From contig NC_135879.1 in the NCBI RefSeq assembly GCF_964194155.1, positions 157,294,001 through 157,358,000 on the forward strand: a DNA stretch of 64,000 nt, written 5' to 3'. Origin of the DNA: Cetorhinus maximus (Eukaryota). The notes beneath the pieces are model-generated. The model was not told the origin of the DNA. It did not search any database and saw only the letters and a list, made by a program, of their open reading frames with translations. Position numbers and translations under genes: made by a program. Every line of letters starts with the position of its first letter. Positions within the stretch are counted from its first letter, which is position 1. Below, in pieces: positions 1-64,000 of this stretch.

Positions 1-305
1 GCCTCCTTCGGCAGCACCTTCCAAACCCACGACCACTATGATCTAGAAGGACAAGGGCAGCAGATACATGGAAACACCACCACCTGGAAGTTCCCCTCCA
101 AACCACTCACTATCCTGACTTGGAAATATACCACTGTTCTTTCACTGTCGCTGGGACTCCTGGAACTCCCTCCCTAACAGCACTGTGGGAATACATACAC
201 TGCAGGGACTGCAGCGGTTCAAGAAGGCAGCTCATCACCACCTTCTCGACAATAAATGCTGGCCTAGCTGGTGACACCCACATCCCCTAGAATGAATTTT
301 AAAAA
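1..305 (+). mobile_element. 3' end of APE-RT LINE family A (CR1/jockey-group-like)
   Basis: Matches the 3' end of the 3132-6293 copy (aagaaggcagctcatcaccaccttctc...aataaatgctggcctagc...catccc...aatgaattttaaaaa). Confidence 0.85.
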
Positions 306-454
306 TGTTTTCATTGGTACTGATTACCCTCTGATTCCTCCCCTGTGTGCCATTCTTCACATGTGATTGCAGATTGTGAGTATTAGAAGGTTATTTGACA
401 ACAGAGGGCATCACAGTTGAGCTATATGCTGTCTTCACCTAATAGTGTGATGTT

Positions 455-860
455 AGTTTTAGCTCAGTAGAAGCACACTTGCTCTCTGAGTCAGAAGACT
501 GTCAGCTCAATCTCCACTCCAGAACTTGTGCACGTCATCTAGGCTGATACTTCAGTGTAGTACTGAAGGAGTTCTTCATTGTCAGAAGTGCCATCCTTTG
601 AAGTTGACAATAAATTGAGGCCCTGTCTGCCTTTTCAGGCGGATGCAGGTGATCCCATGGTACAATTTGGAGAAGATCAGGTTAATTTTTCATGATGTTC
701 TGTTGAACATTTACCTCTTAAACACAGCTGATTAACTCATCAATTGTGGCATTACTGATTATTGGGCTTTGTTGCAAGCAAAATGACTGCTGTGTTTTCC
801 TAGGTAATAATTGGCTGTGAAGCACTTTGAGATGTCCTGAGAATGTGAAAATGCTATATA
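455..860 (+). mobile_element. Deu-domain-type tRNA SINE (SacSINE1/AmnSINE-like), degenerate
   Basis: tRNA-like head (gctcagtag...ctctgagtcagaag), central taggctgatacttcagtgtagtactgaagg...gaggccctgtctgcc...gatcccatgg, and L2-like tail ggctgtgaagcactttgagatgtcctgag. Related copies at about 2420-2570, 15935-16260 and 26312-26701. Confidence 0.7.
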
Positions 861-2569
861 TACACACATATGCTTTGTAATTCTATCCAAACATGGTTAC
901 TTCCAGTAGTGTTTAGTCAATGTCGTGCAAGTGGGAACCCCTGCTAATTTTCCAGCCCCTAACAGTAGTGTAGTACCTTTGGGATTGAAATCAGTTCACT
1001 TTGTACAAACGGGAACTCTTAACCTGGGTTTGCTATCCCTCGCTTAATGACTTATTGAGTTAATCAGGTGAACCATTGAGAAGTTGATTTGCAGCATAAG
1101 ATTAGTGGACTGGTCTCAGTTCATAGCACCCTCGCCTTTGAATCAGAGGGTTGTGGGTTCATGTTCCACTCCCGGAAAACCAAGAACTGTGATTGTACTC
1201 AAAAGAAGTTGCAATCTGTGACTGTTGGTAACTCGAAAGAGTTTCCCACACTGATATCTTCAACCTTTTGGTATCTAAAGTGAATATTACTTACATTTAC
1301 TGGTGCAAACACATTTTCATGTCACGAGTAAATGTTAATTTGTGAATATTAATATATATCAATCAGTGTTGCTGCTACATTTTCATGTTCGCACTGCATT
1401 TTCATATGTTTGGGAAAGAACAGCCTCAAACATTGAGCCAGGCACAAATGGCACAAATTTCATATTTTTTCTCTTTGAAAAGAATGTAAGGATGATTGCA
1501 AATTAGCATGGGACTGGTTACACCAGGTTCCGGCCTTCTGTGGGATTTTCCAGGATAGCCATTTAGGGGAGGACATTTTGCTACCCAGAGCAAGGCCATC
1601 AATGCGTGAAGGGTTAGGGAATTTATTTGTTGTGTGTTCCTGTGTCAGGCAGTGAGGGGGACCTGATGTAACACCTGTAGTGTGAGAATGGTAGGAGAGG
1701 GACCCACCTGCGGGTCTAAAGTGGGATTGTAGGCAGGAAGATTAAAAAGAGATTTTGTTTGCAAAAAGTGAGGCCCCCCACCAGCCATCTCCTCTTACAT
1801 CGGGATCAGGAGGATGCTTTTCTCTTCTTTCTTGGGTGTGTGATAGGTGGGATTGGGGCTACTAACCCCCAACCTGCGAAGCACCTGCAACATGCAAATC
1901 TTCTCAGCCTCTCCATCATGGAGGTTGTTCTTAATACATTCTTAGTGACATGGGTCCCTGCATATGCAGTGGTAATTAAGGGAGCTCCCTCCCATGTCCC
2001 CCATGAACTTTGCCAGGGTAAGTACTGGAATTTCTTAGTGTGTACATTCAGGCTTTCATCCCTGGATGTTCCCCTGAATTTCTTGAGCACTTGGTTTATT
2101 AAGATCAGATATAAGGTTTTTAAATCAGCAAATAAACTGCTCCTCCATGAGCTATTTTAGAGAGGTTTTAGCTGGTACACCACTTAAACTTCAATCATAT
2201 TAGTTTGGCAGTACCTCAGATGCTATAGCAATAGAACAGCTTTGGTTTTATTATTACCCTTGCACTGGAAATACATGCACAGGAGAAAATCGAAGGAGAG
2301 GGACAGGGCAGATTCAAATAAATATTGTGTGTCACTGTAAAAGTGTATTTGCTCACATACTGGCACATGTTAAATAAATGACCGTGATCAAAAAGTGTAT
2401 ATCGAAAACATTGGCCTAAGTAGCAGTGCGTCAGTTGTGGTTCAGTTGGTAACACCATTTTTTGAGTCACAAAGTTTCAGGTTCATGCCCACTCCAGTGT
2501 TTGAGCACAAAAATCAAAACTGATACTCCAGTGCAGTACTGAAGAGCGAGTGCTGCACTGCCTTTTGGA

Positions 2570-2945
2570 TTAGCTGCATTTGCAAAAATTTTGCATCATT
2601 CTTCTATAGTAATCTTCAAAGAACTACCTTATTTGGACTGGCTGCAGTCAACCATATCTCAGCAACAAGCTGATGCCAGCTTCCAGTTGTAACATTTGTA
2701 GTAAGTGCCATGGAGTCAGGCCAGTCTTGTCCCCTCATGACATCTGCACTCGTTGGTATCCATTTTGAAAGCAAGCTGCAACTTCAACATGAGAACATGA
2801 TTTGGCTTGCCTCCCCTACAGAAGGTGACCAAAAAAGTTGCTTCATTATTCTTGATAGAAACATCAGAGGAGGTTTCTAGCTGCCTCGATGGTCCTCGTT
2901 TTCTGCGGGAATACCTGTACTTTAGTGTTTCCGATATTAACCTGT
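2570..2945 (-). mobile_element. Highly degraded RTE-like LINE fragment
   Basis: Minus-strand remnants LQVNIGNTKV, AEIW and KILQMQ-like segments resemble the RTE RT C-terminal motifs (LxINxxKTKV, AETW, RKILxIxW). Frameshifted. Confidence 0.4.
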
Positions 2946-3130
2946 AAGTTCCCTCCAAGCCACACACCATCCTGACTTGGAACGATATCACGGTTCCTTC
3001 ATTGTTGCTGGATCAAAATCCTGAAACTCCCTTCCTAACAGCACCGTCGTCTACCTACACCACATGGACAGCAGCGGCTCAAGAAGGCAGCTCATCATCA
3101 CCTTCTCGAGGGCAATTAGGGATGGACAGC
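2946..3130 (+). mobile_element. 3' fragment of LINE family A abutting the full-length copy
   Basis: gttccctccaagccacacaccatcctgacttgg...gggcaattagggatgg, colinear with about 6050-6250. Confidence 0.8.
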
Positions 3131-3131
3131 A

Positions 3132-6100
3132 GGGGAGGTAGTGGCGTAGTGGTATTGTCACTGGACTTGTAATCCAGAGACCCAGGGTAATTCTCTGGGG
3201 ACCTGGGTTCAAATCCCACCACAGAAGATGGTGAAATTTGAATTCAATAAATTAATGAATTAAGTCTGATGACGATAAAACCATTGTCGTTAAAAACCCA
3301 TCTGGTTCAGTAACTAGACCATTTACCTGGTCTGCCCTACACGTGACTCCAGATCCGCAGCAATGTGGTTGACTCTTAAATGGCCTAGCAAATCACTCAG
3401 TTGTGACAAATTGCTAAAAAGCCTAAAAGGAATGGAACTGGGTGGACCACCTTGCATCGACCTAGGCACTGGAAATGACAACGGAAATCTCAGCCCTGTC
3501 GCATCTAAGTCCTTCTTACTAACATCTGGGGGGGCTGGTGCCAAAATTGGGAGAGCTGTCTCACAGACTAGACAAGCAACAGCCTGACATAGTCATCCTC
3601 ACAGAATCATACCTTATAATGTCCCAGGCACCACCATCACCTTCCACCAGCAGAAGTGGTGGCACAGTGGAATACAGGTGGAAGGGAGTTGCACCAGGAG
3701 TCCTCAACATCTGGACCCCATGAAGTCTCATGGCATCAGGTCAAACATGGGCAAGGAAGCCTCCTGCTGATTACCACATACCGCCCTCCCTCAGCTGATG
3801 AATTAGTGCTCATCCATGTTGAACAGCACTTGGAGGAAGCACTGAGGGTGACAAGAGCGCAGAATGTACTCTGGATGGGAGACTTCAATGTTAATCACCA
3901 AAAGTGGCTCAGTAACACCCCTACTGGCCAAATCCCAAATGACATTGCTGCTAGACTGGGTCTGCGGCAGGTGGGTGAGGGAACCAACAAGAGGGAAAAA
4001 CATACTTGACCTCATCCTCCCCTCCTGCAGATGCATCTGTCCATGACAGTATCGGTAGGAGTGAACACCGCACAGTAGTTCTAGACAATAAGTCCCATCT
4101 TCAAATTGAGGATACCCTCCATCACGTTGTGTGGCACCACCATCGTGCTAAATGGGATAGATTTTGAACAGATCTGGCAACTCAAGACTGGGCATCCATG
4201 AAGCGCTGTGGGCCATCAGCAGCAGCAGCAGAATTGTACTCAACCACAATCTGTAACCTCATGGTCCGGCAGATCTCCCACTCTACCATTACCACCAAGC
4301 TAGGAGATCGACCCTGGTTCAATGAAGAGTGCAGGAGGGCATGCCAGGAGCAGCACCAGGAATACCTAAAAATGAGGTGTCAACCTGGTGAAGCAACAAC
4401 AGGACTACTTGCGTGCCAAACAGCATAAGCAGCAAATGATAGAGCCAAGTGATTCCACAACCAATGGATCAGATCCAAGCTCTACAGTCCTGCCACATCC
4501 AGTCGTGAATGGTGGTGGACGATTAAACAACTCACTGGAAGAGGAGGCTGCACAAATACCACATCCTCAATGATGGAGGAGCCCAGCACATCAGTGCAAA
4601 AGAGAAGGCTGAAGCATTTGCAGCAATCTTTAGCCAGAAGTGCCGAGTGGATGATCCATCTCGGCTTCCTCCGGTGGTCCCCAGCATCACAGATGCCAGT
4701 CTTCAGCCAATTCGATTCATTTCACATTCCACATCAAGAGATGGCTGAAGGCACTGAATACTGCAAAGATTATGGGCCCTGACAACGTCCCCGCAGTAGT
4801 GCTAAAGATTTGTGCTCCAGAACTTGCCGTGCCCCTAGTTAAGCTGTTCCAGTACAGCTACGACACTGGCATCTACCTGGCAATGCAGAAAATTGCCCAG
4901 GTATGTCCTGCACACAAAAAACAGGATAAATCTAACCCGGCCAATTACCACCCCATCAGTCTACACTCAATCATCAATAAAGTGATGGAAGGGGTTATCA
5001 ACAGTGCTATCAAGTGGTACTTGCTTAGCAATAACCTGATCACTGACGCTCAGTTTGGGTTCCGCCAGGGCCACTCAGTTCTGACCTCATTACATCTTGG
5101 CTCAAACATGGACAAAAGAGCTGAACTCCAGAGGTCAGGTGAGAGTGACTGGCCTTGACATCAAGGCAGCATTTGACCAAGTGTGGCATCAAGCAGCCCT
5201 AGCAAAACTGGAGCCACTGGGATTTGGGGGTGGGGAGCTCATCACTGGTTGGAGTCATACCTAGCACAAAAGAAAATGGTTGTGGTTGTTGGAGGTCAGT
5301 CATTTCAGTTCCAGGGTAGTTCCTCAGGGTAGTGTCCTATGCCCAGCCATCTTCAGCTGCTTCATCAATGACCTCCCTTCCATCATAAGGTCAGGAGTGG
5401 GGATGTTTGCTGATGATTGCACAATGTTCAGCACCATTCGCGATGACTCAGATACTGAAGCAGTCCACGTCCAAATGCATCAAGACCTGGACAATATGCA
5501 GGCTTAGGCTGACAAGTGGCAAGTAGCATTACCTGGCACTTGTGTGGCACCAATGACCATCTCCAACAAGAGAGAATCTAACCATCTTGCCCCCTGACAT
5601 TCAAAGGCATTACCATAATTGAATTTCCCACTATCAGCATCCTGGGGGTTACCATTGACCAGAAACTGAACTGGACTAGCCATATAAATACTGTGACCAC
5701 AAGAGCAGGTCAGAGGCTAGGAATCCTGTGACGTGTAAGTCGCCTCCTGACTCCCCAGACTCCAAGTCAGTAGTGTGATGGAATACTCTCCACTTGCCTG
5801 GGTGAGTGCAGCTTCAACAACACTCTACCCTAGATGGTGTCAAGCAGCTAAAGCAGCCCACTTTATTGGCATCTCATCCACAAACATTCACTCCCTCCAC
5901 CACTGACGCACAGTGGCAGCAGTGTCTGCCATCGACAAGATGCACTACATGATCTTATCAAGGCTCCTTAGACAGTATCTTCTAAACCCACGACCACTGC
6001 CATCTAGAAGCACGAGGGCAGCAGGTACATGGGAACCCCACCAGCTAGAAGTTCCCCACCAAGCTGCTCATCATCCTTACTTGGAAATATATTGCCATTC

Positions 6101-6293
6101 CTTCACTGTCACTGGGTCAAAATCCTGGAACTTCCTCCCTAACAGCACTGTGGATGTACCAACAGCACTGTGGATGTACCTACACCACACGGACTGCAGC
6201 AGTTCAAAAAGACAGCTCACCACCACCTCCTCAAGGGAAATTAGAGATGGGCAATAAATGCTGGCCTAGCCATCCCATGAGAGAATTTAAAAA
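3132..6293 (+). mobile_element. Near full-length APE-endonuclease/RT LINE family A with tRNA-derived head and no ORF1; frameshifted
   Basis: A-box tggcgtagtgg at 3142-3152 and B-box ggttcaaatcc at 3206-3216. EN motifs TNIWG / PDIVILTESYL / YRPP / GDFN / LDL from about 3518. RT motifs GPDNVP, NYHPISL, QFGFR, PQGSVL, FADD. A-rich 3' end. Confidence 0.9.
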
Positions 6294-9200
6294 GATTAAT
6301 TGTCCCATTAGGATTCCATACATGTTGGACTTCCTCACTCAGGTGAAGGGTCACATCTTACACAGTAACTGTTCCCAGTGGTTCCAGATAATTTTCCTTA
6401 GCACTGGTAGTATGAGCACTGCCACATTAAGGATTGGAGGGAGGGTCTGTGTTGTTACGTTGATTGCCTTCCTCTGTTAAGGATCGTAGTGGATAAAAAA
6501 TGGTAGCTACCCTCTGGTTCAGAAAGGCTGCCAGAGAGCACAAAACTTTGATCCTTGAGTTGTTCCTGCATAGGATTTGAATCTAGTTCTGCATTAGCTA
6601 ATGTCAGAACCTTTTGAACCTGTGGCATCCTTTGATCTTAAATTTCTTTCATTTGGCAGTTATTTTACTAGCCTTGTCTTGGTATAAAGGATTAATGAAC
6701 TGCAAGCTTCAGTGCTGGACCTAACTTAAGTCATTTGACACATGACTAGCTTGCAGTTCTTAAGAACATTTTATGTATTTTGTTCCTCGCTGAACCAAAA
6801 GCTATATATCTTGCACTTGTCATAAATATGAAGCTTAGTTTCATCAATTTAAAATGTAAATCCTGAACAGAAATGCATGCTGCAGCTTTTGAAAGGATAA
6901 CTGTTGGAAATCTAATGTCCAAGATCATTTTTTGCCACCTGCTCACATACTTTTTGAATTATTACATAGGAAAATTGAAATTATCTTCAAAAACATCATT
7001 TCAGCTCTAGATTGTATACCCACATAAAAGACACAATGGTTTTGTTATTACCCTGCTTTGCACTAACCTCCACCATCTCCCTACCTCTGAGTAGTCTGGG
7101 AATGGGTTTTGAGAAGGTTGAAGACTCGATATGGGGAAATATGCACCCACCACTGTCTTTAGGGCAGCATGTATCGTGGCAGCTTCACAACCCCCCGCCC
7201 AACCACCACCCCAAAACACCAGAGAAGAACTAGAGTATTTCATTAACATTTAAATCAGACTCGCACTGTGCAATTGGAAGCCTGATTTAAATTTAAGTGT
7301 TGCTGCATGGGTTTCCCAGGAATCAGGAAACTTGGCATTGGAAGGGAGGTGGGAGCTGCAGGCTGCACAAGGGAAGGGTCTTTTTCAGCACTCAATGAAG
7401 GGGTATGAGAAGCAGGAGTGCTCCCCATGCCTCTTGGGGAAGCCTTTGGCCTCTACCTGCTAATTGATGGCCTCCCTCTTTCCCTTTGTTTAAATTGACT
7501 CTCTCTCCCTCAAGCTGTGATGTTGGATCTTCATGACCCTCCCAACAGTGATGGAGACCTTCCCCATACCTCTTGATTTTCCAGGACCCTGGCCCCTGGC
7601 TACATCCTCCTGAGACTGGTTTCCCTCCTACTTACTGTCAATTTAGCCATCTGGCTGATGGAAAATAGATGAAAATAATCTTAATGAGGTCCTGGCAGTA
7701 AGGTTGGCAAGACCTCCGCATCCCAGACTCTTAAGCCATGTTTGCCCTCCCTGCACTCTTTCTGCCTCTTCTGTAATAAGTCAATAAGTCCAGATCAATA
7801 CTGATTCCTCTGAATGGTGCATAGTATCCTAGAATTTATAAAGAAGTATTTATACATTTATCTTAAAGAAACACTTATGAAAAAAATATCCTAGGACTTG
7901 GCACTCAGGAACAATTCTGTGGAGGATAGAGGAATTTAAATATTTTCTTTGTATTATGCTGACAAATTCTCAGTTCTGTACATATGGCTTATGGGCTTTA
8001 CAGTCAATTTGCTAACTGTACTATTGTTTGAATGATCCCTCGAGAACCATGATGGGCTGTAAAATCCACATGGCTTTGGGTATAATGGGCAGTGAGTCAA
8101 TCTATATCCTCATTTCAGTTTGCTTCTGTGCCCTTTTTGTTTACAACAATGGTTTTGAATGATCTCCAGATTGCTGGGCAAATTGCACAGGAAATATATC
8201 CAACTCCCCAACAACTTCCCTGGCTTCCTGTAGTTCTAGAAAATGCAGACAGTAAGGAAACTGAGGTTGAGACCTACATAATAGTACATAGTTGATTGGC
8301 AAGATGAAATGCTACAGTACTTTGTTTTAACATTGAAAAAGACAGCTTTACAGCTGCAGAATTGTTTATAGTATGTTGTTGCCTGAAGTCATTCTTTCTT
8401 GGTTAACCCATTCACTTCTTTCTTTGTAGCTTGATGACCAGCTGCAGTTTCAGATCCTATTGGGATCCAATTGAGTATATTTCATGAAACCATGGTATGG
8501 AGCTTTGCCTATTACAAATGCGTGTCAGTAGTGCCGAGGTCAGCCAGCCCTGCAGGATTTTCTGTCTCAGTAAGCAAACCCTGCAGGCATTCCCATCCAG
8601 TAAAATAAATGCATGGAAAATCCTATTAGGCCTGCTGACTCCCATGCCTAAATTCCCAATATGCACTTAGAGTGGCTAAAGCTCTATGCCGGGATTTGAA
8701 ATTCATTTGTTATTGTTGCTGTACATTTAAATGTAGACTGCAGCAGGTGACAACAAAATTATAGTTGTCAGTGATCAAATTAATAATGCATCATTAAATG
8801 CATATCTTTGTCACATTCTTATGTTAGAAAATAATTTGATATCTAGGCAGGAGGTTCACTGTACAAAATACACCCTGAAGTTTCTTGAATTAAATATCAG
8901 CACAATCTTGACTTTGAGTTGTTAGCATAAATCACCTGATTTTGTAGAAATTTACATACAATGGGAAATGGTACGAGGGAGGAAATGGCCACCACGCTGT
9001 TAAACATGCTTATATCCCACTTGCACTAACCCAGCACTGTACTAGATATATTTGAGTAGCAACACTGAATTGTACTGTCTGGCTATGATGATTGGGATCA
9101 GTTGCTGGAAGTTTTGCATGTGTGTTCAAAAAAAACCTACTTGACATGTTATTTGTGGGCCTAATGGCAATAGATTTTTTTCTCAGTGAAAAACCCGAAG

Positions 9201-9703
9201 AAAACAATAGTGGTAAAAAAAATAGAAGCAAACAAGAACTTAGTTTATATTGTGACTTCCATGTCACCAGGACATCCCAAAGCACCGATAGCCAATGTGT
9301 ACTCTTGAAGTGTGGTCATTGTTATAATGCAAGTCGATTGGAGTTTCCATCACAGTGCCTGCAAGTGTTACAGGTAGCATCTATGCACCAATAGCCCAAA
9401 AAAAAGAAACTACATAGAGATAATGGGCATCAGTTCATCTCAGGATGCAGAAGGTGTAGCACCTGCAGTTGCAGAGCGTCCATGCTGAGCAGAAAGATAA
9501 TATATTTATCAGTGTGTGAAAACTCCAACAGTTGGGTTGAACTAGTGGAGGCAATAAACTTAATGAAACGGTTGTGATGTAGCTGCATTCAGAGCACCTT
9601 AATGTAGAAAGTTTTCAGCTACATCTGCTGTGGGAACCGTATCTCAGTCTGCAATGCATATCCAAATGATAGATGTTTGGAGGCAGTGGTAACCAAAAAC
9701 CAT

Positions 9704-10369
9704 GGAGTGGATTTTACATTTTTCGTCAGGGTGAGGGAGGAGGAACGGAAATTGAGTTCTCCCACCCCCGCTGTCTCAACTCGACCAATTAAGCATCAGG
9801 TGGCCAATTGGTGGCCGTCCGGCAGGAGGAGGCCAATTAGATTTGCAAAGGTCAGGCTCCGTGCTAAAAACAGGACTATAAGATGGGATGTCATGCAACA
9901 GAGTGGTGATGTCGTGGATAGGGTGTCAGTCACAGCTGCAAGATTAAAGGCCCCATGCTCTCTGAATGTATCATTATTTTTTAATTGAAGGCTCAAAAAT
10001 GAGTTTTTAAAAAAATATTGAGTCACTGCCGCCTTCGCCAGCAGAATCTGCTGCTACATTCAGCCATGGACCCAGTGGCAGGTCTTCTCTTCCACTCTGG
10101 TACCACCTTGTATCAGGTACTTGTACCGGTATAAATTCAATAGCTTGCTAATTAGTCATTTCAAAATGGAGGGTGGGTTGCTGATTTCCACACCCACTCG
10201 CCTTCTGCAATTTTGAAGCCTGGTGTGGTGACATCATATTACCGAGCTGACGTCGTCACGCCCTATGTTACATTAGCACAGGGTGGGCGTGGGGGGGCGG
10301 CGGTGGTGGTTATGGTAGAGAGGGGAATATGGGGTAACCTAACTGATTTGGCGATGTAAAACTCAACCC
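9704..10369. mobile_element. PIF/Harbinger-type MITE (older subfamily)
   Basis: Imperfect TIRs ggagtggattttac / gtaaaactcaaccc flanked by 3-bp TSD cat (9701-9703, 10370-10372). Confidence 0.65.
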
Positions 10370-10698
10370 CATGGCTTGCAGTGGGCTGAGAAGCTTTGCA
10401 GACAATAGAATGGTTTTATTACCGCGGAACATTTGAAGTTTCAGCCACTGGGAAATATTCTACCACATAATTCAGTCATCACAAAAAAATGTTTTAAGAT
10501 AATTGTAGATACCCAAGCTTGCAACCATGCTATTGGTTAAAAGTCAAACTAGCTTCTGTTGGAATTGCCACTGATTATAAATATGGCAACTCCAATAGCT
10601 TTAGGACCATATTAGTAACCATATTAGTAATCAGTTCTCCATTTTGACTGAGTCAGGAGAATATGTCAGAAAAATCATTCCAGTTATTTTAATTGGAC

Positions 10699-12672
10699 TT
10701 TTTTTTTATTCACTCGTGGGATATGGGCTCCGTTGACAAGGCCAGCATTTATTGCCCACCCCAAATTGCCTTGAAGGTGGTGGTGAGCTGCCTTCGTGAA
10801 CCGCTGCAGTCCATAGTGCTGTTAGGAAGGGAGTTCCAGGATTTTGACCCAGCCACAGTGAAGGCAATGTGATATTGTTCCAAGTCATGATTATTCGGAT
10901 AGAATTGATAGTCACATGGAAAAATGTGAATTGATTTGGAAGAGTCAGCATGGATTTGCTGAATGAAAATGGTGCCTAACTAACTTGCTGGAGTTTTTTG
11001 AAGAGGTAATAGAGATGCTTCATGAGGGAAGAGCAGTGTATATGGACTTCCAAAAGGCGTTCGACAAAGTGGCACACAACAGACTTGTGAGGAAAGTTAT
11101 AGGTCATGGAATAAAAGGGACAGTAGCAATGTGAATACAAAATTGGCTGAGGGATAGGAAACAGAGTAATGGGTATTTTTCGAGCTGGAAGTAGGTTTGT
11201 AGTGGAGTTCCCCAGGGGTTGGCATTGGGACCCTTGCGGATGACTCACAACTTGGGAGAATTGTAAACTGTGAGGAGGACAGTGCAGAGCTTCAAAAGGA
11301 CATTGACACATTGATGGAGTGGGCAGATAGGTGGCAGGTGAAGTTCAATGTGGAGAAATGTGAAGTGATACACTTTGGCACAAAGAACATGGAGAAACAG
11401 TATAAAATAAAGGGCATGATTCTAAAGAGTGTGCAGGAACAGAGAGACCTGGGTGTATATGTATATAAGTCATTAAAGGTGGCAGGACAGGTAGAGAGAG
11501 CTGTTTCTAAAGCATACAGTATTCTGGGCTTCATTAACAAGGGCATAGAGCACAAGAGTAGGGAGGTTATGAAGAACTTATATAAGACACTGATTAGACC
11601 TCAGCTGGAGTATTGTGTACAGTTCTGGGCGCCACACTGTAGGAAGGATGTTAACGCATTGGAGAGAGTGCAGAAGAGGTTTATGAGAATAGTCCCAGGG
11701 ATGAGATACTTCAGTTATGAGGAAAGATTGGAAGAGTTGGGACTGTTTTCCTTGGAGAGGAGAAGGCTAAGAGGAGACTTGATAGAAGTTTTCAAAATCA
11801 TGAGGGGTGTGGACAGAGTAGATAGGGCGAAACTGTTCCCGCTTGTAAACGGATCGAGAACCAGAGGGCACAGTTTTAAATTGTTTTGCAAAAGAAGCAA
11901 ATGCGAGGTGAGAAAAAACTTTTTCACACAGCGAGTAGTTAGGGTTTGGAATGCACTGCCTGGAAGTGTAGTGGAGGCAGGTTCAATTGAGGCATTGAAG
12001 AGGACAGTGGATGATTATTTAAATAGCAACAATGTGCAGGGTTATGCAGAAAAATCAGGAGATTGGCACTAAGTTAAAATGCTCAGAGAGCTGGTGCAGA
12101 CACGATGGGCCAAATGGCCGCCTCCTACACCGTAACAATTCTGTGATTGCGTGCGTGGCTTGGTGGGGAAATTGCAGGTCGTGGTGTTCCCATGTGTCTG
12201 CTGCCCTTGTCCTTCTAAGCAGCAGAGGTCACAGGTAGAAAGGTTCTGTGGAAGGAGTCGTGGTGAGTTGGTGCAGTGCATCTTGTATATGATGCCCACT
12301 ACCGCCACTGTGCACCAGTGGTGGTAGTTGGGGTGCCAATGAAATGGGCTGCTTTGCCCTGGATGGTGTTGAGCTCCTTGAGTGTTGATGGAGCTGTACT
12401 TATCCATGCAAGTGGAAAGTATTGTGTTACCCTCCTGACTTGCTTCTGGATAGCAGACACACTTTTGGGAGTCAGGAGGTAATTTACATGCAACAGAATT
12501 CCCTCCTCTGACCTGCACTTGTAGCCTCAGTTTTTATATGGCTGGACCAGTTCAGTTTCTGGTCAATGTACCCTCAGGATGTTGATGGGAGATTCAAAAA
12601 TGGTAATGCCATTGAATGTCAAAGGGAAATGCTTAGGTTCTTTCTTGTTAGAGATGGTCATTGCCTAGCATT
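10699..12672 (-). mobile_element. 3' portion of LINE family A, split by a CR1 insertion (host parts about 10699-10892 and 12149-12672)
   Basis: Reverse complement of the family-A 3' end. Interrupted at ttccaagtcatgatt and resumes at gcgtgcgtggcttggtgggg. Confidence 0.8.
10893..12148 (+). mobile_element. 5'-truncated CR1 LINE (shark HER1-like) with an intact 253-aa RT C-terminal ORF at 11311-12072
   Basis: QHGF, YMDFQKAFDKV, GVPQG remnants, then WQVKFNVEKCEVIHFG...RPQLEYCVQFWAP...RRLRGDLIEVFK...FFTQRVVRVWNALP, typical of CR1 ORF2. CR1-type 3' UTR. Confidence 0.92.
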
Positions 12673-12675
12673 TGG

Positions 12676-12812
12676 CAGTTCTAAAGAAGGGCCATCGACC
12701 TGAAAGATTAACCGTGTTTTTCTCTCCACAGATGCCTGCATGACCTCCTGAGTATTTCTAGCATTTTCTGTTTTTATTTTGGATTTCCAGCATCTGCAGT
12801 ACTTTACCTCTG
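12676..12812 (+). mobile_element. Penelope-like terminal-repeat fragment with degenerate hammerhead-like core
   Basis: ctaaagaagggccatcgacctgaaa...tctctccacagatgc...ttccagcatctgcagt, homologous to 35540-35720. Confidence 0.6.
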
Positions 12813-12814
12813 TA

Positions 12815-13168
12815 TTGGTGAAATTTAATTTCAGTCAATTAATAGTTAGTCTCAGTCGTGGTGACCATGAAGCGACCATTATTAAAAAACTATCGTGTTC
12901 ACTAATGCCTTTTCGAGAAGGAAATATGCTGTCCTTACCCAAGATGCCCTATATGTGACACCGGACTCTCAGCAGTGTGGTTGACTCTTAACTAAATATC
13001 CCAGCAAACCACTCAGTTCTTGGAATCATAGAATGGTTACAGCACAGCTGGCTCTCCAAGAGTAATTCAAAGGAATTACTCACCTAATGCCACTCCCCTG
13101 CCTTTCCCCAAAACTCTGCAACTTTTTTCTCTTTTGATAATGATCCAGTTGTATCAAACTACTACAGT
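12815..13168 (+). mobile_element. Family-A 5' head fragment interrupted by an antisense CR1 3' tail (about 13020-13144)
   Basis: Head sequence runs to cactcagtt, then gaatcatagaatggttacagcacag (CR1 tail, minus strand), then cagttgtatcaaactactacag, the LINE-type continuation. Confidence 0.6.
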
Positions 13169-14376
13169 AAATACAAATTGGATTGAGCTTTATACAAATC
13201 TTTGAATTTTTATCCTGAAATGACAAATACCTTTTTTAGTTGCCTTAATCTATTTAAGAAGCAGTTGAAACATTCATTTTTTTTGCGTGTAGCTGAATTC
13301 AGCACTCTGTGACAAACTATATTTGAAGGACACACCAGTTGGATCTAGAGCTACAACACTAGTGCTGATTTGCTGATTCACAATTTCCTCCCTGATTCCA
13401 AAGTTTGCAAAGTACCTCAAAAAAATTAGTACGGCGATAACATGCATTTGCAGTGTTTGAGAAAATTGTCCCACATTACTTCACAGAGGAGAAAGGGAAT
13501 GGAGAACAAACCATTGGGAGAAGTTGAGATGAGTGACCAAAGGCTTGATCCAATAGCTTCCTTTTAAGGAGGCTTTAAATATGAAGAGGGGAACAGAGAG
13601 GAGAGGTTTAACAATAGAGTTAGAGTTTGCAGATTTCTCTTTCACAGTGGCCGGTTTCAGAATGAGAGGGCACATGGTTGCAAGAAGTTTCAGAGGTAGT
13701 CTCAATCAAAGACAACATCTCTAATAATACAGCAGTCCTAAAGAACTACACTGGATTGTCAGCCTTTGTTAGGAGCTTAAGTATAAAAATACACTCCTAT
13801 CTTTATCTGAAATAAATTAACGGTATACACTTTGGGTACTAAGATAAAAACAAATGACATTGGAGCTGCCTAATCTCTGCTTGCTCCTTCCATCACCCAC
13901 TGCCCCCCACCAATAAAGCAGCTCTAGAAGCAAGAAACAAAGGGTTTTTGCTAGCTGACAGATGCTAGATGGTGACGTCAGGCATTGCTGACATCATTTA
14001 TTTGCCTGCATTCTGCTGTAAGGTAATTCTGTTTCATACTGGGATAGGCAAATAGACTTCAGATTTAAATGCTTTTTAGATCATCGTACTTCATACTTGT
14101 ATTAAAATCTTTTGTTGGTGAACTTCTGAAATCTCCAGTCCTGAGTCATTGTTCATCATTTTCCCTCGTGGCTTAATGTGACATGAAGGTTAAAACTAGG
14201 CATAGGTTATGACATTTATTGATACATTAAAAGTTAAACATCAGAGCAGTACATACTAAAGTACTTAAAACAGATTCTAAATTGCTGTAAACTTATATGA
14301 GCATTCATCCGTATAAAACATAAGATGGTAGGTTGAGATATTGGTGGAATTTGTACTTGCAGCTGTCCCCTTTCTC

Positions 14377-15522
14377 TTATTTTTTTATTATTCATTCACG
14401 GGATGTGGGCTTCGCTGGCTGGGCCAGCATTTATTGCTCATCCCTGGTTGCCCTTGAGAAGGTGGTAGTGAGCTGCTTTCTTGAACCGCTAGAATCCATG
14501 TGGTGTAGGTACACCCACAGTGTTGTTAGGAAAGGAGTTCCAGGATTTTGACCCAATGGCAGTGAAGGAACGGCGATATATTTTCAAGCCAGGATGGTGA
14601 GTGACTTGGAGGGGAACTTCCAGGTGGTGATGTTTTCATCTATCCGCTGCCCTTGTCCTTCTAGATGGTAGTGGTCGTGGGTTTGGAAGGTTTTGTCAAA
14701 GGAGCCTTGGTGAATTCCTGCAGTGCATCTTGTAGGTGGTACACACTGCTGCTATTGTGTGTCGGTGGTGGAGGGAGTGAATGTTTGTGGATATGGTGCC
14801 AATCAAGTGGGCTGCTTTGTCCTGGACGGTGTCGAGCTTCTTGAGTGTTGTGGGAGCTGCACTTATCTAGGTAAGTGGGGAGTATTCCATCACAGTCCTG
14901 ACTTGTGTCTCGTAGATGATGGACAGGCTTTGGGGAGTCAGGAAGTGAGTTACTTGTCACAGGATTCCTAACCTCTGACCTGCTGTTGTAGCCACACGAT
15001 TTTTATGGCTAGTCCAGTTCAGTTTCTGGTCAATGATAACCCCCAGGATGCTGGTAGTAGGGGATTCAGTGATGGTAATGCCATTGAACATCAAGGGGCG
15101 ATGGTTAGATTCTCTCTTGTTGGAGATGGTCATTGCCTGGCACTTGTGTGGCCTGAATGTTACCTGCTGTTTGTCAGCCCAGCCTGGATATTGTCTAGGT
15201 CCTGCTGCATTTTGACATGGACTGCTTCAGTATCTGAGGAATCTCACATGGTGCTGAACATTGTGCAATCATCAACGAACATCTCCACTTCTGACCTTAT
15301 GATGGAAGGAAGGTCATTGATGAAACAGTTGAAGATGGTTGGGCCTAGGACACTACCCTGAGGAACTCCTGCAGTGATGCCCTGGAGCTGAGATGACTGA
15401 CCTCCAACAACCACAACCATCTTCCTTTGTGTTAGGTATGACTCCGACCCGTAGAGAGTTTCCCCCTTGATTCCCATTGACTCCATTTTTGCTAGAGCTC
15501 CTTGATGCCACACTTGGTCAAA
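14377..15522 (-). mobile_element. 5'-truncated LINE family A copy (RT C-terminal half and 3' tail)
   Basis: Minus ORF 15244-15513 WHQGALAK...GVPQGSVLGPTIFNCFINDLP...FVDD, colinear with about 5175-6293. Confidence 0.9.
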
Positions 15523-16569
15523 GCCAACATAATTTCCTGAATGTAAAGAGTGCTACATAAATGCAGTTTTTGTTGTTGTTCATAGTGACAACAATTATGT
15601 TGGTTCATATTTGTAATTAACACTGTTCATAATTTTCACGCTAGAATTACATCTAATTTATAGCACAGAAGCAGGCTATTCGGCCCAAAAGGTCAATGCC
15701 AGCTTTACACAAACCTTATCCTACTGTACTTCATTTCACCCCATCAACATATCCTTTTATTCTTTCCTCCGTCGATATTTTTCTAGATTCTTCTGAAATG
15801 CATGTAAATGCTGTAAAGTCCATATGACTCTCTTAATGGAATTATGTTATTATAGAGCAGAAAATTCTGAGGGGCTCTGCTTGATGGTTTGAAATTTACA
15901 TTTATGTAAGTGATAATATGTAAACTGCAACTTTGTCAGCCTGGATCAGTAAATAGCACACTCATATGTAAATCAAAAAATTCACATCACTCTTCGGGAT
16001 TCGAGCACATAAGTTAGATGACATTCCAATAACGGGATATGGCAATGCCTTTGTTATATCTTTTAAATGAGGCATTAAATTTTCCATTGGTTCTGACAGC
16101 TGTTAAGGATCCGTTGTACTGCTCGAATAAAAACTTTTAAGTTCCTTTGGTTTCATGGATAACATTCCTCAATCAATCTGATCAAAAACTGAATAACTTA
16201 TCTTCTGCTTGGTGTTAGTGGGATCTTATGGAAAATAGCTGCTGTGCTTTCCTACATAAATTGCTATTATCCATTGTATGTGACTCTCTTAGAGGCATTT
16301 CTGTGAGATAAATTGTACTTATATCCAGTTCGTCGAAGGTCCTTAATCCAATTATTGACTACACCTGTTATCTTTTTGCTCTTACTACTTGTATCTTTAC
16401 CCATCTGATGCTTGAGTCCTAGTCCCTGTACCATTGGCTGCACCTTAATCCACCTCAAATTCGTGTTTCCGGTCCCATTCTCAATCCTCATGGTCTATTA
16501 TTGCTGCTTCAAGCTGCTACCATTGTCCAGATCCTAGTGCCTCTAGTAGCCATACTTATCTTTTATAAT

Positions 16570-17640
16570 ATTGCAATGCTGGTGGCACTCCCTATTTCAG
16601 TTAAACATTTCAGCCAAGTGAGATAGTGCTGTTGACGATGAAACTGAAGAGGGAAAAGTTAGAATCAGGTGATCGGCGATGAGAAGCAATCCAGTTCTTC
16701 CTATATTAACCTGTACCTTAGGAGAGTTAACATGGCAAGAAAAATACCTCGAGAGACAAAAGTAATCCCACACTTAAAGGCACTGAAGCACCTATTACAC
16801 AGATACAAATATTACGTATGATGGTTTTGAAAAGGTTTGCACCCCTTAATAATCGATGTCTGAATGTTCCATATGACGTGTAACCATATCTGAGGAATGT
16901 TTGCACATTTTTTTTAATATGGTGCTGTAGGAGCTTTAACAAATGTTGGCTTCCTAGCTGAAAAGCCAGAATTGGCTTTGGAATCATTGGAAGTGAGAAT
17001 GGAAAGGGGCAAGGTAGAAAGGGGATTAAAGGTGATGATGATTGGGCATGGGGTGAAGCATGAGCAAAATAGTAAGTGGAGGTGGGCAAACATAATGGTA
17101 GGCAAAGCGGTGAAGGGGGAGTAGGTAGTAAGGAGAATGAGGTGGTAATTGATAGTGAAAAGATTGTGCATACAGCAAACAAATGGGAGTAAGGTATTTG
17201 AAAGGATGGATACACTTGAGGGTGGAAACCAAATGTGAGTAATACCATTGGGAAATTGACTAGTCAGGGAAAAAAAGATGGACAAATACCTCGCAAGCAT
17301 CAATATTGGTAGTGAGATGTGCAGATATTTCTCATGTATGGATGCATGCCAAAGGAATATTCAGACATCGGTATTATGGAGTGCAAACCTTTTTAAAACC
17401 ATCATGCGTAATATTTTTACCTGTGTAATAGGTACCTATTAACAAGTTTGGGATAACTTGCATCTCTATAGACGTATTTTTCTTGGCACGTTGAAACTCT
17501 CCTAAGTACAGATTAATATAGAGGGAACTGTATTGCTTTCTATCCCTGATCACCAGATATTAATTTCTGCTGCTCAGTTTCATTATCAATGGCATTTCCT
17601 CACTTGGCTGAAATGGAGAGTGTGCTACCAAAACCACAAT
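16570..17640. repeat. Long imperfect inverted repeat (arms of about 330 bp, purine-rich spacer of about 400 bp); probable old foldback/MITE element
   Basis: 16606 catttcagccaagtgag pairs with ctcacttggctgaaatg ending 17615; atgatggttttgaaaaggtttgcac pairs with gtgcaaacctttttaaaaccatcat. Arms about 16570-16908 and 17317-17640. Confidence 0.85.
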
Positions 17641-17889
17641 GATTAAGTGTTTGGAATTCCAGTGGATCATTTAGATTTAGAAACTTAAAACTATGTCCCT
17701 GACAAATCAGGGCTTTCTGGTAACTTGTATGTTTTGGAACTGGGTTTATTTCCCAAATTTTTTTAAACTTAAATAATTTAAGTGTTATAAAATAGTTTCA
17801 TATATTTATCACGTCTTAAAAATTGTTGATTTTAGAGTTATGGAATATGAGCATGTCCTGATTTTTGAGTTTGTAAATGAAAAAAAATC

Positions 17890-18219
17890 TGCAATAAATT
17901 CAATTAATTTAAAAAAACGTGAAATAAAAAGCCAGTATTGATAATGTGACCCCAAAACTACTCGGGTTGTTGCAAAAACCCATCTGGCTCACTAATGCCC
18001 TTTAAAGAAGGAAATCTGCCATCCGTGTCCGGACTGACCTATATGTGTCTTCAGACCTACAGCAATGTGGTTAACTCTTAACTGTCCTCTGAAATGGCCA
18101 AGCATGCCGCACAATGCTATTTGAGAATGTGGCTCACCACCACCTCACAAGGACGGTTAGGGATGGGCAATAAATACTCTGGCCAGCAATGCGCATATCC
18201 CATGAGTGAATAAACAAAA
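17890..18219 (+). mobile_element. Family-A-derived bipartite SINE, 5'-truncated
   Basis: aaaaacccatctggctcactaatg...agcaatgtggttaactctt joined to tail gctcaccaccacc...gggatgggcaataaat. Confidence 0.75.
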
Positions 18220-20158
18220 TTGCAGTATATTTCAATTATAATCTCAGCATCAGCAAAGAGCTTTTTATGTCCTGACTTCTGATGTGACAAAAAGGTCCTG
18301 ATCAGAACACTTACATAAATTCATTATGGTTTTGAAAAAGCACAGGACCCTGTTAAATTTATCAGAATGTGTTTCTGCAGGATTCATTTCTCCAGCTAGT
18401 TTAATGTCAGTCTCTTGAAAACTTCAACCAAAAAAGTACTTTGTATTTGACTATAATCTCTAATATCTCTTTCAATTTGCATGCAAAGGCTTATTTGCCT
18501 CCTTAACCCAGCAAAGTTTCAATGCTGCTGCTGTCAAAAAGAGATGATCAAAACATATAAGTGATTAATTTACTCTAAGCGGTAGTTTCAGGCCTTGAAA
18601 GCCATGGAGATTTACTTTACTTGGTATGAATGTGTTTAATAGTTCACAGGAGTCAGTGGCTAGCAAGGAAATCATCATAGTCCCCATGTCTGACTAAATT
18701 ACCCACATGAAGTGAATGCAAAATAACAGAATTGTTCATGTTTTGAAATGTGTCATCTCTGTTTGCATACAACAGCATGTGCAGTGTGCCTGTTTGTAAT
18801 ACTTCACCTGTTAAGATTATCTTCAGTTAACGTTCCATGAACTCCTCATTGTGCCAAAAATTACTTGATCAAAGAAAATCTGGCAGAAAAGACAGTGGAA
18901 AAACATAATCAACTATAAATTTTGTTCTCATCTCTGCTTTTTAATCACGATTTGTGATCATTTTCATTTGAGCTCTGTTTCCACCATAATCATAATATAT
19001 TCTGCTAAATTTTCAAACCAAACACTGGTAATAGCTGGGAACATTGTGCCTGAGGCAAACACATGAGAAAAGCATTGTGAATTTGGCAATCCCATTGTCT
19101 GCTAGTCTGCTGTCTCTGTCAGTAATGTTGCAAATGAAATCCAGCCAAGTTCCTTATCCCATAAATGTGCTGCTTGGCAGATGTTACCAGCAAAAAAAAA
19201 AGTTTTTAATATGTATTCATGTTCCTTCTTGGAAGCCTGTTCCTGGTGGTTCTGCAAAAATTGCCCCGGTATTTAGTTGCTGTGGCTACCGGCTGCACCA
19301 TAATAACAGAATAGTCTTGTGGAATGCTATACTATAAAGGAACCAGACTTTGCAGATGAGTTTTTTCTGAGGTAGTTAAAATAAATTAGATTCCTTCCAC
19401 AGAGCTGTTTTTTTTTTATGATGCTGCGTTAAAACGTCAAGCTGGAAGAAGTAAAATACTAATCCTTTCCAACATAAAAACTCTTGCTCATATATTTCCT
19501 TTATGTATTAAGCATTTTGCTGTAATTACAGGATTCACAAAAATGCTTTTTTCATAGTTATAGCCTTCCCTTTTATAATTCCTTTTAAAGTAGGGATGAG
19601 AGCGAGACCTGAGCTTTTCCAGCAAAATATGTCATGGCCAAAGATTTGGTGGACAAAATCATAAACAGGATTGGCGAACTAATTGTAAAATCCTTTGCAA
19701 GCAATCGGTCAAGGTGGACAAATAAATAATTTAACATCTGTAATTAGGATTAGCTGTTTCTTGAAAATGAAAAGGGTAACTTTCTTTACTTTATGATTTA
19801 ACTTGTGATTGATTTCCTCGGAGTCCATTTAAAAAAAACTACATTGTTTGACTTTTTTTGTAAACACTTTCAATCATACTTTGTAACAAACAGAATTGTG
19901 TTGCAGGTGACAGTTTTTATCTTTTGAATTGGCGGTATGTTTAAAGTGAACCCTTTTCTCACAACATTTCAAATTTGATCAGGAAAAGGAGAGAAAATAA
20001 TTTTAAAAGAAAAGAAATACCTATAAACGTTATGATTTATTTGGGTAACAATAAATAAAATCCCATGACGTTAAGGCCAAGGTCATGTATGGTTATGAAG
20101 GTAGAATTGAAAGGAACAAACTGAGCCTCGGTGAAGATTTGCTTATAAGATGAATTCA

Positions 20159-20556
20159 TTTTTAAAATTCCTTCAAGGGATGTGGGTTTGCTAACAAGGC
20201 CAGCATTTGTTGCCCATCCCTAATTGCCTTTGAGAAGATGGTGGTGAGCCACCTTCCAGACAACTGAATGGCCTAGGTCATTTCAGAGGACAGTTAAGTG
20301 TCAACCACCCTGCTGTGTGTCTGGTATCACTTGTAGACCAGACTGGGTAAGAACCCAGATTTTGTTTCCTAAAGGACATTAATTAAACTAATCCTGTAGT
20401 TATAAGATCACCATTACTGGAGCTAGCTTTTTATTCCAGATTTTTTTAACTAACTAAATATAAATTCCCCAGCAGTGGTGGCATTTGAACTCATCTCTGA
20501 ATCATTAGTCCAGACCTTTGGATTACTAGCCCAGTAACATAACGGCCATGCTACCG
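20159..20556 (-). mobile_element. Family-A-derived bipartite tRNA SINE
   Basis: Reverse complement of the family-A head plus 3' tail, junction near 20260. Confidence 0.8.
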
Positions 20557-23252
20557 TTTGCAGTTTGCTTTTATGTGACTCTGACAATGTGCACTGTTAA
20601 AAGATTGCCACTTTATTGTGAGTGTAAAATGTCCATGTTAAGATTAAGTAATTCCAGATGGTTTATTTGTTTTACCTTCTGTATTGCTTTGCTAATCTAA
20701 CCATTTTTTCTGCTGCTACAGTTTTGAGTAATTTACTAGACTGTTTTATACACATTACACTGATGGGCAAATCCTAGTCTAACAGACAACCTTAATAATA
20801 CACACTGATTTCTGCCTCTGACAGATAGTTTCGAAGCTTTATGTAAATAAATAGCTGATTGACTAACCATAGAGTTAATTACAGACAGCTGTAGGTTCAG
20901 GAGTTAGTCAGATTCAGCACCTCCTTATGTAACGGATTCTCACATACTGACAGTCACAAAGATTTTCAATTTTTGCATAAAATGTTAATTTCAGTGAGAT
21001 TTTAAAAACTTGGATATATTACGTTGGTGTGGAATACTCTGTGCTACCTCGGCTGAGATATTCTGCTGTGTTTTAAGGATTAATTGCTGTGAAAATCGTG
21101 AACAACTTCTAATATTGCAATTGTTGGTCTATTTTATTTGATGTCTTGCTCAAAGTGTTTAAAAAAACTGAACTCTTGATATTGAAATTTGTTTGCTCAC
21201 GGTTTGTCAAATTTAGACATGTTCAAAGACCTGTGACTTGATTCCATTCTAAGTTTGTAAAAGATCACAGAGTAATTCTATTACAATGGCATAAATTTTG
21301 CTACATTAAAACTAAATGTATTTGCTAACCAACAAGTGGCACAATGTTGAATGTTCACTATCGTGTTTGTTTGTCACACTGACAAACCCACCTGGTGTAG
21401 CTAGTTTGAAGTATGCTATGATAACCCACATCAGAATCTGAAATGGAAAGAAAATAATTCTCAAAATTAATATCCTCATGAGAGATGAGGTAAACTGTAG
21501 TAAAAAGACAAACTAGCTGTACTGGCTTTGGGAATGTGTATTAAAATACTAGATCTGTTACGGACTCGTGTTTGGTTTAAATATTACTGCAAGTCAAAAA
21601 TTAAAAATGTTTTCAAACCTGATCCGATAATACTGATAGTTGGGTTTAGGGATATCTGGTGTATGTTTCATTTGTATGATCCATTGACATATCTTGAGGC
21701 ACATCTTTGAGTTTTCTGAGATAGCTTGGAAGAGTTTGGGAGTATTGTCAATGAAGATTTTATTGGGATTATTCTGTAATTCAAAGGTTATTTGATCATA
21801 ATATCACTTTTCAGTTTACTCATGAAAAAGATCACTTAAACTTTTTAAAGCTTCCTTTGATAGCACATGTAGAATTCACCATTTGCTACATAAGCAAAAC
21901 CATTAACATTTAACAATTTTACTGTTAGCTGACCATTAGTATGTGTTTTACATGCACCAAGATGATATCATAGACATTGTTTACATAAATTTACCAATGA
22001 TTTCCAGGCTGTAGGCTTGAAGAGCTCTACCTAAGAGAATAGGATCCAATGGAATATCAAACTTTCTTTCATAAAACTAAGAAAAACAAGTCAATAATGA
22101 GGAAAGGTCCAATGGACAGCAACATTCATTCCCTGGGAATTGCACCTTGCCCAGCCAGAAATCCAACTTTTAAGTGTTCCCAAATGTTTGACTTAGTTTA
22201 CCTGATAGATATTCCTTTTCGTAGGTAACTTTTATTTTTAATGTCTATTTTAAATTTACTTTTTAACTAATACAAATTTATTCCCGTTGATACCATTATC
22301 TTGACTTTGAGTAATATTCTCGATTCAGCTTATCTGTACCACCTAATCATACTTGATATATCTTGATGATGCTCTTTAAGAATGTACTCTCTGGACGATA
22401 GAAGTTGAGTGGGGTGAATTTTAACTTGGACTGCCGAGCATAATTGGATAGTAGCAGCCAAAAATGGTGTGTGCAAGATGTGCGGGTGCCACCATCCACC
22501 TGTCTTGGTGGTTGGACTGTCCATTTGTTTTGGATGGTGTGTGTTTTTAATGCATAAATTGGGGTCCTAAGGCCTTCATGAAACTGTGATTGTAATTTTG
22601 ATTAATAACTCGGCAGGATGTGCTCTGACCAGTTGTATGGTGTGTGGGGAGTGGGGGGTTGCGGAAGGAAGGGAGGGTCTGGGGGAACAGTAGAAAAGGC
22701 ATCAAAAAGGTAAGTTTAACAATATTTTTGTGGGGCAAGGAGTGCCTCTCTGGACCACCCTAGAATATGAGCCACTAACACCCCAGCTCCCACTCTGCCA
22801 ATTAAAATGGACCAGGCATCCTGCACATGCTGCCTTCCTGATAGTTCAGTACTACCCCAGCTTCCTTTTTTTTCCTTACAGCTTATCCTTAAGCCTTGGC
22901 ATAATTCGTGTTGCTGTTCAGAGCAACTTTTTTGATGCATGTCTCATTTGAAGTGCAATGGCCAAAGCTGTATGTAGCACTTCGTGTGCTCTGCCAACAT
23001 CTGTGGATTTATACTTCATTTATTCTGGCTATGTACCCAACATTCTATTGGGTTTCCCCACATCATATTGACACTGCAAGCAATTAGTCCGCTTTTACGT
23101 ACAGATTTCTAAGTCTTCCTGTTTTACTTCTGTTCTCTTTGTGTAACTAGGTCGCTATTTTTTAACTTAATGTACAGTAACTTACACTTGGCAGTATTAA
23201 ATTTCATTTTGCTATTTTTCTTTCTAATTTCATAATTTATCCAAATCTTTAT

Positions 23253-23899
23253 GGGCAGAATCTTCTGTTTGGTGTGTGGGGGCAGGCCACGCATGCCGAC
23301 ATGTAAACTGACGAATGGTGATGTTGCACGTCATTCTGATCTTCCGTTTGGCGGGTGCGCACCGGAGTCGGCTGCGCGCCCGCTGAACTATCAAAGGCCT
23401 GTTAAGGCCGTTAATGAACTAATTAAAGCAATTGTCAGGGCTGCCCGTCCAACCTTAAGGTTGGAGGGCAGGTGACGAGCCCAGGCGGCCTTTGCATTTC
23501 TCGTGAAATCTCATCCACGGGCGGGATGAGGTTTCATGAAGGGTTTATTAATTGAATAAAAATTTTAATGAAAATTCATAATTATGTCCCAGCTCATGTG
23601 ACACTGTCACATGAGGGGACATGTCTGAATAATTTTATTTTTTTATTTTTTACCATTTTTGACACTGAACTTAATCTCCCTGAGGCACGGATCTGCCTCA
23701 GGCAGAGTCCTGCACTCTTTCACGCACATGCGCGAAAGAGCGCAGGCCCCGACTCTCTCTCCCTCCCCTCGCATGCACAGGTAGCGCTGAGCATTACCGG
23801 GCGCATGTCATGCTGGGCCCACCCACGTAAAATGGCAGGCGGCGATCGGCTCCACGCCTGCTCCCAACCGGCCCACCCGACGGGGAGAAAATTCTCCCC
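23253..23899 (-). mobile_element. CpG-rich PIF/Harbinger-type MITE (647 bp), opposite orientation to the copies at 38601, 47265 and 47990
   Basis: TIRs gggcagaatctt / aaaattctcccc; 3-bp TSD tat; internal ctccctgaggca...tgcctcagg palindrome. Strand is relative only. Confidence 0.85.
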
Positions 23900-26311
23900 T
23901 ATGAAAACTATTAATCTGCTGCATCAATTCGTTATTTTTTAACCTTGTCAATACATACTCAATTTAGTGATTACTGGAATTATAAGTTATGAGACAAACC
24001 ACAGATAAGCAGAAATAAAAATGGACTGCCATTATGCACACACTTCTCACCAACCTTTTTGTTCTTCTAACAATCCTGCATTTTAGGAGTGGGGCTCCTT
24101 TTCTATAGCAGCTGATCTGTGTGTGGCAGCAAAACTACAGCCCTCAATGTATTGTCTGTTTACATTTCACTGGCCTGTTTATTTAATGAAATGTTGCCTC
24201 TTGGGGAAACTTAGGTTTGAGTTATTTTCGGGGATATGTTTAAGTGGAACTTTTGTGCCTGGACTTTAGTATATAAAAAAATAAGCAAACGTGTAGATAG
24301 TTTTAATCTTTGAATAAAATGAAGTTTTTCCTGCCAGACTATCAAAAATGCTAAAATTGATGATTAAGGGAACATGGTGAAGGGGAAGTGGTGGGTAGGG
24401 ATGGGGGCAGGGTGGAGCAGGGGTTGGGTGTGGTTACAGTGCAAACACTTCAATTTTATTCAACAAATGCCAAAGAATTGACGATGAATTACATTTTTCA
24501 ATTGATGCTTGATTCCACTGACACAAAATTCCAATATTCATAAATCACAATAATTTTCAGCAATCTTTGCAGTAGTCATCTCTTTTTAATTATGTTGTTA
24601 AAAGGGGCATGCCTTGTTTTTCCATTCTCCCATAGGGCTGTATTTTGGCTTTAAAGCAAGAATTTCCTTCTATATACTAATCTGCATCGCTGCTGTTTCC
24701 CAAAATGGGCCTCTCTTGTTCTCAGGCTTACAGATGCCTTATTTAGGTTTGCTTCTGTGGTATGTGAAGCCAAAGATTAATGTTTGCTAACCAATGTCAA
24801 ATGTCTAATTCAGAACTGTTACAATATGCATTAATTTGCAAATAATAGAACCTTACATATAGTTGAATGGAATTTTATTTAGCTTTAAACAAGATTTATC
24901 TGAAGTATCTAAGCTGACCTTTGATTAGCTCTGCTTTTTAAAGGCGAATAGAACAATTGTATTACTTCATTGAATAGGTGCCACATAGTGAAATAGGTGT
25001 TCCAATACTCAAAGGGAGGAGTTTTATGGCAGAGGGATTTTACGTTCTCATCAAAGTCAATGGAGTTTAGGATGGCTCACCGCATTTTCCCTGCCGCGGT
25101 GACACTGTAAAATTCCAGCCAAAGACTTGTTGATTTTGTGAATATATAATACAATAGTAAAATGGAGCCAGGCACTGGAATTGTTTCTGCAGCCCTTTTT
25201 ACTTCCTTGTGAAGACAGCTTATGCTCCTGTTGTGATGGCTGGTTTTAGACAGACTGGGTCCTGTTCATTCCAAATATGACATGTATACACTCATGTTTT
25301 TTGGCATGTATGTCTCTACAGCTGATGAAATGGAATACTTGAAGAAAAAGATATTTGGACATTTGTGCTGCTGAGAACCACTCAATTAGCTTAGTTTTTG
25401 TTGGCAGTTCATTTGAAAAGAGAGGCTAGTTCTGTATTTTACCAAAATATACTAAATTGCTCTGAAATGAGTGTTTGATGTAGTAATATATTAGCATTAT
25501 CTTCTTTTTTATTGTTTTGGGTATGTTTTACTGCTAAGATGTGCTTGTCCAAACCATTAAAATGGCAACAAGCTAGGAACCTTTTAGTTAAATGGAGCAT
25601 GCCTTCATGTTGTTTGGTGTGATAGATTTAAATTTAATTTTTGTTGCTATGTGTGTAATTGTTAAATGTTAATTTTAATGTGCTGTTTGGATATTTGTAT
25701 AAAGTTTGTTATTTAAAAAGCATGTTTTCAATTTTTGTTGAAGGAAACATTTTGTATCACGTTGCAATTACTAGGTACTGAGTTTAACATTTGTTGGCTG
25801 TGGCAATAGGAAATCACTGAAAATATGATAACCTTCGTGAACGTGGCAGACTCCACATAATTTTTGTGTGGAAGTGACAGGGTTTGTGGATTGGTTGACA
25901 TGTCTCAGTAAAAAGAGAAAAGGAAAAACTTGCATTTATGTAGCGCTTATCACGACCACTGCATGTCTCAAAGCACTATACAGCCAATGAAGTACCTCTT
26001 GAAGTGTAATCACTGTTGTAATGTAGAAAATGTAGTAATACATCAAATGTTAATTTGAAAAGCTTTACCTGTGCACTGTTTTTCAAAATACCCTCTCTTT
26101 TCAAATAGTTTAAACAGGGAGGGTAAGGCTGCAAAGGGAATTTTATATCAGATATTGAGAGCTGAATACTGCAAAAAGCTTAGAGGCATATGGAAAGCGC
26201 AAGGGTGAGATTGAAAAGGGAATTTGGAAAGCAAAGAGAGGGTATTTAAAAAATATTATCAAGTAAAAACAAGAAAAACACAAAGATATTTTATAAATAT
26301 ATTTTTAAAAG

Positions 26312-26701
26312 ACTCTCAATTATATGGCGCCTTTCATGAGCACCCGACATCTCAAAGCACTTTGCAGCTACTAAAGTACTTCTGAAGTGCAGTCAGTGTC
26401 ATAATGCAGGAAATGCGACAGCCAATTTCTGCACAGCAAACTCCCACAAATAGCAACGTGATAATGGTCAGCTAACCTGTTTTTGTGACTTTGATTGAGG
26501 GCTAATTATTGTTCAGGACAGTGGGTAGAACTCCCCTGCTGTTCTTTGAAATAAAGCCCTGAGAATTTATATGCCCACATGAAAGGGCAGACAGGGCCTC
26601 GTTTATAATGTCTACAGCAGTCCTTCGGTGCTACACTGGAATGTCAACCTGGACACTTGTGCTCAAGTCCTGGAGTGGGACTTAAACCCACAACCTTCTG
26701 A
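26312..26701 (-). mobile_element. Deu-domain-type SINE inserted among CR1 fragments
   Basis: Reverse complement of the 455-860 element (tatatggcgcctttcat...cagacagggcctcg...ggagtgggacttaaacccacaaccttctg). Confidence 0.75.
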
Positions 26702-27236
26702 GCAGGGAGGTTATGCTAGAACTGTATGAGACTGTGGTTAGGCAATAGCTGCATACGTTTTGGGTCATAGAAATACAGGGATGAAGTGATCACACTCATG
26801 ATGGTACAGACTAGATTTACCAGGAGTGGAGAATTTTAGTTATGAGGTAAAGAATGGATAGGCTAAAGTTGTTTTCTTTGAAAAAGAGGAGGCTGAGGGG
26901 AGATATAATTGAGGTGTATAAAATTATGAGGGACTTAGAATGAATGGGAAGGATCTATTGCCATTGTCTGAGACACCAATAAGCAGGAAGCATGAATTTA
27001 AAGTAATTGGCACAAAGCTTCAAAGGAAGTTGAGGAGAAACCTTTTCACCCAGAACATGACGGAGCTCTGGAACTCTATGAAAGACTGGCACAGACAGAC
27101 ATGGCATTTATAAAGTACTTTGATATGCACTTGAAATGCTGTAACCTACAAAGCTATAAGAGTTGGAAAGTAGGATTATTCAACAAACACAGACCCACTG
27201 GGTCGAACGGCCTCCTTCCCTGCCGTAGATTTGTGA
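26702..27236 (+). mobile_element. Degraded CR1 3' region (further CR1 remnant at about 26110-26305)
   Basis: gaggaggctgagggggagatataattgaggtgtataaaattatg and ttttcacccag motifs, colinear with 11560-12148. Confidence 0.75.
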
Positions 27237-27563
27237 TCCTCTGTAACAGTGATTCCCTGATGCTCAATGTTCTAATTTTAATAATACTAGCAGCATTGTG
27301 GTCCTGACTACCAAGAGATTTATCAGAAACATGGATGTATATTGTGTATGATTTTACATTATTATGAAATTGGAAAATGCAGGAAATATTCCATCAGAGT
27401 TTGTGCCAATTCAGTGTTAAGCTGAATTGTTGTCTGAATGGGGTGTATCTTGTCTTATAGAGGATGACTGAGACATCTTTGCAAATGTACACAAAATCAG
27501 AATTCTCAATCTTTTCTAAAATACTGAAAATGTTGAATACCTAGGTTTGTATATTTTCAGTTA

Positions 27564-28252
27564 CACACGCATCCCCCATTTAAAGTGCATCCTAATAGCA
27601 TGTTTTTGTTTCAGCACGGTTTGTAAGTTAGGGAACATACGCAAATAGTGCTGCTGATCTTGACCTCCATTTTTGTTTTAGCATGGTTACTGCGCATGCG
27701 TCAAGAACCATATTGTAACTGCGCATACTTGGTCTTTTTTAAAAATACTTCCCACCGCTTCATTTGCCACCTCTCCCAGTCCCCTCGCTGCTTCCCACTC
27801 ATCTCTCCCAATCCCCTCATTGCTTCCCTCTTCCGACCTCCTTACTCCTTCCCACTCACCAATCATCTCCTTATTCGCTCGATGCTTCCCTCCCACAATC
27901 CCCTTGCTGGTTCCTCCTTGCCACCTCACTTAACCTCCCCTCCCCCCCTCTCCCAAGCCCTTGTTGTATCTGAGGGCAGTGAGAGGGAAGCAGCGAGGGG
28001 TCAGGTGAAGAAAGCAGTGAATGAGTTGGGGGTGGGGGTGGTGGTGCAGCGAGTGGGAGGTGAGTAGAAAGAAGATTTTTAGGCCAGTTAAGTTCAAGGC
28101 AACTAATAGGTTTTTAATGTAAAAATTACAGGTCAGGAATGTAACCCACCCTTATTACATACTTCTATTAGAGAGCTTCTTTCTGTTCAGCACGGTTTCA
28201 TGTAGCCTTCTATTTTTTTAGGAACACAGGAATGTAAAATGAGGGAAAGCTG
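27564..28252. mobile_element. Tc1/mariner (Tigger/pogo-like) non-autonomous element
   Basis: TA|cacacgcatcccccattt ... aaaatgagggaaagctg|TA degenerate TIRs; subterminal ttcagcacggttt occurs twice; internal C/T-rich then G/A-rich tracts. Confidence 0.5.
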
Positions 28253-28400
28253 TATTTTGTTTTCAGGCCAGATAGAAACTCTGGCACTAAAACTGTCAAA
28301 TTTGATCTGAAATGTTAATGAGTTATTATTTATCATGGACAATAATCTCTGGACGAGAATATTTATAGAGGGTCTGAATTGGGTCTGTTTAAATTTGCAG

Positions 28401-28462
28401 GGTTGATTACAACAACATCACGAAAACTAGATCGGGAACAGCAGGCGGAGCATATCCTTGAG
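28401..28462 (+). CDS. FAT1: FAT1 internal coding exon (62 nt, phase 1-0; equivalent to human exon 4)
   Basis: tttgcag|GG TTG ATT...CTT GAG|gtgagt. Encodes (G)[20 protein letters not shown] with the cadherin LDRE motif and joins in frame to the next exon. Too short for the ORF track. Confidence 0.95.
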
Positions 28463-30214
28463 GTGAGTGTAATTTGTTGGCTTTAAAGATTTTCTCTAAA
28501 CATAAATTATGGATGTTTATTATTATAGTTTTATTTAAATGTAAAAGAAGTAATGTTTCAGCTAATGGCTCATCTTAATCTGGTGTGTTTATATAAATGC
28601 GATTTTGGGATCTTTAGCTTTGAACACCTTTTTCATATTTGGAACACAAAACTCCCATACTTCTCATGCACATCATGAAATTAGGAGAAGTCTTTAGTTT
28701 TAAATGGAAGCTAAAAAGAAATTGATAGCTAGACTACAATAGATTTCTGAAGAGACCGTGAACGTGGGCCCCAGTGCTGAAGAGTGGATGTAATACAAAA
28801 AAATCCTGTTGACTTTTCTTCACTGCAGCACATCTGTTTCACTTCGGGCTACTGAAAATGGCTACAAATAGGTCTTTGTTAAGGATGTTTGTAGGAAATC
28901 TTCAAAACAACTAAAATATGAGTCAGAAAGTAAAGTGTTGTTTGAGTAAATACTTATGAGAGATTAGTACATGACCAATATAAACCTTTACTGATCCTCG
29001 CCTTCCCAGTATATTGATGATTTTTTTCTACCACCTTTACTGCCTGACTTGCTGTGAAAAGCCAGCCTGACACTTGAGATTATTATGTAATGTGAATTTG
29101 ATATAATGTGAACAGTTGGTTGACTGGCCTCACTAATGTTTATAGCAGTAATCAAGACGTAATTGAAATGTTTATTTAACCTGCATAGATAATTGTCATA
29201 AAATCCAAATTTAATTGTTGTCTGGAACTTACATTTCATATTCTGTTCTAGAAGTACAGAGGTTCACTCTGGAATTTTAAAACTGTGAAGTGCTCTCACT
29301 TTTGTTTTCAATTATATAATTGCTTAGTGTAGATTTTAACCCAGATTATTTAGAACATGGAAGAACAAGCATTCACTGCACTGTTCTGGTAACAATATAC
29401 AGGAATCTGTTGTGAAAAATAAGACTTTATCTTTAAACATAGCTCTGGCGCCATAATCTATATTTTACAATACTTAGAACTTGTCCAAGCTTCATCTAAA
29501 CTTGGTTTAAAGTAATGTTTCTTTCCAAATAATGCAACATAATGTACAAAGCATTGTAGACATCCTGTATTTGGCTACCAGCAAAGTGGAATATTATGAA
29601 AATGGGGGAGAATTTGTCCTTCGCATACAGCATTCTACATTTGTTTCTATAATTGCCACATATTTGACTGTGTGGTGGTATGTGTCATTTAGTCTGATTA
29701 TTCTTTCAATGGAGTATTCGCTCAGGCACCAATTAATCTACTATTATGAGTTGTGAAATGTTTTCTTTTTGAGAACAATTGAATAAAAACACCTTCCCAT
29801 CTTTCTGTTAAAGGAATTCTCTAGTGTTGCGATCACATCAGGAATATTGCTTAATTTTCATTTTCAACTATTCCAAAAAAAATTGCAATGCTGGGAAAAA
29901 GAGAGTGACATTTAAAAATATCAGTGATTACAAAGGGAGCCTTCAGTTTGAGGATTTCATGAAGTCATGTTGTTGCTTATGAATTGGTGACCTTGAAATT
30001 CAATGGTGTTTTTCAGATTAAAATTGGCACCTAAGCATCAGGCATAACATGGGAGTGCTTATCCTCTACTAAAGTGTCAAAGACCATTGCTCTCTCTCCC
30101 TCCCTGTTTGCTTCCTCCCGATCTCTAAGTAGGCTTGAGGTCCATTATCTGGTGCACTTTCTGCTTATCTATTTTGGTGTAGAGATTATTCCTGCATCTA
30201 GTTTATACTGGCAG

Positions 30215-30490
30215 ATCATGAGGAGAGATTGAGGAGACCGGGCTTATATTCGTGAGATTTTAGAGGAACTGAGGTGATCTTATTGAAGTATCCAAAATTC
30301 TTACAGGACTCGACAAAGTCCATGCAGGAAAGATGTTTCCCTGGCTGGGGCGTTCTAGAACCAGGGACACAGTCTCAGAATAAGGGGCAAGCCATTTAAG
30401 ACTGAGATGAGAAGGAATTTCTTCACTCAGATGGTGGTGAATTTTTGGAATTCTCTACCCCAGAGGGCTGTGGAGGCTCAGTTTTGGGGT
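30215..30490 (+). mobile_element. CR1 LINE fragment
   Basis: tgaggagagattgaggag...aatttcttcactcagatggtggtgaatttttggaattctctacc. Confidence 0.8.
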
Positions 30491-30892
30491 ATGACTGCAC
30501 CCTATTTCAGGTGGCAGTGTGGCCAATGACATTTTACCAAGGGCCTTTCTAGAGTGGCCAGGATGCCCAATTAAGTCAGCCACCAGATCCTTTAATTATG
30601 CAAATGATGATGCAGCCAAAGAAAAGCTCACGTAGTAAGTTTTAATTTATCTTTGCGCTCAGGAGCACCAGGAGTGCTCCTCTGGGCTCCACAAAACAAC
30701 CTGGACCACTGTGCAAACGGTCCGCCAACCCCACCAAAAAATGGATTTCTCAAGGCCATTATTTTCAGCCCACAGCACGTCGCTGCCTTACAATAATGGG
30801 TTCTGTCCCTCGAAATGCAAGTGTCCCTCCCTTTGGCACTATTGAACATCCTGGCTATTGAAAATTGTCCAGTGGTTGGAATCTACTCCTTA

Positions 30893-32210
30893 GGCTGGAT
30901 TTTCTCTTTGGAGACAGGAAACAGGAGCCGGATTTGTTTTTGTGTCAGAAACACACCTCCTGTGGGAAACTGAGTTTCAGATTTTCCCAGGGGTGAGCCC
31001 TTAACTGATAAGGAGACTTGTTTTCCTGTCCAATTAAATCTAACAGAGGTGGATTTCAGACATCAAGGCAGCCATCACTGAGGTTGCTGGTTGTCCTGAG
31101 GCTAAAGGGTTTGTGCTAAAGCCTACCACAGGGAAGCAAGATATCACAGAGGAGCTGGAGACCTGGCACCCATGAGGCAGAGGAGGTCGTCAACCTCGAG
31201 TGTGGCAGGAGGGAGCCACCTCATTGTGCAGCAGGGGCAATTCTCTTCAGTCATCTCCCACTGCCTCCAATTTCTCCTCCCTCTTACCTCCTCCTCCTCC
31301 TCCCCTGATGAGCTGTCCCCTTCCTGGGCCTCACCATCCTCAAGGTTTATACCTCTCAGGAGGGCCATGTTACAGAGAATGGAGCAGACAATTACAAAGG
31401 CTGAGGCCCATGCATGGCATCACCTGACCAGTCCAGGCACCAGACCAGTGATGCCCCATCGGTTGTGATTCTAGTGTGTTGTCGGGGGTATCTGTAACGT
31501 GGGTGATGCATCAGTGTGCAGCAGCCTGTGAGATGCAGCAGAGGTCTGCACTGACTGGAACACAGATATCTGTGACCATCTGCCTCGAGAGTCACAGTCT
31601 CCATTGCCATTGGTTCTCTGTCATCTACAGGACTTTTCGCCTCTGCCTGTTGATTCTGTGCTCAGGGTGGTGCCTCCTCTTCCTTTGTGTCTGTTGTCCC
31701 TCTCTTCTGCCCTTCTGCTTCTCACCAGTGGCCTCAATCTCTAAAGTTGCAGCACCTGTTTCCATCTGCAGCCGCCTTGGTAGAGCTAATACCGTGTCCA
31801 CTGCTCCAATTCACAGGCTATGCTGGGAGGTTGACAGTCTCATGAACTTGCAAAGTCCTTAATGCTGACTTCTCCCCTGGCCTGTGATAGGCTGCTTCAA
31901 CTTGAACTTCAAACTTTGATCTTTGAAAAGCATTTTTACTTACCTTTTTAAACTCTTCATGCTTCCATCACTTTACCCAGATGTGGTCCTCACCTCCAGG
32001 CAGCTGGTCTGACATGGGCGGCTGCTAAACATGGGCCCCCGCTAGGTATATTGGAAAAGTTTTAAGAGATGGGCATTTAATCAGCCCTTAATGATCTTAA
32101 TTGCTGTGATAATAGGTGAGCACAGTTCAGAGGTCTGCACTTTCCCCTGCCCTCAGGAAGATCATTCAGGCATTTTTTTTGACCTGCCTGTCACTGTTCC
32201 AGGTCAATTT
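30893..32210 (-). mobile_element. Internally deleted PIF/Harbinger element carrying HARBI1-like transposase remnants
   Basis: Minus strand about 31680-31290: RL*LSRQMVTDIC, ADLCCISQAAAH*CITHVTD, WCLDWSGDA, FVIVCSILCNMALLRG and an acidic tail. ggctggattttc TIR-like left end; right boundary uncertain. Confidence 0.7.
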
Positions 32211-33184
32211 GTGTTGGTTTATAAAAGGGATACTGGAATAAGACCTTTGCAGAACCTTTATTTAAGGTGTATTTTGTGAAAGATAGCTACTTTACTGGAA
32301 TGGAAGAAGACACTTGTTTGTAAATAAGTATTTTCTATCATATCTTATTGGTTGAGAGGGTTATTATTTTGTTTAAAAGGGTCACTTGGCGCAGTAAGTA
32401 ATTCTGTTATTGTTGAATACCAGAGTGCATTATATTGATTTGGGTAATTTTACATTATGTTATGATTCTAGATGTTAAGTTTGGTTTGGCTGCTTTGGTT
32501 CTTTAGGTGAACATTTAGAACATTGAGAGGAAACCTCATGGCTCTGATCATCATTATGTTCTTCTAATTATACATATGATAGCTATGGGAGTGATTTCAG
32601 AATGCCATATGAAATGTGCATGATGAGACAGCAAATTAATTTACCTACCTAGAGCTTGTTTTCTTTGGCTTTGACTGACCAAGCTTCCATGTATGAGTCG
32701 TAATTAAGGTCATTCATTACTCCACAACAGTACAAATAATCCAGGACAGGGAGTGATAGATCAGAATATTGCTTTCAGGTCTTTTTCCTTTGGAACGTAT
32801 AATTTAGACACATGTTCATAAAATCTGTTTCCTGATGGATGACATTTTAGTAAATGCCAAGACATTTAAATGTTTTAGGGCTAGACAAAGTGAAGGGGCT
32901 TAGGACAGACATTTCAAAACATTTTTGGACAGGAGAGGTTTTGTTCTTGAAATTTTTATTGTGTCTCAAGAGTTAAACTGTCATTTTTGGGCTCATTTTT
33001 GTTTAGGATAGTTAACTAAATAAGGCTTCATAAGCCCTTTCTACTAGCTGCTCCTATAAATGTACATGCTTTCTAGTACACAATTTGCCTATGAGATTTA
33101 ATTCCATTTTAATGCCCATTTTATCCATAACTACAATGCATCTCCTCCTTTCTCGTGGTACAGCCTAGACTCGTAGCTTATCCA

Positions 33185-33400
33185 TGGGAAGTTTAAAAAC
33201 CATATTCTGGAAATCTGGAACTCATTCCCCAAAAAGTTGTGGATGCTGAGTCAAATGAAATGTTCAAGACTAGATTTTTGATGGGTAAGTGTATCGATGG
33301 ATATGGAACAAAGGTTGCCAAATGGGGTCAAGTTGCAAATTGGGCTTAACCTAACTGAATGGTGGGATAGGATTGAGGGGCTGTAAGGCCCACTCTTCAT
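33185..33400 (+). mobile_element. CR1 3' end fragment
   Basis: ctggaactcattccccaaaaagttgtggatgctgag...ggatatgg...gaggggctg, similar to other CR1 tails (also about 45360-45680 and 62600-62700). Confidence 0.65.
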
Positions 33401-35539
33401 TTGCACCGTTGTTTTGAATGAATTTCATAGGGAACTGACCAAGCTCAGATTACAATTGCTGTAAAGGTACCCATTTTGTCTTTTCAGTGCATACTGACTA
33501 GGTCTTTGTCAAGTTTGTCGTCTTACCTGGCTACAGATTGTGGATATCATTTTAATTATCAGCTGCTATTCAGCATGAAGTTGAATTGCTCCTTTTGTGT
33601 TTTGAGGCTTGTTTATTCATTCATGGACAATCTATTTGTTACTTGGGCTGTGTTTTGTTGCGGTTAGCTGTCTTTTTCACAACAATTACTTTTGCCTGAT
33701 AACATAATTTCAAGAAACAACCCAGTGTAGAGATCCTTTGTATTAATGGGTAAGGTACTCTCTTTCACCTGGAAAATAATTGTTTGCGTTTTAATTTTTA
33801 CTTAATGAAACTCTTTCACTGGTAATATAATACATTGTTGACTGTTACACACAATGTAACGGTTTGCAAAGTCAAATAGAACTGGATTAGTTTGAAATCC
33901 GATATTTTAAAGAATGATTCAGGAAATTTTGTACCTTCCGGGCAGCCTTTAGTAAAATGATGATATAATTAGAATAGGAGCCAAATTGTGCACATCTATT
34001 AAGCATAATTAAATGTCCACTGACTAAATGTGGTCATATGCCTTTGTTTACTCATTAAATGGTTATTGACCAATATAAAATACATCGTGGTGGGTGGTAT
34101 CTTTCCAGACTGTCATCACTTCATACAATGTGCTTGTGTGTCTGTTTTAGCTTGTTTCCTCCTGTTCAGTAAAATACTTGGCTGATTAATAAAACAAATA
34201 GAACATGTGGGTTGTGGGTCAGACAGAAGGATTAAAGGAGAAGAAAAATCATCCTCCCTTTAGTGCAAGTTAAAAGACTGTCCCCTGAATGCCTTTCGTC
34301 TGGGAATGAAAAAAGTTTATACTTTTGGAGCTCCTGGGTATTTGAATGTAGACTGCACAGAAGCGGTGACATTTGGATTAAGTATGTACAGACTGGTCCG
34401 CAAATCCTTCAACTAAACTGAAATTAGATCTAAGAAATTCTCAGTGCAAAACATAATTCAACATTATTGATATTTTGTTTGCAATGAAAATGGAAAATAC
34501 AGATTCATCAGTCCCTGAAAAGAGAGGGGACATTGTGAGTGGTGAACCTCCCATCTTGCATTGAGCCTTTGCTTAAAATGTTCACCTATCTTCATTCAGA
34601 TGCTTATAGATTTGTGTTTCAAATTCTCTTTGGGCAGACAAACTGGAAATAATACAAAGTTAAATAGTTGCTTTGAACAAAGATTTCTGATTTTTTTAAA
34701 AAATCACTTATTCCTCCAGTGTCATTTGCAGACATAACTGCTGGTGTAAGTTACAGTTCTTATTTTAAAACTGTTGCAATAAATTATTGAAATACAAAAA
34801 AGATGCATATAAAATGCCATTTAATTAATACACATTTATGTCACAATTAGAGTCCAGTCATTTCAATCAGCAGTATGCAGTAAGATTTAACATGTTTGTT
34901 TTATAGTCTGAGATGCTGGCAGACAACCCAAAGCAGCTGCCTTTTGATATGAGCAAACCAATTACGTTAGGTGAAATTCCAGCCTTTGCTAATTTTACTG
35001 ATGGAAAATTCATGTAAGTTTTTAAGCATGAACTCGACTTCCTAGCCATTGTAATTTGCCAGTAAAAATAATGAACGCTGGAATTTTCATTCCCTGTCTG
35101 CAGGGTGGGGTGGGGCAGGGGGCATGTTGGGTTGGGGGAGGGGAGATGGATATTCCTGTGTGGTGAATGTTGGGCAGGCGCGAGGCAGAACAATAAACAC
35201 CGACAAAAGCTTCAAATAATTTTTGTGGTTGGCCCAGCATTTTAATATGCCCGTGTGGCTGAGGTATGGACAAGGCAGCATGTTGATGATGTGGGACAGA
35301 TCCAGTAGCTCTTGAGCCAAATTGACACTTCTTATTAAAGGAGAAGTGGAGGCAGTTCCTGGGAAGGGTTGTGGAGGGTCAGGCTTATCAGGTGTCAATT
35401 TTTTTAGGGCTAGGAAAGCATTAACGCTCATCCAAGCCTCACAACTGGTGTTTCACTCAGCTGCAAAGCAGCCTGAAAGGTACTGTACAGGTTTGTTTTT
35501 CCATGATAAATAACACAACTGCACATAAGATTTAAAGGC

Positions 35540-35720
35540 TAAGATAAAAGCAAAATACTGCGGATGCTGGAAATCGGAAACAAAAATTGCTGGAAAAACT
35601 CAGCAGGTCAGCAGAACAGTTCTGTAGAAGAGTCAAACCGACTCGAAACATTAACTCTGTCTTTCTCTCCACAGATGCTGCCAGACCTGCTAAGTTTTTC
35701 CAGCAATTTTTGTTTTTGTT
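35540..35720 (+). mobile_element. Penelope-derived short inverted-repeat element with 14-bp TSD and hammerhead-like core
   Basis: TSD taagatttaaaggc at 35526-35539 and 35721-35734. Arms acaaaaattgctggaaaaactcagcaggtc / gacctgctaagtttttccagcaatttttgt. Core ctgtaga-a-gagtc-aaacc-gactc-gaaac at 35622-35649. Confidence 0.75.
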
Positions 35721-36121
35721 TAAGATTTAAAGGCATTGCACACTGAAAAAATGGGGTGTGCACAACAACTAAACTTTGAAGGGAACATTGCTCATAAATG
35801 CAAATCTTTTCTTTTAATAATCAACAGAAAGCCTACCTGCCTTACTTTCAAGGGTACTCCAGTGGCCCCTTTAAGGGCAAATGGGTAGGCTGCACCCTGT
35901 AGAGCACGCACTCCTCCCATTGCAAATTGAATTGAGATCCAATTGACACCATAACACCCTGATTTAATGAGGTTTCTCCCTATTTTTAGTGGGAGCCTTG
36001 GTCACCTATCTGAAGGAAGGCAATGCAAAACAGTAGCAGGAATGGAGCACTCATTCTGCACCCTGATTTTTGAGCATTTGACCAGCCCATTCGCACCTAA
36101 AAACAGGGATGAAAATTGGGA

Positions 36122-36593
36122 TCACTCAAGAAGCTTGAAACCATCCAAGAGAAAGCAGTCCACTTGTTTGGCACCCCATCCACCATCGTAAAAAATAAAA
36201 TTAACGCTCTCCACCACTGCTGTGCTATGGCTGCAGCATATGCTGTCTACAAGATGCAGTGCAGCGACTCGCCAAGTCTTCTTCGACAGTACCTTCCAAG
36301 CTGGAGACTTCTATGACCTCGAAGGATATGAACAACAGGCATGTGGAAGCACCACCACCTGCAAGTTCCCCTCAAAGTCACACACCAACCTGGCTTAGAA
36401 CTGTATCACATTCCTTCATTGTCCCTTTATCAAAATCCACAAATTAAGTCCCTAACAACACTAAGTGTAGCTACACCAGACAGACTGCAGCAGCTCAAAA
36501 AGGGCCGTTCACCATGCCATGCCAATTCGGAATGAGCAATGAATCCTGGCCTTGCCAGCAACACCCACATCCCATTAATGGATTTTTTAAAAA
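36122..36593 (+). mobile_element. LINE family A 3' fragment (old)
   Basis: LKKLETIQEKAVHLFGTP...VYKMQC...LLRQYLP and tail ctggccttgccagc...cacatccc. Confidence 0.8.
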
Positions 36594-37727
36594 GGTGTTA
36601 AGCTGTGATTGGGTACGCGAGGATGAACATTTTCTTTGCTGTCCGTAGTGAATGCAGTGAAGCTAAACTGGCCAAGAGACTAATGCCTCTTTTTTTAGAA
36701 GATAGCTTCTTTCATAGTTTGTTGTTCAAGAACAAAAGTTTAATATTTGGCAAGGTTGAACATCACTTCTAATTATGAACTGGGTATACTTTTTATATAT
36801 TTTAAAACTGAATTACATTCTTTGTTGATTTTGTTGCCCGCATCAAGGTAAAAGATGTCAATGTTGGGGCATGAATCACTTATTCATATTTTCATCTCCC
36901 AACATCAGCAAAAATGTCCAAGTCGGTCATGGTAAGGTCTTACACAGTGTCAAACTCTCTTTAATATGCTTAATCATATGCACCCATTACAGCAGCAGCA
37001 GGAATTTAGTTGCTTCCTACATAAACCGTCCTTGTGCCTATTTTGAGCATATTTAGCACAGATTAGTGAACAGTTTAATGCTGTGGATATTTGCCCACAA
37101 GAAAGTTGACTCAGATTGCTCAAACATATTTCACTTTCAGACCTGGGAAAGCTGAATTACTTTGCTTGGGATCATACAGAGATCCTAAAGGTGAAAACGA
37201 ATTGCTGAACCCAATCCCTTGACATATTTCTTAATCCCTTCAAAGAAATTTCCTGTCTGCTGGTTTAAATAATTTAAAGCCCATTAAAACTTGAAATCCC
37301 ACATGTCTATATGCCTTGTGTTAAAATTTAGAATGGGATTTTCCGGCCCCTCCCACTGGTCCTGCCAAAGTCAACGGAGATTTGAATGGCTTGCCGCATC
37401 CTCCACAGGGAAACCCGCCATGGTGGGGCTGGAATACCCTGGCCTTAGTGTTTGTGTTCTGAGTAATCTTTCCTTTTTATATTTTTTCCAATATAAAATG
37501 CCGACCACTGCTGCAAGGTATTGAAATTACTAGTCTCAAGTTGCTTAGACTTACAATAAAGCAAAATAAGAAAAACATTTTATTTGGTCTGGCAATAAAT
37601 ACTGCTTATTTTGAACCGATGAACATGTTTCTTCCACTTCATGAGAAAAATGAATTCTAGTACTATATAAAGCTGGATGACCTAAAATGCTAATGCTAAT
37701 AATGTGTTTTTCCTGCTGCTTTAACAG

Positions 37728-38057
37728 GTGACAATTACTGACAATGGCAGCATCCCAAAATCTACCATTGCTAGAGTTATAGTGAAGGTTTTGGATGAAA
37801 ATGACAACAAACCTCAGTTCTTGCAAAAGTTCTATAAAATCAAACTTCCAGAACGAATAAAACCAGAACGAGAGAAATCAGTTAAGCGGGAACCCATCTT
37901 TAGAGTAATCGCTGCTGATAAGGATGAGGGCCCAAATGCAGAGATATCTTACAGTATTGAAGAGGGAGATGAACAAGGCAAGTTCTTCATTGAGCCTAAA
38001 ACTGGCGTTGTCTCATCTAAGAAGTTTTCTGCAGCTGGGGAATATGATATTCTTACA
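37728..38057 (+). CDS. FAT1: FAT1 coding exon (330 nt, phase 0-0; equivalent to human exon 5)
   Basis: ttaacag|GTG...ACA|gtgagt. [43 protein letters not shown]...[13 protein letters not shown]. Has DxNDNxP and ADxDxG cadherin motifs and closely matches FAT1 as I recall it. Confidence 0.97.
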
Positions 38058-38600
38058 GTGAGTATACATATATATGTGTATAAATATACATCTGTGTTTA
38101 TGTTTGTGCATTGAGTTCAGATACATAAGCCCAAAAATTCAGGTAATTCCATTTATGGGCAGACAGGGGTGAAATTTTCCTTCGCTGCTCCTAAACACCC
38201 TGCACCGGAACAGTGAAGCCCATGACTCCCCCAGTATTTTATCTCCAGCTTCATTTTAGTGCAACTGGCCATAATACTGTGCCAGCGAAGAGGAGTGCAA
38301 ATTCAAGGTGCTGAAGTGTGTTGGCAGCACAATCTGGCTTGGCCTTGCTATTAGAATCAGGTTATGGGCACATGGGGAACAATGATGATTGGGGTACAGT
38401 GTGGGGGTGGGAATGGTGGCAGAGCACACAGTGCTAAGGGAGAGTGAGGAGGAGGGTTGGCTATCAGCTCCTTTAATGTGCCTTTGGGAGGATCTTGGTT
38501 CTGCATTCAGGTAAGTTATTTAACTTTTTTGGTTGGGTCTAGTGGGTGATTGCTATGCCTAATTTCCTGACTCTGGCTGCCTCAGAGTAAACTAATCATG

Positions 38601-39270
38601 GGGCAGGATTTTGCCCTCGGCAGGGGTGGGCAGGAGTCGCCCGCCACCCGTGATCGGCTCCACATGGCGATTTCGCACGAGCGGGCCAATTAAGGCCCAC
38701 CCTGTGCAGATTGTGAGCGGCAGTGTTGAGCGCTGCCTGTGCAGGTGGGGGGAGGAGGGAGAGCCAGTCCTAGCACGCAGTTTGCGCATGCGTGAGGAAG
38801 AGTGCTTCAGTCTCCCTAAGGCACGGAGCTGCCTCAGGGAGATTGAAACGCTGTGTTAAAAAAAAGAGAATATAAATTTAATAAAACATGTTATCTCATG
38901 TGACTCTGTCACATGAGCTGGGGCATGTTTTAAAATCAAAAATAAAGTTTTTATTTAATTTTTATTTGCTTTAGGAAACCTCATCCCGCTCGTGGATAAG
39001 GTTTCGTAAAACATATAAAAGTCACTTGGTCTTTTCGCCTGCCCGCCAACCATAAGGTTGAACAGGCAGCGTAAATTTGAATTTAACTAGATTGTTAATG
39101 GCCTTAATAGGCCTTTTAATTATTGGCGGGTGCGCAGCCATCTCCGGTGCACGCCTGCCGAACGAAATATCGCAAGACTGCGCGGTGATGTCGGGGTGCA
39201 TGTCCAACGTCATCGTGCGTCATTTTATGCTCGGGCATGTCGGGCGTACGCCGAGCGTAATATTCTGCCC
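38601..39270 (+). mobile_element. CpG-rich PIF/Harbinger-type MITE (670 bp)
   Basis: TIRs gggcaggatttt / aatattctgccc; TSD atg at 38598-38600 and 39271-39273. Confidence 0.85.
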
Positions 39271-40216
39271 ATGGAGAAGAGCCCTCAAACAAGCTTATGC
39301 AGAAAGGATATAATGTCTGTTTCAAGTGCAGATAAAGAACACATATTTTGTCCTTATCAATATGATGGACAATGCATTTCCAGCTGGCAATGTGTACATG
39401 CTGCCTGGCTACCATACTGGGGCCTTGGTAGTTCATGTATTTTGCGCAAAGACAGGTCCTCTTCTCATTTCTGTAGGCCTTGCTGTCCTCCAATTTCCTC
39501 TTCAGTTGCTTGTAAGAGCCTTCCATTTTCAATTTCAGTATGACTAGGGGAAAGAATACATGAGGTGTTTTCTCATTGCCTTCCTCATGTGCCCTTAAAG
39601 GAAAAACATGCCCGCTTCCCAAAGAATCCTTCAGTTGTAAGCGGTTATTGCCCCTCAAGTTTCTAGCTCTTTTGTCAACACCGAAAATTTGCTAGTCCTG
39701 CCTTTGCCTTGGCTTGAAACCCTGAGCCTGAGACCCTTACCTGGGTTGGGACGGCTCGCAAAAGAGCAAGGACGACCTTTGTGGTCACAAAACACCCTGC
39801 TACTGTGAAGCAACCTAAAACTGGGTGTTGTACCGACCAATTTCTAGGTCATATTCTTTGTTTACAAAGTAGGGTATCTCAAAATAGCTCACAGAAACAC
39901 CATCACATCTGATATAATGTGCCATTATTAGTTTCCTGAAGATTAAGTAGGCCATATAGAGTGAAACATTTGAAAATGGCTACCCTTGGAGACTGATTTC
40001 AGGTACCTTTATAAGCCTACAGTACAATTTTCTACTTGATGTGTGCATGGGCAATGTTAATTTCCTAGGTGCAGAGTAAAGTGATTAATGGATGCCTGGA
40101 AACTTCAAGAAGTGACTGCGTACCATTTACTTAAAATGAATTATACAATGCTGGCATCTCCTTCAGCAACATGCATATTAGGGTTTTCAGTTAAAAGATT
40201 CATAATTTTTTCACAG

Positions 40217-40427
40217 ATAAAAGCTGTGGATAATGGACGCCCTCAGAAATCATCGGCAACTCGGCTGCACATTGAATGGATTGTGAAACCCAAGCCATCC
40301 CCTTTGCCATGGAATTTTGAAGAATCTTCATTTTCCTTTAGTGTCATGGAGAGTGATCCAGTTACTCACATGGTTGGAGTCATTGCTGTTGAACCTGCTG
40401 GCACTACCCTCTGGTTTGATATCACAG
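40217..40427 (+). CDS. FAT1: FAT1 coding exon (211 nt, phase 0-1; equivalent to human exon 6)
   Basis: tcacag|ATA AAA GCT...ATC ACA G|gtaagg. [27 protein letters not shown]...TLWFDITG. Confidence 0.97.
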
Positions 40428-43185
40428 GTAAGGAATGAGATGGCGTTCTTGCTAGTTAGGTTTTAATAATTTCCAAAGTAAACACCTCACTGAATTGGCT
40501 ACTTTGAAATATTTAATTGAATTCCATTGGGTACAAATTTCTTTTGGTTTTTCTTTCTTCTTGTCATTTTTCTCCCATCATCTCCTCTTTTAAATATGCC
40601 AACTCCCCCTGGGTACTTTTCAATAGGGCAAGGCATCCACCTTGCCTGCTGACTGGATAGTGAATTGTCTTCAGAAATCATTCACGGTTTTGAATCTTAA
40701 TTTTGAACCTTAAGTGGATTGTGGGAACCAAACCGCCCCCATGTCATGAAATTCTGGAGAATTGATGTTTTCCTTCAATGTCACATATGCAAGTCTTGAT
40801 TTTTAACATTGCACATGTCACATCCCACAAGATTCATTGGCTATCAATCAGGAGCAGAAACTCTGATTTTTTTTTAACAACCCTAATCTAGAGACACAGA
40901 TGATTATTATAGTGTCTTACTACTTTCTGAGCACGATCAGGCATATCACCCTGTGGTGCCTTGGAATGTCATGTCCCTCTGGCTCAATTACTGTTTTAAT
41001 AAACTAATTGATTGCTTTATCTTTTAAACTTCAAGTGCATTTTTTCATCTTTTTCCTGGAATCACTTTGATTATTAATGTATTATTCAATGTATAGAAAT
41101 GCTTAAATAAACAAATGGAATATGAAATACAGCAGGAACAGCAAACAATACTGCTGGCTTTGACATGCCCACAAATCAGACCCCAAACTGAAACGAAGTT
41201 TAATTTACAGAATGTGCATACAATTTACTGAATTTATATATCTACAAATAAATTCAATGTGCTGTTTGTAGACTGAATGGGTTCATAATAATAAATCTAA
41301 AATTACTTATTTTTGAAAATCAGGTTTGTAATTTAATTTTTCTTCTTGTGATCTTTACTATGTAACAGACTTGTGTGCTAACATAGGAAATAAAACAAAA
41401 AAAAAACAAGGCCCACAGACAAAAACATGTAATTGAGATTGTATAATGTTTTTCAGATATAAATTATCTAAATGTATTTAAATCAAATGTTTCAGAATTG
41501 TTGATTATGCCCAACCAAGGGATTTGTCCTGACTTGTCCTGCACTGACTTTGTCAGTGCAATCATGTGCATGTTAATTTGTGAATTGCAGCTTGAGTAAA
41601 ACCAGGAAAGTAAAGGATGATTTTGCAATCTGACACTCCTGGCAGAGAGCAGCGCTGAAAGGGACTACGTCACAGGAAGTCACAGGTGTGCAGCCTGTGA
41701 TTTTTCATCCATTCATTTAAATGGACAAAAAAAATCACAATGTATTGTCTGTGAATGCTGTTTCCTATCAGGAGTGCTGGATTGTGGAATCACTCTCATA
41801 ATGGATTTCTTTGGTTGACCTCTATTGTGTATCTTACCTTTAACTAGATTCTCGTTAACTAACCTCATCTCTTTTCTTTTCTATCCTTGCTGCCTTTTCT
41901 GTCTTCGACTGTGTTTCTGGCTCTGCAAGGTGACAAACAAGCTAGAGAAATGTTTTATATCTTTCAGATGGCTTGTGACTCGAACTGTACAGCAGAAGGT
42001 ATCTGCTGCCATCTCATAATTATACTTTGGTACTACATTATGAGATCTACTAATTAAATTTAGCAATGGAAATTATATTCTTTTTGCTCTGTTCGTAAAC
42101 TAAGAAAAACATGTTGCCCAAATAACTTATACTCATGTAGTAAGTATCATTGAATTAGCAAGTTAAACATATTGTATATTGTCAGTGGTTGCATATGCTG
42201 CTGCTTTTATGTTTAATTCAGTTGTTCTCCTCCGTTAATTCTATGTATATATCTGTCTATCAATATATTAAAAATATTACATCTATAGGTACCATCGGTA
42301 ACTTCCTCAATTATAATTTCTAAGTCTATTATCTATGGTGGAGACTGTCTATGCAAGCTTGTTGTCATTTCTCCCTTCTCCTTAATGGTATGCTGCAGCA
42401 CCACCATTGGCCGAAAGGTATAATTACGACACACGTTTACATAGACTGTTTCTATAATAAATGTGGAACTTATAATTAAAATAGATTATAACCCTTTAAA
42501 ATGAGGACTGAATTATCTCTGCATACCATGGTCCAGGTTGATAATTAACCTGCTAATCCTTTCAACATCTCCCTGCTATTCACCAAAGGGGGAATAGGTG
42601 TCAGAAGATATGAAACAAAAAACAAACTAGCATTTATATATAAACAATGGCCAAATTGGCTGAGTTACACCCTCTCAGATAAATTTGTGTTTCGTTTAGT
42701 TTCAGAACCATGCACTGTTTTGCTGAAATTGAAAGGGTTAGGAACTAAACAAAAAATTGAAGTTCTATTTAAGATATAAAATTGTTGGATTGATCAGCTA
42801 TTTTAACTTTTTACTCTGATTGGAAGGTAACTTTTAATAATGAAGGAAGCAATCAAAATTTGCCTACTCTGTGATTTTAACCCCTAATTAGATGCTTAGA
42901 TTGCTACCTCTCAGTGACCTTTATACCTGAAGTTATTAATATATTCATAAATTGAATTTGTACTGATTTGCTGATGACCTCAATGGTAGTTTTCTGAGCT
43001 CCTCCATGAAATAACAAATCATTTTAAATTAAATCATTTCCCACTGACATATCCACCAAGAAACTAGTAACATCACACTTGGGAATTGCAGTAGTATATT
43101 TTCAAGTACTGCAGAGTCTATTTTACAACTTTGCTTCCCCTTGCAAAATGGTCTACGTTGTGCTAAGGTCAAGGTAAATGCACAC

Positions 43186-44833
43186 CAGGCTTGCCAAACT
43201 TTTTGCTTTGTGGGGCATTTGCATTTTCTTCTCCCTCAAGGGACTGATGAGCAAATTTCAGAAAGATAAAGTTCGGCACAACTTTAAACTGATTTTTAAA
43301 AAAATATATTGGGGCCGTAAGAAAAGAAACAATTGCATGGCAAAAACAAAGCAATGTCATAGCAATAAGTTGTCAAATAAAAAAAGAATAATTAATAAAA
43401 ATGACCAGGGTGAGAGCCTGGGAGTGTGCGTGCCAGACTAACCCACTTCTTAGGGTGTTTACTCACTCAACCTCACCCACTATGAGTGGGTATGTGTTTA
43501 TGAGCTGCTGTGGGGCGGTGAGAGTAAGTGAGAAACCTGAGACTGGCAGTAAGGCAGACACACAATCACACCCCTCTTTCTCCTCGCCCCCACCCCCCCA
43601 CGCTCTTTCTCTCGCCCTCCTCCCCCGCCCTTTCTCGCGCTGTCCCCCCGCCCTTTCTCTCGCCCTCCTCCCCCGCCCTTCCTCTCGCCCTCCTCCCCCG
43701 CCCTTCCTCTCGGCCTCCTCCCCCGCCCTTCGTCTCGCCCTCCTCCCCCGCCCATCCTCTCGCCCTCCTCCCCCGCCCTTCCTCTCGCCCTCCTCCCCCG
43801 CCCTTCCTCTCGCCCTCCTCCCCCGCCCTTCCTCTCGCCCTCCTCCCCCGCCCTTCCTCTCGCCCTCCTCCCCCGCCCTTCCTCTCGCCCTCCTCCCCCG
43901 CCCTTCCTCTCGCCCTCCTCCCCCGCCCTTTCTCTCGCCCTCGCCCCGCCCTTTCTCTCGCCCTCGCCCCGCCCTTTCTCTCGCCCTCGCCCCGCCCTTT
44001 CTCTCGCCCTCGCCCCGCCCTTTCTCTCGCCCTCGCCCCGCCCTTTCTCTCGCCCTCGCCCCGCCCTTTCTCTCGCCCTCGCCCCGCCCTTTCTCTCGCC
44101 CTCGCCCCGCCCTTTCTCTCGCCCCGCCCTTTCTCTCGCCCCGCCCTTTCTCTCGCCCCGCCCTTTCCCTCGCCCCGCCCTTTCCCTCGCCCCGCCCTTT
44201 CCCTCGCCCCGCCCTTTCCCTCGCCCCGCCCTTTCCCTCGCCCCTCCTCCCCCGCCCTTTCCCTCGCCCTCCTCCCCCGCCCTTTCTCTCGCCCCTCCTC
44301 CCCCGCCCTTTCTCTCGCCCCTCCTCCCCCGCCCTTTCTCTCGCCCCTCCTCCCCGCCCTCTCTCTCACCCTCCTCCTCCCCCCGCCCTCCTCCTCCCCC
44401 CGCCCTCCTCCTCCCCCCGCCCTATCTGCCCCACACAGACACACATGCACTCAATCTCTCACACGCTCGATCTCTCACACGCAGCAGTTAGCACCCCCCC
44501 AAAGCCACCTGATCTGGGCCTCTGCAGCGGCCCACTCCCAGGCCTTACAGCCAGCCCCTCCTCCCTGTGGCCCCGGTGCTTTGGCCCCCCAGGCCCACTC
44601 CCTGCCCATCAGTCCCCCTGGGCCTGAACTCTCCGCCACTGGTGCTCGGTGCTCCTTCTCTCCCACATTTGCTATTGATAGGCTCACTAGTGAGCCTATC
44701 AGCAGCAAAGGCCTTTGTTTGGAGGAGCTGCTTTTGAAGAATCTTCCATCCCAACTTGCCTGTTTGACTGGCATTTTGAAAACTGGCTCTGGGACATAAA
44801 GGGGCTTTGCAGGCCACACATTAAACCAGCCTG
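43186..44833. mobile_element. hAT (Charlie-like) non-autonomous element hosting a minisatellite
   Basis: Ends caggcttgccaaa ... ttaaaccagcctg; 8-bp near-TSD atgcacac / atgtgcac (6 of 8 match); hAT-like subterminal ggggccgtaa and gcaggccacac. Confidence 0.6.
43600..44422. repeat. C/T-rich minisatellite with blocks of 25-, 23-, 17- and 26-bp units
   Basis: cctctcgccctcctcccccgccctt (25), tctctcgccctcgccccgccctt (23), ctttctctcgccccgcc (17), ctttctctcgcccctcctcccccgcc (26). Confidence 0.95.
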
Positions 44834-46553
44834 ATGTGCACCGTGCTGCTGCCTAAATGTAATCAGCAAATGATGGAAATAAGCCTGCCTTTTCTTGTTA
44901 AAACCATAGCTGTTAGAAACTGTTCCTAGTGAAAGCAAGAATTCCAATAATTCAGTTATACTTGTTTATGATATTGAAATTTCTGCCTCAGGTTGTCTTA
45001 AAACAAGCTGTTGGAGAATAGCTAAATTTGAAAATTGATAATGAATTAAGGGAGCAAAGTATTTGCATATTTATAAATACATCAACCATGTAAAACCATT
45101 TATTGTTCAGAGGCAAATCTGATAATTTGTCACATATATGAAAAATTAACATTGGAAAGGTGAGAACTAACATATTCAGCGTAGAGCAATGCTACCCAGA
45201 GCTTCTACTGTTCAGTACTAACTAATTCCTTTGAGGAAGTTTCATTGATAACTTCACTCTACCCAAAATCAAGAAGTATGTAACATAGTTGCAATTGAAC
45301 TTCAGTAAACCTCTCAAATGCACAAACTCATTTCTAAAACTCTATTCCATTTTTCCCCAGACCTCAAGCTGAGATGGTTGAGGGGTGATCCAGCTGAGGT
45401 GTTCAAAGTAATGAAGGAATTCAATAGGGTAGATATAGTGAGAGTTGCTTCCTTCTGGTGAGGGAATGCAGCAGAAGAATGCATAATCTTAAAGTTATAA
45501 CTAATCCATTTATTAGTCAAATTTGGAAGTACTTTCTACACAAAGGAGCTCTCTGCCCCAAAAAGCTGTGCGTGCCGGGTTAATTGAAATTTGAGACTGA
45601 GATTGAGGATTGGGCCAACCATGATCTGATTGAGTGACAGAACAGGCGTGATGGGCTGAATGAAACTCATGTTTGATGTTGTACATTGATTCCCTAGGAA
45701 TGCTAATATGTATAATTCAGTTAAAAAGTTGCTTCATCTTACAAAGAGCAGGTCTTGAAATTTATTTTTCTAAATGACCTTGAGGGATTCTATTCTCATG
45801 TATTGCACCAGTATGAAGCATGTGTTTTTCTAAAGTTTTAACAAGCCATCTGTGAGCATGAAACAGTTGGCTCAGAATGAGCATCATTATCGTATGAATA
45901 TTTTCTGACTTATTTCAGAATTGATTTTATGCACTAAGAAGTAGTTTTCTGTCAATTATATTGAATATTTATTAAGTGGGTGGCTAGTAAAAATTTGCAA
46001 AGACATTCGGTAAAATCTCAAAAGCATGGTTAAAAATATTAAACATTTGTGTTTTGGTGATAATGGTAAAAGGAGAATTAACTTAAAAGTTTAATGGTTT
46101 TGTTTCATTTTGAACTGTTTCAAGGTTCTTTATAATCCATGTGTATGAGAAGAAAAAATTGTACCTACATAGGTTAAGAACTTTTCTTGTTCACAAACTG
46201 TAATTCAAGATTCATGCATTTAATCTCAACATTTAACATCAAAATTACCTATGTCAATATTTATAACGGAAATCCATATATGAACACTTATAATGCAAAT
46301 ACCTGTTTTGATGTGCCATCTTTTGTTGTCACAGTTTGTTGATGAAGCAACTGAATTTCTGGAACCAAAAGACAGCGTTTCTTTTGCTCAGCAACTCAAA
46401 TTGTTAATATCTAAAATAAGTTCCTTTTGAGAAAATTAGACCTGCATTTTTATGATAACATTCTATTTATCCATTGAATTCTTTTCCCTGTCTTTTGTTA
46501 AAGATTTTACTTGAAGGCCGCCATCTGTCCCAAAAGCCCATACTTGGACTTGA

Positions 46554-46928
46554 CTTTTTTTTTATTTGATCTTGGGATGTGGGCGTCTTTGGCTAGGCCA
46601 GCATTTACTGCCCATCCCTAATTGCCTTTGTTCAGAGGGCATTTTCTTTTAGGAGTCAACCACATTGCTGTGGGTCTGGAGTCACATATAGGCCAGACCA
46701 GGTAAGGGTGGCAGATATCCTTCCCTAAAGGACATTAGTGAACCAGATGGGTTTTTACAACAAAAGATAATGGTTTTCTGGTCATCATCAGGCTTTTAAT
46801 TCCAGATTTTTATTGAATTCAAATTCCACCATTTGCCATGATGGGATTCAAACCCAGGTCCCCAGAGCATTACCCTGGGTTTCTGGATTACTAGTCCAGC
46901 GACAATGCCACTATGCCATCGCCTCCCC
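46554..46928 (-). mobile_element. Full-length family-A-derived bipartite tRNA SINE
   Basis: Reverse complement reads ggggaggcgatggcatagtgg...gggtttgaatccc...gccctctgaa|caaaggcaattagggatgggc...poly(A). Confidence 0.88.
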
Positions 46929-47264
46929 TCAATTTGCTCAGAGCTGTGTAATTTTGGGAAATGGAGGCAAATTCGGCAACCTGATAATGTTTACTACACA
47001 GAAATTCCTAGGGTGCATCAGTAGCTTGCAAGATAGATAAATGTTTAGGTGCCTCTATTTTTGTCATCAAATTGAGCTTGTTAACCAAGTTTGGTTGTTT
47101 TTCAAAATTATTTGAAGAAGACTGAGAGAACAAATTTCCAAATTCAAGTAAAATGTACATGAAGTTGATCTTTTCAAAACAATTACATAATTTCATTTCT
47201 GTCTGAGTGGACGATAAAAGCAGGATAGACCACTGTGGCCCCTTTCAATGATTATAAATTCCCT

Positions 47265-47956
47265 GGGCAGGAATTTCGGGTCATTGGGCGGGCGCGGCAG
47301 GTGGGCCCAGGAGCAGCCAGGAATCGGTCCACTACCCCCGATTAGCCCCCAACTGCGATTTCACGCTGGCTGGCCAGTTGCTGGCCAGCCAGCGTGAAAG
47401 ATGCGCTGCGAAGCTCAGCACTGCCGCGTTGGGGGCGGGAAGGGGGCGAGTACAAAAGTCTGCACATGCGCAGGGGAGCGCTAAGTGGAAGCTCCCTGAA
47501 GGCAGGGATTTGCCTCAGGGACCTGAGGAATTTTAAACTCAAAATTAAAGATTTTGACAATTCGGGAAAAAAATCCCCATGTAGGACTCACTTCACATGA
47601 ACAGAAACATAATAAAAAATTGTGTCAAAACATTTTTAAAAAATTAATGTCGGAAACCTGACCCCACCCCTGGACGAGGTTCCCTAAAAAATCCAAAGGC
47701 TGCCTGGCCGATTCTCCCGCTTGTCAATCGTAAGGTTGGACGGGCAGCGAGAAATTGTAGTTAATTGAAACTTTAATGGCCTTATTAGGCCTCTTAATTG
47801 TCGGCGGGCGTACTGCAGACTCCCACACGCACCTGCTGACCAAAACATCGTGCAAATGCGCGATGATGTCAGGATGCTTGCCCGACATCATCACGCGCTA
47901 CTTTATGCCCAATCGTGTCAGGTGCACGCCCGCCTGCGGGACGTAAAACCCTGCCC
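47265..47956 (+). mobile_element. CpG-rich PIF/Harbinger-type MITE
   Basis: TIRs gggcaggaattt / aaaaccctgccc; TSD cct. Confidence 0.85.
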
Positions 47957-47989
47957 CCTGTATACTTCAGAAAAAGCAAAATGTACAAT

Positions 47990-48667
47990 GGGCAGAATCT
48001 TGCCCTTGTCGGATGGGCTGTGCGGTGGCAGTTGGGAAGCTGCCCGCGATCGAGGCCGGACCGCGATTTCATGCTGGCGGGCCAATTAAGGCCCGTCCAG
48101 TGTGAAATGCGAGTGGTAGCGCTCAGTGCCTAGCCTGTGCGGCGGGGGGAGAGGGCAAGCAGGGCAAGCATGAACTTCGCACTTTCACGTGAGCGTGCGC
48201 TTCATAATCTCCCTGAGGCATAGGGCTGCCTCAGGGAGATGAAGCATTTTTTTAAAAAAAAAATATAGAAATTAAAAATGTAATAAGACATGTCTCCTCA
48301 TGTGACTCTGTTGCATGAGCAGGGACATGTTGTTAATTAAATTTTAAAATTTTTATTTTACTTTTATTTGCTTTAGGAAACCTCATCCTGCCCATGGATG
48401 TGGTTTCCTAATAAGTGCAAAGGTCACTTTGCCTTTTCACCTGCCCGCCAACAATAAGGTTGAACGGGCAGCGAAAAATTTATTTTAATTACTTTTCTAA
48501 TGGCCTTAATAGGCCTTTTAATTCTGCCGACTCCGGAGTGCGCCCGACAACCGAAATGTCTCGCGAGTGCGTGATGACACTGAGATGCTCACTCGATGTC
48601 ATCGCGCGTCATTTTACGCTCTGTTGGGTTGGGCACATACCTGCCCAACGAGCTAAAAATTTTGCCT
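47990..48667 (+). mobile_element. CpG-rich PIF/Harbinger-type MITE, 33 bp from the previous copy
   Basis: TIRs gggcagaatctt / aaaattttgcct; colinear with 38601-39270; TSD imperfect. Confidence 0.82.
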
Positions 48668-48704
48668 ATTGTTTTTCCTCATCCTCATGCTTTTTGGATT
48701 ACTT

Positions 48705-48972
48705 AAGTTTTTTTGTAATGGAATGTGGGTGTCACTAGCATTTGTTGCCCATTCGTAATTGCTCTTGAGTAAATGTTGTGAGCCGCTGCCTTGCACTGCT
48801 GCAGTTTGCGTTGTGTAGAGTGTTTAAGGATTTAGACCTAGCAACAATGAAGGGACAGTGATATAGTTCCAGGTCAAGATGGCCTGTGACTTGCAGCAGA
48901 TCTTGCAGGTAGTGGTGTTCCCATGCACCTGCTGCCCTTGTTCTTCTAGGTGGTAGAGATCATGGGTTTTAA
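48705..48972 (-). mobile_element. LINE family A 3' fragment
   Basis: agcatttgttgccc...gtgttcccatgcacctgctgcccttgttcttctag. Confidence 0.75.
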
Positions 48973-49785
48973 GGGGTGTAGATAGGTTAAGTGAGTGGGC
49001 AAAAGTTTGGCAGATGGAGTATAATGTTGGAAAATATGAGGTTGTCCACTTTGGCAGGAAGAATAGGACAGCAGAGTTTTGTTTAAATGGAGAGAGACTG
49101 CAGAATGCTGCAGCACAGCGGGACTTGGGTGTCCTTGTACATGAATCACAAAAACATAAACATGCAGGTACAGCAAATAATTAAGAAGACAAACGGAATG
49201 TTGGCCTTTATTGCAAGTGGGATGCAGCATAAAAGTAGGGAAGTCTTGCTACACTGTTTAGGCACAGTCTCACTAATGCACTTGAGTATTGTGTGCAGTT
49301 TTGGTCACCTTACTTAAGGTGGGACATACTTGCATTAGAGGCAGTTCAGAGAAAATTCAGTAGGCTGGTTCCTGGGATGAAGGGGTCTTATCAGGAACGT
49401 TTGAGCAGGTTGGGCCTATAGTTCAGAAGCATGAGAGGTGACAGGATAGATGTTGAGAGGATGTTTCCTCTCATGGGAGAATTTAGAACTAGGGTACAGA
49501 GTTTCAAAAGAAGCAATCTGGCATTTAAGATGGAGCTGAGGAGGAATTTCCTCTCTTAGAGGGTCATTAGTGTTTAGAAATCTCTCCTTCATCAAGCAGT
49601 GGAGGCTGGCTCATTGAATATATTCAAGGCAGAGTTAAACAGATGTTTGATCTACAAAGGAGTCGAGGGTTATGGGTGACAGGCAGGGAAGTGGAGTTAA
49701 GTCCACATCAGATCTGCCATGATTTTATTGACTGGTGGAGCATGCCTTAGGGGCAGAATGACCTCCTGCTGCTCCTATTTCTCAT
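48973..49785 (+). mobile_element. CR1 LINE 3' portion
   Basis: gataggttaagtgagtgggcaaaagtttggcagatggagtataatg...gagtattgtgtgcagttttggtc...ggggcagaatgacctcctgctgctcctattt. Confidence 0.88.
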
Positions 49786-49994
49786 GAAAGCAAACAGAGC
49801 CTTAATTACATTCGTTATTGTGATTTGTTGATAGTTGTGAAATAAAAATATTTCAATTATTAACATGTATAAGACAGAGAGAAAAAGAGACATGTCAATA
49901 GAGTAAGGCAAAAGATAAATAGATACACTTCCAGGGAACAATTGCAAAGCATCAAATTTAATGTTTGCACATACTCCCGGGATTACAAACAAGA

Positions 49995-50033
49995 TCTCTC
50001 TCGCTCTCACTCTCTCTCACGCTCTCTCATGCT

Positions 50034-50068
<35 letters not shown>
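49995..50068. repeat. (CT)n microsatellite, imperfect
   Basis: Direct observation; pure tract at about 50038-50068. Confidence 0.9.
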
Positions 50069-50071
<3 letters not shown>

Positions 50072-50514
50072 CCCCACTCCAAATGTTCAGGCATATACTG
50101 TTCCCCTCCTGTCACTGCTGACAAATACTAAACTAACAGTGAGGCAAACCTCTCAACAACCCATTCCCACTCCCTAGTCCTATGAAACTCCATGTTCCCC
50201 TTGCAATATAATGCCAAGCTAAATTATTGTATTTTTCATAATTTTATGTTTTCTTATTAATTGTGAAAATAAAATGTGGTTCTGAACCCGTTGAAGCACT
50301 GGTTAAAACAAAAAAGCCTCCCTTTTCTCTGAAGGTCCTTATTATGCAAAAAGAAGCCTTTTTCTGTGAAGTCACTTTGTCCAAGGTTCATTTCTTGTAT
50401 CTTTTTGCATGTTCAGTGAAGCAAGACCAATTTTTTTCATTTGTATGCAATCTGATGGCTGAGCAAGATCTGCTTATTTTTGTTATATCTACCTTTTCAT
50501 ATTCTTAAATCCAG

Positions 50515-50654
50515 GTGGCAACTATGACAGCCGATTTGATGTGGACAAAGGTAGTGGAACCATCATTGTTGCGAGACCACTTGATGCAGAACAGAAATCA
50601 AATTACAACTTGACAGTGGAGGCAACAGATGGAACAATGTCCATCCGCACTCAG
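50515..50654 (+). CDS. FAT1: FAT1 coding exon (140 nt, phase 1-0; equivalent to human exon 7)
   Basis: atccag|GT GGC AAC...ACT CAG|gtaatt. (G)GNYDSRFDVDKGSGTIIVARPLDAEQKSNYNLTVEATDGTMSIRTQ. Confidence 0.97.
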
Positions 50655-51856
50655 GTAATTGAATTCCTGATGAAGGATTTAGATTCAGCGAAGAAAATTT
50701 ACTTAAGTTCTTTTTTAGCCATTAGTGTTGCAAAACAGGAATTTCATTTTGAAGTTATTAGTTTATAGCTGTACAACATCTTCAATGTTGACCTGCTTTC
50801 TGGTGAAAGATTAATCTTGTGCTTCTCTGTCTATTTCATGTTCATTCAGAGGGTTTTTGTTTTATAAATTATCAATAGCATGTCATTTTTCAGTTTGTAG
50901 TTTTGAATTTGGCCTGCAGTTTGATCATTCTTTACTTAGCTTTTAATAAAAGCTGTAATAGATTGTTTTTGTTTTCTGCAGTAAAAAAAAATTGTACACA
51001 AATCTGGTCTTGTGCAGAGTTGCACAAGGTATTTTTTGTGGGTGAGGCATGGTTTGAATGTTACACAGCGAAGTACAACGTTTAAAAAAAAATAGACCAC
51101 TAAAGTTCCAAGTAATTATTTGTCTGCCATATCTAGGAACTTGGAAAAATTCAAGTAGTCAGTTTTAAATGAGATTTTAAAACATGCACATAAAATGGCC
51201 TGTAAAGCATAATATCCAGGTTCAAAAGTGGAACTAGAAACATTTATTTATGATGAGAAATTGCTACAGTACGAAACAGATTTCAATTTCAACACTAGCA
51301 CTGAACTGAAACTCTTTAAGATCCACTTCTGAAATAATAGTGACTACGATGCTCAGACTTGTGGAGTGTAAAGAAACAAAATTAATACAATTCTGAGATT
51401 TTATAAATGTTTTCTGAAGAAGAAAACTCCAAAGAGGAGGTTCTCTGTCCATGCTATTTGGACATTATATTAGTTCTAATAGTGGGACTGTAGCCGATTT
51501 GAATTTCATATTTTATAAATGTGAAAGCTGCAAATAAATTTTATGTTGCTGAAATAAAACATTGCAAGATTACAAGTAAATTGATATAGAAAAGAAACAG
51601 TAAGAGGTCAGTGAATAATTTGCTGACTTCTAAAGATAATGGAGTGAATTAGTGGTGTTTTATTCTGTTGAAAGGCAGAACTTGGTTAACAAATATCTGG
51701 GTAGTACTGGCTGGAAAGATTCTCAGCAAAGGATGCACAGTTTCACAGTTGTGTATGAACATTTTTGTAGCATAGGCAAAGGTCTTGTGACAGGATGACA
51801 AGATGGCAGGTCAGTGAACCCTTCTCTTGAATGGTGCATGAACTGGGGTTTAAGAA

Positions 51857-54800
51857 GTGTTTGACTCTTGACTGCCCTCTGAAATGGCCTTGCAAGCCAC
51901 TCAGTTGTACCAATCCAAAACAGGAAAGTCAAAAGGGAGCAAAACTGGATAAATCACCCGCCATCGAACTAGGCACCAAAAAAGGAAATGGCACGCCCTG
52001 CCCAGTTGACCCTGCAAAGTCCTCCTCACTAACATCTGAGAGCTTGTGCCAAAATTGGGAAAGTTGTCCCACAGACTGTGCAAGCAGCCTGCTTGTTTGG
52101 CACCCCTTCCACAAACATTCACACCCTCCACCAATGAGCAGTGTGTACGATCTACAAGATGCACTGCAGAAAATTACTTAGGCAGCACCTTCCAAACCCA
52201 CTACCATCTAGAAGGGCAAGGGCAGCAGATGCACGGGAATACCACCACCTGGAAGTTCCCCTCCAAGCCACTCACCACCCTGGCTTGGAAATGTATCGCC
52301 ATTCCTCCCCTGCTGCTGGGTCAAAATCCTGGAACTCTCTCCCTAACTGTGGGTGTACCTATATTACATAGACTGCAGTGGCTCAAGAAGGCAGCTCACC
52401 ACTACCTTCTCAAAGGCAATAAGGGATGGGCAATAAATGCTGGCCTAGCCAGTGGTGCCCACATCCTGTAAATGAATTTTAAAAATTCATAGAATTATAC
52501 CTTACAGCTAATGTCCCAGGCTCCTCCATCACCATCCTTGGGTATGTTCTGCGTCATACCAGACAGAGGTGGCGGCACAGTGCTTTACAGTCAGGAGAGA
52601 TTGTCCTGGGAGTCCTTATATTGACTTCGGACCCCACAAATTCTCATGGCATTAGGTTAACATGAGCAAGGAAACCTCCTACTGTTTACCACTTATCATC
52701 TTCCCTCAGCTGATGAATCAATTTTCCTCCATGTTGAACACCACTTGGAAGAAGCACCAAGTGTGGCAAGGGTGCAGGATGTACTTGGGTGGGAAATTTC
52801 AATGTCCATCACCAAGGGTGGCTCAGTAGCACCACTACTGACTGAGCTGGCTGAGTCCTGCAGGACCATCTTTGGCAAGTGGTGAGGAATTCAACACGAG
52901 GGAACAAAACTAATTTACCTTTCCCTCTCTGATCCACATATCATGGATACATATGCCCATGACAGAATTTGTGGGAGTGACCACCAGACAGTCCTTGTGG
53001 AGACAAAGTCCCAACTTTACCTTGAGGATATCCTCCATCGTGTTGTGTGGCATTGCCACCATTCGAAATGGAGTACATTTCGAACAGATCTAGCAACTCA
53101 AGACTGGGCGACCATGAGGTGCTGTGGGCCATCAGCAGCAGCAGAATTGTATTCAACCACAAGCTGTAACCTCATGGTGCAACATATCTCTCACTGTTAA
53201 CACTGCTTCAAGCCAGGGGATCAACCCTAGTTCAATGAAGAGTGCAGGAAGGCATGCCAGGAGCAGCACCAGGCATACTTAAAAATGAAGTATTAACCTG
53301 GTGAAGCTACAACACAGGACTACTTGCGTGTCAAAAAGCATAAGCTGCAAGTGAAAGACAAAGCTAAGCGATTCCACAACCAACAGGTCAGACCCACACT
53401 CTGCAGTCCTGCCACATGCAGTTGTGAATGGTGATGGACAATTAAATAACTAACAGAGGAGGAGGCTCCACAGATATCACCATCCTCAATGATGGGGGAG
53501 CCCAGCACCTCAGTGCAAAAGACAAAGCTGAAGCATTTGCAACTACCTTCAGCCAGAAGTGCCGAATGGATAATCCATTTTGGTTTCCTCCTGAGGTCCT
53601 CAGCATCACAGATGCCAGTTTCAGCCAATTTGATTCATATGCCATGTGATATCAAAAAACTACTGTTACTGGACACAGCAAAGGTTATGAGCAATGACAA
53701 CATTGTGGCAGTTGTGCTGAAGACTTGTGCTGCAGAACTAACTGCGGCCCTAGCAAAGCTGTTCCAGCATAATTAACAACACTGACATCTACCCGACAAT
53801 GTGGAACACTGCCCAGATATGTCCTGCCCAGAAAAAACAGGACGAATCCAGTCTGGCCAGTTCGTGCCTCATCAGTCTAATCTTGATCATCCGAAAAGTG
53901 ATGGAAAGTGTTGTCAGTAGTGCTATCAAGTGGCACTTACACAGCAATATCCTGCTCGCTGGTGCTCACTTTGGGTTCCGCCAGGGCCAATCTGCCCCTG
54001 ACCTCATTACAGCCTTGGTCCAACATGGACAAAAGAACTGAACTCAAGAGGTGACGTGAGAGTGACTGCCCTTGACGTCAAGGCAGCAGTTGACTGAGTA
54101 TAGAATCAAGGAACCCTCACAAAACTGGAAGTCAATAGGAATTTGGGTTGTGTGGTGGAGGGCTGCATGGTGAAAACTCTCCACTGGTTAGAGTAAAATT
54201 TAGCACAAAGGAAGATGGAATAAACAAAAATTGCTGGAAAAACTTAGCGGGTCAGGCAGCACCTCTGGTGCTAATGGTTCAGGTCGATGACCTTTCATCA
54301 GAACTCAACAAAGGATGAGTTGGTGATTTCATGGTAAAGTCACTGGACTAGTAATCCAGAGGCCCAGGCTGATGTTCTGAGGACTTGTGTTCAAATACTA
54401 CCACTGGTGGAATTTGAATTCAACTAATAAATCTGGAACTGAAAGCTATTCTCAGTAATGGTAACTATGAAATTGTTTTCCGTAAAAACCCATCTGGTTC
54501 ACTAATGTCCTTTAGGGAAGGAAATCTGCCGTCCTTACCTGGTCAGGCCTACATGTGACTCCAGACCCTCAGCAATGACTTCTAACTTCCGTCCGAAATG
54601 ACCGAGAAGCCACTCAGTTCAAGGGCAATTAGGGTTGGGCAACAAATGTTCGTCTTGCCAGCAATGCCCACATCCCATGAAAGAATTCTAAAAATGCTGA
54701 ATTTTTCCAGTATTTTTGTTCTTATTTCAGATTTACAGTATCTGCAGCAGTTTGTTTTTGTACATAGGAAATTAATTATGATTGTTGGAGGCCAATCATC

Positions 54801-55742
54801 TCAGTCCCAGGGCGTTGCTGCAGGAGTTCCTCAGGGTAGTGTCCTAGGCCCAATCATCTTCAGCTATTTTATCAATGACTTTCCTTCCATCAGAAGGTCA
54901 AAAGTGGGGATGTTCGCTGATGACTGCACAATGTTCAGCACCATTAGTGACTCCTTTGATACTGAAACACTGCCCATATGCAGCAAGACCTGGACAACAT
55001 TCATGCTTGAGCTGATAGGTGGCAAGGAATATTCATGCCACACAGCCTGGCGGCTGTGACCATCTTCAAAACAAGAATCTAACCACCTTTGCTTGACATT
55101 CAATGGCGTTACCATTGCTGAATCCCCACCAAAATCCTGGGGATTGCCACTGACCAGAAACATTGACCAGCTACAAGATCAGGTCAGAGACCAGAAATTC
55201 TGTGGCAAGTAACACACTACCTGACCCCACAAAGCCTGTCCAACATCTACAAGGCAGAAGTCAGGATTGTGGAATACTCTCCCCTTGCCTGAATGGCTCC
55301 AACAATACTCAAGAAGCTCAACAGCACCTGGGACAAAGCAGCCCGCTTGATTGGCACACCATCCATCATCTTAAAACATTCTCTGTCTCCACCATGGCGT
55401 ACAGTGACAACAGTATGTACCATCTACAAGATGCATTGCAACAACTCGCCAAGGGTGCATCTAAAGCATCTTCCAAACCCATGACCCCTACCACCTAGAA
55501 GAACAAGGTCAGCGAACTCCCACCCAAGTCACACATTATCGTGAGTTGGATCTACATCGTCTCACATTCACTGTCACTGGGTCAAAATCCTGGAACTCCC
55601 TTCCTAGTTGGAGCTGTACAGGCTGAACTGCACTGATTCAAGAAGGCAGCTCATCATCATCATCTCAAGGGCAATTAAGGATGGGCAACAAATGCTGGCC
55701 TGGCCAGTGACCCTCATATTCCATGAAATAGTTTAAAAAAAA
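51857..55742 (+). mobile_element. Second near full-length LINE family A copy (older) with three nested insertions
   Basis: End of the head ttgactcttgactgccctctgaaatggcc...cactcagtt runs into PCKVLLTNI*ELVPKLG (EN), then SDHQTV, HFGFRQG, GVPQGSVLGP, FADD and the 3' tail. Inserts at 52082-52485 and 54219-54762 (the latter containing 54313-54694). Confidence 0.88.
54313..54694 (+). mobile_element. Family-A-derived bipartite SINE nested in a Penelope-derived element within the LINE
   Basis: gtcactggactagtaatccagagg...cactcagtt|caagggcaattaggg...aaaaa. Confidence 0.85.
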
Positions 55743-55979
55743 TTAGACCCACTTTAAAATTTATGTATCGAGGTAAAATTTTTGCAGAGGTTCTCCAATC
55801 TCCTACCATAACTTCAGCGGAAGATGGGGTAAAACATCAAAGAAGTGGCATAAATGGCTCTATATGCCATTTTTCTAGGATTCTCATTGATCTTTATTGA
55901 AACAAAGGCAGGGGATTGGAAAAGCTCCCATGTAAATTACTTACAAGTGTATTAAAAAATGTATGTGTGCAATAACATT

Positions 55980-56635
55980 AACAACAGCTTGGTTTCGCAT
56001 AAGAATACAAGAAGTAATAACATGAGTAAAATCTTTTGTCGGACCTTTAATGAAAAACATCCCAAGGAGATTTAGAAGCTGAGCCAAAAGAAAGATTAGG
56101 AGGCCTATTGAAATGCTTGTTTTAAAAGGTGGGTTTCAAGGAATTCTTAAATGAGCGGTGTAGTGGTAGAATAAAAACAGAAAATGCTTGAAAAACTCAG
56201 CAGGTCTGGCAGCATCTGTGGAGAGAAACAGAATTAACTTTCAAGTCCAATATGACTTCTTCGGAGAGGTGGAATGGTTTGAGATGTGCATTCCAGAGAT
56301 TGGAACTTAGGCAACTGAAGGCATGGCTGCCAAATATGGTGTAGCACAAGAGTAGGCAAAAGGAGCCAGAGTCAGAGGAACAGAGTTTGGGGGTGATCGT
56401 CAGGCTGGAGGAGACAGGGGTATGGAGATGAGGTTATGGAGGGGTTTAAAACACAAGTATGAGAATTTTAAAAGTTAGCAACTTTGGGAAGCAAGAAGCT
56501 AAATGTAGGTTAGCAAGGATGAGGCAATGGGAAACACAGCACAATATATGGGTCAGAGTTTTGGAAGAACTAAAGGTGATAAATGGTGGAGATTGGGAGC
56601 CTAAACAGGAGATTATCATAGGAATAGTTTCAAGT
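55980..56635 (-). mobile_element. L2-type LINE 3' region with a Penelope-derived insert (about 56170-56264)
   Basis: cattccagag...aggcaactgaaggcatggctgcc...gagaattttaaaa are typical antisense L2 3' ORF2 motifs. Insert aaaacagaaaatgcttgaaaaactcagcaggtctggcagcatctgtggagag. Confidence 0.65.
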
Positions 56636-58304
56636 TCCTGACCACAACCAGCTTTTTACACTCTGGAACAAAGAGGCGAGTTGGCCAAAAGTATTTCCCC
56701 AACAGCTCACTGCTAGGATTTTTCATCTGAAATAGGTAAATGAAGCAATATTTGTTTTAAATAATATAATTTTCCCCCTGAACATTGATGGGGAAATGTT
56801 TTGTATGGCTTTGGGGAGCGAAGAGAATTAGTTCTTTCCTCTCATTCCCTCAAACTATGGGCAGCCCCTCTACTCAGCCTCTTGATGCCTCTTTCCAAAG
56901 CTAAGATGCCCAAGGACCATCCTCCAGCACTAAAACAGGCACAACATTCTGGAAATGGACAGGAGAAGCTGTGAAGTGTATGTATGCAGCTGTGCTCCTG
57001 GTCATCAACATCTTGGTTTTCTGAATATTAGCTATTGCTAGAGAGCAGCAGCCAGAAGACCCCATGTCCCATTGATTGAGCTGGATAGGGTGGGGTGGGG
57101 TGAGAGGAGTATTCTGTTATCAGATTCAGCACTTCCAGAGTACAACAAATAATAGCCCCTCAAATGGTGCTGTGCTGATTCTTTCCTGGCAGTTGCAACT
57201 AGCACCATGTCCCAGAAGCTGATGTGCATCGTGATAAGTTGACATGTTACGGACACTGATGTATCTACATATTTGTTTGAGGCAAATTCCTTCTCTCACT
57301 CTATTCGATCATACTAATAAATGTGACAGTGTTTGCAGATTGATGACATAAACTCTGTGAACTAGATGTTCTGAAACTTAGAATGATATCGCACATGTGT
57401 AATCGTATGGCACATGTCACTCATATTCTAAGCGTCAAAGCAAACTGGATTCATACTGCTATAGGTTGGCATTACTTTCAGTTTGCCTATTCAGCAAGAA
57501 TGACCTGCTGACAATATCATGAAGTATAAAAGCAGCAATGGAGCGGTACGGAATTTAGAAAGCTGGTAACTGTATAGAGTTGTGCAAAATAAGCATTCCT
57601 TACATACTTAATAAATTAACTAATTGGAGATAAGTCACATATGATGTCATTGTGATTTTCAATTTCTGTTCGTCTTTCTGAATGGCTGGATGAACAAGAG
57701 CTTTTTTTTTAATACAAAGTGAATTGCTAGTCAGCATTACATCTACCCTCAGCAGTAGGAGTCAATGGAATGATAGTGAAGACAGGCATGCTGTTATCTA
57801 AAGTTCTGGAAATGTTTAGGAGTTATCAGCTGAATATAAGGAGTTTCTGAGTAACAATATTTTGGATTCTTCATGATTAGGCAAAGCTTGTTAACAGTTA
57901 AGCACTTAAGAGTGCACTAAATTTTGCTAATAACTGTACTTGGACAAAAGAGGGAAAAGAAAGGAAGCTACTTAAAATATAAATTGTAATCTGGCAATTA
58001 TGAAACATTTAGATTTTCACTTGAGCTTTCATAGGCAGATATTTTGCTTTAATTCATTCACCTAAACTGATTACCCAAGTATGCATTCACCTGATCAGAA
58101 TTTTGAAAAGTATAATAAGCACTCTTTGTGTTGATAGTTCACTTCGTAATACATATATAATTCTAACACAGTCTTTCTGCATCATAAACGTGAAGTGACT
58201 AAAGCCATGTCATTGACTTATCAAGGCTGCGATTGTATTAAGGTACTGTTAAAGAAACATAATGGAATTACAGTTATCATATGTAAAATTTTACTTCATT
58301 TCAG

Positions 58305-58580
58305 GTATACATTAAAGTAATTGATACAAATGACCATCGGCCTGTGTTTTCAAAACCAAAATATGAAGTCAATATCCCAGAAGACACAATTCCTGAAACA
58401 ATAATTCTGCAAGTTAGTGCCAGTGATAAGGATGAGAAGAACAAGATGATTTATATTCTTCAAAGCAGCACAGATCCAAACAGTCTGAAAAAATTTAGGC
58501 TGGATCCTGGGACTGGGATTCTCTTTACAGCTGAAAGGCTGGACCATGAGACCAAGCATCAGCATGTGCTTACTTTAATG
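58305..58580 (+). CDS. FAT1: FAT1 coding exon (276 nt, phase 0-0; equivalent to human exon 8)
   Basis: tttcag|GTA TAC ATT...TTA ATG|gtaagt. VYIKVIDTNDHRPVFSKPKYEVNIPED...LDHETKHQHVLTLM. Confidence 0.97.
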
Positions 58581-60028
58581 GTAAGTGCAATATTCTGAGA
58601 AAATGTATTTTCTTGATGCATTTCAGCTTTTATCACAGTCAATTCTTTTAATAATTTTATGAGTGTAGACTTTCCCTTTTTTCCATCTTTCATCAATTAA
58701 ATTGGACTATAGGCAGCAGATTGAAGGACTGGTTTGGTTTTTTTCAAGGTGAGTGATGGCTATACCAGAGACTGTACTCATCTGGAACTCATTGCTTTGT
58801 TTGTATGCTCTAGATTTATGTTTTGTGATCCTTTCACCATGATTGCCTATAACTATTCTCCAAATGAGTTGAAACAGCCATGACTGCATTTTAAGAGTTT
58901 AGAGAAACATTTGTTCCATAAGGTGCTGCTGCCAAACTTAGCCTCCTTTTTAATGTAGGTCCACTACAGCTTCCTGGGATCAATCTACATGCTGGACTTC
59001 CTCTAGTTAGAGCTGTGTCATCATTAGCTATCAACAGTGCTCACCAATACTCTCTAGTAATGTGCTGTTCCTTGATACTTGAGCATGTGGTGCCCCTCGG
59101 GTAATTCACTGGGGTCTCCTTGCTTTGAGGAGAGCAGGTGTTGGCACTTCATGATTACAGATGCATAATCCATTTGGTTACTGCATTGTCAGTAAATGTA
59201 GTATTTTTTGCTTATGCAGAATCAGTAAACATAGGCATACAGTTGTAAAGTATTATTTAAGCATTTCAGTTTATGGTTTTATGCACCTAACTAGTCTTAT
59301 CCTTTGTTGTCATATCCATAGTGCCCAGTGGCTTCTAAATTTTTCTCTCCATCCTGAACAAATGTGCCTTTAATTCCTTTAAAAGTAAGAGCAGTAAGGA
59401 TTGAGAATGGTGATAAGAACCATGGAAATCCCTTGTTGCAATATATTTTCTTTCCTATCATGACAGATCCCATAATTTACGTAACTTCTGTATTTTTACT
59501 TCAAGTCCCTTATGCTAACCTTTTTTTACATTTAGAAGCTACTACTTCAGGACCATAAGTATTCACCTGTTCCCATTTTATGTCATAATTATTATTTATG
59601 CTTTCCTTTTGTATTCTTTAAATGAGGACCTTCCCCCTGACTTCCAGTCAGGGCCTCTAAGTGATAGAGATGGTACTGACCTTGTATGTCACATATTCCC
59701 ATCCTTCCCACTTATTTATATAATTGGCTGTCCTTTCTAATGAAAATTTCTGTCCGTGGTTCCGTCACTTGCAAAGTTTTGCTGCTGCTGCAGTTCAAAC
59801 AATGGAGGTGAAATTGGCCAAAATGGGTAGCAGTGAAAAGGCAGCACACTTTGTGCTTCACCTGATTTTCTTTACCGTTGATGTGAAAATCAGAATGGGG
59901 CATAAAACTGGCTGCCCATCTGCTATCCCCAGTTTTGCCTCCATTCTAATTTTGAAGAGCATGCAAAGGAGCCATTAAGAGATTGTCAAACGATTCTTTT
60001 TATGATTCATTGTTAATTTCTTCCCAAG

Positions 60029-60239
60029 GTTCGAGATCAAGATGTTCCTGTCAAACGCAATTATGTGAGAGTCATTATCAATGTTGAAGATACCAACGAC
60101 CATGCACCATGGTTTACAAGTTCTTCGTATACTGGTCATGTGTATGAATCTGCTGCAGTTGACTCAGCGGTGCTCCAGGTTACTGCACTGGATAAAGATA
60201 AAGGCCGAAATGCAGAAGTTACTTACTCTATTGAATCAG
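60029..60239 (+). CDS. FAT1: FAT1 coding exon (211 nt, phase 0-1; equivalent to human exon 9)
   Basis: ttcccaag|GTT CGA GAT...GAA TCA G|gtaatt. [29 protein letters not shown]...[19 protein letters not shown]. Confidence 0.97.
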
Positions 60240-61504
60240 GTAATTATTTTTACCACCATTTTCTTGGCTTGAGACTTGAGTTACTGAACATTGGGTATAA
60301 ACAGGAAAAGCTGGAAACTATCCAACAGGATACTCAGTATCTGTAAAGAGATAAGACAGCATGATGTTTCAGATATATATATCGTTCATCAGAGCTATAA
60401 ACCAAAACATCATAAATAAGCATTTCAGTGTTTGATAAAAAAAATAGAAAGAAGGATTGGGGGATGGGGGCGAACAGATACACAAATCACATTGAAGGAG
60501 TTTAATAGGCTGAATAACCTGTAAAATATTTGTGAGAAGACTGTCAGAAAAAACATTAAAACTGAAGTCATTATAAACGTTAAAAAAGAAGATTCACACG
60601 AACAAAAAGGTGAGAAAATGAGGAAATTCAAGAAATTTTAAAATAAGAGAAGAAAATCATATGGAGGAGGTTGAAATGAAAACAGGAAATACTGACTGAA
60701 CACAAATGGGGGCGATTTTCAAGTTGGGTGGAAAATGGACCTGATATCAGCTATGTAACCACCCTTCCCACTACCACCACCACCACCACCATTCAAAAGG
60801 TCCGAGTCAGGAGGCTGAAACTATCTGCAGATTCAGGTCACATTTAAATTTTACTAGTTAGCTGTGGCTCTAATTGATAACAATTTCCAGTTTTGTGGGG
60901 TGAATTCAGTATGTAACGATTATGAACAGAGAATTGTGGGGAGCTTTCATATCCAAATTGCTGATATGCAGTCTGGAGTGCAAGGTTTCATGTCAGTAGT
61001 GCATATTTGTTAAATTATGTCTCAAATGTACTGATTTTTATATTCTAATTAGTATAAATAATTGGATTGTGTGGTGATGAATCTCATTGGCACATTGTTA
61101 ACCTATGGAGACATTTTTTCCTATTTTCCCAGCATTGTATTTTATACAAGAAACAATGGTATTGTGGGTGGAAAATATGGTGAATGTCAGATTAAACATA
61201 TTGCAAGCACATTCCTCAGATGTCTGGAATGTTTTAGGCATTATTTATGAGACAGTTTGGATTTGTGTGGAAGGCAAAAAAATCTGAAATTCGAGAACTA
61301 CCAAGCAGTATGAAGTATTAAATGTTTCTTTTTGTTAAATTCAACTAATATATTTTTCAACATAAGTGACTGAGTGATTTGACCAAATTTTAGTTACTTT
61401 AATGTCTGGGAGACAGAAAGAGTTTAGGTTTGTTATGCACAGCACAAAATAACTGCCCAGACACTTTTAGTGAGCTTTGAACCCCATTACACATTTTAAA
61501 TAAA

Positions 61505-63029
61505 GGGTTAGATTTTCATCTTTGGGATTCAGGAGTCAGGAACTCCGAGAATGCTGAGGTGTGCAGGTTAGAAGGTCCACCTCTATACGCTGGGCCATTG
61601 GCTCAGTTCCATTCACAGTCGTTTGGCCCCCTAGCCCTCACCCCACCACCCACACCCCATGGCTCTTTCAAGCTCCCCATGCAACCTCCATAACCATTCT
61701 TCCAGTGTCCACGAAGTACAGAACCAATGAGCCCTATAATAACACCGGCAAGCATTTGAAATGACCATGGAACTATCAAAATAAACTGTCAAAACAGGAA
61801 TTCAAAACCTCCTTTTGCTCTTAGTTTCTATGTTTCTTACAAGGTCATAAAAATTGATAAAATAGCTATTCATACTTCCATGTAATAAAGCTTTAATCCT
61901 TGTAAACCCTTTAATCTTTTTCAAATAAACAAATAGGCATTGAAAAGCCACTTCAAGTAAAGCTCATGTTATTAAAAGCTCATAAAACTGTCAATCAAAC
62001 AAAGCAAAAAGTCTCATTCACGGCTGTGCAGAAAAGCCCTACAGAGCTGAATCCATTAGTGGGTTTGGAGCTCAGTAAAACATTCATAATTTAATTCCAT
62101 TGTACAGCTGCGTCCACAAATCCTCTAACACAAACGTATTGAAACCTTTCAAGTAAGCTGAACAGATGGCCAACCTGTCAATCAAAATCAACCATCTGGT
62201 GAGCAAGATAGCCATCTTGTAAGAAGGGCAATTTTTTCAAGGAGATTTTACACGCCTATTTGCTTATTTTGGCTGTTTTGTACGCGTTTTAAAGAATTAC
62301 CAGTATAATTAAAAGGCTCATTGGTTCTGCACCTATAGGATACTTGGAGGACTGCTTCAAAGGCTGAGCAGATGTCATGACGTTAAATCAATGTGAAAAT
62401 CATATAATAGGGTCTTCTCTATATAGAATGCAAAAGACCACTTTATCGACTGATAAAGTACTGCAGTGTATTGGAACACTCTCACAATGCTGGTCCATTT
62501 AATGGTCACTACGTTTTAGGAACAAGACCTATCATCAATCACTACATTAAAATTTACTGAAATTATCATACACTATCTAAATATGACTATATTGCGCTAT
62601 TGAGTGGGAGCAGGCTATTGAGTTGGATGATCAGCCATGATCATAATGAAGGGCTGAATTGCCTCCTACTGCTCTTATTTTCTATGTTTCTATGACATGA
62701 GAGTTTGGCAACACTTTTTAAACTAACCTGTCAAAAGGTTCCCATCTCCAAACTAGGCATTCCCCATGGTTCATGACTCCTATGAGGAGCCATGAACCTC
62801 ACCTCCCGTAAAAGGCTGCCTGACCCCATCAAAATTGCAGGCTCTGAAATGCCCACACCTGCAATGGAATAGGCAAGGGTGAGATTGCTGAGTGTGGGCT
62901 CATTATCTGCACCCTTATTGTGAGGCCATTAAAATGGGGGCAGGAATCCTAGAATCAGGTTATGTCCATCATTTTTAAATGCCCCCTGTCCCTGTTTCAA
63001 CATGAACAGAGGCATGAAAATCCAGAGCA
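61505..63029. mobile_element. Possible long Harbinger-type non-autonomous element
   Basis: TIR-like ends gggttagattttcat / atgaaaatccagagc; nested CR1 tail at about 62600-62700. Boundaries tentative. Confidence 0.4.
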
Positions 63030-63494
63030 GAGTTTGGCATGTGTGCAACTGATCCCACTTGATAACATTGAAAGGACATTGTTGAGTTTTAAATTACTTC
63101 ATTCATTTTAATTATTATAGCTTTGAGGATAATAATACTTTATGTAGTCTCTTTAGACTGTCACTGGAAGAAACAAGGTCCAAGGAATTAGATTCTGCCA
63201 CATTCATTTTACAAGCATAAAATGGATGCCTGACAGTCCAATGCAGTAAGCACTGTGTGCATGTTGATTCCTCGCCATAATGGTTAGGGCTCTTTTGTAG
63301 ATGTTTTTCAGACACTCTTTGGTAGAGGGCATAGTCCTACAGAGTTGAGCATTATGTCACCATTCTCCATCCAACATCATGACCAATTACTACCTGACTG
63401 TATTAATGTTATATCTTACCAATATATGTCTATCATATTCTATTTGAATATATTCTAATTTGTTGTTATAATATATGTACATTTGTCTTTGCAG

Positions 63495-64000
63495 GAAATA
63501 CTGGCAACAGTTTTGCCATTAATCCAATTTTAGGTTCTATTATCGTCGCAAAAGATCTGGATCGTAGTACACGGAGGCAGTATGAACTCATTGTCAAAGC
63601 AACCGATGGAGGACAGCCTCCAATGAGTACAATTACTACTGTTCGCATCTTTGTGACCATTTCAGATAATGCAGCACCCAAGTTTGCAGTCAAAGATTAC
63701 TATGCAGAGATAAGTGAAGGGGCAAGCATTGGCAGTTTTGTTATCCTGGCAACTGCATCCAGTCAATCATCTATTGTTTATGAAATAAAAGATGGAAATA
63801 CATACGGTGCATTTAACATCAACCCTAACTCGGGTGTCATAATCACTCAAAAGGCACTTGACAATGAAGGACTGGCTTCATACCGGCTTATAGTTCAAGC
63901 TACGAATATGGCTGGCTTGTCTACCAATATCACTGTTTTGATACACCTGCGAGATGAAAATGACAACATGCCAGTCTTCACTCAGTCAGAATATATAGGA
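63495..64000 (+). CDS. FAT1: FAT1 large coding exon, 5' part (equivalent to human exon 10; runs off the window)
   Basis: ctttgcag|GA AAT ACT GGC. Open frame to the window end: (G)NTGNSFAINPILGSIIVAKDLDRS...SDNAAPKF...LRDENDNMPVFTQSEYIG. Confidence 0.96.

Follow-up and report, generated by a model that had tools for sequence, protein, structure and literature searches.

In the textbook view, LINEs are Pol II coding units, whereas SINEs are Pol III non-coding parasites. In a 64,000-nucleotide stretch of the Cetorhinus maximus genome (contig NC_135879.1; hereafter the window), a LINE at 3132-6293 begins with a tRNA-derived head of the SINE type and proceeds to its endonuclease (EN) with no ORF1 in between. 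We asked whether the head and the LINE form one unit or merely lie side by side, and, if they are a unit, how such an element could be transcribed, translated and copied.

Structure of the element and its relatives in the window

The stretch 3132-6293 is a dead copy of a full-length elasmobranch Zenon LINE, complete from head through tail (Table 1). Positions 1-3257 of the family consensus can be aligned to it at 85.5%, and relative to this consensus the copy has accumulated 9.2% substitutions and 36 indels, 24 of which shift the frame. Read directly from the letters, the A-box, the B-box and the EN motif stand where the initial annotation had placed them; the TNIW codons run from 3518, 386 nt after 3132, and the A-rich end lies at ~6293. 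Pfam confirmed both EN and reverse transcriptase (RT), with matches in three of the four open stretches tested (Exo_endo_phos_2, E 1.2e-6; RVT_1, E 1.5e-9 and 3.4e-6). The best Rfam match of the head is tRNA-Sec at 22.7 bits (E 0.049; gathering threshold 47), and ARAGORN with default settings reported no tRNA in it; both outcomes are expected because the head is of the SINE type. The body that follows, which is likely the V-SINE domain, carries several deletions in this copy, and ~30 nt of a hairpin-forming segment of the EN are missing near 3645.

Table 1 Features of the Zenon-family elements in the window
Feature	Position	Strand	Remarks
Full-length tRNA-headed Zenon LINE, decayed	3132..6293	+	Family consensus ~3290 nt; sharp 5' boundary in 30 aligned loci
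tRNA-derived head	3132..3222	+	A- and B-boxes; weak Rfam tRNA-clan match at 3141-3222
A-box TGGCGTAGTGG	3142..3152	+	Letters read directly; kept in published shark/ray consensuses
B-box GGTTCAAATCC	3206..3216	+	Letters read directly
SINE-type body, common to resident SINEs	3223..3405	+	SINE consensus has 6 differences from LINE 1-291
AUG in the EN frame, one codon, then UAG	3380..3388	+	T of the stop in 88/105 copies
Basic (R/K-rich) leader, EN frame open in consensus	3389..3511	+	Out-of-frame AUG at 3432-3434
APE endonuclease domain, broken	3512..4080	+	Pfam PF14529; tblastn
Reverse transcriptase domain, broken	4760..5560	+	Pfam PF00078
ORF stop (6242-6244) and short 3' tail with predicted stem-loop and A-rich end	6242..6293	+	Tail common to SINEs
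Older copy, 5'-truncated inside the body	51857..54218	+	Starts at consensus position 266
Remnant with body and LINE-type join	12816..13180	+	Interrupted at ~13019-13146 by ~130 nt of foreign sequence
Young-head SINE, LINE 1-292 plus last 75 nt	46557..46928	-
Old-head SINE, LINE ~1-315 plus last 75 nt	54332..54693	+
Old-head SINE with longer tail (last ~100 nt of LINE)	20160..20556	-
Truncated SINE with longer tail	17906..18218	+

Two further copies in the window had been cited as repeats of the head-to-EN join, and each bears this out in part. The copy at 51857 does have the join of body to EN; it begins inside the body and has no A- or B-box, so that the head part of the claim falls away. The remnant that had been marked from 12815 has the join of body to leader; it has no A/B boxes and does not reach the EN, being lost ~30 nt after CAGTTGTATCAA. 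The genome-wide evidence given below is much stronger than either copy.

Zenon-family insertions also lie within or against one another. A nested, 5'-truncated copy at 52082-52486 sits in the EN of the 51857 copy, and nested or adjacent insertions occur in one fetched genomic locus as well (L105). The sequence at 2940-3128, which directly abuts the 5' end of the 3132-6293 element, was considered as an LTR; this was rejected, and it is a separate Zenon-family 3' fragment, 72% like the element's own end. The window holds other repeats too. A canonical CR1-type LINE family is young (97-98% identity among the top matches), much younger than the Zenon family, and old CR1-type copies lie at 10944-11980, 26168-26954 and 30220-30477. 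A GC/AT-patchy repeat of ~600 nt occurs in both orientations with apparently inverted, MITE-like ends (23338-23799, 38602-39275, 47593-48621), a short repeat family is often found beside Zenon fragments (12676-12786, 35617-35728, 54222-54268, 56170-56247), and 16606-16908 and 17317-17615 form a 300-nt inverted repeat pair with 77.5% identity.

Head and LINE form a fixed unit

A genome query with head plus EN gave 16,002 first-look candidates, 40 of which were scored, and 30 loci were aligned. The homology has a sharp start at the 5' G-run, which lies ~10 nt ahead of the A-box; further upstream the 30 loci share no sequence, and column agreement is only 30-40%. Because this query selects for heads, we added an EN-only query and fetched 30 of its 41 matches, that is, 29 loci besides the window copy. 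In 24 of these 29 the homology goes back at least to head position 11; the remaining five start at 62, 69, 192, 242 and 360, and none has another shared upstream region. We also drew an unselected sample, 769.8 kb in all, by placing 77 stretches of 10 kb arbitrarily on large chromosomes only; the family makes up 9.9% of its bases. All eight copies with an EN start in this sample extend into the head (starts at 1-141); among 33 head-bearing matches, 9 lead on into the LINE, 18 are SINEs in which the head joins the 3' tail, and 6 do neither. Scaled roughly to the genome, this gives ~170,000 3' ends of the LINE and about 30,000 copies with a complete 5' end. The region before the EN measures 424 nt in the consensus with no shared sequence further upstream, and hence there is no ORF1.

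We are practically certain that head and LINE form one unit. With one invariant junction, a fixed 5' boundary and copies throughout the genome, head, EN and RT have propagated together at ~3.3 kb, as the initial annotation had proposed. Head-bearing SINEs outnumber headed LINEs about two to one (18 vs 9 in 770 kb), which would suit SINEs inserted by chance, or chimeras formed recurrently, ahead of 5'-truncated LINEs, but this explanation, whose probability we put as negligible, is refuted by the single invariant junction of all copies examined, the lack of a SINE tail between head and ORF, and the presence of the same junction in five species, and the annotation was right to set it aside. No copies were found to extend above the head into a shared ORF1 region, and the joins do not fall at random positions with TSDs of their own. 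The counting of TSD pairs, which had been put forward as a check, proved uninformative because neither LINE nor SINE leaves detectable TSDs: an exact match of at least 7 nt flanks 0 of 19 full-length LINEs and 0 of 25 SINEs, and the means equal the shuffled-pair null. Among the candidates scored, queries with the diverged window copies returned the Zenon family only, including an older head type, and no older head-less or ORF1-bearing relative.

The family is the elasmobranch Zenon LINE

Compared by sequence with a 2026 catalogue (Stuart et al. 2026, PMC13343379), the shark tRNA-headed LINE is the elasmobranch Zenon family described there. It has the single EN-RT ORF, the lack of ORF1 and the poly-A tail that define Zenon. 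The catalogue lists Zenon elements from five elasmobranchs (CarCar_, RhiTyp_, ScyCan_, SquAca_ and HypSab_Zenon), all with poly-A tails and without ORF1, and notes their absence from repeat repositories. Over its first 400 nt CarCar_Zenon-1 shows by eye ~7 differences from our consensus (~98%), and the two have lengths of 3288 and 3290 nt. In Supplementary Table 2 of PMC13343379, the head stands at the start of all seven elasmobranch Zenon consensuses from the five species, two hagfish Zenons and one coelacanth Zenon have no head in their first 400 nt, and four head motifs match only the seven elasmobranch rows. The main text of the same paper contains no match to tRNA, promoter, Pol III or polymerase III, and its accessible parts make no mention of the head, T-run avoidance, the missing AUG or a SINE relationship. 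The loss of ORF1, which had been counted as part of the oddity, is the normal state of Zenon LINEs to judge from the same source. Thus, as far as the available catalogue goes, the family is known and its ORF1 loss ordinary, and the head is common to sharks and a ray but unremarked.

The nearest proteins in the length class of 602-2000 aa are invertebrate EN-RT proteins, mostly of 930-1000 aa, with up to 48% identity over the RT; the named near relatives are amphioxus and sponge proteins, and many homologs have short basic leaders that start with Met. In a FastTree tree of 151 RTs, which holds no named Zenon RT, the shark LINE groups with sponge and amphioxus sequences (28 members, support 0.95), apart from the CR1 of its own genome.

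The source elements were under selection for protein

The family consensus (3290 nt, with one segment restored from three undeleted copies) has a single ORF of 975 stop-free codons for APE endonuclease and RT. Among 140 aligned pieces, the variants that at least 15% of copies share comprise 20 nonsynonymous (N) and 41 synonymous (S) changes with no stops, an N/S rate of 0.17-0.22, whereas private changes are neutral (N/S rate 1.07-1.12). The old and young consensuses differ by 8 N and 21 S. The shared variants show purifying selection, and therefore the source elements were selected for their protein. Very probably, then, the sources were coding; that the element is autonomous, as had been claimed, is borne out insofar as its source lineages were under protein-level selection (shared-variant N/S ~0.2). 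In the leader, where variants are few, selection was not detectable in either frame.

Where translation starts is less evident. The first in-frame Met is residue 291, beyond the EN, and no in-frame AUG opens onto the EN. The AUG at 3380 has a good context and is in frame, and it is followed by GCC UAG, as in the published consensuses. After this UAG the frame is open and basic and its length is like that of homolog leaders (20-45 aa, similarly basic, starting with Met); 29 of 41 spacers there keep the frame. The out-of-frame AUG at 3432 was rejected as a start: it is present in six of the seven published consensuses but is ATA in several old-type copies, and no clear slippery site or structure was found after it. 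Read-through of the UAG, a non-AUG codon and a frameshift are possible modes of initiation.

Two deletion-prone places were noticed along the element. In the EN, 37 of 45 copies lack part of consensus ~565-610 (window ~3645), with many different end points, a count biased because the query copy itself has the deletion; the segment has a strong predicted hairpin, with -35 kcal/mol over 71 nt. In the body, a 12-nt deletion between short direct repeats (consensus 278-289, window ~3367-3375) is found in 29 of 69 copies (~40%).

tRNA-SINEs as probable deletion derivatives of the LINE

The consensus of 30 SINEs equals LINE 1-291 (6 differences, mostly of the CpG type) joined to the last 75 nt, and at least three junction classes exist. 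We typed the heads by nine columns in which old and young LINE heads differ. Among 91 LINE heads, 74 belong to the young type and 16 to the old. Of 35 class-a SINEs, most of which came from a class-a query, 34 have a young-type head, while class-b and class-c SINEs are old-type in 10 of 12 and 3 of 4. The heads of the SINEs have thus changed over time along with those of the LINE. Repeated internal deletion explains this best, with repeated exchange of heads through recombination as a possible alternative, and LINE to SINE is the probable direction.

The LINE has the A/B boxes in a tRNA-related head that characterise a tRNA-SINE, but only its derivatives of 350-420 nt are also short and non-coding. 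These short elements are built, like SIDEs, of the LINE 5' and 3' ends, and carry the tRNA head, whereas a SIDE such as Persaeus has no small-RNA head or Pol III promoter. A close parallel is Persaeus, a SIDE that arose by internal deletion from the 5' and 3' ends of a lepidopteran Zenon (3.1-3.7 kb, single ORF, poly-A); as described in PMC6740152, Persaeus has no tRNA homology or Pol III promoter, whereas the shark deletion product is a complete tRNA-SINE. Bipartite SINEs derived from RTE and Vingi can likewise hold both LINE ends, and RTE-1_DAn and elements related to it are a precedent for tRNA-like sequence inside a LINE (Kojima 2018, PMC5786205). In the portion of that study available, the SINE head joins a LINE that already has a deletion, with only RTE and Vingi implicated; LINEs are regarded there as units of Pol II, and a conserved SINE body within a LINE is not reported. 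Repbase of that time did not hold elasmobranch Zenons, according to PMC13343379.

HE1 and HER1, a SINE and LINE pair of sharks and rays, are probably these same elements. HE1 is a tRNA-derived V-SINE and HER1 a CR1-like LINE with a shared 3' tail; the pair, listed in PMC3747384, is described as sharing the tail only, whereas here the SINE also shares the 5' 290-320 nt of the LINE. Among the papers that literature searches listed, none describes a Pol III-driven or SINE-headed shark LINE.

T-run avoidance points to probable transcription by Pol III

Four or more T in a row terminate Pol III. The sense strand of the 3290-nt consensus has no T4 run against 15 A4, 12 C4 and 9 G4, an absence that is not significant alone (P 0.06-0.18 under three null models), so that the signal rests on the depletion of T3. 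TTT occurs at 0.22 of its expectation on the sense strand, and interrupted T-tracts of the two patterns tested are absent. The ORF contains 4 T3 runs vs 19.0 expected under synonymous resampling, with none of 2000 resamplings as low, and 15 control ORFs have observed/expected ratios of 0.67-1.16. Only T, and only on the sense strand, is depleted in this way. Within 2.2 kb, a young CR1 from this genome carries 10 T4 runs, and bulk DNA has 6.2 per kb. Avoidance of the element's own target site is argued against by the normal A-runs.

As outside controls we collected 80 non-shark metagenome loci, 51 of them with an open frame of at least 550 aa. All 51 contain T4 runs, and their TTT ratios are 0.72-2.08 vs 0.18 in the shark ORF, with the limits that these relatives are distant (mostly 28-36% protein identity), T-richer (22-36% vs 20% T) and in some near cases also Phe-poor, and that they are single contigs set against a majority consensus. 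Upstream of the 51 intact ORFs no B-box pattern was found, and blastn matched the shark head to none of the 80 loci, many of the contigs having little upstream DNA, and ARAGORN with relaxed thresholds gave only noise in these relatives.

We think it somewhat probable that the head is an internal Pol III promoter for the whole 3.3-kb RNA, and give about even chances that the same RNA would also serve as mRNA. Other facts count against transcription by Pol III. Known SINEs measure 100-700 bp (PMC10886601), far below 3.3 kb, and an uncapped RNA with no in-frame AUG has no evident way to yield the EN.

The strongest competing explanation, which we consider unlikely but serious, keeps the head as a fixed part and has Pol II make the coding RNA, either off an internal promoter in head or body or through host read-through processed at the tRNA-like fold; at the same modest odds, T-runs would be avoided for RNA stability, or against splice acceptors or premature termination. 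It agrees with the view of LINEs as Pol II units in PMC5786205, with the shortness of Pol III products (PMC10886601) and with the AATAAA present at the element's 3' end, and Phe-poor proteins do occur among close relatives. A capped RNA would solve the translation problem, yet it would still have no in-frame AUG. Nor does Pol II account readily for a depletion confined to T and the sense strand and absent from the genome's CR1 and 51/51 relatives, for A/B boxes that are unchanged between old and young subfamilies while nine other head columns differ, or for copies that start ~10 nt before the A-box with nothing shared upstream.

Still less probable, in our estimate, is a split life cycle in which Pol III makes the template RNA and the protein comes from a separate RNA made by Pol II, most headed copies having moved in trans; the source of protein would then be a rare locus under a host promoter or, with the same low likelihood, an unseen helper family. 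The lack of an in-frame AUG would suit it, with UAG two codons past the best AUG in 88/105 copies, as would the SINEs with the same ends that were mobilised in trans. Purifying selection on widely shared variants, however, fits cis-acting sources best, and no head-less helper appeared among the 40 candidates scored in each of three own-genome queries with family DNA.

Discussion

We return to Pol III transcription of a coding unit. Before the shark/ray split, template switching may have given a SINE head to a Zenon ancestor that had no head. Pol III would initiate at the 5' G-run and read through the element because its T4 terminators have been purged. The uncapped RNA would be translated from a non-canonical start, by read-through of the UAG after AUG 3380, from a non-AUG codon or by a frameshift, and the protein would bind the 3' stem-loop and copy its own RNA by target-primed reverse transcription. 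Repeated internal deletions would have left SINEs that retain promoter and tail. The full proposal, judged from sequence comparisons, of an autonomous coding retrotransposon transcribed end to end by Pol III, with no canonical start, parent of elasmobranch tRNA-SINEs and lasting through the whole shark and ray history, seems to us evenly poised between true and false.

If it is true, a 3.3-kb coding RNA that occurs in nature, has a tRNA promoter to drive it and has lost its Pol III terminators would break the division between LINEs and SINEs and would be a natural model for cap-independent, AUG-less translation. It would also give SINE birth a simple route, in which one deletion yields promoter and tail, and would bear on the conservation of SINE bodies, since the body here lies within the 5' UTR of an autonomous element under selection. 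In practice, annotations of shark repeats would mistake these LINE 5' ends for separate SINEs.

Follow-up and report, generated by a model that had tools for sequence, protein, structure and literature searches.

We describe a LINE of the shark Cetorhinus maximus that was probably an autonomous element which RNA polymerase III (Pol III) transcribed end to end, with an uncapped RNA translated without an AUG, a reading of sequence evidence to which we assign a probability of about 0.65. The element lies in a window of 64,000 nt (NC_135879.1, positions 157,294,001 to 157,358,000 of the forward strand), which is the whole stretch of DNA analysed here. Its sense strand avoids clusters of T, likely because the element was transcribed from end to end by Pol III. 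The features to which the text refers, numbered from the first letter of the window, are the following.

3132..6293, + strand: full-length, decayed copy of an elasmobranch Zenon LINE, with frameshifts, stops and deletions
3132..3226, + strand: tRNA-derived head and 5' end of the family; tRNA-Thr(AGT)-like with a long variable arm
3142..3152, + strand: Pol III A box, recognised in the sequence
3206..3216, + strand: Pol III B box, recognised in the sequence, CpG-decayed in this copy
3227..3412, + strand: leader, common to the local SINE, with deletions in this copy
3381..3400, + strand: remnant of a hairpin with an anticodon-like loop of 7 nt (nt 288–313 of the family majority)
3413..3416, + strand: GCTA; its in-frame codon is the predicted partner of the hairpin loop (candidate IRES pseudoknot)
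3416..6244, + strand: broken single ORF, stop at 6242–6244 (Pfam Exo_endo_phos_2, RVT_1)
4162..4165, + strand: sole T4 run of this copy, from CpG decay after insertion
6245..6293, + strand: 3' hairpin region, partly deleted in this copy, with a short T3A5 tail
6253..6258, + strand: AATAAA within the 3' region of the LINE
10893..12148, + strand: CR1 fragment used as a control, with seven T4+ runs
14382..15522, − strand: antisense 3' fragment of the family, its sense strand free of T4 in 14400..15522
46570..46929, − strand: SINE made of the first 292 nt and about the last 65 nt of the LINE
52487..54218, + strand: second, truncated copy of the family, with two T4 runs

A decayed Zenon LINE and its family

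The copy at 3132..6293, one of an abundant shark family, is about 89–90% identical to the family majority, and its ORF is ordered as an Arg-rich N-terminal stretch, an APE endonuclease from about 3507 and a reverse transcriptase (RT). From the 4.0-Gb genome, where a first look returned 14,496 head-region candidates and 224,976 candidates matching a piece of the RT (figures that are not copy numbers), we fetched 39 loci selected by the head, 40 selected by the RT and 40 further loci. Thirty-two full-length copies are 88–95% identical to their own majority, a sequence of 3283 nt that consists of head, leader, a single frame of 975 codons that contains the motifs of APE and RT, a 3' hairpin and an A tail; ORF1 is absent, and what lies 5' of the head is unrelated flank. 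Two apparent older subfamilies proved to be the same family, the tree being star-like. We found no intact copy in this genome, the longest open frame among 150 RT matches reaching 549 aa, and no convincing target-site duplications in 18 copies. Contigs of RNA type from 4+4 runs span the element, and carry no information on start, strand or polymerase.

Published elasmobranch Zenon consensuses (CarCar, RhiTyp, ScyCan, HypSab and SquAca; Stuart et al. 2026, PMC13343379) resemble this family in being about 3.3 kb long, in lacking ORF1 and in having APE and RT domains and an A tail, and the first 400 letters given for them in Suppl. Table 2 match it by eye. The window element is a member of this elasmobranch Zenon LINE family, and an old copy. 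Its closest full-coverage protein matches are 38–47% identical and mostly unnamed, with invertebrate proteins among the named ones. In a quick tree of 32 rows, none of them labelled Zenon, the RT fell with invertebrate elements (amphioxus, crustacean and butterfly proteins) and away from the shark CR1.

The tRNA-derived head is the 5' end of the family

The head is recognised as a tRNA only in the family majority, where ARAGORN scores it 114.8 as tRNA-Thr(AGT)-like. The same program found no tRNA in the window DNA, and Rfam gave only sub-threshold matches for the head of the window copy (tRNA-Sec, E=0.29). In 21 full-length copies the 5' boundary is sharp and the upstream flanks are unrelated, and 12 of the 40 copies selected by their RT come within 100 nt of the head without a break, the others being truncated or interrupted. 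The same head opens all seven elasmobranch Zenon consensus rows in Suppl. Table 2 of PMC13343379, and is not visible in two hagfish rows and one coelacanth row, as far as the first 400 letters of each go. The tRNA head is the true 5' end of the family, and is the rule rather than a rare chimera. The tRNA/LINE-1 chimeras described in PMC13174262 also contain tRNA-like sequence, but there as single events (21 loci), mostly with antisense tRNA halves.

For comparison outside the genome we used 80 metagenome loci from other eukaryotes, of which 64 with a matching ORF of at least 330 aa were kept and 16 dropped. ARAGORN, run on 56 of the 80, gave a single tRNA, antisense and inside the ORF, and a B-box scan of the 64 likewise gave one match, also inside the ORF; in both cases many of the contigs may stop short of the 5' end of the element.

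Clusters of T are depleted on the sense strand

The first-pass annotation had described the sense strand as nearly free of T4 runs, and the counts bear this out. The + strand of 3132..6293 contains one T4+ run, at 4162–4165, beside 18 A4+, 11 C4+ and 8 G4+ runs; the antisense copy contains no A4+ on the + strand in 14400..15522; and the CR1 fragment has the seven T4+ runs attributed to it. The sole T4 run had been ascribed to CpG decay, with which the family agrees, the site reading TTTCG in 30, TTTTG in 26 and TTTCA in 19 of the 82 fragments listed. The second copy does read TTTCG at 53078 on the + strand, as had been noted, yet it also has T4 runs at 52722 and 53578 that had gone unmentioned.

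Against 5000 base shuffles, the window copy is short both of T4+ runs (1 vs 5.9 expected, P=0.014) and of T3+ runs (15 vs 26.6 expected, P=0.003). The family majority has no T4+ run at all. Expectation that a family consensus would hold fewer such runs than shuffled sequence was borne out under base shuffling (4.3 expected, P=0.011) and context-free codon choice (3.0 expected, P=0.04), but not under synonymous shuffling (2.1 expected, P=0.08) or dinucleotide shuffling (1.5 expected, P=0.16–0.20). T3+ runs in the majority number 5 vs 21.3 expected from base shuffles, a value reached in none of 5000; under synonymous shuffling the comparison is 4 vs 12.7 (P=0.0002), and under dinucleotide shuffling 5 vs 11.1 (P=0.009–0.026). 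Because of these shuffle results, we regard the T4 count as marginal when taken alone, whereas T clusters are depleted far past chance. Runs of exactly three and of four or more letters number 5 and 0 for T, 32 and 14 for A, 38 and 11 for C, and 32 and 9 for G.

Human Pol III also stops at interrupted runs of the types T3VT2, T2VT3, TVT3, T3VT and T2VT2, as reported in PMC3141230. Using a set of terminator-type motifs taken from that source (T4, T3VT, TVT3 and T2VT2), we counted 2 in the majority vs 13.1 expected (0 of 1500 base shuffles) and 1 in its ORF vs 6.5 expected (0 of 1500 synonymous shuffles); against dinucleotide shuffles the majority has 2 vs 7.2 expected (P=0.012). Equivalent patterns spelled with A, C and G occur 36, 41 and 30 times. 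Both surviving motifs are T2GT2, a very weak type of terminator (PMC3141230), so that the 3283 nt of the majority hold no T4 and two weak T2GT2. T3+ runs and interrupted terminators are thus depleted, and on the sense strand only.

Several features of composition accompany this pattern. The T–T correlation in the majority is 0.70 at lag 1 and 0.79 at lag 2, and is near 1 at larger lags; wherever an NTY codon precedes a T, C is chosen (12 of 12). UU and UA are both low, with observed/expected ratios of 0.70 and 0.63, and part of the T-cluster signal is plain UU depletion, beside the depletion of UA. A predicted bias in Phe codons did not materialise as a separate signal, since the ratio of TTC to TTT (14 : 4) is not distinct from that of other NNY codons (P=0.30). 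A shortage of Phe was considered as the source and rejected, as the Phe content of 2.7% falls inside the range of 20 homologues (2.4–4.2%).

It could be argued that T scarcity arises from base content or from the building of the consensus, and that the copies are long SINE–LINE chimeras moved in trans, as a non-autonomous element would be. We did find no intact copy in this genome, and building a majority smooths runs. Single decayed copies are nevertheless depleted too, with 84 T4 runs vs 382 expected over 224 kb when pooled, although the copies are not mutually independent. No depletion is seen in the CR1 majority, for which copies were mapped in the same way as for the Zenon majority. A frame under purifying selection (see below) and a head that is the rule likewise speak against such an origin, which is largely refuted and which we consider very improbable.

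Control families and the case for a Pol II transcript

Other LINEs of the same genome show no comparable scarcity. The CR1 majority has 11 T4+ runs vs 8.1 expected and 30 terminator-type motifs vs 23.5 expected. Two intact ORF2s of L1/Tx1 type have 16 and 17 T4+ runs vs 12.3 expected, and a second L1/Tx1-type family, with 22% T, has 5 vs 5.6 and 6 vs 6.1. Among the related ORFs from outside the genome, all 64 hold at least two T4+ runs, and their observed/expected ratio for T3 has a median of 1.11 and a minimum of 0.54, compared with 0.22 in the shark family. Most of these 64 are richer in T than the shark element; only three have a similar T content, with ratios of 0.55–0.75, and none of the three is among the closest protein relatives (43–47% identity). 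Since neither CR1, nor the L1/Tx1-type elements, nor the 64 outside ORFs are comparably depleted, the tRNA-headed family is the only one of those tested to show the depletion.

These comparisons bear on the possibility that the element is a Zenon LINE transcribed by Pol II, its head being a captured relic or serving another role (insulator, end of the RT template), and that clusters of U are avoided after transcription, on account of U-rich decay elements, nucleases that cut at UU or UA, immune sensing or cryptic splicing. Pol II generally transcribes autonomous LINEs (PMC5786205), the low UU and UA would both fit, and the leader contains a conserved out-of-frame AUG. The depletion, however, extends beyond the dinucleotide null, TNT spacing included, and is missing from three other LINE families, of Pol II type, in this genome. 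By eye, the heads of the shark and ray consensuses in the rows of PMC13343379 have recognisable A and B boxes, even though the sequence between them has diverged, and one would expect a capped RNA to retain an AUG start. We therefore judge a Pol II transcript unlikely, and favour transcription by Pol III.

The first-pass annotation had read the scarcity of T4 as selection against Pol III terminators over the entire coding element. This survives in a modified form: the depletion of T3+ runs and interrupted motifs, the undepleted controls, the head at the 5' end and the frame without a usable AUG all point the same way, but the T4 statistic fails against codon- and dinucleotide-preserving nulls, and the Phe codons are not distinctive.

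A selected reading frame without a usable AUG

Purifying selection acted on the APE-RT frame. Among variants that mark lineages (those in at least 20% of copies), synonymous changes make up 29 of 47, where 28% would be expected (P=2e-6), a few CpG sites having passed the filter. In the master frame the first in-frame ATG is at codon 290, far into the protein. At nt 319 of the majority, just 5' of a GCU, 21 of 71 copies have a variant that makes an in-frame stop, which would put the start of translation downstream of nt 319. Just 3' of this GCU, 12 copies have a deletion of 3 nt that keeps the frame, and seven of the eight CpGs at nt 345–430 lie within Arg codons as read in the main ORF frame, a phase which suggests that nt 345–430 is translated.

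A hairpin with the loop CUAGCAA is predicted at nt 288–313 of the majority, with pair probabilities of 0.89–0.96, followed by a spacer and by GCUA at nt 326, in frame. The loop could pair with the in-frame GCU in the manner of domain 3 of a dicistrovirus IRES. In contigs of 4 runs the hairpin has no variant at 12% or more, and the spacer has several. This pseudoknot motif was defined after the fact, and 1.9% of shuffles hold one. We saw no covariation or compensatory change in the pseudoknot. Of 38 copies that were not selected by their head, 7 have lost the lower stem of the hairpin; in the window copy, too, the lower stem is deleted, and the upper stem is mutated. The hairpin is retained in a SINE variant, which needs no translation, and in the published consensus of SquAca_Zenon-1 the GCU appears by eye to be one base out of frame (PMC13343379). 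In the leader, folded only without pseudoknots, we identified no PKII/PKIII, L1.1, SLIV or SLV motifs, and a three-way fold at the start of the endonuclease was not significant (z-scores −1.10 and 0.11).

An AUG in another frame lies 20 nt downstream of the GCU, at nt 348 of the majority. A Pol III transcript might begin translation here, after an A-rich stretch, and reach the main frame by a −1 frameshift near the start of the endonuclease, where A-AAG occurs at its first strand, with no need for a pseudoknot. This AUG is conserved in 62 of 71 copies and is present in the first 400 letters of six of the seven published elasmobranch rows (PMC13343379). We did not see a slippery site of the form X-XXY-YYZ, the phase of the CpGs favours the ORF frame, and recruitment of ribosomes to an uncapped RNA would still be required; we consider this start quite improbable.

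In the reading that we prefer, of a Pol III transcript translated without an AUG, TFIIIC would bind the A and B boxes of the head, and Pol III would continue for about 3.3 kb, past the A tail, and halt at the flank's first run of T, as happens with Alu. The resulting RNA would be uncapped and translated without an AUG, and the protein would bind the 3' hairpin and insert the RNA by target-primed reverse transcription. For initiation we put forward, tentatively and at less than even odds, the hairpin loop as a mimic of an anticodon paired with the in-frame GCU. As to origin, a Zenon ORF probably acquired the 5' portion of a Deu-type SINE and so founded the lineage. Taken as a whole, the picture of a self-mobilising 'protein-coding SINE', whose 3.3-kb Pol III transcript would be translated free of cap and AUG through a tRNA-mimicking, dicistrovirus-like IRES in a Deu-type leader, is a model that we consider doubtful in that complete form.

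Relation to known elements

R2 is a protein-coding non-LTR element that is transcribed by a polymerase other than Pol II into an uncapped RNA and uses unconventional initiation. It rides on Pol I from the rDNA and self-cleaves, whereas the shark LINE carries an internal Pol III-type promoter of its own and an APE endonuclease; the R2 ribozyme and its co-transcription with rRNA are reviewed in PMC5786205. SINEs, by contrast, are non-coding and 'cannot encode a protein' (PMC5786205), while the shark LINE holds an ORF of 2.9 kb between body and tail. With SINE2 elements it shares the tRNA head, the A and B boxes and the lack of an internal Pol III terminator, but at 3.3 kb and with a selected APE-RT frame it is neither short nor non-coding. 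SacSINE1 and the Deu-SINEs, as presented in PMC5499810 and PMC4824008, resemble it in having a tRNA head, a central domain and a tail that comes from a LINE; they differ in that L2-2_CM is named as the donor of the tail (PMC5499810). Persaeus SIDE and the butterfly Zenon (PMC6740152) likewise comprise a single-ORF Zenon and derivatives by internal deletion; unlike the shark element, Persaeus is described there as having neither tRNA homology nor a Pol III promoter.

In a dicistrovirus IRES, PKI mimics an anticodon paired to its codon (PMC10275262), and the possibility of dicistrovirus-like IRESs in LINEs has been raised (PMC3894237). What the shark leader is predicted to share with domain 3/PKI of the intergenic IRES is a hairpin with an anticodon-like loop, a variable spacer, pairing with an in-frame codon and a non-AUG start. 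RTE-1_DAn is mentioned in passing as a LINE with tRNA-like sequence, with no claim about Pol III (PMC5786205).

The Zenon family has thus been catalogued already. The main text of PMC13343379 mentions neither tRNA, Pol III nor a start codon, and its head, its avoidance of T clusters and its AUG-less frame are not described there. Nor did we find the SINE-type head, the terminator avoidance, the AUG-less frame or any Pol III-driven autonomous LINE described in the literature covered, which leaves Repbase and most subscription papers outside. The prevailing view is that LINEs are Pol II transcripts and that Pol III retroposons are non-coding. If the preferred reading is true, a dominant vertebrate LINE would use a Pol III mRNA translated free of cap and AUG, breaking this division between the polymerases, and would serve as a natural system in which to study cap-independent initiation and extended read-through by Pol III.

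Local SINEs and the 3' end

Six SINE-like copies among the fetched loci consist of the first 292 nt of the LINE joined to about its last 65 nt; the local SINEs are the two ends of the LINE joined together. A single deletion would then be a direct route between LINEs and SINEs, if the element is what we propose. The leader at 3227..3412 we take to be, probably, the Deu domain of SacSINE1, and the IRES reading, if true, suggests a function for this conserved domain of the SINE body.

At the 3' end, the hairpin of a natural copy (L229) folds with z=−2.83. We found no terminator inside the majority. A-rich tails follow at 90 LINE ends, with T2+ at the border of T and A in 40 of them; in 23, the A run is preceded by T4+. 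That these tails hold a built-in 3' terminator is the less likely reading: across all fetched DNA, T4+A4+ occurs 158 times (about 29 of them tails) vs 40 for A4+T4+, and this general enrichment means that T4+ in tails is best explained by slippage after insertion. Short internal TA tracts are nevertheless unconverted, and one variant site, of 11 tested, is weakly linked (P=0.016); there may be a sub-lineage with a terminal T5.

SINE derivatives and a recurrent deletion in the hairpin

The head of the Zenon LINE is joined to its tail at more than one point in the SINE derivatives, as seen at positions 672, 695 and 697 of the fetched locus L229 and in the window copy at 46570-46929. In all six SINEs from loci of this genome the joint lies before the anticodon-like hairpin, at nt 292 of the family majority sequence; SINE derivatives in contigs of other organisms are joined after the hairpin and before the GCU codon. 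In 14 of 31 head-selected copies and 7 of 38 other copies the hairpin lacks its lower stem, owing to a 12-nt deletion that recurs between short direct repeats (majority nt 278-295; window ~3378).

Probable drift of A tails

Throughout the DNA fetched from the Cetorhinus maximus genome (946 kb), T4+A4+ junctions outnumber A4+T4+ junctions by 158 to 40, an excess which suggests that, once inserted, copies have their A tails gradually changed to TnAn.

Genomic surroundings of the element

The element (3132-6293) has the same orientation (+) as a multi-cadherin gene, presumably FAT-like, with these exons (Pfam Cadherin; two exons tested):

37725-38051, +, exon
40085-40438, +, exon
50463-50768, +, exon
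58287-58598, +, exon
60017-60346, +, exon

Directly 5' of the element's head lies the truncated 3' end of another Zenon LINE copy (2940-3131). Further repeats in the window are:

16606-17615, inverted pair, ~300 nt
23338-23799, 38667-39252 and 47593-48621, CpG-rich repeat family, several copies, some inverted relative to each other
35578-35715, short palindrome
43390-44600, long C/T-rich simple repeat

The L1/Tx1-type control

An L1/Tx1-type LINE (fetched loci L250 and L251) served solely as a control. It is young, has an intact ORF2 of 1303 aa (L250:3421-7329 and L251) and occurs at many loci of this genome, where its copies are often arrayed at a spacing of ~7.1-7.5 kb; the L251 copy has long simple repeats on its flanks.
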